From: Mesotaenium endlicherianum
Lineage: Eukaryota
Direction of reading: 5' to 3'
DNA length: 64,000 bases
Assembly (NCBI GenBank): GCA_009602735.1
Contig: WELA01003517.1
Span: forward strand, 513,950-577,949
Shown here: in pieces, positions 1 to 64,000 of the stretch
Position numbering within the stretch: the first letter of the stretch is position 1
How the letters are laid out: every line of letters begins with the position of its first letter
Position numbers and translations under genes: made by a program
Notes under the pieces: model-generated
What the model saw: only the letters and a program-made list of their open reading frames with translations
Told to the model about the DNA's origin: nothing
Databases searched by the model: none

Positions 1-300
1 AGGGCTGCTCGGGAGATAGCCAGAGGCCTGCCAGCATCTCCCTCGCAGAGAGGGCATGTACCCTTGGCTCATGTCATGCAACATCCTTCTGGAATGCCGG
101 TATACGTACCTGTCAGTTTGAGGGCTGCCCAGGAGAAGGCTGCCTCCCTCCAGACTGTGCAGGAGGAAACAGCCCAGCTACTGCGTTCTCCGCGGGGTCC
201 TTACACGGAACCTCCCTCTCTTACAGGCTTCAGAAGACCCCAAGACAGGAGGAGGTCTGGCTCCCCTGAGCGTAGGGCCTCAGGGACATCTCCCTTCTAA
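1..300 (+). CDS. 3' end of the accessory (post-pol) ORF of a chromovirus-type LTR element, running in from outside the window
   Basis: Frame +1 is open from base 1 (RAAREIARGLPASPSQRGHVPLAHVMQHPSGMPVYV...SPRGP...GTSPF*). It aligns by eye with ARGMSASPFAQGHVPLANVFQHPTRMPVYV...SPRGP...GTTP* at 12452-12760 (-) and sits in the same position just before the PPT and 3' LTR. Confidence 0.7.
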   Translation, partial: RAAREIARGLPASPSQRGHVPLAHVMQHPSGMPVYVPVSLRAAQEKAASLQTVQEETAQLLRSPRGPYTEPPSLTGFRRPQDRRRSGSPERRASGTSPF

Positions 301-372
301 TGGCAGTAGGCTCGGGACAAAAGGGACAGCACGCTGTTATTAATGTTAGTGTTGTCGAGGCGACAACATGAT

Positions 373-385
373 AAGTTGGAGGGAT
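373..385 (+). other. Polypurine tract (PPT)
   Basis: AAGTTGGAGGGAT directly abuts the TG start of the LTR at 386. The same tract abuts the 3' LTR of the second copy (12340-12352, minus strand). Confidence 0.85.
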
Positions 386-1106
386 TGTAATGAATCAGTA
401 TATTGGTTGACATAATATTCATGTAAATAATATAATTAAATAAGTTCAGCCTGCTGAACTCTAGTTAATGATCAATCTGCTGGACTTTATATTTAATATC
501 AGTTTAATGACTCGGCCGGAAGCAACAGGCTGATGACAGCTTAAGTCAGCTTGCTGACACATTCTTTGACAGCCAGCTGACTTCCGTACTCGGTAGCAGC
601 GAACTGCCTCGATATGCATCTAAGTGTGGTATGCTAGATGAATGGCCAGATGACATCTCTATGATGGATGGCGATTCGGGATGATGGGAGTTGGCGGTGG
701 ATTTGGTTAACCGAGGTCCTACCAACGTGGTTAACTCCCGAGTAGGCGGTGCCATTGCACTGACCGTTGAACAGTAAACTCATTCCATGTACATATGCTA
801 AGTATTGCTCTCGAGTTCGGCATTCGGGAACGAGGCCAACTCTCTTGTACAGCCTACTGAGAGAGGTTTGAATCCGAGGCGAGAAGCCATTGATACGCAC
901 GGTCTTCTAACCTTGCTTATGTATGAGTTTCCTGATTTGCATTATTGATGCTAGTTTACTCGCATTTGACTTACGAGTATTATTCACTGGTAGTGTGTTG
1001 TCCTTTGCCGTTTAAACAGTTAACGGAAAATACCATCAAGATTACTTGTTGATATAAACATTTTTATTAATTGTTAATCGCCTATTTGGTAAGTCGATTC
1101 ATTTCA
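386..1106 (+). mobile_element. 3' LTR of a Ty3/Gypsy (chromovirus-type) element, family A
   Basis: Termini are TGTAATGAATC...GATTCATTTCA with an upstream PPT. It is a reverse-complement homolog of 11620-12339, 16760-17473 and 42068-42780, and is followed by ACTGC (expected TSD). Confidence 0.92.
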
Positions 1107-1616
1107 ACTGCGCCGTGCATCCAGCAATGCCGTTAGCTGAGCAGCCTGTGCCCTAGTGAGAGTCCCCCCCAGTTTCCAAGTAGGGACAGCTGATGGTGGC
1201 TCCTGCGCTGCGGCTGGCGCCTCCTGCCCTGCTGCTTGCGTGATCTGTGGGTCTGCAAGCGTCACCTGTCTTGCAACTGGCTGCACTCGGCCTGCCTCGG
1301 GTACCCTCTCCTTGGCAGCTGCTGCCATCTGCCCTGCACCACCTGTAGGCGGCGGAGAGCGTGGAAAAAGAAACGGGGAACAAAACTCCCTGTGTGAGGA
1401 CTCCTGTCTCCTCGTGCCCCCCCCCAGCAAACCAGAACGAGGACCATGACGAGGCGCAGGCGGCTGCTGGGAAGCTGGGCCCTCACGCTGGGAATGCCAT
1501 GTCGTACCAGGCGGGGCGCGGCCGTCGCCGTCGAAATCTCGATGCATGGCGTCAAAGGACTGGTTCATCTCAGGATGACGAGCCTGGGCGTAGAGGGGAG
1601 TCAGGGCCTGTGTCTG

Positions 1617-2566
1617 CAGGAGAAGCCACGTCAATACGTTTGCATCGATAGTCTGGCCAAGGAGACGCACGCAGTTGACCTCGGTGATGCCGTCCACCTG
1701 TGTGAGGTGCGGAGGGAAGCCCACGCACGCTCCATCTCCACGGCACGAGGTCGTTGGAACATGCCAGTCTTGAGGTTGATGATCATGCCGCGTTGGTCGC
1801 CCATGTAGGCCGCGCTGTCGTAGCGACTCACGAACGTAGGAAGCGCCCGCGTGACGTCGCGGAGGACCTTACACTGGGCCTGAGAAGGATGCGGAAGGGC
1901 GACCACGCGCTGGGCCAGGCGCGCCACGTCGAGGATGGAGTCAACGTTGCGCGTGTGGCGTCGGTGTGCGGCCGCTAATGCCTCAAGCGTGCCTGGCATG
2001 GCCACGTGGGTGAAGTAGGCGCGCACACGATGCGCGAGGGAACTAATCTGAGCTGCGTCAATGACGGCCTCACGACCGACGTAGCTGCTGCAGAGGGAAA
2101 AGTCGGCGCTGACGTTGGGCCGAGAATCGTGGCGGACAGCCACGTTCTCCGACACCCTGGCGAGCGTGTGCGGCGGCTGGCGGTCCTCAACCATGTTGAG
2201 GACGCGGAGTAGGTGCCAGAACAAGGCCGTACGCGGGTCACCAAGCCCGTTGCCCCGTCCCGCAATGGAGAAACACTGGCACTTTCAGCCAGCAATGATG
2301 AGGTCGATGGGCCCGAGGCGCGTGATGTGCTTGGCGGTAATGTCGCGGATGTCCATGGGCCAGTCAATCTGAGCGCGGTAGAAGGCATGCTCAGGGAAGA
2401 GGATTGGAAAACGCTCGTGGCATAAAGCCATCTGCCTGCGGGCGACCTGCTGCGCCTCGCCATCGGGGTCCACGTAGACGTACCAACGTACAGGGATGCC
2501 AGCCTGTAGGGTGGCCAACAACCCTGTCGCAATGCCAACGAAGAGCTCGACAAGGACAATGCCGCC
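1617..2566 (-). pseudogene. C5 cytosine-specific DNA methyltransferase domain embedded in the retrotransposon polyprotein
   Basis: Motifs occur in canonical order: I LVELFVGIATG; II YVYVD; III DIRDIT; IV IDLIIAG*KCQCFSIAG (TGA at 2285-2287 where W is expected); V DPRTALF; VI ENV; VIII AHRVRAYFT; IX EMERA/MGFP (1-nt frameshift near 1724); X RLLGQTIDANVL. Confidence 0.9.
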
Positions 2567-4636
2567 GGGACGCTCGTTGAGCTGTGCGATGTAGATAGGC
2601 GTAGGAAGGGGGCGACAACCCAGGGCGGGATCGCCGGCCTGCGCTGGCGGTGGATAGGAGCGCAGCAGACTGTGCTGATGGGGCGCCATGCGGAGGGCCG
2701 CCGCTGCGAGCTCTGCGTAGTGGCGAGTAAGTTGAGGAATGCGCTCGAGCAGCGGCTGCGGGCGAGCCGTGCAAGAATGTGCCTGATAAGTGCGCCAGCG
2801 CGCACGCGCGTCCTGCAAGGCCTCCTCGGGCACTGGGCGGGCCAGAGCCTGAGCGTCGCGCACGCGCTGCTGCTGCCACCGGTCCCTCGTCCTGTAGTCT
2901 GCGTGGTGTGAAGTGGCGTGGGTCAGCTGCTCTGTGGCGGTGCGCTGGGGCAGCTGGGAATGCTGATCAAAGTACGAACGCTGACGCTCGCGAAGATCCG
3001 CCTGAAGGGGCACTGTGCAGACGGAGCGCTCGTCCCAATGTGCTGCCTGTCGAGGACGGACGAGCTGACGTGGGGCGAGTTGGACTCGCGGGCGTAGCGG
3101 CAAAAGAGATGGGAGTCGGACGCGCTCCCGCTGGCTGCGCTGCATGGGCCCTGCGCGTGTTGCGTGCGGATGAGGATGACGGTCGCGGAGGCGCGCAGCG
3201 GTGCGGGCCACCTTATGAGGAGGTGACCCAGACGGCCCGTCGCCGGCTATGTGACTGCGCGGGACGTCGGCAGGCCAGCCAGGCGGCGTTTGGTATAATG
3301 CGTGAGCTCCAGTGGTGGAGGAAGACTAAGCGTCATGCTCTCGGGTGCGGAGATTGCGCGGACCGTCATACGGCGGTGTGACTAAGCGCGGGCGCGTCTC
3401 GCGCAAAGGAGTGACCTCTCTCCCCTCGCGAAGAGGAGTGACCTCTCGTGCGTCCTTGGGAGTGTCGCGCAGAGGCGTTCCTCACGGGCAGCCCTGGTAT
3501 GCTCGCGGATCGGAGTGACCTCGCGTGCACGCCGATCTAGGGGCAGAGTGCGGCGTGCGAAGCGTAGAGCTGGCCCGGCATAGGGGGAAGGACCTGTACG
3601 CCGAGGACCGAGGATGCTGATCATGGCCACTGTCTGGTGCGCACATCCGGCACGCGGGTCGATAGCGGAGAAAGGAACCGTGGAGGCAGTGCTGGCGGAG
3701 GCGCGACCTGGCCAGCCTGTGCTCAGGCTGTTGCCAGCGAACAAGTGCGTGACGTCACGGCACTCGTTGCTCGTCAAACAATCGTGCTGTATCGGACGAC
3801 TAGGCCTGCCGGCGCATGGATGGGCTCGACAGGGATTGGCCGTGGTCTCGTGTGAGAGAGAACTGAAGCCGAGAGGCCCTATAGGGTGGCGTTGAACGCG
3901 AGCTGTAGGCGTGGGCGGCGGTGGCTCTGCCCACGACTGGGCTGCGGGCTCCTCTGCGGCCTCCTGGGACCACTCCTGCCACTCCTCCTCCTCGCTGCTC
4001 AATGACGCGTCGTCGGACCTGCCTGGGAACGCAGCCTGCCTCATGGCCTCGTCCTCAGACGTGGTAGTGCGTGGCCATGAGTGGCCTGTCCTGTGCGACA
4101 GTGAGGGTGAGGGCAACTGTGAGGCCATGCGATATTGAAAGGCGACCCCCACAGGCACGTCATGCCGTACGCGGACGTGTGATCTCGAGGAGGGTTTGCT
4201 CGTCGCAAGAGGCAGTGGTTGAGGTATGGCTGCTGCGGCTGTGGCTGCGTCATGAGCGTGAGCTGCAGCAGTAAGAGCAGCCGTGGCAACGGCGTGTGCC
4301 TCTACGGCGTCTGCCGCCATCTGATGCACCATGGCGTTATGCGCGGCGTAGATCCGCACTGTCTCCCTAGCTTGTGCGGCCAGAGCGTCAGCCTGCTCCT
4401 GGGGCGTGAGGTGGAGCTCGGCACCAGACAGCTCGGGATCCTCCTCCTGCGTCTCCAGTAAGTCGGCGTCGACGGAGACCTCGTCATCCTTGGCTCCCCC
4501 CTTATTGGTCTGAACCACAGACCGACCGTCGTCCAGCGCCATGAAGCCGTAGAGGGCGGACTCAGCTGAGCGACGATCCAAGATGTCAAGTGGCACAGAT
4601 GCAGTGTGGGTCCCCCCCTGACTGCCAGTCAGATCG

Positions 4637-4995
4637 TTAGAAGACCCGCTCCACCCAGTTATCCACTGCGGCGCCGATAGGAAAGAGAATGACCTGGCCA
4701 AGGAGCACGTCGAAGGTCTCGGAGCGAGTGACCAACGCATGCCGGTGGATGGTCGTCTCATCCGGAGTGCCGGGCCAAAAGGTGAGGCGAAGGGCCAGCC
4801 GCGTGCGCCCGGTGACGGTCTCGGACGTGCCGGTAGCGGTGTTGATCCGCGTAGGCAAATCCTCTAGGTCGGCTGATGAGAGGCCCACCTGGCGAAAGTA
4901 GCGCAGGCTGATGAGGACTGGCTGGGCGCTAGTGTCAAACATGATGCGCTGCGGGGCCTGCGTGTTGACCAGCACGATGCCCTGCGAATTATCCA
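4637..4995 (-). pseudogene. Retropepsin-like aspartic protease of the DNMT-bearing element
   Basis: RIMFDTSAQPVLIS (D codon 4934-4936, a DTG-like motif), a flap-like INTATG, and a C-terminal FDVLLG motif. Confidence 0.75.
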
Positions 4996-5540
4996 AAAAC
5001 GCAGCGTTAGGCGTACTGATCCGTCTGCGCTCATGCGCAGGTCGCGCGGGTGCAGAGAGCACCGCGGCTGCCGCGTCTGACGTTGGCCTGCTGTCAGAGG
5101 CCTGCTGGCTGGCCCTGCGCGACTGAAGCAGTAGCTGGGTTGCCTGCCGTGTGGCTTCCATCGACACGCCGAGCTCCGCGAAGGAGACTGCGGGCATGCG
5201 GTGAAGCGCCAGCGAGATGACCTCGGCGCTGAGCTGCACCGTTGTCATCGGCGAGGCCATCGCGTGAGGCGCGAAGGCTGCTGGCGCTGCTGGCGTGTCC
5301 AGCACGCGGAACGAGCGGGGCAGACGCGGCGCGTCCTCCGTGCGATGCCCTTCATCCGGCTCGGCGCGCTTCTGTGCCACCGCTGGGCGTCCGGTTGCCA
5401 CCGAAGCGTGCTTGCGCCGTGCGCTGCCGTCTGCTGTGCGGCCTCCAAGTGGCACTGTGCGTGCGCAGCAGACCAGAATGGGGCCGCACGCGGCTGTAAC
5501 AGCAGGCGCAGCCGCTTGGACAGCCAGTACACGAGCGGAT

Positions 5541-5650
5541 GCACACCTGGCACTGGCGTACCTGGTGCTGGTGCTCCCAGCGCGGATGCACGTGGCGCTG
5601 GCGCACCTGGCGCTGGCGCGTTCGGCGCAGGCGCACCTGGCGCTAGCGTC
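5541..5650 (-). repeat. Degenerate 15-bp tandem repeat encoding (PGAPA)n
   Basis: Repeated gcacctggcgctggc-like units translate as APGAPAPNAPAPGAPAPRASALGAPAPGTPVPG. Confidence 0.75.
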
Positions 5651-6029
5651 GTGGGGGTAGCGAGAGCGAGTGCGGCCGCTCTTGAGCATGCCTGCGCAGT
5701 CGCCTGGCATGCTGACTCAGCCGTCGCTGCTGGCGCTGCCTCGGCAATCGGAAGGCCGCCAGGTGGCGCTGGCCCACCTGGTACTGGCACCGTGAGATGC
5801 GCTGGCTTGGGTCCTCCTGCAGCTGGCGCCTCGGCAAACGCTGGTGCCTCCGTTGGGGCGGCTGTGAATGCCAGCGCCGCTTTGGCCGCAGGCGCTTCGG
5901 CTACTGGCACTAACGCCGAGGCTGGCGCAAGCTTGGCTGCTGGCAGCCTGACAAGTGGCGCTTTGAGGGGCGCCCTCCAGGTAGCGCGTGCGCTCGCCGG
6001 GACCCTTGCTACGCTTATCGCGCAGTCCC

Positions 6030-6770
6030 AAGGGTTTTGTGCGCAGCCAGAGTTTAAGCCCTGGCTGTACGCAGCCGTGTGCGTGCTGTCGCAGCTCCGA
6101 ATGGAGATGCAACCGCACAGCGCGATCGGGAGATGTCGCTCCTTGACTCGGGATGACAGTCGCGGCCGCCAGATATGCGCTGGGTGGGTCGGACTTTGTG
6201 CGCGTGCCAAATGGCGGCATGTGTGCGCAGCTGCTGTACGCAGCAGCTGACGTGGCTGTCGTGAGGTGGTCACGTGGCTGGCTACTGAGTGAGCCTTGCA
6301 GTGCGGTGCGCGGCGTGTGCGGGCGTGTGCAGCCATACGCAGCTGTGTAGCTGACGTCAGGCAAAGTCTCGCCAGCTGCGCACGCGTCAGGTGCGGCGGC
6401 TGCTGGCGCGGCTGCCAGGACTCGCGCAGGTGTGTTCGCTGGGGGGCTGCCAAGTGGCGCCTCCCAATTGCTCCTGGGGTTGCGGGGGCTGGTGTCCGGT
6501 CCAACATCCAGGTCGATGTTGGCTGCCTCGGACGCCGCTCGCGACGCCCTCCCCCCGATGCGTGCGTACGTCGAAGCCCCCGTAGCGCAAATTGCGTCAG
6601 CGCGAGAGTTTTGTGCGCAGCCAGGGTTTAAGCCCTGGCTTTGCACAGCCGTGAGCGTGCCGTCGGCGCTCCGCATGGCAATTTGGCCGCACAGCGCAAT
6701 CAAGGATGTCCCCTCCTGACTGGGAATGGCGATCGCGGCCGTCGAATCTGCGCTGGCCGTGCCGGACTGC
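6030..6770 (-). repeat. Two diverged copies (~6030-6200 and ~6608-6770) of a ~55-codon module in the Gag-protease linker
   Basis: ttttgtgcgcagccag(a/g)gtttaagccctggct...ccgcacagcgc is present twice. The translations are IALCGQIAMRSADGTLTAVQSQGLNPGCAQN and IALCGCISIRSCDSTHTAAYSQGLNSGCAQN. Confidence 0.8.
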
Positions 6771-7486
6771 GTGCGCGCGCCACGTGGAAGGACGTGTGCA
6801 CCGCTGGCATGCGCAGCTGCTGCTGTGGCTGTCGAGTTGCAATCGTGTAGCTGGCTGCCCGGCAAGCCTCGCGTCGCCGTGTGAGGTGTGAGCAGACGCG
6901 TGAGAGCGCGAGTGTGCGCGTGGCTGCCGACAAGAGCGGCCTGGCCTGCCGGACACGCGGCAAGTGTCGGCGCCTGCTGGACCCTGCTGCTTGCAGCAGC
7001 CAACAGGGTGAGACCCTCCTGGTGTTGCCGGCTGGTGCACAGATCTACGCACGGAAGGGCAACGCGTACGGCAAGGGCCGCGGCAGCCGTGTGTGCTGCA
7101 GACGTGTCACTCAGCTGGCGAGCGCGCCCTGTCGCGACAGCTGTCGATACGCAGACTGCCGGCAGCACTGCTGGCGTCAGCAGGGCGGCGCAGACGAGAG
7201 GGGCTGCCGAAGCCTGCGGCTGTGCTGGCGTGGGTGCCGGACCGTCTAGGGGCGCGTCGGGAGCTGCAGCGTTTGTGACGCCGGGTAGCAGGACCGCATG
7301 AGCCTGCAGCCTGCCATCTATCAGCCCGACCGGACGAGTGCAGCGGCTGCTGACGGACATCAGCACAGAGTGCGCAGGTCTGGCAGAAGCGTCTGCACAG
7401 ACGCCTGCAGCGCTGGTCGCCGTAGCTCTGTCGTGGGGCGGGCGCGTGCGAGGCTGCAGCGCTGCTATAGCGCCAGGTGCCAGCCT

Positions 7487-8931
7487 CTAGGGCTGCCACG
7501 TATAGGCGTCATGAAAGTGCGCAGGAGCTGCAAAGACGCCAGCTGTCGGAGCTGAAGCGTTGGACTGCAGGACGCGTGCGAAGAGGGCTCCGCACGCGTC
7601 GTAACTGTCGGTGGCGACGAGACCGCGGAGTCTGGCGATGTCTGCGTTGGCCTCTACGAGGGCGTCACTGACGTCGTCGAAACTGTAGTAAACGGCTCCA
7701 GGGGTCAGCGCGGCGTCCATTGTAGCCGAGGCTGCCGTCATCGAGGGGCGTCCACCCGTGCAAGGGTTACGCCTGCCCCAAAGTCCTGCTGCTGGCGCAG
7801 GGCAGTCACGAGCACGTTTGTTCTCGACGTCGCGCTTCTTCTGCAGGCATACGATTTGCAAGTGGCCGGCCTTGCCACAGTAGGTGCAGTCACCGGGCTT
7901 GCCATTCTGCGCAATAGTGCAGTTCTGGCGAGCGTGGCCCGTCTTCCCGCAAGACCAACAGGGGTCGCTCGTCGTGGCGGCCATGGAAATGCGGCCACGC
8001 GGAGCCCCGCGCTGCTGGGTCTGCTGGGACAGCTGAGAGCGCTGGGGTTGCTGCTGCTGCTGGGGCTGGCGAGCCGGAGTCGGGCGCATCGTTGTGGATG
8101 GCAGCACCGAAGACTCCTGGCGTACGCCCGTGGATGCGAGGCCTACACGGTCGCTAATGTTGCTCCGTGCGGCGGCCAAGCTCTGCTTCTCGACTGAGAG
8201 GTAAGCGTCCTCCAGCGAGTACGCGGAGCCGATGTGGTAGATGAGAGGAGCCATGGCTGGCTCTCTCAAACGTGGCTCTACGGCGCGCAAGAAGATCTCC
8301 GCTGCCTCCCGGTCAGTGACGGTGCCAATGTCTCGGCGAAGGTGCGTCAAGCGGCGGTACATCATGCGGATTGTCTTGTTCTTGCGGCGGAAGAAGTGGT
8401 GCAGCTCGTACACCTTCTCTTTGGTCGCGGCCTGGAACTCCTTCCTGAGGACGTCCCAAAAGGCCTTGACCGGATCAGCGAGGAGGGTCTCCACTGGGGG
8501 TTCCCCCACAGGCTCTGTGCGTGCGTAGATTTCGTCGCCCTTCTCACGGAATGTGTCACGGGCCTCGTAGAGGAGATAGCGCATGAGCGTAAAGAACACG
8601 TCGCGCTTAGTAAGCGTGGGCGTCTTAAGCCACGCGGTCACGAACTCAGCCTCGAACTCTGAGATGGTGTCGTCCACATCACAGGTTCCTGGTCTGCCGC
8701 TGAAGCGGAAGAGGGAGGACCTGTCAGCCTTGACCTCGTGGTCACCTGCCATGGGATACCAGGAATCGTGGTGAGCCCGACGAGATTCGGCTCAGGGACA
8801 ATCACAGAAAGCACGAGTGCCAACTGCTCCCCTTCAGAGGGTTCAGTGACAATACTGAGATCGGAGTCTGAGTCTTCTCCACTAACCCCTTTGTAGTAAG
8901 GCTGGTAAGCACGCCCACTACGGGTAGGCAT
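7487..8931 (-). pseudogene. Retrotransposon Gag with two CCHC zinc knuckles
   Basis: CWSCGKTGHARQNC and CTYCGKAGHLQIVC follow a helical Gag-like region. The probable N-terminus MPTRSGRAY at 8931 is in a different frame (frameshift near 8760). Confidence 0.85.
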
Positions 8932-10514
8932 ACGCTGAAGATTCTAATTGCGTGCAGGCAAAGAGAGATCTTTTTAGAAGTAAGGAGTGTGTACTCTCCA
9001 GAGTGAGCACCTCAAGACTGTAATCTGGTAGGAAAACAACTAATGAAGTCTGGCCCAAAAGATCACTGGAAGCACATCATGATCTTCAAGAGTAGTCCTA
9101 TGGCAGGGGGTATGAGCTGTGACTTTGCTCACCGCTTGTGAAGTTCTTCTAGTGATTGGAAGCCAGAAAGGCTTGCTCTACACAAGAGAGGGACAAAGTG
9201 GTCCTGAAAACACAAGAGATAAAAGTGTAAGCTTTACTGATAATCTCTGTGACTTACAACTGGCATAATGGGACTTCTGAAAAGATGTTCCTCTAGGGAC
9301 ATCTCTAGCACTTATACTCCTGAAAACCCGGCGTCGTATGCGGCGGATCCAATGCATGTAGTCACTCTAGGAGGCTCTCCTATGTCCACTAATGTGTACA
9401 AGGCATGTACTAGCACTCCTGTAGGCTAAGCATAACTCAAACCAATCAAAGCAAAGCACGTAGAATATGCTGAGTGTCTCTCATTGGTGGAGCTTACCTT
9501 GGGTAGTTCTACCTAGATAGCGCCTCAAAAGTGACTCTGAAACTTGAAGAAGCTTCTTCTAGGAGTAGGTGATGCAGTCACCAAGTTATAGCCTCAATGA
9601 TGCACTTATATTGTAGAAACGCAAGACTTATGTAGTCTAAAGGGCTCGCGGATTTGTGCGCACAAAGCTAGGGGTCCTTGGGGTCACCAATAGTCAACAT
9701 TGTCACCTTGGGGTGCATTGAGTCACATGTTGGCCATTTGGTGTGATTCCGCTAGGTGTCGAAAGGAGTGCGGACTAGATCGCGTCTATCTCGCTCGATA
9801 ATTAACCAAATGACGCGAGACCGGTGCCATTCGGAAGATGCTTCGATGCGCTACACTTTGGTGACTTGGAGATCTAGAGAAGTTCAACATATGGATGCGT
9901 GAAGTCAATGCAAAGTTGGTCTTCCTAGGTTGATGGTTCACACACGTAGAACTTGGTTTTTTACGTCAACCTCGACTTAATACATCATGACATCTGTGTA
10001 AAATCATTGCAATCGTTATGTTCTTGTTTTTAGTGCTTTGATTTTTATTGCGTAGTGAAAGTACGCATAATGGTACTGAGGGTGGAGTCCGATAAATTCT
10101 GACGCGTATGTCAATCATTTTTGACTCCACACGAGTTGCTTTGGAGAAAGATCTGGAGGCGTTATGTTTGAAAGAATCTGAATCGACCTCTTTAGGTCCA
10201 CTCCAAAAAGTTCAATTGAGTTTCTTCCAATCTAATTTTGAAATGTACACTCCACAAACTGTGGAGGAAATTCCTAGAAGTCACTGTAAAATGACATTTT
10301 GATACACAAAATACATAAATTAAGTTTGGAATGGAAAATGAAAACTTTTTACTACAAGCTTGATTCACATTTGTCCCTTAAGAAATCGACACATAACAAA
10401 ACCCATAAACCCTAGCTCTTCATTGCACCGTAGGAAAGTAGTGAGCAAAATTCTAGCCTCCAGGTCTTACGCTTGACTGCATGCGTTTGATTTGCTTTGT
10501 TAGCACAATACGCG

Positions 10515-11010
10515 TGTAATGAATCAGTTCATTGTTTATTTAATTAATTGTATGTGCACATATATCATTCGCTAGATAGTAAGTCAATATACTCACATGT
10601 GCGAGTTCATCAAAATGAATATGTATCGATATAATGCGAGTTTACTTACTTTGTCGAAAAGGTCAGCAGGATGACTTTTATATCATTGTAGTTTGCTGAC
10701 TTCGTCAAAAAGGTCAGCAGGGTAACATTTTGTATCAAAGTATAGTTGGCTGAGATTATCTGTATATATAGGACATAATATATCAGTAGGTCCATGTGTA
10801 GTAAAGCTCGTATAATAATAGACAGTATACTTGGATTCAGTACGCTGAGGTTAGATATATACATTTAGATGATTATTTGTAAATTAGCACATGTGACCGT
10901 AGTGTACTGAAAGTTGGGAGGTCCACTGAGATTTGGTAAACCGATGTCCTACCAGTGTGGTCAACTCTTGGGTAGGCAGACCCGTCGTCAGTCAACTGAA
11001 CAGTTAGGAC
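10515..11010 (+). mobile_element. Fragment of a related LTR (family B); right end not located
   Basis: It starts TGTAATGAATCAG like family A. Bases 10916-11010 resemble 686-780 of the family A LTR, and there is an internal ~55-bp tandem duplication at ~10645-10755. Confidence 0.6.
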
Positions 11011-11619
11011 TTCAATCAACCGACCAATTAATATGGTCGTTATACCTAGATCCGTGGGTCCCAACTTAACGAATTTTCCCACGAAACGGCGCACCTTGCG
11101 CCGTGGTCAACCAGGTGATCACTAGATACATAGCAGGCTGGGATCTTGTGGTCCCTCATTCTGGACATTAGGCTTTAGAGTTGATTTTCTACTTGCAAGT
11201 CAAGTGTGCACTTTTGGGTTCGATATTATGACCAGCTTTCACGAAAATTGGCATGGCTTCTTTGTCTGTGCTCCAAATGGAGCAAACTAGGCCTTTGTGA
11301 AAAGGTCTCCTCATGTTGCGTCCGTTGACGTTAACTTTGTTGAATTTGGAGTCGTATTGACAGAGTTATGCCCTCTGACATCTCAGAGTCACATAGCAAA
11401 CGGATTCCATAATTTTGCATCTAAGTCAGAGGGATGTGTTTTAGTTACAATATGGTCATCTGAATGAGAGCGCCTTTGCTATTCAGTCCTCTGATGTTGT
11501 GTAAGTACTTATACATGCTTGTATGCGTGGTAGACAAGAGGCCATGAGTTTCAAAAGGAGAAGCTGTAGTCCTCAAGTTTGCCTCTTTGCATGGGTAGGT
11601 GGTCTTTGGACAAGGCTAA

Positions 11620-12339
11620 TGAAATGAATCGACTTACCAAATAGACAACTAACAATCAATAAGGATCTTTATGTCAGCAAGTAATCTTTATGGTATTTTT
11701 TGTTAATTGTTTTAACAGCAAAGGACAACACACTAGCAGTGAATAATACTCGTAAGTCAAATGCAAGTATACTAGCATCAATAATGCAATCAGTAAACTT
11801 ATACATAAGCAAGGTTGGAAGACAGTGCGTATCAATGGCTTCTCGCCTTGGATTCAGATCTCTCTCAGTAAGCTGTACAAGAGAGTTGGCCTCGTTTCCA
11901 AATGCCGAACTTGAGAGCAATGCCTAGCATATGTACATGGAATGAGTTTACTGTTCAACGGCCAGTGCGATGGCACCGCCTACCCCGGGAGTTAACCACG
12001 TTGGAAGGACCTCAATTAACCAAATCCACCGCCATCTCCCATCATCCCAAATCGCCATCCATCATAGGGATGTCATCTGGCCATTCATCTAGCACACCAC
12101 ACTTAGATGCATATCGAGGCAGTTCGCTGCTACCGAGTATGGAAGTCAGCTGGCTGTCAAAGAATGTGTCAGCAAGCTGACTTGAGTTGTCTTCAGCCTG
12201 CTGCATCCGGCTGAGTCCTAAAACTGATAATCATATAAAGTCCAGCAGACTCAACACTACATAAAGTTCAGCAGGTTGAACTTAATTAACTGTTATATTC
12301 AAATGAACATTATATCTACCAATATATCGATTCATTACA
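11620..12339 (-). repeat. 3' LTR (family A)
   Basis: TG...CA termini, adjacent PPT, and roughly 90-95% identity by eye to 16760-17473. Confidence 0.93.
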
Positions 12340-12451
12340 ATCCCTCCAACTTAACTTGTTGTCGCCTCGACAACATTAAACTGCAGAAGTTTCTGGTCAG
12401 GGAACTGAACCTCACCAGCCTTCCCCACTGACTGCCTCTTCAGCCTGTCAC

Positions 12452-14131
12452 CTAGGGGGTTGTTCCCGGGGCTTCAGGATCAGGATACTGAGATCTGGAC
12501 CTAGATCTGGATTGCCCTCTAGGTCTGTCAGCTGGCCTTTTAAAAAACCCCGTTTGTTCTAAAGTTGGACCTCGAGGAGAACAAAGGATGGTAGCCTGCT
12601 TTTCAACCACTTGGGTGTTGATCCCCACATAGACAGGCATTCTAGTAGGATGCTGAAAAACATTGGCAAGAGGTACATGCCCCTGAGCGAAGGGAGAGGC
12701 CGACATACCTCTGGCCACCCCGCGTGTCCCTCTTCTAGCACCCCTGTCTTCTGGGGATTTCTGCCTTTGTCTGCTGCCAAGTACAGTCAGATCAGCTTCT
12801 TCCCTTGCTTGGGCAGGTGGGCTTGGGGAGCGAGTGCGCGGTTCGGTTGTCTCCATGGCCGGGGTCAAATGCCATATTCCTGATCTTGGCTCCTGAGGAA
12901 GCCATGCTCTTGCCTGCCCCTGGGTGTCCTATGTACCAGCTCCTGATGCTTCTCCTCTGCCTTATTCTTCTTCCTCATCCTCCTCATCTTCCTCCTCTGA
13001 GAGGGTAAGAGTCTCGTCCACTAAGACGTCCTGCTCCCTGGTAGACATGGAGTAGTCTACTGACCTCCCTTTCTTAGGACGCGCCGGAGGTTGATTGGCC
13101 TTCAGCCTGCTGATATCTATCCGGCCTGCATTCTTCGCCTATTTCACGAAAGCATGCTTTCCCTTAGAGAAGTAGTCTCTCCCCCTCCTCCTGTCCTCTT
13201 TGGTCTCCGCATTCATATTGCTCAGGCAGCCATTGAGCCTGGGGTCCCAAGGGGCAATGTGAGGTGGTAGGATGAGATAGCCGTCCAGGCCATAGTGGAA
13301 GTCATCCGGTTGGGCTCGGTCACACTCCTGCTTCTTGTTTGTGACGGTCATCCACCTCCAGTCCGTTGGCTGCTGGTAGTACTGGGGTCCATGTTCAGCC
13401 TTCCTCAGTTTACACGGGAACCAGTGGGGAGAGAACATCTGCTGTCCTGCTTCCCCGGCCATCTACTCCCAGCTCCTTCTCTCAACTTCATTGTAAGCTG
13501 GCAGTAGTGTGAGTTAGAATACCGTATCCTTGAAGCTATCGGGCCGCATGCTCACCATCCTGATGAGTCTCTGATCTCCCACTATTCCCGGTATTGGGAC
13601 GGGCTTGTTCTCTGAATCATCGGCAAGGTATCGGGCCTGCTCTGCTGTATAGTCCACCATTTTGGCATAATCCTCGTAGAGGACCACACCAGTGTGTGTC
13701 TCAATGTACCTATCCAGTGCTGCAGTTCCTTCCCTCTGTAGCAGTGTTGTCTGTTCCAGCTTCTTGATGTCCTGGGCTGCCAGCAATGCTTCCTTCAGGT
13801 TATGAAAGTTTTGGCCACCCACCACAGTATACCTGTAAGTGGCCAAGCTCTTCTGCCTGTCCGCTTCAGCCTTTTTCCTTCTCTCCTCCTCTGCCACCGC
13901 CGCTTCTTCTTGTTGTTTCTTCTGTCTCTCCTCCTCAGCTTTCCTGAGGTTTTCCGCTTCCTGATCCTTCTTCCTCTGTGCTTCTTCTGCCGCCTCTCGT
14001 CGTTTGCGAACCCTTTCTTGTTCTCTCCTGGTGAGGGACGTTGCCGCCAGCTTCTTCTGGTATTGCTCTATTGTCCTCCTGGCTTCTTCCGCCTTGCGCT
14101 TCCTGTCCTCCTTTCGTGTGGTGGGAGCCAT
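12452..14131 (-). pseudogene. Accessory 560-codon ORF between pol and the 3' LTR (unknown function, charged coiled-coil-like N-terminus)
   Basis: ORF-track pieces 13514-14182, 13139-13462 and 12452-12868 are all in one frame. From ATG 14131 to the stop at 12452 it is broken only by 5 in-frame TAA/TAG stops. A homolog lies at 1-300. Confidence 0.75.
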
Positions 14132-14535
14132 TCTGCACATGTAACCAGGGCACAAGTCAGTAGGATATCGACCTTTGTCCAAGAAGTTGGAGGATGGGAG
14201 TAAGTTCGTATTAGTATGGTGTATTTGTTCCTGTTTACCTTACAGGGTGCTTGCTAGGAGTTGACGTAGGTGCGGTGCGCTAGACATAAACATGTGAATG
14301 CGTTTACAGGTGTGTTAAGTGATGTATGGCTGTGCGAGGCCCTTTTTTCTTCCGCTAAAGGTGCTTTATGTGGGCTAGGCTGTCCCCTCTGTCACTATGC
14401 TGACACTTAGGGTTCGCATAACTGTCCTTAACTGTCCCTTTCTCGCTCTCGCACACTTACTGTCATATATTTTCCCCTCCAACTTAAATGGAGACAGGAC
14501 CTCCTGTCACCTGCCCGTGTCAACTCAAATGACTG

Positions 14536-15615
14536 TTAGAGAGGTGCTCCGGCCACCCGAAGGTGGAATTGTTTCAACGCCCCTTTGGCATTAGTCAAAT
14601 GATCTTTAAATTCCCAAGTGTCCCGAGAGGCATCGTAACCCTTCCATCGAATGAGGTACTTCATGACATATTTAGACGATCGACGGACCGAGCGCGCGTC
14701 TAAAATCTCCTCAACCTCATATTCCTCAAGATCACCGTCCCGGACAGCGGGGACCGGTCCCGGTTGGACAGGTAACCGACCTGTGAACAGTGTGTCACCT
14801 TTGATGTATGGTTCTAGGAAGGAGACATTAAAGACCGGATGACCTTTGTATTCAGCTGACATGTTCAGTTTGTAAGCATTCTGATCGACACGGCGCACCA
14901 CCGAATTTGGACCAACCCAGACAGGACTAAGCTTTTTCTTGACCACACCACGGAGGTACAGGTGCTGAGAATGTAGTTTGAACAAATCGCCCTTAGAAAA
15001 GGTCAGTTCTCGACGGTGCTGATTAGCGTACTTTTGTTGGTTTTCTTGGGCTCTGTGCAGATTTTGTTGGACTTCTGACAGGGTGTCAGCAAACTCGTGA
15101 GTTGACTGGAGGGAGTCCGGATTGTCAATCCCTTCAGGGTGAGTTAAAGACTCCCCGAGGACATCTGAAGGAGAATTAGGGACTCTACCCAGGCTCAGTT
15201 TAAAAGGAGTCTTGCGTTGACACGTGCACCGCACTGTTGACCGCAAACTGGATTTGAGGTAACAGGTCATACCAATTATCTTATTTTTGGTTAATATAGG
15301 CTCTCAGTACCTCTTGCAGAACCCGGTTAGTTCTTTAAGTCTGCCCATCAGTCTGAGGGTGGTTTGCTGTGCTTAGCAGCTGTTTGACTCCCATTAACCC
15401 CATTAAAGCTCTCCAGAACTTAGAGGTAAATTTCGAGTCTCTGTCTGCGATTATATTAGAGGGTAGCCCATGTTGGCATACTACATGGTTATAGAACTGT
15501 CTCGCTGTTTTGAGTGCAGTTACTTTGACAATTGTGGGGATAAAAATGACCATTTTGTCAGTTTATCCACGACTACCAATATTGAACTATGCCCATTGGC
15601 AGTTCGTGGCAGTGT
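14536..15615 (-). pseudogene. Integrase core, C-terminus and chromodomain (frameshifted)
   Basis: LVVVDKLTK, HGLPSNIIADRDSKFTSKFW, STANHPQTDGQT, KLSPVWVGP, HPVFNVSFLEPY, and the chromodomain EYEVEEILD...YLIRWKGYDASRDTWE. Confidence 0.92.
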
Positions 15616-16471
15616 GACCAACCCGGGGAAGGATCTAACTTCAGAAACAGACCGTAGTACTGGCCAGTCCCTTATGGTCTGGACTTTCTTAGGATCCACA
15701 CTGATGCCTTCTTTATTGACAACGTGGTCTAAAAATTCAATACTTTCCTTAAAGAAATCACACTTGCTCATTGTAGCATATAAATGATTTCTTCTCAGAA
15801 TGTCCATGACTGTCTTTAAGTGTTGAGCGTGCTGAGCTTCATCTTTGAAGAAATTGAATATCATCCAGGAAAACTTGCACAAACTTATCCAAATAAGGTC
15901 TGAAAATGTCGTTCATAGCACCCATGAAGGTTGTAGGAGCACCAGTCAGTCCAAATGGCATCACGTTAAATTCATAGTATCTATAACGTGTGCGGAAGGC
16001 AGTCTTGTGTTCATCTCCCTCAGCAATTCTGACTTGATGATAACCACTCTTGAGATCTATCTTACTGAACACTTTAGCACTAGACAAGGTATCAAGCAAG
16101 TCCTCGATTCTGGGTAAAGCACACTTGTTCTTTATTGTAATTATGTTCAGAGCTCTGTAATCCACACACATCCGCTTACTGCCATCCTTTTTCTTAACAA
16201 ACAGGATGGGTGCGCCGTAAGGTGATTTACTGGAGGAAATATAACCATTTTCCTCAAGCTCTGCAATCTGTGTTTTCAACTCCTCGCTCTCCACATAAGA
16301 CAAGCCATAAGTGCGTTGCCAAGGTGGCTGACTCCCAGGTAATAAATCAATCCTATGATCTACTTCCCTCTTAGGGGGTAGTCCTAGAGGCATATTAAAT
16401 ACATCCGTGTACTGAGCAACATTTTTGGCAGCAGTAGGGTGCGCCGGAGGGCTTACCTTTTTCTCCACCAC
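15616..16471 (-). pseudogene. Ty3/Gypsy reverse transcriptase (frameshifted; RNase H missing)
   Basis: [63 protein letters not shown], then VDPKKVQTIRDWP...EVRSF. Confidence 0.95.
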
Positions 16472-16746
16472 TTCTTTAGGTTAAGGAGGTACCTCTCTTA
16501 GCAGCAGACAGAACATTCCGTCTTCCTTCTGGTTCCAGCTTGTTGTGCTGCGACTGCGGTACTAGCAGCTGCCTCATTTGCAGCCTCTCTAGCTGCAGTA
16601 TCTGCTACTGCTTCAGAATAGGTACGGGTTCCCGCTACATGGCTTTCAGCCTGATTTTTTACATTCTCGTCATCCTGGTTCTCCATGTCTCGGGAGTTGC
16701 TAGTTTGAGACCTTTTCCTTACCATACAAAGAAGACTGTGATAACT

Positions 16747-16758
16747 GCTTCGATACCA
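16747..16758 (-). other. Primer binding site (initiator tRNA-Met type)
   Basis: TGGTATCGAAGC lies one base inside the 5' LTR and resembles the common plant iMet PBS TGGTATCAGAGC. Confidence 0.8.
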
Positions 16759-16759
16759 C

Positions 16760-17473
16760 TGAAATGAATCGACTTACCAAATAGGCGATCAACAATTAAT
16801 AAAGATCTTTATCAGCAAGTAATCTTTATGGTATTTTCTATTAATTGAATTAACAGCAAAGGACCATACACTAGCAGTGAATGATACTCGTAAGTCAAAT
16901 GCAAGTAAACTAGCATCAATAATGCAATCAGTAAACTCATACATAAGCAAGGTTGGAAGACAGTGCGTATGAATGGCTTCTCGCCTTGGATTCAGATCTC
17001 TCTCAGTAAGCTGTACAAGAGAGTTGGCCACGTTTCCGAATGCCGAACTCGAGAGCAATGCCTAGCATATGTACATGGAATGAGTTTACTGTTCAACGGC
17101 CAGTGCCATGGCACCGCCTACCCGGGAGTTAACCACGTTGGTAGGACCTCGGTTAACCAAATCCACCGCTATCTCCCATCATCCCAAATCGCCATCCATC
17201 ATAGGGATGTCATTTGGCCATTCATCTAGCATACCACACTTCGATGCATATCGAGGCAATTCGCTGCTACCGAGTACGGAAGTCAGCTGGCTGTCAAAGA
17301 ATGTGTCAGCAAGCTGACTTGTTGTCTTCAGCCTGCTGCTTCCGGCTGAGTCCTTAAACTGATATTTATATAAAATCTAGCAGACTCAATACTACATAAA
17401 GTTCAGCAGGCTGAACTAGATTAACTATTATATTCAAAGGAATATTATATCTACCAATAACTGATTCATTACA
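16760..17473 (-). repeat. 5' LTR (family A)
   Basis: TG...CA termini, adjacent PBS, flanked by TSD GCTAA. Confidence 0.93.
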
Positions 17474-18469
17474 GCTAAAGAGACCTACATTGTAGACTTG
17501 GACAGAAAGGTAGCAAAAGTCTCGCGTACAATTGCTATTCCAAACAAGGCTAGCCTAGCGCCTTTCATTTAGGCCGAGATTGCAGAAACATCCAAGAGAA
17601 AGAATTAATTTTGTGTGTTATAAAAAAGTGGTCCATTATGTGTGTTAAAGCTAACTGCGTATCACTACTAACAACCAAAAGTCTAATATCAGCCAATAAA
17701 AATTATTGTCAACACAATCTTGTGATGTGTAAAATATGCATCGTGTGCATAAATCGCAAAATGACGTCTATTAAAATATATCATAGCTAAGTTTGTGATG
17801 GAAATATAGGACAACTATGCTACAAATTCCGTCTAAATTCAACCCTGACAAGAGCGACACATAACGAATTTCACAAACCCTAGCTTCTCATTGCACGGTA
17901 GCAAAGTAGTGAGCAGAATCCTCACCCACCCGCCCTTTGAGGCCGGGTCACGCGCAAATGCAAGTTTGTATTGTAATGGGTTGGCCCATGGGAAAGAGAT
18001 GGAAAAAGTGGAAAAGAAAACTGCGTTGTTATGTAAGGACTAACGGGTTATAACCAACATACCAGAGGCACAAATTTCCCAAACTTTGTATGCAGTGGGT
18101 ATCGTCCTCAAGAGTGACCCGAACGGTAAGCTTACTAAGCGAGTTCTACGTGTAATAAATTGAGTAGGATAATAAGTAGGTAGCTAGGTGAATAGGTAGA
18201 CACTTAGAATTTGAAAAAGATTATGGACGTGATTTTACATTCTGCATATTACTACTAACCTACAAAAAGTCAAAGATAAGCCAATAAAAATCATTTCAAT
18301 ATGGTTGTCAATAAAATATGATCATATATATATTAATTTTTTGCATACATTGTAAACTTCAGTAAACCACTTGTGACTGCTTCATGTTCGCGTTGCAAAA
18401 TTTGGTGTTTCGGTACGTACACATAAGTACACCACAATTGAATTGAATTGATTCGTTGGCCCACTGTAA

Positions 18470-19869
18470 GGGCCAATTTATAGTGTTCATTGTTAGCCGA
18501 TTCAATTCAATTGAGGTGTACCTTCGTGTACCTGTCGGCACACTAACTTGTCCAACGCAAAAATGAAATGATTTACTATTTTAGGGATGTCTTCCACTAT
18601 TTGTGGGGTATACTTTCAGCGACTGAATTGAACAAATCTCAATTAACCCCTCGAGGTCAATTGGGATTCTTTCAAACGCAATGTCTCCAAATGGAGCTCA
18701 GAAACAACTCCTGTGGAGTCAAAAAGATTGACACAACGGGTCAAAACTAGAAGCAAATTGATGATTTGACACACTCCGACATGTGTCAAAGCTAGATTTG
18801 TGATAAATTAATGCGGATATGTAAAATTCAATTTTCTTTTTTTTCAGCTATCGCTCAAATTTGAATTTCATTGACAACATCGATGTCACATCGAACATAC
18901 ATAAGCTTCTGTCGAAGGTTTTAGCATTCGTTGCAAGACAAGAAAGTAGAAGCTTGAAGATAACGCCCAGCCCGCCCTGGAGGAAGAGGCATGAAGTACA
19001 TAATTGTACAAGGCAGTGCTGAAATATTAGATGTATGCATAGAGTAGAAAATGCATTACTAGCATAAAACTAATATAATAGATTAGATAGAATAAGTAGG
19101 AAACAAATTGAGAGAAAGACTCGCAGGCTTCTTCTCCTACTCTTCTCCTATCTTCAATGAAAACAATTCTTTTTCATTCTTTCTATCTTCAATTTTCTTT
19201 TACATAGATCCAAACCCCACCTTGTTGTACCATTCCACGTACCTTCACAATAAGAATGTTTATGCACATGATGATGAGCCGAGAAATAAGGGCCTGTTTA
19301 CAGTGGACACAGCACCAATATTCAACAATGGCTATTTCGGTATTGAACAAAACTGCAATTAACGTTTTTGAAACGAGGGGTATTATTGAAAAACGTGTTT
19401 AGTTCACAGTGCATCTCGAGGTCATTTGTCAAACTGTATTTGTCAATTCTCTTCCTCGCGATCTCGCGCGAATGGTTAGCAGATTACGCGGGTGACACAA
19501 AAAATTGAGGGACTCATCGTGAGTCGAGGATGAAAAGCTTCCAAGACTTTCAATTCACCTCCTCGAGGTGAAATGAAAAGTTGGGTAGTTTTGAACGAAA
19601 TGTCGTAGACACTACTTAAATGATACTAAAACGCGTCGTTTTTCAAATATGCCATTGCCGTACAGTGAGTCACGTTTGGTTAAAGAATAATGCACCGAAA
19701 AGGCCCACTGTAAAGAGGCCCTAAGGTCCCTAGAGAGGAGGAAGGGAATTTAAGAATGCGTGGATTATAGGTCTGTGCCAGTCTGTGCACTTTCGATTGA
19801 ATTGGATTTTACACGACTGCGCAACACGCGGAATTGATTTTTTCGACTTTGGCCACTGTAAACTGGCCC
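18470..19869. mobile_element. PIF/Harbinger (Tourist-like) non-autonomous element
   Basis: TIRs GGGCCAATTTATAGTG (18470) and CACTGTAAACTGGCCC (ending 19869), with TAA on both sides. Confidence 0.65.
19290..19721. mobile_element. Tourist-like MITE nested in the 18470-19869 element
   Basis: TIRs GGGCCTGTTTACAGTGG and CCACTGTAAAGAGGCCC; TAA TSD at 19287-19289 and 19722-19724. Confidence 0.8.
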
Positions 19870-20247
19870 TAAATTGGCCCTAAGCTCATGGACAGACGTG
19901 GGCCGCTTGGGCCAGTTTGGGCTTGAACGTTGCGCCTGCGGCTAGGCTGGGTTAGCCCTGGGCTAGGCAAAGAAATACGTGCAGGCATGCACAAGCAACT
20001 GGTGCGACAAACTTTAAGTTGAACATAAAGTGCTATGTGACTCGTGCGACTTTTTGAATTCGAATTCATGTCTTCAGTCGGCATTGCTTTACTTCTTCCA
20101 GTTGCACACCGAACGAGGGGTTCAAGGCACATATGGTCAAGCATTTGAAGATCACCAAGTATGTATGCACCATAATGCTGGGGGATGAAGTGTGTCGTAT
20201 CACTTAAACGTATAGCATTCTCCTGTCGAGGCTGATGAAGCTACACC

Positions 20248-23200
20248 ATGGAGGTTCAAGAAATATTAAACGACCAACTTACAACCCTCTGGCAAATATA
20301 CGAAGCAAGCCAGGCCTCTCAACAGCACCTTGACAGCTGCTTGGCCTTCAGCGACTGCGTCAAATTATTCCATATATTCTTAGAGGTATACCCACATTGA
20401 ATGTGGAAAAGAATGGGGCCTTTCCCTAGTAGCCTTGCGTTTGAAGCAAGTATAATGGGAAACCAAAAGAAACCAACCAGCTTTTTATTCGTTCAATCAC
20501 AAACTGTGCTGATATGATCCGGTCAATACCTCCGAAGTCGGCCTTCAGTGAGTTGGCCTTGAGTAAGCTGGGTCAGGGTGGGCAAACGTGTGTTTTGCTC
20601 CTTTTCCTCACTTGGTCTTTAATTGTCAACGCCTGTACAGTGTTTGCTGGATAGAGCTAAACAAGGAAGTTTGGAGCACCACGAGGGAACTCTAAGCCTT
20701 CTTGTTTCATGTCGGAGGTGAGACACGATATGCAAATAACACCTGCATCATAATTCATGTCCGCCAGAATGCATATGTGTAATAATCACATGTTTCGTGC
20801 CCTTCATATGTGCCCTGAGGTAGTAAGCACTCTTCTTATTTGGGCATATTGTGGCTGATGCAGATACTTGAGGCAAGCCCTTCAGTTCTTAAAAGGGTGC
20901 AGGAAAGCGCGATGCATTGCAATGGCTAATTCCCACATAGAACCTCTTGTTGGACTAGAAAAGGTAAGCCCTTTCTGGAGTTCCTTCCCTTTATGGACTA
21001 GGGCCCCTCCGCTCCTTACTTGCTCGAGGTAATGTCCTGTTCCCCTAAGTGACCAATCTTTCTTTGCCAGATGCAGACTCCAAGGTCTATAAGTTATAGC
21101 TTCCTGGTGTCTGCTAGCCACTCTGTCTTGATTTCAGAGTAATTATTGGCTGCCTCATATTGATTGCTCTTGTCAAACCTGTCATCATTCTGTGCAGGTA
21201 GCCCAGAATATGGTCACAAGTATTTCAGGTTTTCCTGCGGTTGTCACTGACCTTCCCAATGAAACATGGGCCAGCCTCACTGCTGTTCAGAGTCATCTAC
21301 AAGTCTTGAAGCTGGGAAAGCCTAAGAGCAATACAAATCTTTCAACAACTCTCCTTCAGTGTCTCCAGGAGCAAGAGCAGCTCCTTGGGCAGCAGAGGGG
21401 AATCACTGCTAGAATTCAGCGTACTGTCTTGTGGTCAGGTGAAGAAAGTTCCCAAGCAAGTCATGCAATCCTCGCCGAGCAGTTGAAAGTTTTGGCCGCA
21501 CAGGAAGAGGCTCAAAGTTTTCTGATAGCAACCTGCCGGATGCTGATCGAGTGCTCTTGTTGGCTGGAGAAGAAGATGGCTAACCAACTACTTAAAGAGA
21601 TCAAATCGTCAGCCGCAGAACTGCTGGAACACAAGTCTGTGCTCAACACTTGGGAGAAGCGCTTCGAATCTGGAGAACACAGCCCAGACGAAATCATTAG
21701 CAATAGCAAACCTGCTGCTCGGTCTGACTGTGCACTTGTGCCACTGAAGACCAGCATAGAAGAAGTGCATGCTGTCAGGAACAGTCTCGAGCGTAGTAGT
21801 CAAATGCTGGTGTACTATACCTCTTGCTTCTACAAGGACCTTGAGACAGACATCCGGAACATCCTGACGGCATGGAAGCAGACCCTGCAGGTGAGCTCCT
21901 TTGCCATAATTTGCAACTCCAACTCTTCCTGCGTATTGGAAAGTCGCATGGCTGAACTCGTTAAACATCTGCAAGTGTTACTTGTAAATGCTGCCCAGCA
22001 TAGATACCACCGCGGGGCGGATGCCACTATGTTTGACTGGGAATGAATGTCCCCCTATGCCAGAAGGAATGGTCAACAATTAGCTCCAGCTGCGTCACAT
22101 CATGTTTGGGTATTGAATCCACGTGTTCATAACAAATTCGGATGCTGTACTAGACATTGAGAAACCACTCTATGTTTGACAGCCCCTGTGCGGCCCTATG
22201 CTCTGTTATGCAAGAGCAGGTTGGGCATGGGGACAAGCTCGGGCAGGAGGGAATGCATATGTAGTTCAAAGTGTAGTACGAAAAGGTCAGACGTATGGCA
22301 TGTTCGTTGAACCTGAGCTTTGGTTGTTGGTGACATGGCTACTTGCTAATAGCATGTCTGTATTTTCCAATGCAGGAGAATCTGGGCCTCGAAGCCTTAT
22401 CCCTGGACTTCTACGACAGCAATTCAGCCCTGAGTATCGTACACAACTTTGATGCGGCTACAAGGCAATGCCATACTTCTGTGCTTCTCCTCGAGTGTTT
22501 AGCTTTGCTCTTGGAGACTGCACCCCTGTCTCTGACTGCAGGTGCTTTCAAGGGGAGGGTTATCAAGGACCAGCTGCTCAACTGTCAGCAGCTCTGGAGG
22601 AAGCAGGTGGGGCCTGCTGATGGTTTTACGAGAAGCTTTCAACAAGTAGGAGTAGCAGAGTGCTTTCAGCACAATAAATGGATAAATACATTTCTTTTAC
22701 CTGTCTGAAGCACTCGTCTTTTGTATTTCAGGACCCTCTGTTGCAGTCACTCCGGGACATATTTGAAAGTAAGTCGACGCCAATAAGTGAAGCTCTTGCT
22801 GGAAGTGTGCTGGATTCTCTGCACGGGTTCCAGCAGAGTCTTAAGAAGCACAGAGAAGCGGTCAAGAAAGTCCTACCACTGCTGCAAGTGTGCGTCGAAG
22901 GAGAAGCTGGAGGGGCGCAGCAGCATGGGCCACTCACTGACGTCCCAGTGAACAACATGCCAGACAATTTCTCAGGTAGGTAGACTCCGCAACTGGCTGC
23001 TCCGGATTGTAACTGGTACTGATATGGATGAAGGCGTGCTGAGATGCTCCAAAATGCTATCAGCCCAATGGTCTCCAGGAAAATGAAATAGACTGGTTCC
23101 TCATATAAGAAGAACAGATGTGTCGTCCTTTGCTGCTGTTATGATCAAACAGCTACGAGGGCACAGGTCATGCGTCTTGTAATGTATGCGCACCATATTT

Positions 23201-26200
23201 AGTGAACTGTTTGGCGCTCGCAGGCTGTGCAGGCAAGCTGCAAGTGCTGACCACAAAGGGTGCTGAGAAACGGCTGCGATCCTTCCTGATAGCCCTCCAG
23301 TTTGGAACGCAGCACGACAAAGAAGCGGCTGCAGATATCTTTTTGCGGGTAACCTTCTTGCCCTCCAGCAGTCTCTGACAGACAGAGTCTCTGTTCACTA
23401 CATACTCATCACATATGCTTCTAAATCAAGGCCTAAGGGTGTCATTTCATATGCGTTTCCCAAGCGCAGTTACAGCCTCTTCGCACATTTTCTCTCGAGT
23501 AACTTGTGGCGCTCAGGCCCATATCCTAATCTTGCATTGCAGGAGCAGAGAATCTAGCAGAACCCCAGACATATTGTGGGTCAACTGGCGCGAGGCTGTA
23601 GCTTTACATTTCTTCTTTGGAATAAGGAGGAAGTAGTGATGCATAAAGCTTTCTCTGGACCTGCTAGCTGGTGCTCACCAGATTCTCCCTTTCTCTGAGC
23701 TTCAGTTGTGTTGAGCAACAATGGGGAAGGCAGCAGGCAGAGCAATGAGTGCCCCCCCCACCCCCCCCCTCCCCNNNNNNNNNNNNNNNNNNNNNNNNNN
23801 NNNNNNNNNNNNNNNNNNNNNNNNNNNNNNNNNNNNNNNNNNNNNNNNNNNNNNNNNNNNNNNNNNNNNNNNNNNNNNNNNNNNNNNNNNNNNNNNNNNN
23901 NNNNNNNNNNNNNNNNNNNNNNNNNNNNNNNNNNNNNNNNNNNNNNNNNNNNNNNNNNNNNNNNNNNNNNNNNNNNNNNNNNNNNNNNNNNNNNNNNNNN
24001 NNNNNNNNNNNNNNNNNNNNNNNNNNNNNNNNNNNNNNNNNNNNNNNNNNNNNNNNNNNNNNNNNNNNNNNNNNNNNNNNNNNNNNNNNNNNNNNNNNNN
24101 NNNNNNNNNNNNNNNNNNNNNNNNNNNNNNNNNNNNNNNNNNNNNNNNNNNNNNNNNNNNNNNNNNNNNNNNNNNNNNNNNNNNNNNNNNNNNNNNNNNN
24201 NNNNNNNNNNNNNNNNNNNNNNNNNNNNNNNNNNNNNNNNNNNNNNNNNNNNNNNNNNNNNNNNNNNNNNNNNNNNNNNNNNNNNNNNNNNNNNNNNNNN
24301 NNNNNNNNNNNNNNNNNNNNNNNNNNNNNNNNNNNCCCCCCCCCCCCCTCCCCCCCCCCGCCCCCAATTGTAGATACCCTCACTAGGGCAGCAATGAGTG
24401 CCACCCTTCTCACGACCACTCACAAGTACATCTTTGATGTCGTCTCCAGGACGTTGATCGTTTTGGTGCAACCGCGAGTCAGCATGTCCACCTGCAGGCT
24501 AGCCACAGCGCGTGGTGCCAGACCCTCTGCTCCTCTCTTCTGGACGACACATCTGTCGTCCAAGAAGCATCAGCATCAGCGGTCCGAGTGCTTACTACGA
24601 GCGAGAGCAACAGTCTGGCCTTCGTCAAGGCAAACGTCATAAAGGTGAGTTGGAATTGAGCTATTAGTTGTGTTGCTCAGGGGCATCTTCTTGGCATCGT
24701 ATTGAGAAATTTGCCTGTCCGCTGAGCTGGAATTGCCCTAGCCTCCAATTCAAGTCTGTCTGTTGGCCTCTTTCAAAGACTGCCTTCCCTTGCCATATAA
24801 GCCTTAGTTGCGTTTGTTCTATTGACGAGCACACCAATATTGGAACGCGGTAGTTGAGGTGCGTGCTATAAATGCGTGCCCCATGCTGCTGAGCAATATT
24901 ATGCCTCACGAAGACACAGCACCGGTGCCGGCGGGCGTGCAGGTGCTGATTACGGTTCTGGATGAGGGACTGCCCGGCGCCAAGAAGCGAGCTGCCCAGG
25001 CATACGCCCAGCTAGCCTCTCACGGCTGCATGGGCGACGCTGCTCAGGCCTCCAGGGCTGTGGAGCTGGTCACCCCGCTCCTGCACTACCAGGTGAGGGC
25101 AGCACTCGCACACTCTGCCGGAAGCTCCTTACGCCCCCCCGATGGAGAATTTGACCTACGCCAGCTGGCAGGCCGGCAATGTCCGACTTGAAAGTCGTGG
25201 CCTAGTCTGACAGCAGACGGTTTTGACAGCAACGACCTGCCCCTCAGCCAATGATGTCCATACTCTTCTTGTGCTCAGTGCTGGGGCATCTGGATCGCCA
25301 GCGACTATAGCGCATGCAAGCCTCGCTCTTTGGTCAGTGAGCATTGAGAAATTGGAACAGGTGGTGATGGCGCCGGCCCCGGCTGAGAATTGCGTCTTCT
25401 TCTTCTTCTTCTTCTTCTTCTTCTTCTTCTTCTTCTTCTTCTTGCATTCTCGCATGCGCAGGACGAGGCAGCCGTGGAGGCTGCGGCCCTGGCCCTGAAG
25501 AACGTCGTCTTTGTGGACCCGCCTAGAGACGACGCCTTCCTGGTGCAAGTGCGCAGCAGCATGGTGCGCGCGCAGGCCGTGCCCGCGCTGCTCAAGCGCC
25601 TCTCGGCCTCGTGCTCCCGCGAGGCCCGCGCGCACATTGTGGGCGCGCTCGCAGGCGTTGTGCAGAGCTCGAGGGAACAGGTGCCCATCAGGACAGGGGA
25701 CATGATGCGCCACATTGTCGTCCACCTCAGCTCTCCCGTGCCAGAGGCCCGGTTCTACGCTGTGGCAGCTCTTGCCAGCTTCAACCGCTCGCTGGAAGAA
25801 GTGGAGCTGCTGGTGAAGTACCGGGGACTACCGGGCCTCGTGGCCGCTCTGAAGACGGGGGAGGAGCGCTTACAGAGCAGAGCAGCCACGGCCCTTCTCA
25901 GCATCGTCTCTCTGTCTAGCAGGTACTGACCCTTTCTCTCTGCTTTGTGTTGCGTATCAGAGTGTGCTTCAGTGAAGATTTGGAGGAAGAGAAGATAAGG
26001 CATACGCGGCAGCAACGATTGTGATCTCACAGACGACAGTAGGATCATACGATGTCTGTTGTGAATTAGAAAGACATTTTCTTCAGTATGCCCAAATATT
26101 GTGTGCACCCCATCTGATGTTACGACCGGCTGAAGGTTGCGCCGCAGCCAGAAGATGGAGCTAAAGCCAACCTTCACTGTTGTCTTGCAGAGACGTGGGC

Positions 26201-26695
26201 GCCCCAATTACAGCGGCAGGAGGCATTGCGCCTCTCGTAGGGCTTGTTTCCAGCAAGAGCAGCAGCCGTAAGCTGCAGCTCCTTGCAGTTGACACTCTGA
26301 GCGTTCTTGCCAAGGACAAGTACGCCCGCGAAGCTATGCTGCGCCTGGGAGCAGTCCCTGCTCTCGTGAGCCTGGCGAGGTCGCAGGCTGCCCGGCTTCC
26401 AGCATGCGCAGTCATTCTGGCTGCATTCCGAGAGCTGGTCCGGCACAAGGAGGCAGTCGAAGCTCTCGTCACTGGCGCGGTTCCTGCTGCGCTAGTGCAC
26501 ATCGTGGACGTGAATGCAAACAGGGAGGCCACTTGTCTGTCAGCTGCACGGCTTCTGTGCGAGCTTGTCCGTGAGGATGCGAGCGTCCTTGCACAGATTG
26601 CTGCCGCTGAAGGGCGTCGGGTCTTTTCAGTCCTCAAGGAGAAGGGCAGAGCTGACTTGGTTCAAATAGCGGAAGCACTGCTGCTCAGGTTGTGA
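20248..26695 (+). CDS. Multi-exon armadillo (ARM)-repeat protein with a long uncharacterised helical N-terminus; spans an assembly gap
   Basis: GT-AG exons at ~20248-20385, 20641-20717, 20864-20963, 21198-21890, 22376-22645, 22732-22976, 23233-23348, 24498-24644, 24943-25092, 25462-25922 and 26191-26695. ARM-like repeats include GGIAPLVGLV, LGAVPALVSLA and GLPGLVAALK. Linkage across 23.5-24.4 kb is uncertain, so this could be two genes. Confidence 0.6.
23775..24335. other. Assembly gap (N run) flanked by poly-C
   Basis: Run of N bases. Confidence 0.99.
25396..25443 (+). repeat. (CTT)n microsatellite, intronic
   Basis: About 16 CTT units just before the exon at 25462. Confidence 0.95.
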
Positions 26696-27127
26696 TCACC
26701 TCCACTCACTTGGTCCAGCATTTGGATCAACACTGGAGAAGAAACGCGCATTCGTAAAACGCGTGCTTCGAGAAGCAGCTAGAATATATCAATAGTTCAA
26801 CTAGTGTATTATATATATCAATATGTTGCAGTAGCGCTGATAGCTAGGTTGTTGCAATAGCCCCTTGTGTACATATTTTGCCTGGAAGGAAAGCAGGAAG
26901 ATTGATCACGTCTGTGAATCAATGCATCAGAACTTAGGTCTCTGCAAAGAAATTGGTAGTGCTGCATCGCTGAGATTACTTGGCTGGACAATAGGTACTG
27001 TTCCAGACGGCAACAAGGAGTCAAATGATAGGAATAGACGTGGTAGTTTCTCTAGTCAACATGTGTCTCACGTTATGTGTCCAGGGCCTTAAAATTTTAA
27101 AACGCAACCAAGACAAAATTTCTATAG

Positions 27128-30100
27128 TTACTCTTGGAAGGCAGCTTTCACTTGATTCACCATTGCATCCAAGTACGCTACGGGAAACGACAAACTGATA
27201 TTGGCTCCACCATCAGAAGCAGGCAGGATAAACACGATGGGAAACGGTAGGTCTGTGGTGGCAACATGGACGGGAGGAAGTGCCTCTCTGAACTGCACGC
27301 CATATAAGGGGAATGACCTCCAGGAAGATATGTCAAGCTCCCCTTGCTTGACATGCAACTGCAGACAGTCACCGCCCAAAGCATGTGATTTGACCTGACT
27401 GTTAGAATATGCATATGACCGTTGACAGGAGCTGGCAGGAAGATGCACGCAGGCTTGCAGCATCTTTGAATTGTCACAGGCAAGCAAGACATGCGCAGAT
27501 GCAGGAGCAGTTTGTCAGTAGATCCAGCTGTCGCCTGCCTCAAGATGTGTGTAACCTGCCAGTTGCAGTTAAGCACAAGTGGGAGATAGACGGGGCGAGA
27601 GGGACCTGTAGAGGAGCCTGTCTCTGCCCGTGATCCTCGAGCCAGCTGAGCTGCGACTTTATGCACTCCGGCGTCGCAGACTCGTTCATGGCCTTTCGGA
27701 TGATTGTTGAGAGCTCACTCACAGGTGACTCCAGAACTCTCGCTGCCCAATCCACTCCGCGCCTTAAGTCAGACAGTCGCCTATGTGCAGAAACACACAG
27801 CATAATGTAAGCCCATGCCCGCGGCGAGTTTTCCAAACAAGAAGACAGCTGCAGACTGTGCCCTGGTCCCGAACAGCGTGCAAGCCTGGCCTGATCACTG
27901 GTGCTTGCTGTCTGGATGCATGCGGCGCTAAGTTCTAACACTGGACCCCGAAAATAAATCTCAAAATTTGAGGTGCCCGAGTTGAAGGCCTTGACCGTTG
28001 CAAGCCCCCTTGCACCTGACAGCTGCTTGAGCACAGAAGAAAGACTGAGCACCTTCTCAAGAGCTGGCAATAGAGCCCGTCAAAAGATCACAACCCCAGC
28101 TTGTGGCATAACGAGATGTCACGAAAGCACTTCGTATCTTCCTGTGCAGGAGGCGACAGGACTTTACGAAGAGAGTGGTGTCAGAGGCCAGACACATACG
28201 TCTCCAGCAATCAATCTCCGACGTTCATCAGCAGCAATGCAACAGCAGCAATGGCAGGCCTGGGCGAGCAGCAGTGGGAAGAATGCGGGGAGGCAGGAGA
28301 CAAACTGTACCTCTGGGCGCAGCCACCTTGAGGCGGAAGGCGGCGGAGCCCCACAGCGTGGGCGGCAGAGCAGGCCTCACCCGGCTGCGGGCCTCCACTG
28401 GGAAATGGACAGCTGTCTGCTCGCTGTACACACACTCACCCCCATCCCTCGGCCAAGATCAACTGCAGCGACAATTGCACCCTGGCCATCAATGCACGCA
28501 CGCATGCCTGCTTGCCGCCTTGCACAAGTGCTCCCTTTCAGTCGAGTCAGTCGCTCTTCATGTCGTGTCCCTGGCAGCAGTGTGCAGAGTGCTCCTGAAT
28601 CATGATGGCGTGACCGTATTGCTTGCAGCAAGGGTGCAGGGAGTTACACCTGGCGATGTAGCCCGTGTTTGCTGCAGCTTTCCAGAGTGCGGCACACAGC
28701 ACGTCGTTGCTTGACAGCTTCCCAGCCCCTCCTTGCGCCTGCTTTTCGCATTGCTGCCATTTCAAGGATAGCAACAAGCGGGGTGATCAGCTGTCATTAC
28801 TTCTTCATGACAAGCATCAACCTGGGAAGGGCTTGCAAACAGTGTCGTTGCAGCGAGAGCAATATGCAACGCTTGAGAAACGCATTCAACGTTTCCACAT
28901 GCAACTCGTGGCGCCCGCGCTCTTCCTAATAGAAAGCCAGGCCGCTTCACACCACCTTCATTTCGAAGTCATCAGCCCCACGCTTGCACCCACCTGCCGG
29001 GTGAGGTCCAGCTGGTGCCGGGCAATGTGGAAGCGCCTGCAGCCCACAGCTGCTTCCCTCTCTGGAGGCGTATTGTGGAGGGGGTGCCCGCGACGCCGGC
29101 CTCCGCCGGGTCCATCGCGAGCTTTGAACAGCTCGCGCCACCTGTCAGAGTCACGCTCTCCGGCACCCCTCTGCCAGGCCCCCCCAATCAATCCCGGAGG
29201 GGGCATCCTTTTGACCAAAGACGTCACACCATCCCGTCCTGACTGCATGCAATCGCATCGCTCGGGTGCCAGAGCCGGCTTTCTTCGAGCAGGGAGCTTT
29301 TCAATCAGGGAGGTCTGCTGAGCCTGAGGAGCCCTGTTGGCAGTTTGCAGCATACAAGTGTAGGACCTTGAATGAGGAGGTTGGGATATGCGCCAGTGTT
29401 AAAGCAGACCTGGTAGAGAGCTGTCAGGTGGTCCGCCGAGGGGCGCACAGGTGGCACCGAGAGGCACCCCAAGCGTGCCACCTCGGCCCACGCGGTCGTG
29501 AAGGCGGCCATGAAGTGGCCATCACCTGCCAGGTGGTGCCACGCGACGCCGACAGAGCAGGCCCCACACGAGAACCGCGTCAGCTGCGCGCGCGAGCCCC
29601 CCTCACACGGACAGCGCACACAGGCGGAGGAGGAAAGCGCAGAGATGCCCTCATCAGCTGCCGGTGGGTGCTTCTCACGGGGCACGCCTGTCTCTGTGTA
29701 AGCAGTGTATGTGAGTGGTGTGTGTGTGTGTGTGTGTGTGCCTCTGCTTGTGTGCTCGGGGCCTGCACGCACGAGGGCTCACACACGCTCCACTCGCACC
29801 CAAGCTGCTCTCAGCATCGCCCCACTACCCCTGTCTCAAGAGATGGGGGCCGATCACCCGAGGACTGGGATCTACCTTTGAGAAAGAATAACCCCATGCT
29901 TGGCTGCAATAAGGGGTAGGGGTGCCCAATGAATGTGGGCCGAGGTGCTGGGTTCTACAACATCCGCAGCCATACGCGCAGCAATTCAAAGAAGTGCTGC
30001 ATAATTCCTACAGGCTGGGCAGGCGGCAGGCAGGCAAAAACACTCGCGAGCACACAGAGGAAGCGGACAAAGCGCGAGAGGAGGTGGATGGTAGGAAGGG

Positions 30101-31030
30101 ACCGAGGGAGGTAGAGAGAAAGGGAGGAGTCAGGGGCGGGAGAGGGGGCGAGAGAGAGGACGGCAGGAGACCTGCACGGCGAGGGCCGGTGAGCCGTCCA
30201 GTCGCCCGCGCTGCTGCACCAGCTCGGGCACCAGCTCCTGGCTGCCCCCAGATGCGAGCAGCTCATCAATGCCCGCGGGAGTGGCAGGCAGGCGGCAGGT
30301 GGCTGTGGCGCACACAAATGGCACGCCCTCGTTGGTGCACGCCAGCTCTGGCCCTCGTCCCCCCTGCACCCGCCAATCAGGGACATTAAGTCACGCGCTG
30401 CTCGAAGGCCCCCTTCTTGTCTGGCAGCGTTGTGCACGGATGTGCGAGTTGGAGACATTTACACACACGTAAGAAAGACACGTCCAGGAGTCATGTACGT
30501 CAATCACGTCGTAGATGCTTGCCCCCTGCAAATTTACTCAGGAAGTGTAAGGCGTGTGGTAACAAAGAAGAGGGACCAAGTCACGTGCGATGCACACATG
30601 AGCCCCCCCTCCCATTCGTCCCTCCATCCATCTTTCCGTTTGGCTGTCAGTCTGGCTGTCCCTGTCCAGTCACATGCCATCGTTGCTCCCAACCTAAGTG
30701 GTTCTTCAGCCCCAGCTGAAAATACAAGACGGGGTTTGTTGGTCCCCTTCCTGCGCGAGGCGAGCATGTGCCTGGATTCTGCGGTCAGGAAGGTGGATGC
30801 TGCAGGACACCAGAGAGGGTTGCATCTGTGCGCCAGGAAAATCTATAAAAGGGAGAGCTGTTTGCAGTGGCATTCCGACTTCGGATGGCTCTTTATTATT
30901 ATCTGCTCTACCTGGAAGCCATGGTCTTGGTCTCGGAAGCGCCCTGCAAGAGGGGTGTAGACGGCCAGGCAGCGTGCAAGGCTGGCCTTCAAGCAATGCT
31001 CCTCCTCCTCCTCCGTAGCTGCCTCTTGCA
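27128..31030 (-). CDS. BAHD-family acyltransferase (multi-exon; 5' end not resolved, possibly up to ~31430)
   Basis: LKASLARCLAVYTPLAGRF (~30930-30990); CTNEGVPFVCA; LAVQ|LTRFSCGACSVGVAWHHLAGDG (HXXXD motif, ~29521-29538); SSNDVLCAALWK; FPVEARSRVRPALPPTLWGSA; ISSWRSFPLYGVQF; stop at 27128. Confidence 0.85.
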
Positions 31031-32650
31031 GATCTTATACCACGCAGAAAGAAAGGGGTCCAGCTACTGTGAGTTTTTTGTGAAGAAGAGTGTGGAAGTG
31101 CTGTCGTGGGGTTTGGCGGACTTTGTGCAAATATTGGGTTGGTGGATTTGAACAGAAGGTGGCGGTCTGTGTTCGATCAGTCAGCTAGCTATCTTTGTAT
31201 TTTCTTGAAAAGGGACCTTCAGGCCGAAGCAATATTTGTTCTGTTTGTGAGCAGCTTTGACCCACCCCCGTATGTATGTACACCAAATGAATCATCACAG
31301 CCAACTCCCGCTCTGGAGGTCACCAAACTCATCTCCTTGTATGCAACTTCCAGGGCTACTATTGCTTCTTTAGGTTGCACCTGGTGCAGCTCCTGTTGGT
31401 TTTCTAGTGCCCTTTCATGAGGCAACAATCCATGTAAGAGTTGAGCAATAGCATAGATCTGCCTCAGGCCTTTATACTACTAATCAACGCCACATGCCAC
31501 ATCACTTTGCAGCTTCACTAATGCTCATGATGTCATTCTTGTGTGGTCGACGCCTTTAATCTTAGCACCCATGATCGATATCAACTAATACCTTGCACGT
31601 CTGACGAGCGTGGAGTGCCTACACAGGCGTAGGCTAACGGAATGCAATATACTTGACGGTGTTGAAGTTTTACTGTGTGTGTACTGGCACACTACCTTGT
31701 GAGGTTAAAGTTCCTGCAAATTCATGTTCTATTAGATGCCCAATTATGCTTCGTTTTGGTCCCTTAATAAAAATCTGCACAGTTCTGATCAAAGTACACG
31801 CTTCTCCTCATTCACCTGCTCTGCTTGCTTCGCAAGCATAGAAGTATATTGTAGAAATCCATGCTCCAGGAAAGCTGAGTTCTCGCATTGTGAGAGAAAC
31901 AGCGTCACCAACTCGACAATAAGATTCTGAAAATCCTTCAGTGATCTCAGCAGCCTTCACGAGCAGGGGAACATCTCTAGTCACCTCCATTATCAGCGAC
32001 AAGTGCAATTGCGTGCAGGACTGCTAGTCCCAAATTCTTTACACGGCAGTACTTGTACATAAGTAGGGCCTGCCGTGTCTTTATTATGTTCACATAGAAC
32101 GGGATATATCCTTCCGCCCTTCAACTGCTTAAGTGCGCACTTTTCTCGAAAGTCCAGTGGCAGTGTTTGTTGACATGTTAACAGTGGCTGAAGGCCTGTA
32201 TATCTGCGACATTCGTTATGTTTCACAGAGTGAGCAATGATGTCGTCAATTTCGGTGAACACCACGAAGAATACGTGCTGCCAATTTAGAAACACACCAT
32301 CACGAAATCGCTCCGAGTGGCAGTGAGTATATGCTATCGAAACCAGCCAAGACGACTCGTGGGCTCCAATACGTGAAAGGTACAGCAACCAGAGTGGTCA
32401 ACATCAACGATATGAGTGAACCCGGGATGGCTCTATGTTCTGCATGTTTCGCGTAATAAATGGTGTTGGAGCAACGCGTGACCCAAGCAAATCAACCTGG
32501 TCGTTTATTTTCCCCAACTTTCCCCGTCAAACCTCTAATAGATTGACAGTTGTTCAAGTGACAAGGTTCTTCACTATGCTTCACTACAGCTTCACTATAG
32601 TTGACTGTATAGTATACGGTGGACCAACCTTGCCGTAACGTTCATTTTGC

Positions 32651-32740
32651 GAGTCGAAACTGGTCGAAACTGGTCGAAACTGGTCGAAACTGGTCGAAAC
32701 CAGTCGAAACCAGTCGAAACCAGTCGAAACCAATCGAAAC
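32651..32740 (+). repeat. 10-bp tandem repeat (tggtcgaaac / cagtcgaaac), 9 units
   Basis: Directly visible in the sequence. Confidence 0.95.
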
Positions 32741-34399
32741 AACCACCTGCCTTGCAAACTAGTTCTTATTGACATTTGTCAAATCGACGTGGTCCGAATG
32801 GGTAGTTCAATGTTGAAAAACGATATGCCCGCTTATGCTGGCTGATGCCCTTAGATTACAAGTACGTTGTTGTACTATAACGTCGACCAACTTGCCCGTT
32901 TCCGAACAAATTTTGTCATTTACCCGCTCTTTCGGGGCCCTGAAACTGGAGTCAAATGAAGTTGAGACGGGAAAACGGACCAATTCGCGACAGAATCGAC
33001 TACACCGACCGACAACGCCAGGCTCTCACATTCACTTTCCAATGCTTCATTCCCAGGTGTTCCCAGGAGCCTAATAAAAGAAGAGCCCGCGAGTGCAAGC
33101 TCGCAAAACACAAGATGACTTCCCATGCAATCTAGAACTTACTTTGCACTTACAGCATTTGGTTATTTTTTTGGTTGAGATTCTAAATTCAGGCGCATTT
33201 GCAAGCATCATAAGTAGCAATGGCTTCCTTGATTCTCTCGTTTTTAGGCTTGGGTGCTGGGCAACACGCCATAACAGCTTTCGATCGTCTGGAGTGCCAC
33301 CTCTGCTCAAGATGTGCACCTGTCGCTTGGCAAATTATTTTTTTTCTTTATAAAATTGTGTACAAAAGGCGCCATGGAGGGACGACAGGACGCCATTACG
33401 GGAGAACGTGGCGGTTCTCATATTTCATGAGAGAATCAATGTCTTCTTCCATTCGGTTTCTGAAAGACTAACCTTGCATCTGTAGGTTCGCAACATCGCA
33501 ATTTTTACTTGGACTCAACATCCAATTGTTGCAAGACAGGTTCTGAGTTTTGCCTACTCGTGTGTGTGGTATGGGAAAATGTGACACCTGTCTCTAAATT
33601 AATCATTTCCCATGCAGGTTTCCAAGTTCAGAAGGTTCAGCAGATGATATTCACAAGTCGGGGAACTTCAAATGTGATGCTCCACCAAATATTCATGCTG
33701 AGCGAGAGGTACTGTGTCGCACTGGGCTGTGCCTGGTCGTCTGGGCCCGATATAACTATCATTCTTTGTAAGTTTCTTTCCCTCTGCTAGCTCGTGATTG
33801 TGTCACAGTGTCATCCAGGTCAGGCTGCCTGCCAGCTATCTACTTCGCTAGTCTGCTGCCACCAGAAACTGCTCGTGTCCTGCTAATATTTCTTCTCCCT
33901 GGCCTTCTCAGGGCCACCTAACTGCCCTCCAATTTCACTCACTCTCACCTTGTAGTAATCGTTAGCTGCCACCTATAGGCAATCTTACCTATTTGCGTTC
34001 TGTTGTTCACCTGTCAAATGAGCCCGTGGATTGCCACCAGTTTGTCGCCTGTTCGTCAGACCCATCTGCCACTTGTCCGCTGACTTTTGTTGCCACCAAT
34101 TCGCCACTTGGCTGTGAGTTGAATACATCTTTCACCTGCTGGCTGAGCCCATTTGCCACCTGTGCTGAATCCACCTGCCAACCTGTCTGCTGAGTCCAAT
34201 GGCCTTTCTATCTGTCACCTGTTCCGCTTACACATCTACGACCGGTATGTTGTGTCCCTCCGCCTGCCACCTGTCTGCTCGAAGCTTCAGTTATCAGTCC
34301 ATTGAACAGGTCTGCCAACTGTCGTACGCTACCTGTCTGCTGAGTTCCCTGTCCGCTGCCCCATCGGCGCCCTGTAAGTGGCAGGACCCACATCTGAGG

Positions 34400-35900
34400 C
34401 TGTGGACATTCAGCATGTGTGCGTGCCCCCGTGTCTGGACAGGGTGAAGTCGGGCGCTGGCTGGCTGGCCAACTATGGCTGCTCTCGTGCACTACAACCT
34501 ATTCGAGGGAGGACCCCCCCCCCCTGCAAGGCCGGAGGATGTCACCCCCCATCCCCCCTCCCATCTCTCGAGGTGATGGCAAGGGCGACCTTCTCATCCG
34601 TCAGTCCATTGCTCACATCCCTTTCTCTTGCTTGGTTGCAGGTGGTCTAATTTATGGCCTGGCCGCTTACGCCTCTCGCTCTGCGTGCCAGCTGGCGCCA
34701 GCTGTCCTGGCCGGCCAACTTTGCTGGCTCTCAAGCTTGCTGTCAGCACCCTCGTGTCCAAGCAGAGAGACGTGGGATGGGGTGTGGGGGGGAGGGGATG
34801 TTGGACGCTAGCTTGCCGACGAGGCGTTGCTGGGTTGTTGCTGGCTGGAGATCTCACTCTGTCAACAATCAAGCTGGTCAAGACTCCAGGGCGCAGATGG
34901 GATGCATCGTGCTTACTTCTGGCTGCGCTGAGCGGCTGCAGCAGCGACGCACGACGCCCAAGGGAGGAGCCTGTTTGTTGCCCGGCATCATGGCACACAC
35001 CACGCTGCATAGCTGCCCTGATGAACGACACCAGCCATCCATCGTCATCATGTGCCACCTGGCGACGCTGCAAGAGGGCTGGTTCCTACTTGCCAGCTGG
35101 AGGAGGCCGCCTGGCTACTCTTCCGCCAACACTTTGTCAAGTTCGATGCGGCCTCTCCAAGAGCAAGCCAGCTGTCGTGACCAAGTGAGAGCGTATGCAC
35201 ACGGGCGCGCTCGTCCTGGTTGTGCCGTTCCCGCCATCTGTGGCCACCTGTGGCCAGGAAGTGCCAGTCGGGCCAGGTGGCGCCAGCTGGTGGTGCCAGG
35301 AGGTGACCCTGAGCTCAAGTACGTTCCCGCGACAAGCTGCTGCTACTCGAAGATTGCTGCAACTGCATTGTGGAGTCCTCAATGTCACCTGAGAACCCTC
35401 CACTTTCTCCTTTATTGCTGTGCGCCAGCTGGCTATCCAGTGACGAGGCTGTTGGTGAAGTGATGGCCGATGCCAAGCAGCCCCCTGCTGAGTTTATGCC
35501 ATGTGGAGACTCTCTGTCCTCGCACGAGCGAAAGCAAGCGTGTGCTTCGCTGTTTGTGGCTGCCTTTCTTACTTGATTTTCCAGCTGTCGCGTATACGGA
35601 GTGCTGACGTTCCTCCTCCTGCTCTCTTTTGTTCGTCGGTGTCTAAGTGCTTGACAGAGAGTCTGGCAAACGGCGGCGAGGCTCCTCCCCTCCCTTTTGT
35701 TTGGAGAGCGCTCAAGTAGCTAGGTGCTAAGGTCATGTCACAGTGCAAGTGAGACTGGGGGCGCTAGATGCTGCCTGGCGTGGGCATGCTGGCAGCAGAG
35801 CCGATGATAGCTTCCTGTTTGGGTCAATTTGGAAACACGAGGAGATTTCTTTCTCGTGCTCCCTTTTTATGCCTTACACTTTGATTGGTGTTCTCATCAC
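34400..35900 (+). mobile_element. Possible highly decayed LINE (L1-like) ORF2 C-terminal remnant
   Basis: Weak, frameshifted traces in the expected order: SKQ..G.G..LD....ALL..W (~34760-34850), SPQCHLRTLHFLLYCC (~35375-35420) and GSIWKH (~35820). Confidence 0.25.
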
Positions 35901-36077
35901 ATATGTCCCTGTCCACGGTGCGTGTCTTAGGAAGGAGGAGGAGGAGCAGCAGCAGCAGCAGCAGCGTCACGGGCTCACTTGTGCTCCTCCACAACTCAAA
36001 AGATGAATGACCCACCTTTTTGCTGAGGGTTCTTATCTGTACTATTTTTGAGATCTTCTCCTCAACGAAGTGGACAA

Positions 36078-39000
36078 TCGTGCGGGCGTGTGCCTGGCCA
36101 GCATGTGCTGGCACGTACGCTCTGCGTCTGTTTGCACGTCTCCCGGGCAATGCTCGTCTGATTGCAACAGTGTCGGCCTCCTTGCCTTATCCGGCATGTC
36201 CGCACGCGCCTGTGTGCGCCCGAGCTCACCGCATGCATGACTGTCAAATTGTCCGTTAAACGTGGGTGTGCATGTGCGTCCGCACCCTCGGTCAGGACAA
36301 CACTCATCATGGAGGGAGGGGAGGGGGCTCTGTTGTCAATTTGCGGTTGCATGTGAGCCTGGGCCCCGGCACCGTTCATGAGGTACACCCCCTCCCTCAA
36401 AACACATTAGAGAAAAGAAAGAAGTAAAGGCAGAGGCTGGTCAGCAATCCCTCTTCCCACTCCCTCGCACACTGCCCTGCTCTGCGTGCTTGCACTGCGC
36501 AGAGGGAGTCGCCCCGTGGACCTCGTTCTCGTTGGCCTATGTCTCGTATGCTTCGTGAATGCTCCGGCTAGCTCTGTCGTGCCTTTCCTATGGGTTGCCT
36601 GACCCTGTGTATTGGAAGGGGATATGCATGCTCGCATTCTGTAGTGGAGCCTGAAACCCGCTCGCTCGGTCTTCTGTCTCAGGAGGTATGGAGAAGGTGA
36701 GAAGGGGGCAGGCCCCCCCCAAATCAGAGGAGGAGAAGAAGGAGACAACGGCGCTTACTCCTCCTATTGGGGGGTGAGTTCCCCTAAGGGCGAGAGCATG
36801 AGCACGGTTGCGGGCGGATGTGCCTGACCAGCAGCACTTTCCCGCGCCTGCACAATTTGGCCTGTGTCTTTCCGTGGTCCTTCTACTGCCTGTCAGTCTG
36901 TCAATGTCTGCCAGGTGCCAGCCAGTGGTCTGGATGCACCATTGTGTGCCCGTTTGAATGTTCAATGACACCCGAGCATATTCTCTGTGTTGCTCTGCCG
37001 GGTGGAATTCATGGATGGTTGGCGGGCGAGAAAGGGAGGCAAAAGCCCTCGCACCCGTGTTTGCTTGACAACAAGCAACAGCAGCAGCAACAGCAACAGC
37101 AATCAGTGCCGTCAGCCGTCTCAAGTCATTTCCCTCCTGACACTCAGCGGTAGGTCCAGAAGCAGTCTGTCTCATATCTGTGTTCTAAGAAAATTGTGGA
37201 CCTTTTGGACATTGCGTGGCATGCCTTTCAAAAGCAGATGGCTGACCGGCGAGTTGAAATTGCGTCTTTGTGTCTCTCCGAGAAAGAAGGATCAGGACCG
37301 CCACCACCACCAGCAGCATCGACATCGGTGGCAGCCGCCGTTGCAGAAATCTGCAGCCGCAATTGGCCATCGCAACCTGAAAAGATAAGTGAAACTGCCT
37401 CTAGAGCTTGTGCCTCCTCCTCCTTCTCCTCTGCCTCCCAGCCACTTGCTTGACCTCTGCAGCTGCTGCACCAGTTGATGCTCTGCCTCTTGCTCTTGCA
37501 CGCTTCGTGACACCCCGTCCCTCTCCCTCGCCTTGTTGCAATGAGTAATTCAATAGTCATCCAAAAGTAAGAGGAAAAAGTATACAGAAGGTAGTTTGCT
37601 CTTTTACGTCGTATAGGACCAATGTGGCCGCCTGCGCAGGCGCGTGCCAAGCCAGCACGCGCCCGCTCGAACGCTCTGCATCTCTTTCTCTCCCTCTCTC
37701 TCTCTTTCTCTCTCTTTGTCTTGCGTGTGTGTGTTTTTTGTACGTGCATGCTTGTGCGTGTGTGCGCAAGCGCTCGGATGTGCACGTGCGCATTACGCCT
37801 ACCAGTGAGTCACAATGAACAGAAGGGATCATGATGCCGGTCTCGGAGCAGCGAGCTTGTCTCACGCACTCTTTTGCGATGATTGCATGCGTGGCTTTTT
37901 TTGGGTGCATTGCGGAGGGCGTTCATAAATCATTTGGAATTGGCGGTAGTGCTCTTTGAGGAAGAGAAGGCAATTAAGGTGCGGCGGGAGCCACATACAC
38001 ATGCGGGTGGCTGTATGGGGTGCACACACTCTCCTCCTTAGTGCCCTGCAATAGCAGGCTCCTCACATTGCCCTGCTCTGATCACACCCAGTCTTCCCCC
38101 CGGGCGGCCAGGAAGCGTGAGCTGGCGTCACTGGCCTTGCTTTTAATGTAAGTTCCCTTTGACACGCTTTTTCTATATTGGAGTTACTTCTTTTTATCGA
38201 TCGCAACAAGCGTGCGTTGTGCTCTGTGTGGCTGTTGGTATTTTTCAGCTTCATTGCGTCAGCGATTCCTTCGATGGATGAAATTGTCACTATTTACAAT
38301 TTTGCCAGCAGCAGTTGGAGTGCTCAAGTGTGTGCGTATGTCAAGTAGCGGCCAGCCAGCCGAGAGCCCTTCCTCCCTCCTTTTCTTTGGCTTCCTGTAA
38401 CGATCCGCATATTTGGCTTTTACTAAATTGCTAAACATCGTTGCGGTTCTGGGAGATCCTTGCTTGCATGTACATATGGTATATTAAGGGTGTACCATAT
38501 GTTGGTTTGTCATTTGGCAAGTGACAAAGAGCGTAGTGATGTATATGCACATAGACGTTATAGCTCAATGTTTCGCTTTAGTGTGTAATCTGTAGTAATA
38601 TACATTTGTGTAATATTACATATAAGGTTAACAACGTCACACTATTGCATGCAAGCATATTAAGTAATATATATATGTAATTATATATAATTATGGCTTG
38701 ATGCCTCGCAACATTGCAAAGCTCCTTTGAGTATATACAAACGTGTATATATATGAGCTACAGTTTGCATTATTGCATTGCATAAATGCATAGTTTGTAA
38801 GAGTACATACACACGTGTATATATCCGGGCTATACTTTGCATTTTGTGTATAGGTATTGTTTGTACATATATAAGAATGTATATACGTATACATGTATAT
38901 ATGTCAGGGCTATATACATTGCATTATTGATTGTTTTACATAAATATATAGCGCAATATGTAATATAGATTAATATATATATTATATTACCAAGAGGCAC

Positions 39001-41640
39001 GATGATACCTACGTGATATCATGAGACTCCATGGTATACACCAAGAGTCACAATGAAACCTCCCATGAAGAGGTTTGTCTCCTCTTACACGTCATGTGAA
39101 GAGGTAGACCTTTTGGTTGTCACGTACAACTAAAACGGTGGTCCCGTCACAACCACTTGAACATAGGTGTCGCAGGAGTGCCAAGTGCACTCAGATGGCT
39201 TGCGTTGGCAACTATAAATACTTGCAAAGTCAATCTCAGTGCAACTCTTCGAGCACCTCTTCTTGTCATTGCATTCTTGTCCAGTTTTCGCACTTCTACT
39301 TTCTGAAAAGCTTAGAAAAGATTCTCGAAATTAAGAATCGTTACACTTCCCTCCCTGGGAGCTGCTGCAGAGTTGCGGATGTGAGGATGGGGATGTCATA
39401 TGCCCCCCCAGTGTCAGCAACTCAGCGCACTGTTTCTGTCAATCAGTTAGTGTGCCTACTCCAAGGAGGTTCAGTCAGGTGCTCTCTCGCACACCTTATG
39501 CTTCGCTTGGGGCCCTCACCATGTATGTCTCTCTCAATGGTATGTGTTGCAGGGGAGGAGGACCAGGAGCAACCAGCAGACGTGACAACAGCTCACTAGA
39601 GTGCCGCCAGGTGTCACAAGATAAGCAGACCACCACCTTGACTCGCTCCAGTGACACAACCCAGAAACCAATTAAGTGTGCATATATATAAAGAATTAAA
39701 TACAACGCTCACATTTGCACACTGAGGGCACACATGCGTGCGGGCGTGTGCCTGGCCAGCACACGCCAGCACGTGCGCTTTCCATGTGTGTGCACAACTC
39801 TCTTAATGCGCATGTCTGATTGCCACAAATATTTGCCACCTTGCTTTACTGGGCGTGTCCTCATGCGCACATGCACACGCACACACGCGCGCACGCACAT
39901 ACACACACATAACGCACACACGCACACACACACACGCGCGCGCACGTGCATCTCACCGTATGCACGTTTGTGAACTTGGCTGTCGAACGTGGTCTTGCAC
40001 GTTGCTGCGGGTCAGAGCGACGTGCATCATGGAGGGAGGGATTGGCTCCCGATCAGAGTGGCTCCTTGGGTACGCATGGCCTGTCGTCTTTTGTTGCGCC
40101 TTTGCATGTGAGGCCGGGTGGCGGTGGCGCCCTTCAGAAGGTAGGAGTCTTCCCCCCCGCCGCTCCCCCAACCTTGAATTCAAGATAGAGAGAGGGCGAC
40201 AAGGGAGTCACTTGTCCCCCTTGCACCCGCTTTGCTCTGCTCTTTCGATGTGCACTGCTCGGTGAGGGTGTCACATCAAGGGGCTCGCTCACGCTTGCCT
40301 CTTGTGTTAAGAAGCCGCTATCCCTCTTCCTACTTGGCAAGTTGCATCGCTCCTTCCTTCCTGGCTTCCCTTGCCTGCCACTGCTTGCCTGCCTCCATTT
40401 GTGCTCGAGGCATGCTCCTGCCCGGCTCTTGGTGTCATCTTGATGGCGAACCATTATTTGGGACTGACGCCTGAACCCTGTGTATTAAGAGAGGCCACAC
40501 ATGGTGCTCACACTCTTTGCTCAAGCTTGAACCCTAGGCCCTAGACCCCAAATCCTAAATCCGAGCCATGTGTAATGAGAGAGGCCGCGCATGGTGCGCA
40601 CACGCTTTGCTTGAGCCTGATGCTTTGTTTGCTCGATGTTGTGAGGCTTTGCTCGCTCGGTGTTGTGGCCTAGGGAAGGCCAGAGGCGCCAGGCAAGAGA
40701 GAGCGAGTAAGCGAGAGGTCAACGCTTGCTTCGCGCGGGAGGTACGCCTCCGGGAAGGAAGGCGTGTGTGGCGTGCATGAGCGTCGCTGAGTGCGGGTGC
40801 GCCTGGCCGGCACCCACCTGCACCTGGACCAACTCTTCCCTAGGAGTCCAAGTGTCGTCCGTCCGTCCGTCTGTCTGCTTGTGTTCCTTTCATTTGTCTG
40901 TTGGTTAGTTTTCCCGTTTGTCTACCAGTCTGTGAATCTCCAGCCTTTGTGTTGCTTTGCTGGGTGGAGCATTAGTGGCGTAGCCAGCCTGTTGTCACAA
41001 GTCGGGCACTCCCTTGAGACCCCCCCAGTAAATAGATGAGCAGTGAGTCGGAGAAAGTTTGTCTTGCGTCTGCACTCTGTTGACACATGTCCGCCGTTGC
41101 TGGCCGTCCTGCAGAAGGCGGCTGACCATCAAGTATCTTTGTGGGCTGGTGGGGTGTGTGTTCTGCCTAGCTTGTCTGCAGGCAAATGGGAGCAGGATCA
41201 GCAGCAAAATTTGCAGCAGCAGAAGCAATAGCGGTGGGGCTCGGAGCAACTTGCCCTTGGAACCTGAAAGCTAAGTCAAGTTGCTTCTGACGCTGCGCCT
41301 CCTCCTCTTCCCATCCCATTTTTCCCTATCTCCACCTCTGCATATTTTGCACCGGTCGGTGCTTTACCTCCTCTCACCACACCACCCCTCTGCCTTGCCT
41401 TGTGCATGCGGTTGGCCTCTAGACATTCCAAAGACTATAAACACCAAAAAGCAGATGCTAGCCCGCTCCTTTGCGTCGTATCGCAACAACGCGGCTCCTG
41501 CACGGGCGCGTGCCTACCCAGCACGTGCCCGCTTGGATGCTCCGCATGTCTCTGCGTGTGTATGTTTGTGTGTTTGCGCGTGCGTGTGCATGTACGGGAG
41601 CGCCTGCGCGTGTGCGTGCGGGACGCGTCTCTCAGTCACT
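36078..41640. repeat. Old repeat family; two collinear degenerate copies (~36.08-37.8 kb and ~39.73-41.64 kb)
   Basis: Shared blocks in the same order: cgtgcgggcgtgtgcctggccagca (~36080/39737), catcatggagggaggg (~36305/40025), accctgtgtatt (~36602/40475) and ggcgcgtgcc...ccagcacg.gcccgct (~37640/41505). Confidence 0.6.
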
Positions 41641-41968
41641 TTCAATCAATGCATTGGTTGCTGATGTCAGTGCTGTCGACGAAAGACTTGTCTCTTACGC
41701 ACCAACTAACGCCTGGACGCGTGGGTGGTTGTGATGTGTATAGGGGTGCCGGGTGGCACGGTAGGCAACGTCTAGGGCTGGTGCCGTAGCCCCGGGGTGA
41801 GGGAGGCAAGGAGGGAGGGGGCCACATGCGATCCTCCTGCCCCGCACTCGCGAGCTTGCCTTGCTCACGCCTCTCCACCCCCGTAGCCAGGACATGCCAG
41901 TTGGCGCTTTGAAATGAATCTTGCTTATTCAAGATTAATTTATTTCATATAAGTATATGAGATCTTCA

Positions 41969-42780
41969 ACATTCTCATTATCCTGGTTCTCCATGTCTCG
42001 GGAGTTGCTAGTTTGAGACCTTGTCCTTACCATACAAAGAAGACTGTGATAACTGCTCCGATACCACTGAAATGAATCGACTTACCAAATAGGCAATTAA
42101 CAATTAATAAAGATTTTTATATCAGCAAGTAATCTTTATGGTATTTTCCATTAACTGGTTAAACGATAAAGGACAACACACTAGCAGGGAACAATACTCG
42201 TAATTCAAATGCGAGTAAACTAGCATCGATAATGCAATCAGTAAACTCATACATAAGCAAGGTTAGAAGACAGTGCGTATCAGTGGCTTCTCGCCTTGGA
42301 TTCAGATCTCTCCCAGTAAGCTGTACAAGAGAGTTGGCCTCGTTTCCGAATGCCGAACTCGAGAGCAATGCCTAGCATATGTACATGGAATGAGTTTACT
42401 GTTCAACGGCCAATGCGATGGCACCGCCTACCCGGGAGTTAACCACGTTGGTAGGACCTCGGTTAACCAAATCCACCGCCATCTCCCATCATCCCGAATC
42501 GCCATCCATCATAGGGATGTCATCTGGCCATTCATCTAGCATATCACACTTAGATGCAAATCGAGGCAGTTTGCTGCTACCGAGTACGGAAGTCAGCTAG
42601 CTGTCAAAGAAGCAAGCTGACTTAAGTTGACTTCAGCCTGCCGCTTCCGGCTGAGTCATTAAACTGATATTAAATATGAAGTCCAGTAGACTGAATAACA
42701 ACTAGAATTCAGTAGGCTGAACTTTAATAACTATTATATTGAAATGAATATTATATCTACTAATATACTGATTCATTACA
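41969..42780 (-). mobile_element. Truncated family A copy: 5' LTR (42068-42780), PBS and ~100 bp of leader
   Basis: The LTR is homologous to the other three. PBS TGGTATCGGAGC is at 42055-42066, and 41969-42067 matches 16661-16759. Confidence 0.9.
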
Positions 42781-44824
42781 CCGTTCAGAGAAGGAACCCA
42801 CTTCGTCTTACCCCCAAGATTTGGTGTAGATCCGAGCAGATAGCTATCGTTTTCACCCCAGCCTACCAACGTGTAGAATCTCCCATGTGTTGTGCCTCTC
42901 GCTGTGCGTGAGGTGGTGCATCTCTCTGATGCGCTTGCAAGATGGATGTGGTGCTTGGTATTGTGAAAATGCATTAAGTGGGTTTTAGTGCTCCAAGGAA
43001 TTGCCTGCATGTCACATCATGCCATTGCACAATGGCAGTGCCACGTAGCTCTATGTTTGGTGAGTTTCTAGTTTCGAATCCGGGGGGTGATATTCATACA
43101 GCCGTACGTCTCTTTCATCGTGTGCTTGTCTTTCCACATGTGTGAATTCATGGATGGTTTGATGACTGGTGCTGTTCCAGTGCAACTATTGTGGTTGCCA
43201 GATGGCAGAGACTCCATGCAACCTTACACATGCATGCAATTGTACCAATGTCCTCTCTCTTGTGATTCAACACATGGGTGCAACTCAACTCCCTGCCGAA
43301 GCAATAGAGGCCACCGGAGAAGGCAAATACACGAGGGAGTCAAAATGTACTCTTTAGTAACATAACATCCAAGTCATAGAGGAGAACTCCTACCTAGGAT
43401 GTAAGGTTGAATAGCGTAAGAATTTAAAAATTTCAATGAAGAAATGAGCGAGCCAGACATACATACAGTCTTTACACCATCTATGGCGAGTATGCTTACA
43501 TTAAGTCAATAAAAGAACATTGAGGGAAGGACATAAGGGAGAACAAGGAGAAGTCCATTGGCGTGGATGCTTCAAAAAGCTAAAAAGCTGAAAACAAAAT
43601 CTCACATGAAATGAAAATAACGTGCATGGGCATGTCTAGAATAATTGTGTAAATTTTGGTGTCCAATTTGAGGTGAATACTTTTTGTAGGGACCTGACAT
43701 GTAATTGCAACCTGGAGCATTATCTTCCTGACGGAGAAAGCACCCCAATTCGCCTGAAAGAACATTGCCATCTGAGAATTATACCTGTGGGTGTGCACAG
43801 CACTAACTATGTATCCCATTAAAGTGCTTTAAATTCACTTGAAGTACCCTTTAAGAGAAATGTAGGCATCTTGTGCAATCTTGTACAACCTTTTGGCTGC
43901 CTTGTGGCATCGTGCGTGACTTTGCTCGTCAGGTCCAGGTGGGTCAATTGCCGACTTTTTTGTGGCTTTGACTTTTCTGGCCGAGCTTTGCAGCCATTTG
44001 CAGCAAAATGAAATGATAGCATGCACCGATCCCATCCGCCACACTGCTCAAGACTCGGGATACTGGCGTCATAGTGTAGAGGGTGGAAGTAGTCCTGCTC
44101 ATAATGAATGCAGGTAACTAACGCACTGACATTGTTCTTAAGCTCATCAGGGATCACAATGAGTATGGTACAATCTAATGCCCGCGGCCTAGTATTCTGC
44201 ATAGAGGCACCACGATGCAACTTGGTATGCCAAGGCCTGCTCCACTGAAGCAGATGAGGCTGATGGAGCATCCTGTAGGTGTGAAACAATATAGAGTCCA
44301 AGCTAGTCCAGAACACAGTTTGAGGTCTGAGCCTGCTCCTATACAAACAACCAGAAAGAATGAACTGAAGTCTAGCTTTCAGGTAGTAGCGATGGTCACA
44401 GGACAAGACTTTCCTTTTGGGGAGCACTTCCCTCATCTGAAGCTCACTGCAGGTGCTGTAAGACTACTGAAGGCATCGAGTATTACAAACCTTTTGACCT
44501 CTCACAACAGTGTTGTGCTTAGAACAACTGAATTTTGGCATCTGCCGAGGCTCAATGAGATGCTCCTTCAATCCCTACTGATAGCTCTATGCGCATAATA
44601 CGTGCAACCAGGCTGGTTCTATGTTAAAAAGGTCTTCACGCTTTTGCGATATGTGGTATGGGAACAAGCTTTGGCAACAAAATATTTTCAAATGACCGCT
44701 CTGGGAATGTCTTCCACCGCCGTTATTACATAGATAGGCATCATCAAGATCGTCCATATTAAAAATTAGGGTCGTGCCGTGACCCAACAAGGAAAACATG
44801 TACAAAACAGTCCCCTCTCCTCCG

Positions 44825-47800
44825 TCACGGTTTCTTCCAATTACGAATTTCCTCTATAACCCCCTCCGTCAAAGCTTCGGCTGTGTTGTTCTTGCCAAAG
44901 AACTTCACGAAGTCCATGTTGGGATCCATTAGGTATCTGCATCATGAACAACATACGGAACTATCTACGTTACTCTTCTTCTCATGGTGAGACAACACAA
45001 ACAAGCACCAAGCCCCCAGCTAGCGTCTTCCCACGCGGCAGCAAGCAGTTCTAGCATAAGCCAGCCAGCTCACCGTTAGGTTTGCAGTAAACAGGCATAT
45101 ATATTTTGCAGCATAGCCATATAAACTCACAGCAGTTATGAATCAACAGCACATGCAGTGTCTACAGAATCAAAGAGAAACGACAGATGAGCACAACACC
45201 CACATGATGATGGAGTGGTCCACCAGGTAGTCGCTGCCTTCCTCCTCCGTCTTCATGTAGTACACTCGGTACGCCCTCGCAGCGTCCCTCACTGCCTCAA
45301 CAGTTCCCGTGAGGCCCACCATCTTGGGGTGGAACTCTGCCACACAGGAACTGGAGCACCGCATGACACGCCTTCCAACTCCCAACCTCTCTTGCCAAGC
45401 TTCCTTCAGATGATCAAGAGGTGCGCAGAAGTGAGGTGCGCAGCAGCAAGAACACAGGTCGCCGCTGCCAACTCGACTGCAGCAGGAGCTGCAGAAGACA
45501 AAGAGCAATGCTCACCTCGCTGGTTGGCTTGCAGCTCATGTTCAAATTGTACTGATCTCGAGAGAGAGGGCTGAGAAGGTACTACCAGGGCAGGAGATCG
45601 CTATTGCTTGTGGGGGTAAGACGGCATGGGGAATGCACCTCTCACATATTGCTTGACTTGCTCCACAGTATCACGCTCAGGGTCCACGGATATGAACACC
45701 GGCCTCACCTTGATACCTCCCTTCTTCTCTGCCAGGATCAACACACAACTCAATGAAATCACACAAAAGGGCAACTCATCGCAGCTCGCTTTCAGGGCCA
45801 CCCCCCACCAAAGGCTACTAACGAGCTCACTATTTCTGGCTCTGCAGCAAGTCGCCACTGGCACTGACATTGCGGACAGCGATGTCTTAAGATCACAATG
45901 AAATGGCTCCAGCAAACCGAGTCTGTCTCACTAACCACAAAAAGTAGCTCAAGCGATTGCACATCACGAGAACCTTGCAGCAGTGGCGGAGATCAGGACC
46001 CGACCACAATACACTGCACAAAATCACAAGGATTTACAAAGGGCGCCAGCTCCAACAACCCCTTCAACCCGAAAAGCCCTGAACCCTAGCCCCAAAGCCT
46101 GTCATTTTGTGACGAAGTTGGATGCAGACAGGGTCATGGACGTGCACGAGTGCTGACCTATGAGGTCCACAGCCTTAGCCAGCTTCTCCAGCTCTGCAGG
46201 ACAGATGTCCGGGCAGTACGTGAAACCAAAATAGAAGAGGTTCCAGCTGCCCTTAAAATCTTCTGGAGTTACTGTCTTGCCGTCCTGGTCCACCAGTGAG
46301 AATGGGCCCCCGATTGCCGCCTTGCCCACTGACTTGTCCTTCCTCACCTCTGCAGGCACACACGGCCCAGCGGAAACTAGATCACATCACTGCAACAAAA
46401 CCCATCTCCCTCTCATTCAACATGCATGTAGAGAACACAGAAGGCCTGCCGCAATACCTTCGTGTAAAGAGCGTGGTCGCCACGAGAGACCAGCCCATGG
46501 ACATGCATAATTGATATCTCCGGCAGGGGGATTGAAACCCTGCAAGAAGCTTGCTGTTGCAGGAGCCAGGACAGAGCAGATTCCCCCCAGCCATGCCCCC
46601 CCCCGCCCACCCCCAGTCCCACCACATGGGGCTGTAGGCCTATATACTTATTCCCCACAACCCGGGCCTTCCCTAGTATATATCATGAGACTATAAGATC
46701 TGGTCCTTTTAAGTGTATAGAAAAGGTCGCTGATGTACTGCGCCTCCAATGTCGTGTTTCCATAGGAGGAGGAAGCCAAATAAGCAAAGCTCCATCCATC
46801 GCCCACCCGGCAGCTGGACCACGCTGTACCCATGGTAGTCAGGCAAGCTTCGAATGCTCTAACAGGGTGTGGGGAGTCAGTGAGAGGGCTGAGGGACGTA
46901 AAAACTTGAAAAGCAAGGGCTGGTAGTCAGTACCTTGTATACGCCGCTGCTTTTCTACATTGAAGTACGTTAGTAAGCCTCCTCCAGTAAGCACCAGCAG
47001 AGCTAAGCTGCCCCAGCTGACAGGCTGCTCCGAGGGACCCACATCAGAGCACATCACACAGTAAGCGCCTGAAGAAGGACGACTTGTCCTAGATAAGCAG
47101 CTTCTTGTTCTTACACTTTCAAGAGCGCAAAACACGAAGTCACACAGCTTTGTCCATAGCTCCTGAGGTATGTAATATAGATATCAACTGCTTAGCTTGA
47201 AGTGAAAATGTGCACCGTAACCGTTACAAGCTTATAGCCCTCTCTTCCACTTTGAAGGACAAAGGCCATAAGGTACCCAATTAAAAAAAAAAATCCCAAC
47301 ACAGACTCCCCACAATGACAAAATACAAGCACAATTTGAAAATTGGACCTCACTAGCTTCAACATTAAAGGGCAAGTTATACGAGAAGATAAATGCATAA
47401 AGAGCGACTTTGCCCCTCACCCCTCCCCGTATTGGTCGCCTAGATGCAGCTGCTGCTCCTGATGACTGTGGCAACGCCTTTAATGTAGGCCCAACGGAGG
47501 GACTTGCTTCCTTCATTAGAACATGCTGTGCTGTCCTCAAACCCTGTCGTTGTACATGGTTGGGGCATATTGTCTCCTGCAATTGGACAGCAACACTAGT
47601 TTGTCTTAGTGCACCCAACGCTCTTCACTCACTCATCATTCTAAGGGCCTTGCAACAGCAGGAACAACAGATGCCTTCTGCTCTGAATCAGGACTAGATT
47701 CAACTATCATCGGGTCCGCAACGAGCACGTCTCCACATAGTACCCACTCAAAGAGCTACATGTTCAGCCGCAAGAGAGGTCAGCCTGCATCATAATGGAA

Positions 47801-48073
47801 ACTTGCGGGAGTTGCACGAATGGAGCAGTGGATCTAAGACCAGACCTGCTTTGCCAGAAAACCCCCTAGTATAGCTCCAACTTTTGGCTGTTTCAGCATG
47901 CCCAGCTGCATGGCAGTACCTATGGAGCGACCATTTAGGAGAGCCCGGGAAGTGGCTCCCTCATCGTGCAAGATATCTCTGCTGACACCATTCCCAGACC
48001 TTGCTCTACTTGATCCTAATTTGCGACACACATCCTTAGTATACTGAAGGCCACAGACACGTCGAATCAACAT
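44825..48073 (-). CDS. SCO1: Mitochondrial cytochrome c oxidase copper chaperone SCO1/HCC1 (multi-exon; 5' exons uncertain)
   Basis: TM segment [31 protein letters not shown]...[17 protein letters not shown] (CxxxC); [49 protein letters not shown]; stop at 44825-44827. Confidence 0.93.
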
Positions 48074-49043
48074 CGCAAACTCAAACTTATGTCTCCTTTA
48101 CCTCCTTCCTAAAAGGTAAAAACAAAGAATTTGAATGACAGAGAGCATGCCAGATACCTGAAAATATTAGATACTTTCTTCTATTAACAAGGCTTTTATG
48201 ACTTTTACTCTTCAGACATGATTCGATAGCTATGCAGCCACTGCTGATTGGCAGTCGTTGTTAACAGTCACTCGACGCTTCTATCACTTGCATGCAAGTG
48301 CAGGTGCAGGTAAAATATGCGTGTACACACCAAACATCTTCGAGACGTATATGATCCAGTCCAGTTCTCTACATGCAGCTTCAATATCTGACTTTGATTT
48401 ACTTTTTTACGTCTGGCAACATTAAGCAATTGGGCTTCGAAGATGTTCACTCGTGAAGTCTGTATGTAGTATTTGTACTAGTACAGGTTTCCCATCGTCC
48501 CCCGACGAGGACAGGTTGCGGGACAGACGCGTACGTCCTAGGCTCTTGTACGCTGCTTTTTGCTTCTTTGCTCCAGTGACGCCAGTGTGACGCAATGTCA
48601 TGTAATACATCTGATCCTATGTGCCGCATGGGCCACCATGCCGTAAGGTGTGCACCGTGCCAAACGCAACCAATGCATACACCACCTGACACACAATTTA
48701 ATGTGCAAATGCAGGGTCTGCATTGGTCTGGACTCTGCATCCCTGTGTGGGGGTCTATTAGCCCCAAGTCCGACATTCCAGCGCGTTCTCGGCTTCAAGC
48801 TCAATGGTGTGGAATGGGACTCCATAGTAGTCAAAAGGAAAACCGAGAGTTAGATTGACCTCATGTTCGCGAAATCACCCCGGCACAAGTACACTGCACA
48901 TGAAGCTTTGAAAGGTAAGAAGAAGCTAGTCCGAGATATCCTGACGGCGCTGAGAACCCGTACGACACTTGGTCTCTATCCAACTGAAAGTATTCCTGCC
49001 ACATTGCCTACAGCGTAGAGAAGTTCCGACAAGGATTGCAAAG

Positions 49044-50967
49044 ATGATTCTTAATGCTTTAGGGTCTCCTACTCGAATAGTGGGGCAACTGGTATTGCGC
49101 ACGAATGGTATTTCGAATGCCGAGCATAGATCTTGTCAAGAACGCCGAACTTGTGTAGGACTTTCTAGACGTGGAAAATCCAGTAAAAAAAGTGAGTGCA
49201 TCCGTGCATTTCAATTGCCTTCAGCTATTCTTAAGGACAAGCATTTTATCTCTAGGTGCAGCCCAGCAGCTGCTAATTATAGGTATAATCAATTACGGGC
49301 AACAGAACTCCAGACTGCTGAAACACAGGGTTCAAATTTCGGTCACACTGTGCCACAAGAGAGCTGGACAGCCTTCTCAGATGCTATCAACGGAGAGTGG
49401 GATGGATATGGTGCAGACTTTTCGTCTTCCGGAGAGCCCCAGGAGCTGCCTGAGTCTGTTGTGCCACAAACATTTAGAGACTGGGAGCTCCAAGTGTTTG
49501 ACTGGCAAATGCAAGGACCCACACTAGCTAATATAGAAAACCGCCTATATTCTAAAACTATTAGGCTCCTTCCCACGGTTGGCTGTGAGGCTGATGCTGC
49601 AACTCAGTATAGCATAGAGGAAAAAAATGCTGGCCAGGGAACAAATGCTGGCACGTTGTTGTTCACCGAGGAAGGCTCGTATGTGGTAGCTTGGCCTGGC
49701 CACGGGGCTGTTTCAGAGTCAATAGGGTATAATACAGCAAGTAAAGTTGTTCGTAGAATGGTGGAGACAGATGACAAATTAGGTCTCTGGGAGCTGGAGC
49801 ACTGCCTAGTGGCTGACGAACCTCGAGCAAACGGATGCTCGGATCAGAAAGCAAAGGCAAGAGTGAGAGTGCTGCAGCAATTTGAGGGAGGGATACAGGA
49901 TGGCAAAGTGCCCAAGCTGAAGGGCGTGACAGTTTATAGGGAGAGGTGGGAGGGAGAGTTCCGAAATGGGGAATCCCTAGGAGGATGTGGAGCCAGCAGC
50001 ACTGGATTTGCTGAGAGACCGAGGACTGATAAGGGTGCTGTAGAAGGGAGGTGGCAAGCAGACTCGAGGCTGTACAGTGGCGGTATTGTGAGTACCCCAT
50101 CCTCAATGTGCTAAGTCCATGGAGAGCATGAGCTCCCTGGATGTCAGTCATGCTAATTGCCTGGATGCCAGTCATGCCACTCTGTGTAGACACTCTCCAC
50201 ATGTGAAGAAAAAAGTCTAGGCGTGTGTCCTTGAGGTTCTAGATTGATCTGAGCTTTAGCCAGTTACATAGCTCAATAACTAAACCTCAAACAAAGCGCG
50301 TGCACGAACAATACAGCTCCATATCACTCTACCACAATATTGGCAAGTAATATCACATGCACAACGTAGTAACGAAGTAACTGTAGGTGCATCTTATTCC
50401 AACTGCCTCCTTTGATTTCATTGTCACAATATTCTCCGTGACCCTTACCTACATGCCTTTTCTACATGGGCGCAGTTAACACATGGCCACTTTGGACTCA
50501 AGGGCGCCCTGGTAGCTCTCGCTCCTGCTGAGAGCCAGGTGGTGGACAGGGTAGTGACCGAAGAGACCCTGCTGCTACCCAAGGGTGTTTGGTCAGAAAT
50601 ACGAGTAATTGGTGACAACATGGTCATAACTGCGGGCTGGCTTGTAGACTCTGGCAGAGCTGTGGTTTCCAAGTGCTCATACAGCATGGCGCCTGGAGAA
50701 TTGCAGCTGCAGGTTTGCAACTCCTCCTGCTTTAAGCTACAACTGAGCAGCAACAGCTGAACAGTTGCACTGTTCTAAGATCTCATGGAATAGTCCTCAC
50801 CACGTAACCCTATGTTTGTAGGTGAAATTTTAATTGCATGCTAGCTCTTCCCTGACTGATGTTAGTCAATAAGGAGGGTGGGTTTGAAGCCTGTATACCA
50901 GAGATGTCTTTAAGTGGGCTTTCCGGCATGGTTGCAGGCAGTGGAAATATCACAAGAGAGGCGATAA
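49044..50967 (+). CDS. Conserved uncharacterised plant protein, probably plastid-targeted (3 exons: 49044-50087, 50476-50712, 50938-50967)
   Basis: Long ORF with a Ser/Arg-rich N-terminus. The block GEWDGYGADF...ELPESVVP...VFDWQ...LLPTVGCEADAAT is recalled from an uncharacterised land-plant family. GT-AG junctions are in frame. Confidence 0.8.
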
Positions 50968-51717
50968 TCTCAACATGCTCCTCGGAAGGCCCAGCATGGA
51001 GTTGGGGACCTTGATATTGGATAGTGCATATTGGTCTTGCTTAAGCTAAAACTATGTCTTTTTGCAGTTGCCCACATGACAAAAGGTACCAGTGCTGTCT
51101 CCAACTTGTACGTTAAGGGCTGGAATACATCTGCAAAATTCCTACGTGAATTTCAGGACAGGATCTTGCCAAAAGAAGTCAGGAGGGTGTCTTTTGGGGT
51201 GTTGTTGCTTTCTGATTCACTCGTCCTAAGCACACATCAGGTACACAAAAAGACCGACTATACAGAGATAAAGTTCCCATTTTGATGGTGTGAACTGTGC
51301 ATGCAAATGTTCCTCTCAGGCATCAATTTCTAGTAATTAATATCATCTCAATAGGTTCATCTTTGCTTAAGGCCGACGTTCCTGAAGTAGTCCCAATGAG
51401 GGTCAGTGTCCCTGAATAGTATCAGTTAGGAACTCTCAAGTAATGAATGGTGAGATGTACATTAGACCTTTTAATTTTACAGATTGTGTACTGTGACCTT
51501 GAAATGCTTCTTGTATTGGCTTCCCTGGTGAAGCTCCGAAAGCTATGATATGACGAAGAAAATGAAAGGGCCAGGCTTGAACCTCTAATCACCTAATGGC
51601 CTTGGCACACAGAACATTCCAACTGTTGATCATGATAGTAGAAAAAGAATCTGGTAGCTGCAATGTATACTACTACTAGCTTATACAGGATTGCCTTCTC
51701 AACAGGTTCTGCAACAA

Positions 51718-53356
51718 TCAACTCCTGCTTTGGCGCCAGATGTCAGCCTTGCTTGAAACCTCTTGTAGTTTTGAATGAACCTTATCCCAGTGTGGGGCTG
51801 TTGCCTCCTTCACAGCTTCCAACCAGTTAGTAATGCGCGGGTAAGGCTTCAGGAGTTCACTTCTTTCTTCGTCCCCCAAGACCTGCAGATCAGTAAAATG
51901 CACCTGGACCGTTAAGTACTAACCAGCAGCATGGCTTTAAGAGCAACACTGAACTAGCATTCAACCTTTCTGAGCACCATCTATTCCAGCTCATGTCCTT
52001 GCTTGACATTCAAATATGACGAAACGGAAGCCCTCAAGTTAAGGTCAAGTCGATCTTACAGAAACAAACATGCAGCTCAACAGATGACCACTAAGGAACA
52101 ACCAACATACATGTTTACTAGGGGTACCTATGAAGGAGGAATTATGAGAAACGATGAGTAACTCACTTGTAGTTGACTTATTTCACAGGCCAAGCTGTAG
52201 TCAGCAAGACACATGTGCTTCCCCATCAGGAGGGGACCAGCAATTGGCCTTGTAAGTAGGAAGTCATTGAGAATTCTGAAAGCGTTGAGCATGACTGGCT
52301 TGCTTTGTTCAGCATAAGCAGTGTTGACAGGCAACCCAAAATGTACTGGCCCGATGGTAGTCCCGAAGCAGTATCCAGCTGCTCATGTACATCCCCCCAA
52401 CTTAAGCTCAAAGGTCTGAGCTGGAATCCAGGCCCTCGTCCAGCTCCAGTTACACAAACATTATGATTGCGCAGGACCTCAGCATGAATGCAGGAGGACA
52501 TAAGTTGCGGAAAAAGATTTTGGTAGCATATTGAGCAGACAGCAATAGCTACAGAAGGAGGAGAAGCAACATACAGACTCCACGTCGCAAATTGAGGTGG
52601 TGCCAGTCCAGTAACATGTCAACTTGAGCTCGTTTCTTGGCATCATATGGAAAGAACCTGCGCAATACGAGAACACTTATCAGGTTCTCCCCATATGTAA
52701 CATTCAGGAGAGAACGCAGGAAGTGATGCAACAGACTCCATATAATCCCTACAAATATACGTCTTCCATTTTCTTGAAGCTACTACCGGATACTGAACCA
52801 AAGAGTGAAAATCACATGCTGAAGCATAACATAGTGATTCTCATAGTCGGCCAAAATAGTTTTGAACTTGTTTTTTTGGACTACTTACAGGAACTCATTC
52901 TCAGGCATCCGTGCATTGGTCAGATACCGCAATATGGCATGGCTTTCTGAAAGCTTAAAGCCATTATCGTCAAGAGCAGGCACTTTTCCAAAAGGGTTCT
53001 CGGCTAAAAAATCCGGCTTCCGAGTGTCACCCTTGTTCAACTCCATTGGCTGCACACGGACGGTGTTCAAGACATACATTAAGAAAACAGCAGAACTTTG
53101 ATGACCTATCAGGATTCACATATTGGTGGACAAAATTTCGGAGCAATCAAGTACGAAATTCCTACACCTCTTATAATCAAAGAGTAGAATGAAGTGACGC
53201 TATGGCTTCGCTGATTGAGACAAACAGGGCTTATTTGGAAACTACCTCTAGCTCATATTCAATCTCGTTGTCATCACAAAAGAGCACGACAGCTCTTGCA
53301 GGTTGGGACAGAAGGTCTGTGAAGAGTTTTGGGAGCTTCGGTGCAGGAAGCGACAT
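51718..53356 (-). CDS. GSTT: Glutathione S-transferase, theta class (multi-exon)
   Basis: MSLPAPKLPKLFTDLLSQPARAVVLFC; ENPFGKVPALDDNGFKLSESHAILRYL; KRAQVDMLLDWHHLNLRRG; LADYSLACEISQL; YPRITNWL. Confidence 0.9.
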
Positions 53357-55254
53357 CCTGTACGCGGTAAATCTGTTAAGCAGGAAAGAGCTTTTTAATA
53401 AAATTTCAGCACAACACGTGAAGTCGATGAAGCGCCTTCTACATTCTAGAGCTACACTTGACTGCAGATGTCAAGTTGTGTTTTTTATGGATGCTTAGAA
53501 GTTGAATAGCTCAGGCAACTTAAATCTTTTACATTCAACTTGATTGATCCTACAGCCCGCTCGACCTCCGATCCTCAAGAAAGGGCACGGAGCCGCGTTC
53601 GAATTCACACTCCAAGCAGAACCAGTCGGGCAAGTTGGAATTTGGGAACTGTTCACAGGAAATCTAAAAATGAATTTCAGACCATTTCGGATCATTTTTG
53701 GATGTTGGATACAATACCTGCAAACAGACTGCACACGTTCCACACGCAAACGTTCCATGATACGCTTGTCGTATTAGCAGCCGCTGGCAGGCTCCGGGGG
53801 GTCAGATAAGTTTCAATCTTTGCATGTGAATAACAAGTAGCATCTGATATGATTGACTGGCGGTATGAGGGACTCTTAAGTGCTTGCAGACCGTCAGAAT
53901 CTGGTCAGAATTGGTAGGATATTATAACGGGGTTTGAATTGGTGTGTGAAATAGCACCTGGCAAGGCGCTCTTAATCAATTTCATATGCACTTCGAAGTT
54001 TCATCATCCATGGCCGTAAAGAACGCCCATAGTCATCACAAGCGCATAACTCCCTCCCAGGAAGTTGAAGCGAAAGGCTATTATAGCGCACTCTGTCGAG
54101 AAATTGCGAGAATTGAATAGTAGCCCCTTCGTTTGTCTTCAGGAATTGCAAGAAAATAGATGAAACGGAACATTCCCCGCAAGGAAAACTGAACAAAAGA
54201 CTTTTCGATTCTTATGCGCACTCTTGTAAAAACAGGAACACATTGCCGCGATGATGCATCCATGGTAATCACTACAGGATTTTACGCAAAGGAGGCCCCG
54301 GTCGGAACAAGTCGTGCAAATGTCCAGTGTCGAGTGTATTTTAACCCCGATGTATCCAGCTTTAGAGGATGACGATGGAAAAGTTGTTTCATTCTAGGCT
54401 GGGCAAACATAAAATGCATTATTTCCTTTTGCAAATACTGGACTTGTTCAGTTTATAGCTTGTTAGTAAGCTATCAAAAAATAGAGATAGATACGACCAA
54501 TGAAAGGTTGTTCCTCGATGTCTTCTTTCATTTGGCGGTATCTCCGTGGTTTTGTGATGATTTGTGGTGCAGGCTTCGTGGGCCCCCCCCACCTCGCGTA
54601 GCAACTATAAGCAGTTTCAGCAAAATTATACTCGTCATTATGCTTTATGTCCTGGCAGCCAGGAGTCTACATAAGCCCCTGCCGGAGACTTCAGCAGGAA
54701 AGCAACTCTTGACCTGCGGTGATGTAATCATCCAAAGCAAGTGATTAGAGTTGTGACAGCAACCATTGCCCCCTTGGTCACTTCTTTAGTCTCCCGTACT
54801 TCAGACGGAGGGCAATGGTCTCTTTGTTGTCAATGACAGTAGTGTAGGACATATTGCTCATCTCTCCTTTGACATCCTTCCTTGCTTTGAATAGCCCATC
54901 TTCATAGGTGAACGCCACATCGTCGGCACAGGTTCAGGGCACTTTCAGTATCTCTGTTGTTCAAATCTTCCACTCTATAGTGCTGTAATAAGATCCATAA
55001 ACGTGCACTAATGGCCACGTGACAAATACATTCTACCGATGCAGGAAGGGCTTGAGGGGCACATAATCAGAAACTCATTTTCCTTGAAGGTCCTGTGGGT
55101 TCATAATAACAATGGCGAACCCGGCAATCATAAAAACAAGTCTGATTACCTAAAAATACAAATATATAGCCCGATCATACATGCAGGGCCCTAGCTTTCT
55201 ATCCTTGTGCAATGACTGTTTGTAATCTGCTCTAAATTTTATCTTTAACAAGCT

Positions 55255-55834
55255 CTATCTTAGCCTTGGTGCAGTGGCGGATCTGCAAGGGGGCACGTCA
55301 TTCATGGGAAGCTCATCTGCATACTCCTTCACTGCCGCCAATGCGTTTCCGAGAATCACCTTCTCAATTCGTAGCAGCTTCCTTGCCACGCGGAGCTTCA
55401 AATTTGATGAGGGGTCGTTCAACTGAAATAAGACACAGGGCGATGAGAATGTGATGCTTAGCAATGCTTCCCGCCTGACCACCACATGTGTGCCTTTGGC
55501 ACAAAGATCCAACTCAAGGAGCGTCCATGCACACTGTGATGACGAGTCGCGTCATTTGAGAATCTGCAGCTGACCCCGTTCTGCTACAGGAACAAAGTTC
55601 AGATTACATTCAGCAAGCACGTGGCCTCCTCTGGACAGCATGCAATGAGATTTCCACGCGCGTCAGTCAGTATGGAAGCTTTACCACATCGTCGTCCTCA
55701 GCTATGCTCGTCTTGTAGCCTGACAACCGCTTCTGGAAGTAGTCCATCAGCTGCTCCATGACGGCGCGCTCGTTGCATGGGCTCACCTGCCACCCACGTC
55801 CACCCACATCCACACACACGCACACACCCACGCG

Positions 55835-55883
<49 letters not shown>

Positions 55884-58800
55884 CCACCCATGCACACACA
55901 CAAAAAAAAAGCTGTCAGAAGTTGACACGTGCCCCAGGAGAGCAACACAGGAACGGCAGCACCAAGCAGGCAGGTTGTGCGTGCCCGCCTGGCAACAGGG
56001 GTGAGCTGGGCAACCTGCACTTCTTTCCTCATTGCATTCACCTATGCGCTACTGTGCTGCGGCTGTCAGAACTAGAAGCATGGAGTACTAATAGCTGCAA
56101 AGAGGCAAAAGACAATGATCAAGGGTGGCGATGACGGCATTGCCAAACAGGAGACCAGCAGAGGGAAACCAGCTGCACCCTGACATGCCCACTACAAGTA
56201 CACACGGAGCACAACACCACAACAACGCACTGTGCGTCATCCAGCACCATCTGCGGGCACGTTACAAATAGGTGGCGAGTGGTAAGTGTGCAGCAGTGCT
56301 GCGGGGAGAGCCGGTGGCAGGGGGGGGGGTTGGGACGAGAGGGGTACCCCGCAGACAGGGCCCTGGGCAAAGCACACGGACTCCATCTCCAAAGGGTCGG
56401 TTACGTGCGCCAGCCTCATGTAGGGCAGCATCTCCATCACGGCTTCCTTCTCGTGCCCCTTGTACACCTGGCGCACCAACAAGCGCAGGAGCACCAGCGG
56501 CAAGGGCAAGGCGCAGCACGGCACAGGACAGCACGCGTGCACACAGACTGGAAGAATCAGCGGCTAGCTCCGCCCGAGGAAGGCCCCCAAGTAGATTGAG
56601 GACGACCAGACGTGTGAGGCCTCATTCTAAAGCTGGATTTGTGCCCGGTTAGCTGAAGTACCGGTTTGATCGCACATCACTGGATTATGAGAGCTCCTAG
56701 TAAAGGAGTAACCAAATGTGGACTCTAGCACACACAAGGCAGGCTACCATGTAAGCATGATAAGAGTACACTTCGCCCTAATCATCCCTCCGGTTGCTCC
56801 TCTCCACCCCGAACCCACCCCCTCTGCCCTCCTCCACTTCCCCCCCAACATTTGTGATAGTAATCTCAGTCAATAAGACTTCTTATTGACCATATCCGAG
56901 TTTCTCACCCCCCTCCTCCACAGCAAGCTGATGCTCATGACAGCTAGTAGAGAATGAGCTCCGTGAGTGGGTCAAAGAAAAAGGATGTCTAGATTTAGGG
57001 CAGGATGCTCAATTTGCGAGCTGATGATTGCCACGCAGCTGAGCAGGGAAGAAGAGGCCGCTGGCGGTCCTCCTCCTCCTCCTCATTCACGCCCCTGGCA
57101 GTGGCAGTGGCAGTGGCAGCAAGGCAGGGCGCGGTGGAAAAGATAGAGCTGAGAGTACCTGAAAGCTCTGGATGGTAAGTTTCTCATTCTTCTGCACGAT
57201 GGCCCTCTTCTGCTGGTACAGCGGGTCGTTCGTGTCCAGAGACGCCTGCACTCCCACCCCAAGCGCACCCGCACAAATGAGCGCGGGCGCACCCTCACAC
57301 GCAGCAAGAGCAGCAGCAGCATTGCGCAGTTCGCTATGAGAGCAGTGCAGAGAAAGGTGGAGGGGCGAGCCACGTGACGCCTGCCTGGCCCGGAATCAAC
57401 TGCAGGGGAGTACGAGGAACCCTCTCCTGGTGCTCACATTGACACCGTTCATCCCAGCACCCGCTCTACCCTTCCAGGTGTGCGGGACAGGTGCGACGTG
57501 CGCACTCACAAAGCGCAAGCCACACCAGGCTTGCGATTGTCACACAGGTCCAAGCAAGGACAACGCACGTCTCACACGGGTGGGCTTGCTTCATTTCGGT
57601 GAACATATTAAAGCCCTGGTCAAGGAGAAGGTCGAGGTCAAAGCCCTGATGTTGCCCTTGGTCTTGCTTTTGGTCAACATCATGCCAAAAGTCCTACGCC
57701 TCAGTCATTCTGATATCATACCCTACAATGATTTTTTTAAAGCGCTGCCTAAGTCTGCTCAAAGGGACGCTTGCCGGGCAAATCGGACACTCAAATGTGA
57801 CTCAGAGTAGACAGTCTGCATGCAAGCCCCGCGCTTATACTCTCTTTGATGTTCCCTCTTTGACACTCTCAAGGTAGAAGAAGTATTGCTTCCGCCTGCG
57901 GCGCTGCTAGGCAGGAGACCCCAATCCCCTCCCTCCCTCCAGTACTCCCAACAACCCCCCTTGCTCTGAGCGCATGCAGACAGACGGCTGCATGTTTGCC
58001 AGCTAGCCTGAAGACACCACAGCCCCTCCAGTTCTATGGTGGTGCCTTCCATACTTGCGCAATCACCCTGCCCCCTCCCCTCTCTACAACCCTCCCAAGG
58101 GAAGCAGGGATGTAGCCAAGCCGAAGGGATGTCACCATTTGCAGGTTGTGCTAAGGAGAGAGCGAACTTAGTCGTGGGCTGCCATGATCGCGTGACTGCC
58201 AGGTGTTTGGGCAGGTAATGGTGTAGGGGACCATCCATCTAGACCTTGGCCTAAGGGGGCAAGGGTCTAGGACTATGTCGTGCATGCATGCATCATGCCA
58301 GGTCTCAGGACAGAACAGGCTGCAGTTTGAGGCCCAGAGCACAGACCTCGATGACTAGGCGGTCGTACGGGTTGTTCTCATCCACGAATCCGTAGTTGAG
58401 CAGCAGTCGCGAGTTGGGCTGGGGCCCGCACCTGCCATGACGCGACGTGACGTGACGTGCACACATGCTTAATAGATGAGTGGCAGCCCGCCCGTCGAAA
58501 AGCCCCCAGGTGTCCGACAGACGCGCATCTGCGACGCCCTCGTGGGAGAGTCAACCTTTCCATATCTTCCTTACAAACAGCTGGGTAAGCACATGCTGCG
58601 CACGGTTGTCTGCTGCAACGGCCTCCTCAGAAGGAGGGGCATGCTCGCAGGCCATGCTCAGCCAGCTCTCATTCAGAGGACGGCGGATGCTTCTTTCAAA
58701 AACGAAGAAAGGACAGCAATTCATAGTGGCAGCAATCAGCTCTCCTGGGGTTGTCCATGCGTGCATGGGGCCAGGGCATTGTGCTGGAGGAGTATCAGAA

Positions 58801-59229
58801 GCAGAGACGTTTGGATCCAAGTTTTGCACATGTTCTGCGTGTAGTGCTTCAAAGGATAGCCACCTCCTGTAGTGGCCTTTCACATCTGCGTAATAAGTAC
58901 CGTGACTGCCAGCCATTACCGGCTTACTTAAGGACGGGAGGGGGAGGAAAGGGCAGGCGAGGGCAGCTGACCACACGACCAGTGGCTCCCCGGCCTTCAC
59001 GGGGCGGTCCACCTGCAGCTGGGTGAAGCCGTCGACTACCTTCAGCATGGCCCGGCACGTGCTGTCATATGACAGCAGGGGCGGTCCCAGGGGCACCAGC
59101 GCAAATCGCCTGGCCAAGCTCACTCCCTGCCAGCGCCGTTGCCGCCCAACCCCCCGCCAGCCAAGGAGCCCGCAACAAGAGGTCAGCCCGATAGTCTCAG
59201 TGGTCTGTCTATGCGACTGGTTCATTTGC

Positions 59230-59309
<80 letters not shown>

Positions 59310-59354
59310 NNNNNNNNNNNNNNNNNNNNNNNNNNNNNNNNNNNNNNNNNNNNN

Positions 59355-59394
<40 letters not shown>

Positions 59395-61378
59395 ATTCAT
59401 GGTTACCAAGTGGCTGGCTGCCTACCTGCAAGTGGACCACGCACGCTTGAATGGCCACAAACGCCTGCTTGAAGATCTCAAATGAGAAGGCCTCCGTAGG
59501 AATGTCAAACGGGTATTGCTGCAGTAACGAAGCACCAACAGCGCAGCAGAATGAGCAGGAGCTCCAGAGGAGCACATAGCTTGGTAGCAAGAAATGGCAG
59601 AGACAGACCAGAAAGACAGCACCTGCACCAGCCTCATCAACTCATGCTCCTCCACCAACATACCCAGTACTCACTCTGCTCATGTTGGGGACAGGTTGGT
59701 GATAAAAGGGCCAGAGCTCTTGAGGACAGGATGAAGCCCGACAAGGTCTTAGATGGCGAGTGAGAAGCCAACCAGAGTGCTCCTCCGACAACAAGCAGCA
59801 GATGATAGCAGATTAGGCCTGTCAGGCCTGAGCTTATGCATGTCTTGACCTCCCCAGGTGTGTCCCCCCCTCTCCCGTTTTTTTTTTTTTTTTGGGGGGG
59901 GGAGGCGAACCTTCTGAAGTGGGGGGCCCAGACAGCAACTGTCTTTGAGGGGTGAAGCTTACCTTGAAGAGAGAGCCGGCCATGAACCAGACTGTGTCCA
60001 GCTCGCTGTACTCTCTCTCAATGCCCTCAAGCCTCTCCTGTATGACAGCCTGCTCCATCCAAAGACCACCACCCCATCACGTACACATGGGGACAAATAC
60101 AGGTTGCAGGCAATCTTCTGGTTTCCACCTCTCGCAACCATGCAGAACATGGAGAATCCTGTCAATACTGAGAGAAACGTTGGACCAGTGGACCATGTGA
60201 TGCATCACGTCATCCTGCAGCTGCTCGCTAATTCAGCATGGAGCGACTGGGAGTTGGCTCAATGCATGCAGGCGTTTGGCTCTGGAACACGTGGGGTGGT
60301 CTAACATAGCGTGCTTTTCAAATTGGAGGAAGATTCGTGTCTTTCACATTTTGAATGCACCCACCTTCATGGGGCTACCTTCAAAGTACTCCTCGATCTC
60401 CTCCTTCTTCCACAGCAAAGGTGACTCCACACTGAGCTGCCCCCTGGCCCTCTGCCTGTCGAGCTCCTTGATAAATGGGTACCAGAAAGACTCCTTTCCT
60501 TGCTTCTTCTCATACATGAGGTACAAAGCAAGGCAGGCCAGCTCTGACAGCTTGTTTGTAGTCAGGAGTTCCGCTGCCAAGGGATCAAGAAAGGGGCATG
60601 AGGCTTGCAGTAGCAGGTGGACATTTCACCCAGCTACTGGAGGGTGATGGCTGCTGCCAAAGAGCAATGAGAGGAAGCTGGCCATAGCTGATGGAGTAGA
60701 GGAGTTCGAATGTAGCTATTCTACACGTATGAATAAACTCACCTATGCTCTCGTCGCCCAAAACCCTCTCCAAGGTCACCACTAAGGAGCTGGGAATCCT
60801 CAGAGCTACGTCCCCAGCCTGTACCGTCGAAAGAAGTACAACAAGGGCTTAGCAAGTGAGTTCTACTGAATAGAGCAAAATTAGTCCACTGCCCTCTCAG
60901 GCATGAGTGCAGATTAACCAGACAAATATGCCCATGCATTTCAGACCACAAGGTATCTTACTGACAGATTAAAACAGACCTGAAGGTCCTCGCTTGCCAC
61001 AACATAGTGGACACTCTTCTCGTGCGCACTTGGAGCTGGTCTATCGCGAACTGTAACTTTGCAAGGTGGTAACCCATTACTTTTCATCCATTCTAAGAGC
61101 TCAAAAGATTCGTTCCCCCCTTTCTTTTCCCTGTGATGTCCTTTCTCAGCACCCGTTGCTACACTCCTTACTGAGCTGGCAGAGGGCTCTTTTCGTCTTC
61201 TCAAAGGGACTTGAAAGGGCTGAGACCATGTCAACGAGGAATTCTTCAGTAAGCTGCCAGAGTTAAACGAATTGTACTGGACGCTTTTGTCGGATTTGCA
61301 GACTGTACGATTTCGTCTGTATGCATTAATTTGAGAACAAAAGACAGGAGCGATGCAATGCGAGTGGAGAGTTGTCAT
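55255..61378 (-). CDS. SAFE1: Plastid SET-domain Rubisco-LSMT-family protein, SAFE1/At5g14260-like (multi-exon)
   Basis: Transit-peptide-like exon 1; ELLTTNKLSELACLALYLMYEKKQGKESFWYPFIKELDRQRARGQL; ELDTVWFMAGSLF; QQYPFDIPTEAFSFEIFKQAFVAIQ; LARRFALVPLGPPLL; CGPQPNSRLLLNYGFVDENNPYDR; stop at 55255. Orthology is from recalled sequence, not a search. Confidence 0.85.
55843..55880 (+). repeat. (CA)n microsatellite, intronic
   Basis: Directly visible in the sequence. Confidence 0.9.
59232..59392 (+). repeat. (GA)n microsatellite containing a short assembly gap, intronic
   Basis: Directly visible in the sequence. Confidence 0.95.
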
Positions 61379-61682
61379 AGCCTCACACAACATGACTACT
61401 TCTCCAGCATGTACACCAATGCTGACAACGTTCTTAACGGTAATGAACACCTCTTAACTTTATATGGGATCAGACGGGGCAACGCTGGCCGGGGCAGTGG
61501 CTACTATCAGAGACGATGGGATCTACATGAGCATTTAGCTCAGATCTGTGCAGATGACGAACCTGAGCTTACCACGAGCACTTGAAACGGCAAGCATGAG
61601 AAGGCTCAACATATTTTCTTTCTCAACGTGGCGTCCGACGTGAAAGTACCTGACACTAGCGCGCGACGCCAATGAAGATCAA

Positions 61683-62709
61683 GGGCAAATTACAAAACTG
61701 CTACATCAAACTTGCTTAATTACAAAAGGGCAAATTACCAAACTAGCACTCCAACTTTCGTTTTTTCTACAATCTAGCACTCCAAGTTTTGTTATTTCAA
61801 AACTAGCACTTGCGCATGTAAGGTCATGCCACGTAGGCCTTACATTATCGAATGACGTGCCACACGAATTCGCACGCGACCCTTCCTCACACACCATTTC
61901 TCTCTTTCGTTTCCAAAATCTTCCACCACCACTTTTGTAACTGACCCACCTTCGCGATCCAAACTGCCCAAGGACGCCAAATTTCGGGTGGACACATTGT
62001 CGCTACCTTCATTTTACTCTCCAAAACTCTTTGTAGTGCTTTGTAGGCATTGACCGCTTTGCCGCGCCTCCAAATCGAAGACGACTTTTCGAACTCCATA
62101 GCTGGGTCTAAACCTTGGCGGGTCAACTAGGTACTTCTTATGGTGGTTAAATGTAGGTAAAACGTGGCGGTTAAATGTAGGATGTAAGAAATGTTCCCAT
62201 GGATGCGCAGTTAAAATAGGTGCAACATGCTTACAGATAGGAAAGGATGGCCACAGGCAACCTCAATGGCAATGTGCCATAGTAACTAACCACTTGACTC
62301 AGCCGCTACAATTAGCTACTTGTGATTACGTTCCTACCTGAAATAGCAGAGAATGCGATGAATGTAGTCTCTAAAGAAAATATAGGGTTAGAAAATAAAG
62401 GCGCAAGAAATAGGTCACGAAAATACCTGTGGACCAATTTTTGGGCGTCCTTAGGTAGTTTGGTTCGTGAAGTTGGGCAGTTAGAAAAGTGGTGGTGGTC
62501 GATTTTGGAAACGAACGAGAGAAGTGGTGTGTCAGGTGGGGTCGCGTGCGAATTCGTGTGGCACGTCATTTGATCGTGTAAAAGCTACGTGGACTCACCT
62601 TACATGCGCGAGTGCTAGTTTATGTAATAACGAAACTTGGGAGTGCTATTTGTAGAATAAACGAAAGTTGGAGTGCTAGTATGGTAATTTGGCCATTTGT
62701 AATTTGCCC
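61683..62709. mobile_element. Non-autonomous Mutator-like (MULE) element with ~300-bp TIRs
   Basis: Ends are GGGCAAATTACAAA...TTTGTAATTTGCCC, with long imperfect inverted arms (~61683-61995 and ~62428-62709) and a perfect 9-bp TSD GAAGATCAA (61674-61682, 62710-62718). Confidence 0.9.
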
Positions 62710-63541
62710 GAAGATCAATGCTCGAAGGCTCGCCTTCATTCCGAGGATCATCGTGGACACTAAATATTTGAGATACTGAGCATTCCAATTTTTGTCGAAC
62801 GTTTCATGTCACCATGCATGTATTACGGAGTTTGGAATGGGAAGGGGAGCAGCACGAGGCAACCGCCATATACAATTTGATGTCCGAACATGCATATATA
62901 TGACGCGGGAGAAGCAACGAGTCCGCCCGCGTTCTCTTTCAAATTTCAATTGCAAGCCCATATTGCTTCTTACTAAAATGGAGCAACCACGTGGTGAGCC
63001 TTAAATAATCTTTTTTGAATTTGTTTTGAAGTGTGTACCTGTTACAAAAGATTTGCAGCGCATGCAACTTGGCATGGTTTGTGGCAAAATGATAGAAGAA
63101 TCGGCTCCTGTACAGCATATTTTTGCACCACGGTCATTCATGTGTCGTGTGGAGGGCTCATATGCCCAGAGTTATCTCATACTATATCTAATGTAGACAA
63201 ACGTTGCGCTTCAGATATGAATGAACAGCTCAATCAAGCGTGTGTTTGAGCATAAGACGATGGAGATAGTTGTGAAGATATGTTAAACTAACCGAAAGCT
63301 ATGATCATACAATTCAACTAACGTGTTGTGGGCTGACGCAAGCCTCGGGAAACTTTCAGCTACAGTTGCAATCAGATAAGCTTCCGGCACTTGCCTGGTA
63401 GGAGCTTACTGCCTGGAGCACGCTAATATTTCCAGCACGCCAGATTGACGCCATTTGTTGTGAGAACACACCAGCATAGCAGAGCATAGCTGGTCAGAGG
63501 CGGGAAGGGCTTCAGCAGGCAATCAGGGTGGAGAGGGCCCT

Positions 63542-64000
63542 ATGGACAGCCCGGGCCTAGCGAGTCAAGGCTATGCTGATGGCGAGAGCAGGACTGCCAG
63601 CCATGCTGCTGTTGTCCACAAGCTGTACAACGAGGGTAGTGGAAGCTTCCTGCAGAGGTGGAGGCAGACTAGCACTCGGCCCCCTGGTAGCAAGCCTAAG
63701 CTGTCTCTGAGGTCCACTATAAGCAGTGGCCTCGAGTGTGGCGAGATTGGGGAAAGGAACAAGGTGCCAGCTGGGAGCGAGGGGAGGCAAGGGGGGCTCG
63801 AGGAGGCCACGAAGCTATTGGGTGGAGGGGAAAACATAAATATTCAGGCGAGGACCAAGGTCATGGTGCAGCAGAGCAACCTGGGTGTGAAGTCAAAGCA
63901 GGATAGCACTGGTGGGCAGCCTGCTGGGCTGCGGAGAGGCTTGCAGACTGGCCTCTGTGCTGCCACCAAGGGGGGTGTAGTGGGGGGGGGACAGCGGCGT
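63542..64000 (+). CDS. Possible exon/ORF running off the window end (Gly/Ser-rich, unidentified)
   Basis: The frame from ATG 63542 (MDSPGLASQGYADGESRT...) has no stop up to base 64000. No recognisable domain. Confidence 0.3.
   Translation, partial: MDSPGLASQGYADGESRTASHAAVVHKLYNEGSGSFLQRWRQTSTRPPGSKPKLSLRSTISSGLECGEIGERNKVPAGSEGRQGGLEEATKLLGGGENINIQARTKVMVQQSNLGVKSKQDSTGGQPAGLRRGLQTGLCAATKGGVVGGGQRR

Follow-up and report, generated by a model that had tools for sequence, protein, structure and literature searches.

A decayed, probably Ty3/Gypsy-type retrotransposon of Mesotaenium endlicherianum with a DNMT3-type cytosine methyltransferase behind its protease, and its relatives in the green lineage

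The window analyzed here, a stretch of 64,000 nucleotides of Mesotaenium endlicherianum (contig WELA01003517.1, positions 513,950 to 577,949), contains one dead copy of a multi-copy retrotransposon, probably of the Ty3/Gypsy type, that carries its own C5 cytosine DNA methyltransferase (DNMT) after the protease. This element most likely belongs with the Gypsy-Dnmt3 elements known from Klebsormidium. On the minus strand, from 8931 to 1107, about 2,600 codons encode its decayed polyprotein, which comprises Gag, protease, C5 methyltransferase and a pre-RT helix. The frame path between these positions has 2,603 codons with four stops, whereas the other two frames have 47 and 69. The path is broken at six places; five of the six frame changes coincide with indels relative to other copies, and the position of the sixth (~5400) is inferred.

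Gag (8931-7490, minus strand, as are all parts of the element) begins with MPTRSG at a start codon at 8931, has a frame break near 8784, where other copies show indels (8779-8786), and ends at a stop at 7489; it contains two CCHC zinc knuckles (7960-7919 and 7888-7847). A long Ala/Pro-rich linker (7486-4976; frame breaks near 6127 and ~5400) leads to the protease. It includes an internal duplication (6031-6415 and 6605-6990, 71% alike) and is covered by many copies, yet with deletions seen as joints in read contigs. The aspartic protease (4975-4640, DTS at 4939-4925) has an in-frame stop behind it at 4639. The second linker, of about 690 codons (4636-2567; frame breaks near 4612 and 3479, stop at 3328), is common to other copies, as its continuous contig depth indicates. 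In 75 relatives with the same order this spacing is at most 302 residues (median 109 over all 77 rows), which bears out the very long linkers of the preliminary description; linkers far longer than those of the relatives set the window element apart. No Pfam family was found in four linker frames and region 2567-3325 gave no usable Atlas match, neither of which excludes a hidden domain.

The methyltransferase domain (2566-1617) is followed by a further linker (1616-1107) that stays in frame with methyltransferase motif X and runs without a stop into the pre-RT helix (1178-1110), itself in register with the pre-RT motif of three relatives (P0005, P0281 and P0041). At 1107 the element is cut by the opposite-direction insertion of an unrelated chromovirus, whose 3' LTR (386-1106, plus strand) lies outside the element. 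This LTR shares approximately 90% identity with those at 11620-12379, 16760-17473 and 42068-42780 and is directly preceded by a purine tract; the inserted family also has a primer-binding site (PBS) and carries RT and a chromodomain. The insertion would have displaced RT, RNase H (RH) and integrase (IN) of the older element beyond the window. Of the proposed position between protease and RT, the window shows the protease, DNMT and pre-RT helix and not RT itself.

Pfam matches to Gag, knuckle and protease of the window are each under the curated cut-off (E 0.02, 0.03 and 4e-5; for the protease, PF13975 at 4.2e-5). The same regions match Gag and protease of DNMT-bearing relatives with E-values of up to 4e-26 and 2e-25, in a comparison that took in DNMT-bearing proteins only, and the proteases are 33-40% identical. 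The methyltransferase itself was readily recognized: with the TGA read as X, 2566-1724 matches PF00145 at E 4.6e-10 (39.9 bits, cut-off 22). As described earlier, the domain is split by this TGA (2287-2285) and by a one-base frame break near 1723; other copies are open at both places in read contigs. Motifs I to X follow one another unpermuted (I at 2548, catalytic Cys codon of IV at 2281, ENV of VI at 2149, AHRVR of VIII at 2035, IX at 1738, X at 1664), with motif X beyond the frame break and matching the relatives. The best PDB relatives are DNMT3C, DNMT3A and DNMT3B (E 5e-10). Profile comparison gave E 1e-29 for DNMT3, 2e-14 for DRM-type enzymes and 2e-11 for HhaI, with DNMT1 absent from the list at E 0.001. 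The fold was predicted with a pLDDT of 93, and the top Foldseek rows are all DNMT3; structural Z (VIA) is 19.3 for DNMT3B (rmsd 2.7 over 229), 16.7 for M.MpeI, 15.0 for HhaI and 11.2 for DNMT1. Profile, predicted fold and motif order together classify the domain as DNMT3-type.

Two unusual motifs had been pointed out. The GQ of motif X is indeed there, within a family range of GN, GR, GL and GQ. The odd K-C catalytic dipeptide does not hold as a trait of the family: the usual Pro is Lys in the window copy and Glu in other copies, which read G-W-E-C-Q, and K-C occurs in none of 143 motif picks from relatives, among which GWECQ is the commonest motif IV form (E-C 82, P-C 47). In other copies, the bases that encode W and E account for 98-99% of the depth summed over X1 and over X4, and for the whole depth in X2, X5 and X7. 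K-C is evidently a mutation of the window copy of a family that reads E-C. Among 39 listed differences from other copies, pre-selected and too few to name a mutation context, 23 are C-to-T type losses in the window copy (9 CG, 4 CHG and 10 CHH). No RNA reads were found on 1451-3205 in three runs, of which 6, 13 and 24% were scanned.

A full HMMER search for relatives yielded 1,293 matches at E 0.001. That a word-seeded search picked out no longer relative from 7,997 candidates is, given this result, a matter of its poor sensitivity. Retroelement domains lie beside the DNMT in 99 of 156 proteins, 16 of them with the order of the window and 83 with the DNMT between RNase H and integrase, and in nearly all of 80 metagenome loci (classed by order as 55 and 25, a short DNMT-only locus being assigned by default to the second class). 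The relatives include proteins of Closterium, Mesostigma, Sphagnum, Calypogeia and Marchantia, and the group with the second order has chlorophyte members. Relatives only 30-40% alike keep the same Gag-PR-DNMT order, and Marchantia Mp8g17980 has it as one uninterrupted frame. In several subfamilies the DNMT is the end of the Gag-side frame, before a stop in leaky context (TAG-CAG-TTA between DNMT and RT in L075 and L071). Relatives that share Gag, protease and DNMT with the window continue into RT, RNase H and a DDE integrase (P0041, P0281, L048 and L075), and a PHD finger closes the polyprotein of full relatives in either order.

The trees described here are quick ones without bootstrap. The DNMT tree of relatives kept 139 of 156 domains, those shorter than 200 residues being dropped. 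In a tree with phage enzymes and no host DNMT3, 55 retroelement-type rows separate from 12 phage rows with SH-aLRT 100 (row P0046 disregarded). The window DNMT forms a long branch with no firm place among its relatives. The RT tree has two outgroups only; 32 of 33 DNMT-linked RTs form a set distinct from these at SH-aLRT 94, and elements of the second order fall on one side of a weak branch (66). In viral contigs 45 loci matched, all of them weakly (E 1e-9 or worse) and mostly over motifs I-IV; a close viral donor is thus not seen.

In moss-like copies, dN/dS is 0.37-0.39 for the DNMT (50 of 55 loci, with the catalytic Cys in 50 of 50) and 0.37-0.46 for RT (29 of 55 loci), values that come from non-independent pairs and partly decayed copies. 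They indicate RT-like purifying selection on the DNMT in these relatives of the window family. The ratio of observed to expected CpG is 0.97 in the coding part of the window element (1.08 in the DNMT) and 0.49-0.69 elsewhere in the window, and it is higher inside than in the flanks at four of four moss-like loci. The CpG loss expected from repeated CG self-methylation was looked for in the window and in these four loci and was not found; special to the window element is that CpG is not lost.

We somewhat favor the reading that working copies package the DNMT in their particles, where it methylates the freshly made cDNA before integration. The protease would free the DNMT domain within the particle, the freed enzyme would methylate double-stranded cDNA de novo, and the new insertion would arrive pre-marked like host heterochromatin and so be shielded or kept quiet. 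Where the Gag-side frame closes with the DNMT and a leaky stop follows, as in some subfamilies, each particle would receive many enzyme copies. Among 139 relatives the catalytic Cys is kept in 138, the motif VI Glu in all and each Arg of the motif VIII pair in 137; near invariance of these residues in relatives 30-40% alike is the pattern expected of catalysis. The domains of SymbioDIRS-Dnmt3, which methylate CG de novo in yeast, also speak for this reading. Against it stand the lack of methylation by KnitGypsy-Dnmt3 in yeast reported in PMC5890265, the absence of CpG loss from the element, the absence of RNA reads on 1451-3205 and perhaps the Glu in place of Pro before the catalytic Cys in the window family. 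The first two of these, and the prevalence of E-C among the motif picks, would also fit a DNMT that selection retains for binding DNA or chromatin, or as a weak enzyme, in aid of cDNA handling or integration, with methyl transfer not under selection. We consider this unlikely, since the catalytic residues are nearly invariant, the SAM-binding Gly of motif I is present in 126 of 126, and P-C and E-C forms each occur in both domain orders.

It appears improbable that the enzyme rides the integration complex and, aimed by the PHD finger, methylates host DNA at the insertion site and in its vicinity, or further copies in trans: the terminal PHD finger and the second order, with the DNMT directly before integrase, speak for it, but the window order places the DNMT before RT, and the end of the Gag-side frame in several subfamilies suits a particle enzyme better. 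That the window copy alone captured a host DNMT cDNA, as a chimera or nested insertion in a family normally free of it, is suggested by very long linkers resembling entry places for foreign DNA and by the lack of RT in the window. This reading is largely refuted, to the point of being very improbable: in each of the three deep DNA runs the contig depth summed over the DNMT is at least that over the linker and protease beside it, relatives with the same order match Gag and protease in a comparison of DNMT-bearing proteins, and the frame is open from motif X into the pre-RT helix. The DNMT, sought in other copies as had been proposed, is a trait of the family and not a one-off.

The preliminary description had called the element an LTR retrotransposon, of which the retrotransposon part stands. 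Its 5' terminal repeat, an A repeat or LTR of about 1,010 bp (9992-8981), begins TGTCATG and thus with TG, and lacks a CA end; the 3' end of the element is outside the view of the window. Three RNA runs show loose ends at 8981 and 9992. DNA depth reaches 67-138k over the repeat, whereas the interior of the element has 0.5-23k, and a unique contig spans the flank (9952-10546). A TGG or PBS-like site after the 5' repeat is present neither in the window, where no tRNA gene was found, nor in any of five relatives. The pair of TG...CA LTRs with a tRNA PBS that defines a canonical LTR retrotransposon is therefore not what is seen here. Full relatives have the layout A-Gag-PR-DNMT-RT-RH-IN-PHD-B-A-B with 4-bp target duplications, that is, split direct repeats: of the 21 loci whose 3' sequence reaches far enough, 16 have B...B, and A at both ends was found in five. 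The 5' repeat of the window shares its first 7 bases with repeat A of relatives, and the sequence just past it is also similar; no alignable likeness to their repeats was found except at the ends. RNA reads of the three runs leave the 5' repeat at 8981 into one shared other sequence, absent elsewhere in the window, which may be the B repeat or a single transcribed locus. We rejected a DIRS or tyrosine-recombinase element, considering the protease in the window, the rve integrase in relatives and the lack of any recombinase family among the Pfam matches of these relatives.

Elements of this kind were, as the preliminary description stated, reported by de Mendoza et al. 2018 (PMC5890265). That article describes KnitGypsy-Dnmt3 of Klebsormidium nitens, with a Gypsy domain set, DIRS-like repeats, an unpermuted intronless Dnmt3-related DNMT under purifying selection and silent copies; expression in yeast gave no methylation, a result its authors deem inconclusive. 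K. nitens P0056 (GAQ93235.1; Gag-knuckle-PR-DNMT), taken to be a copy of it, matches the window at E 1.8e-27 in the same Gag-PR-DNMT order, and DIRS-like repeats fit the A...B-A-B layout of the window's relatives. In contrast, the window DNMT is ~31% identical to that of P0056, motif IV of the family is GWEC rather than GFPC, the linkers are several times longer, and the DNMT is in frame towards RT whereas P0056-like proteins stop just past it; the host, judging from one gene tree, is probably another streptophyte. The kind is named 'Gypsy-DNMT3' of streptophytes in a 2026 preprint (bioRxiv 10.64898/2026.05.21.726589); "may be undescribed" therefore applies to the window family and not to its kind.

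According to PMC5890265, SymbioDIRS-Dnmt3 of Symbiodinium likewise has a Dnmt3-type domain in Pol, A-coding-B-A-B repeats and no CG depletion, and its domains methylate CG de novo in yeast; it is a dinoflagellate tyrosine-recombinase element, whereas the window's relatives have protease, RNase H, DDE integrase and 4-bp target duplications. The EpiLTRs of Cymbomonas and Euglena, also described in the 2026 preprint, are Gypsy-like elements with a cytosine methyltransferase too, combined with DAM and chromodomain; their DNMT is sister to DNMT4 and, per the authors, an acquisition distinct from Gypsy-DNMT3. Host DNMT3 (human DNMT3A/B, bryophyte DNMT3) shares the motif order and the catalytic fold predicted for the window, which has the catalytic domain only, at ~25% identity and within a retroelement polyprotein. 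In our literature search no paper dealt with Mp8g17980 or with Gypsy-DNMT3 elements of bryophytes or chlorophytes, and supplements outside the search may show more; within the main text of Neumann et al. 2019 (PMC6317226), as far as covered, the words 'methyltransferase', 'methylase' and 'PHD' do not appear.

The question since 2018 has been why retrotransposons carry a silencing enzyme, and Gypsy-borne DNMT activity is so far undemonstrated. The window contributes a further family, represented by a dead copy. More weight falls on the relatives, in which selection similar to that on RT has apparently preserved the DNMT for a very long time, at two places in the polyprotein and in land plants too. 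They also suggest an element that combines an integrase with split repeats, lacks a visible primer site and replicates in an unexplained way. Tentatively, and with some doubt, all may belong to one old green-lineage Gypsy-Dnmt3 lineage, extending from chlorophytes through Mesostigma, Klebsormidium and Closterium to Sphagnum, Calypogeia and Marchantia, with tRNA-primer-free split A...B-A-B repeats and a DDE integrase, in which DNMT3 moved between two positions (before RT, and between RH and IN) and particles are loaded with active E-C or P-C enzyme pre-methylating cDNA; the window would represent a CpG-rich branch with giant linkers. If this single-lineage reading is true, Mp8g17980 would make the function testable in a genetic model, as Marchantia offers methylomes, mutants and transformation alongside its uninterrupted frame. 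Mp8g17980 is distinct from the gene MpDNMT3b (Mp5g09290) named in bioRxiv 10.1101/2021.02.12.428880, and plant DNMT3 gene surveys may count such retroelement domains as host genes.

The element on the minus strand (8931-1107) can be read along a single frame path of 2,603 codons with four in-frame stops (at 7489, 4639, 3328 and 2287, minus strand); the two alternative frames contain 47 and 69. The path starts at 8931 with the Gag sequence MPTRSG, passes two CCHC knuckles (7960 and 7888) and an aspartic protease (DTS at 4939) with a long linker on either side, and reaches a C5 methyltransferase (DNMT; 2566-1617), which the second linker precedes. A short helix ending at 1107 follows, and the final 23 codons share the register of the pre-RT helix of three relatives. 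Five of the six frame changes fall at one-base indels relative to other copies; the sixth would lie near 5400. The reverse transcriptase (RT) and integrase are not visible in the window, because the element is truncated at 1107 by the 3' LTR (386-1106, plus strand) of an unrelated chromovirus-type Gypsy family. This family (RT, chromodomain, ordinary LTRs, PBS and purine tract) has further window copies at 42068-42780 and at 11620-17473 (minus strand), the latter flanked by the target duplication GCTAA.

Once the stop is read as X, the window DNMT matches PF00145 (E 4.6e-10), in agreement with the preliminary description. Among solved structures DNMT3C, DNMT3A and DNMT3B rank first, and a profile of 62 sequences (the window domain and 61 relatives) matches DNMT3A at E 1e-29, DRM-type entries at 2e-14 to 4e-10 and HhaI at 2e-11; DNMT1 is absent from its matches at E 0.001. 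The AlphaFold model, covering residues up to motif IX (pLDDT 93), has DNMT3 as its top match by Foldseek, and VIA likewise places it closest to DNMT3 (Z 19.3 with an rmsd of 2.7 over 229 residues; M.MpeI 16.7, HhaI 15.0, DNMT1 11.2). The window copy retains 51 of the 73 columns with a conservation of 75% or more in 139 relatives, including the catalytic Cys, the Glu of ENV and the RxR pair. The lysine before the catalytic Cys, previously described as a feature of the enzyme, is instead damage of the window copy. The bases at 2285 and 2284 differ in contigs with the same species label (98-99% of summed depth in sequencing runs X1 and X4, all depth in X2), and runs from two other organisms (X5 and X7) carry the same alternative bases, which give G-W-E-C-Q. 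Motif IV was picked in 143 of 156 relatives (two picks being wrong sites), with E-C in 82, P-C in 47 and K-C in none.

The DNMT belongs to the family as a whole. Across the element, summed contig depth is unbroken, and it is at least as high over the DNMT as over the adjoining linker and protease, which answers the earlier concern that other copies might lack the domain. In run X2, bins over the DNMT add up to 6,000-10,500 against a depth of 63 for the unique flank contig; the element has many copies, although summed contig depth is no copy number.

HMMER searches identified 1,293 cluster representatives of related proteins at E 0.001. In 16 of the 156 proteins inspected, the DNMT lies after Gag and protease or before RT, as in the window (order A), and in 83 it lies between RNase H and integrase (order B); another 56 are DNMT-only fragments and one is without DNMT. 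Metagenome loci (80 classed) divide into 55 of order A, the long ones reading Gag-PR-DNMT-RT-RH-IN-PHD, and 25 of order B. Order B elements (proteins P0006, P0014, P0104 and P0313; loci L076, L091, L106 and L108) read RT-RH-DNMT-IN-PHD, with a G-patch in some and an uninterrupted frame in many, and order B proteins mostly end in a C-terminal PHD finger. Named members of order A come from Closterium, Klebsormidium nitens (GAQ93235.1), Mesostigma viride, Calypogeia fissa and Marchantia polymorpha (Mp8g17980, or P0311: 1,248 residues, Gag-PR-DNMT, GWPCQ); a partial model from Sphagnum magellanicum, also of order A, shows 93% identity over a quarter of the query. The Marchantia gene models P0311, P0314 and P0318, one of which UniRef names a DNA methyltransferase, are Gag-PR-DNMT frames of a Gypsy-Dnmt3-type retroelement and are distinct from the host gene MpDNMT3b. 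Named members of order B come from the chlorophytes Chromochloris (genus taken from the gene id), Hariotina and Monoraphidium. In DNMT trees, a well-supported branch (95-97) separates order B from the rest; the window domain falls among order A, where no sister of it has support. In the RT tree, the RTs of 32 out of 33 elements, drawn from both orders, stand apart from two chromovirus-like RTs. This RT grouping fits a single lineage whose DNMT moved, which falls short of proof.

The very long linkers of the preliminary description hold up in comparison: protease and DNMT are about 690 codons apart in the window, against a median of 109 in relatives (77 rows with protease before DNMT) and a maximum of 302 in 75 order A rows. 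The linkers are rich in Ala, Pro and Arg, and one contains a duplicated stretch; other copies span them with deletions, and no domain was detected in them in the window. The suggestion that the family may be undescribed stands for the window family and fails for the kind, which the text of PMC5890265 describes from K. nitens and a 2026 preprint names Gypsy-DNMT3 of streptophytes (bioRxiv 10.64898/2026.05.21.726589). What the window contributes beyond the K. nitens kind is a divergent branch with long linkers and the E-C motif, in another host. Literature searches of running text turned up no account of members in bryophytes or chlorophytes, of the E-C motif or of order B.

The DNMT has a median pairwise dN/dS of 0.37-0.39 among moss-like copies (50/55 loci), compared with 0.37-0.46 for RT (29 loci), 0.24-0.49 for protease (36 loci) and 0.23-0.56 for integrase (21 loci), the pairs being non-independent and many copies decayed. 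The catalytic Cys is retained in 50 of 50. In several subfamilies the protein ends shortly after the DNMT. A TAG-CAG-TTA stop, which we take to be a plant-virus read-through context, lies between DNMT and RT at L075:5083, where pol is then in frame, and at L071:2081, and the corresponding position is where several related proteins of about 1,330 residues terminate; neither the window element nor locus L048 has a stop at that position.

Lying behind the protease in the polyprotein, the DNMT would be packaged and then released where cDNA forms. We lean towards methylation of the element's own cDNA because of this placement, the conserved catalytic residues and the de novo CG methylation by related DIRS-borne Dnmt3 domains reported in the text of PMC5890265. 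CpG content gives CG self-methylation no support: the coding part (65% GC) has a CpG o/e of 0.97, compared with 0.49 in the chromovirus interior and 0.50 in a host ORF, and moss-like elements are CpG-richer than their own flanks in four of four cases. The Symbiodinium element SymbioDIRS-Dnmt3, as the same text has it, methylates CG yet shows no CpG depletion. A role in binding only, which this lack of CpG loss, the E-C motif and the negative yeast result that PMC5890265 gives in its text for KnitGypsy-Dnmt3 of K. nitens would suit, is unlikely. That the enzyme methylates the insertion site or other copies, the reading to which the PHD finger and order B point, seems quite unlikely. One-off capture of the DNMT by a single copy is rejected as extremely improbable.

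Among relatives, a direct repeat B...B (at least 120 bases) lies 3' of the PHD finger in 16 of the 21 loci that extend far enough, and in five loci the two B copies enclose another copy of the 5' repeat A, giving A-coding-B-A-B. Split-repeat relatives end in TGTCATG and CACGACA-like sequences; a 4-base target duplication, read by eye in five relatives, is exact in two, matches at three of four bases in two and is absent in one. No TGG was found 3' of repeat A in these five or in the window. The Fig. 4 legend of PMC5890265 describes DIRS-like repeats with Gypsy domains in KnitGypsy-Dnmt3. Split repeats are probable in the window's family, judging from repeat sequence, because the first seven bases of its 5' repeat are those of the relatives' repeat A and the 3' junction is similar. 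A terminal A-B would be a complete TG...CA LTR, and an internal B-A junction would supply ends without tRNA priming. At L048:14295-14948, this junction joins two terminal motifs with a two-base spacer, resembling a circle junction, and it may template ends during reverse transcription.

The 5' repeat (about 8981-9992, minus strand) has DNA depth several times that of the coding part and takes almost all RNA reads on the element in three runs (6, 13 and 24% read), which gave zero reads at 1451-3205. Solo or non-autonomous derivatives of this repeat are likely. Another high-copy, weakly transcribed repeat (10928-11600) lies between the DNMT element and the chromovirus.

Elsewhere in the window, a single-exon host ORF (48954-50114, plus strand) without Pfam match belongs to a conserved uncharacterised plant family, with at most 53% identity to named proteins. 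In its tree (midpoint root; no named moss or hornwort included), it sits with an 'SM' gene id, presumably Spirogloea, outside liverworts, ferns and seed plants (97/93). A streptophyte alga is the probable host. A coiled-coil-like ORF of 304 codons without Pfam match lies at 21132-22046 (plus strand), and a 69-base GC-rich repeat occurs in four dispersed copies, 62-78% alike, at 36074-41562.
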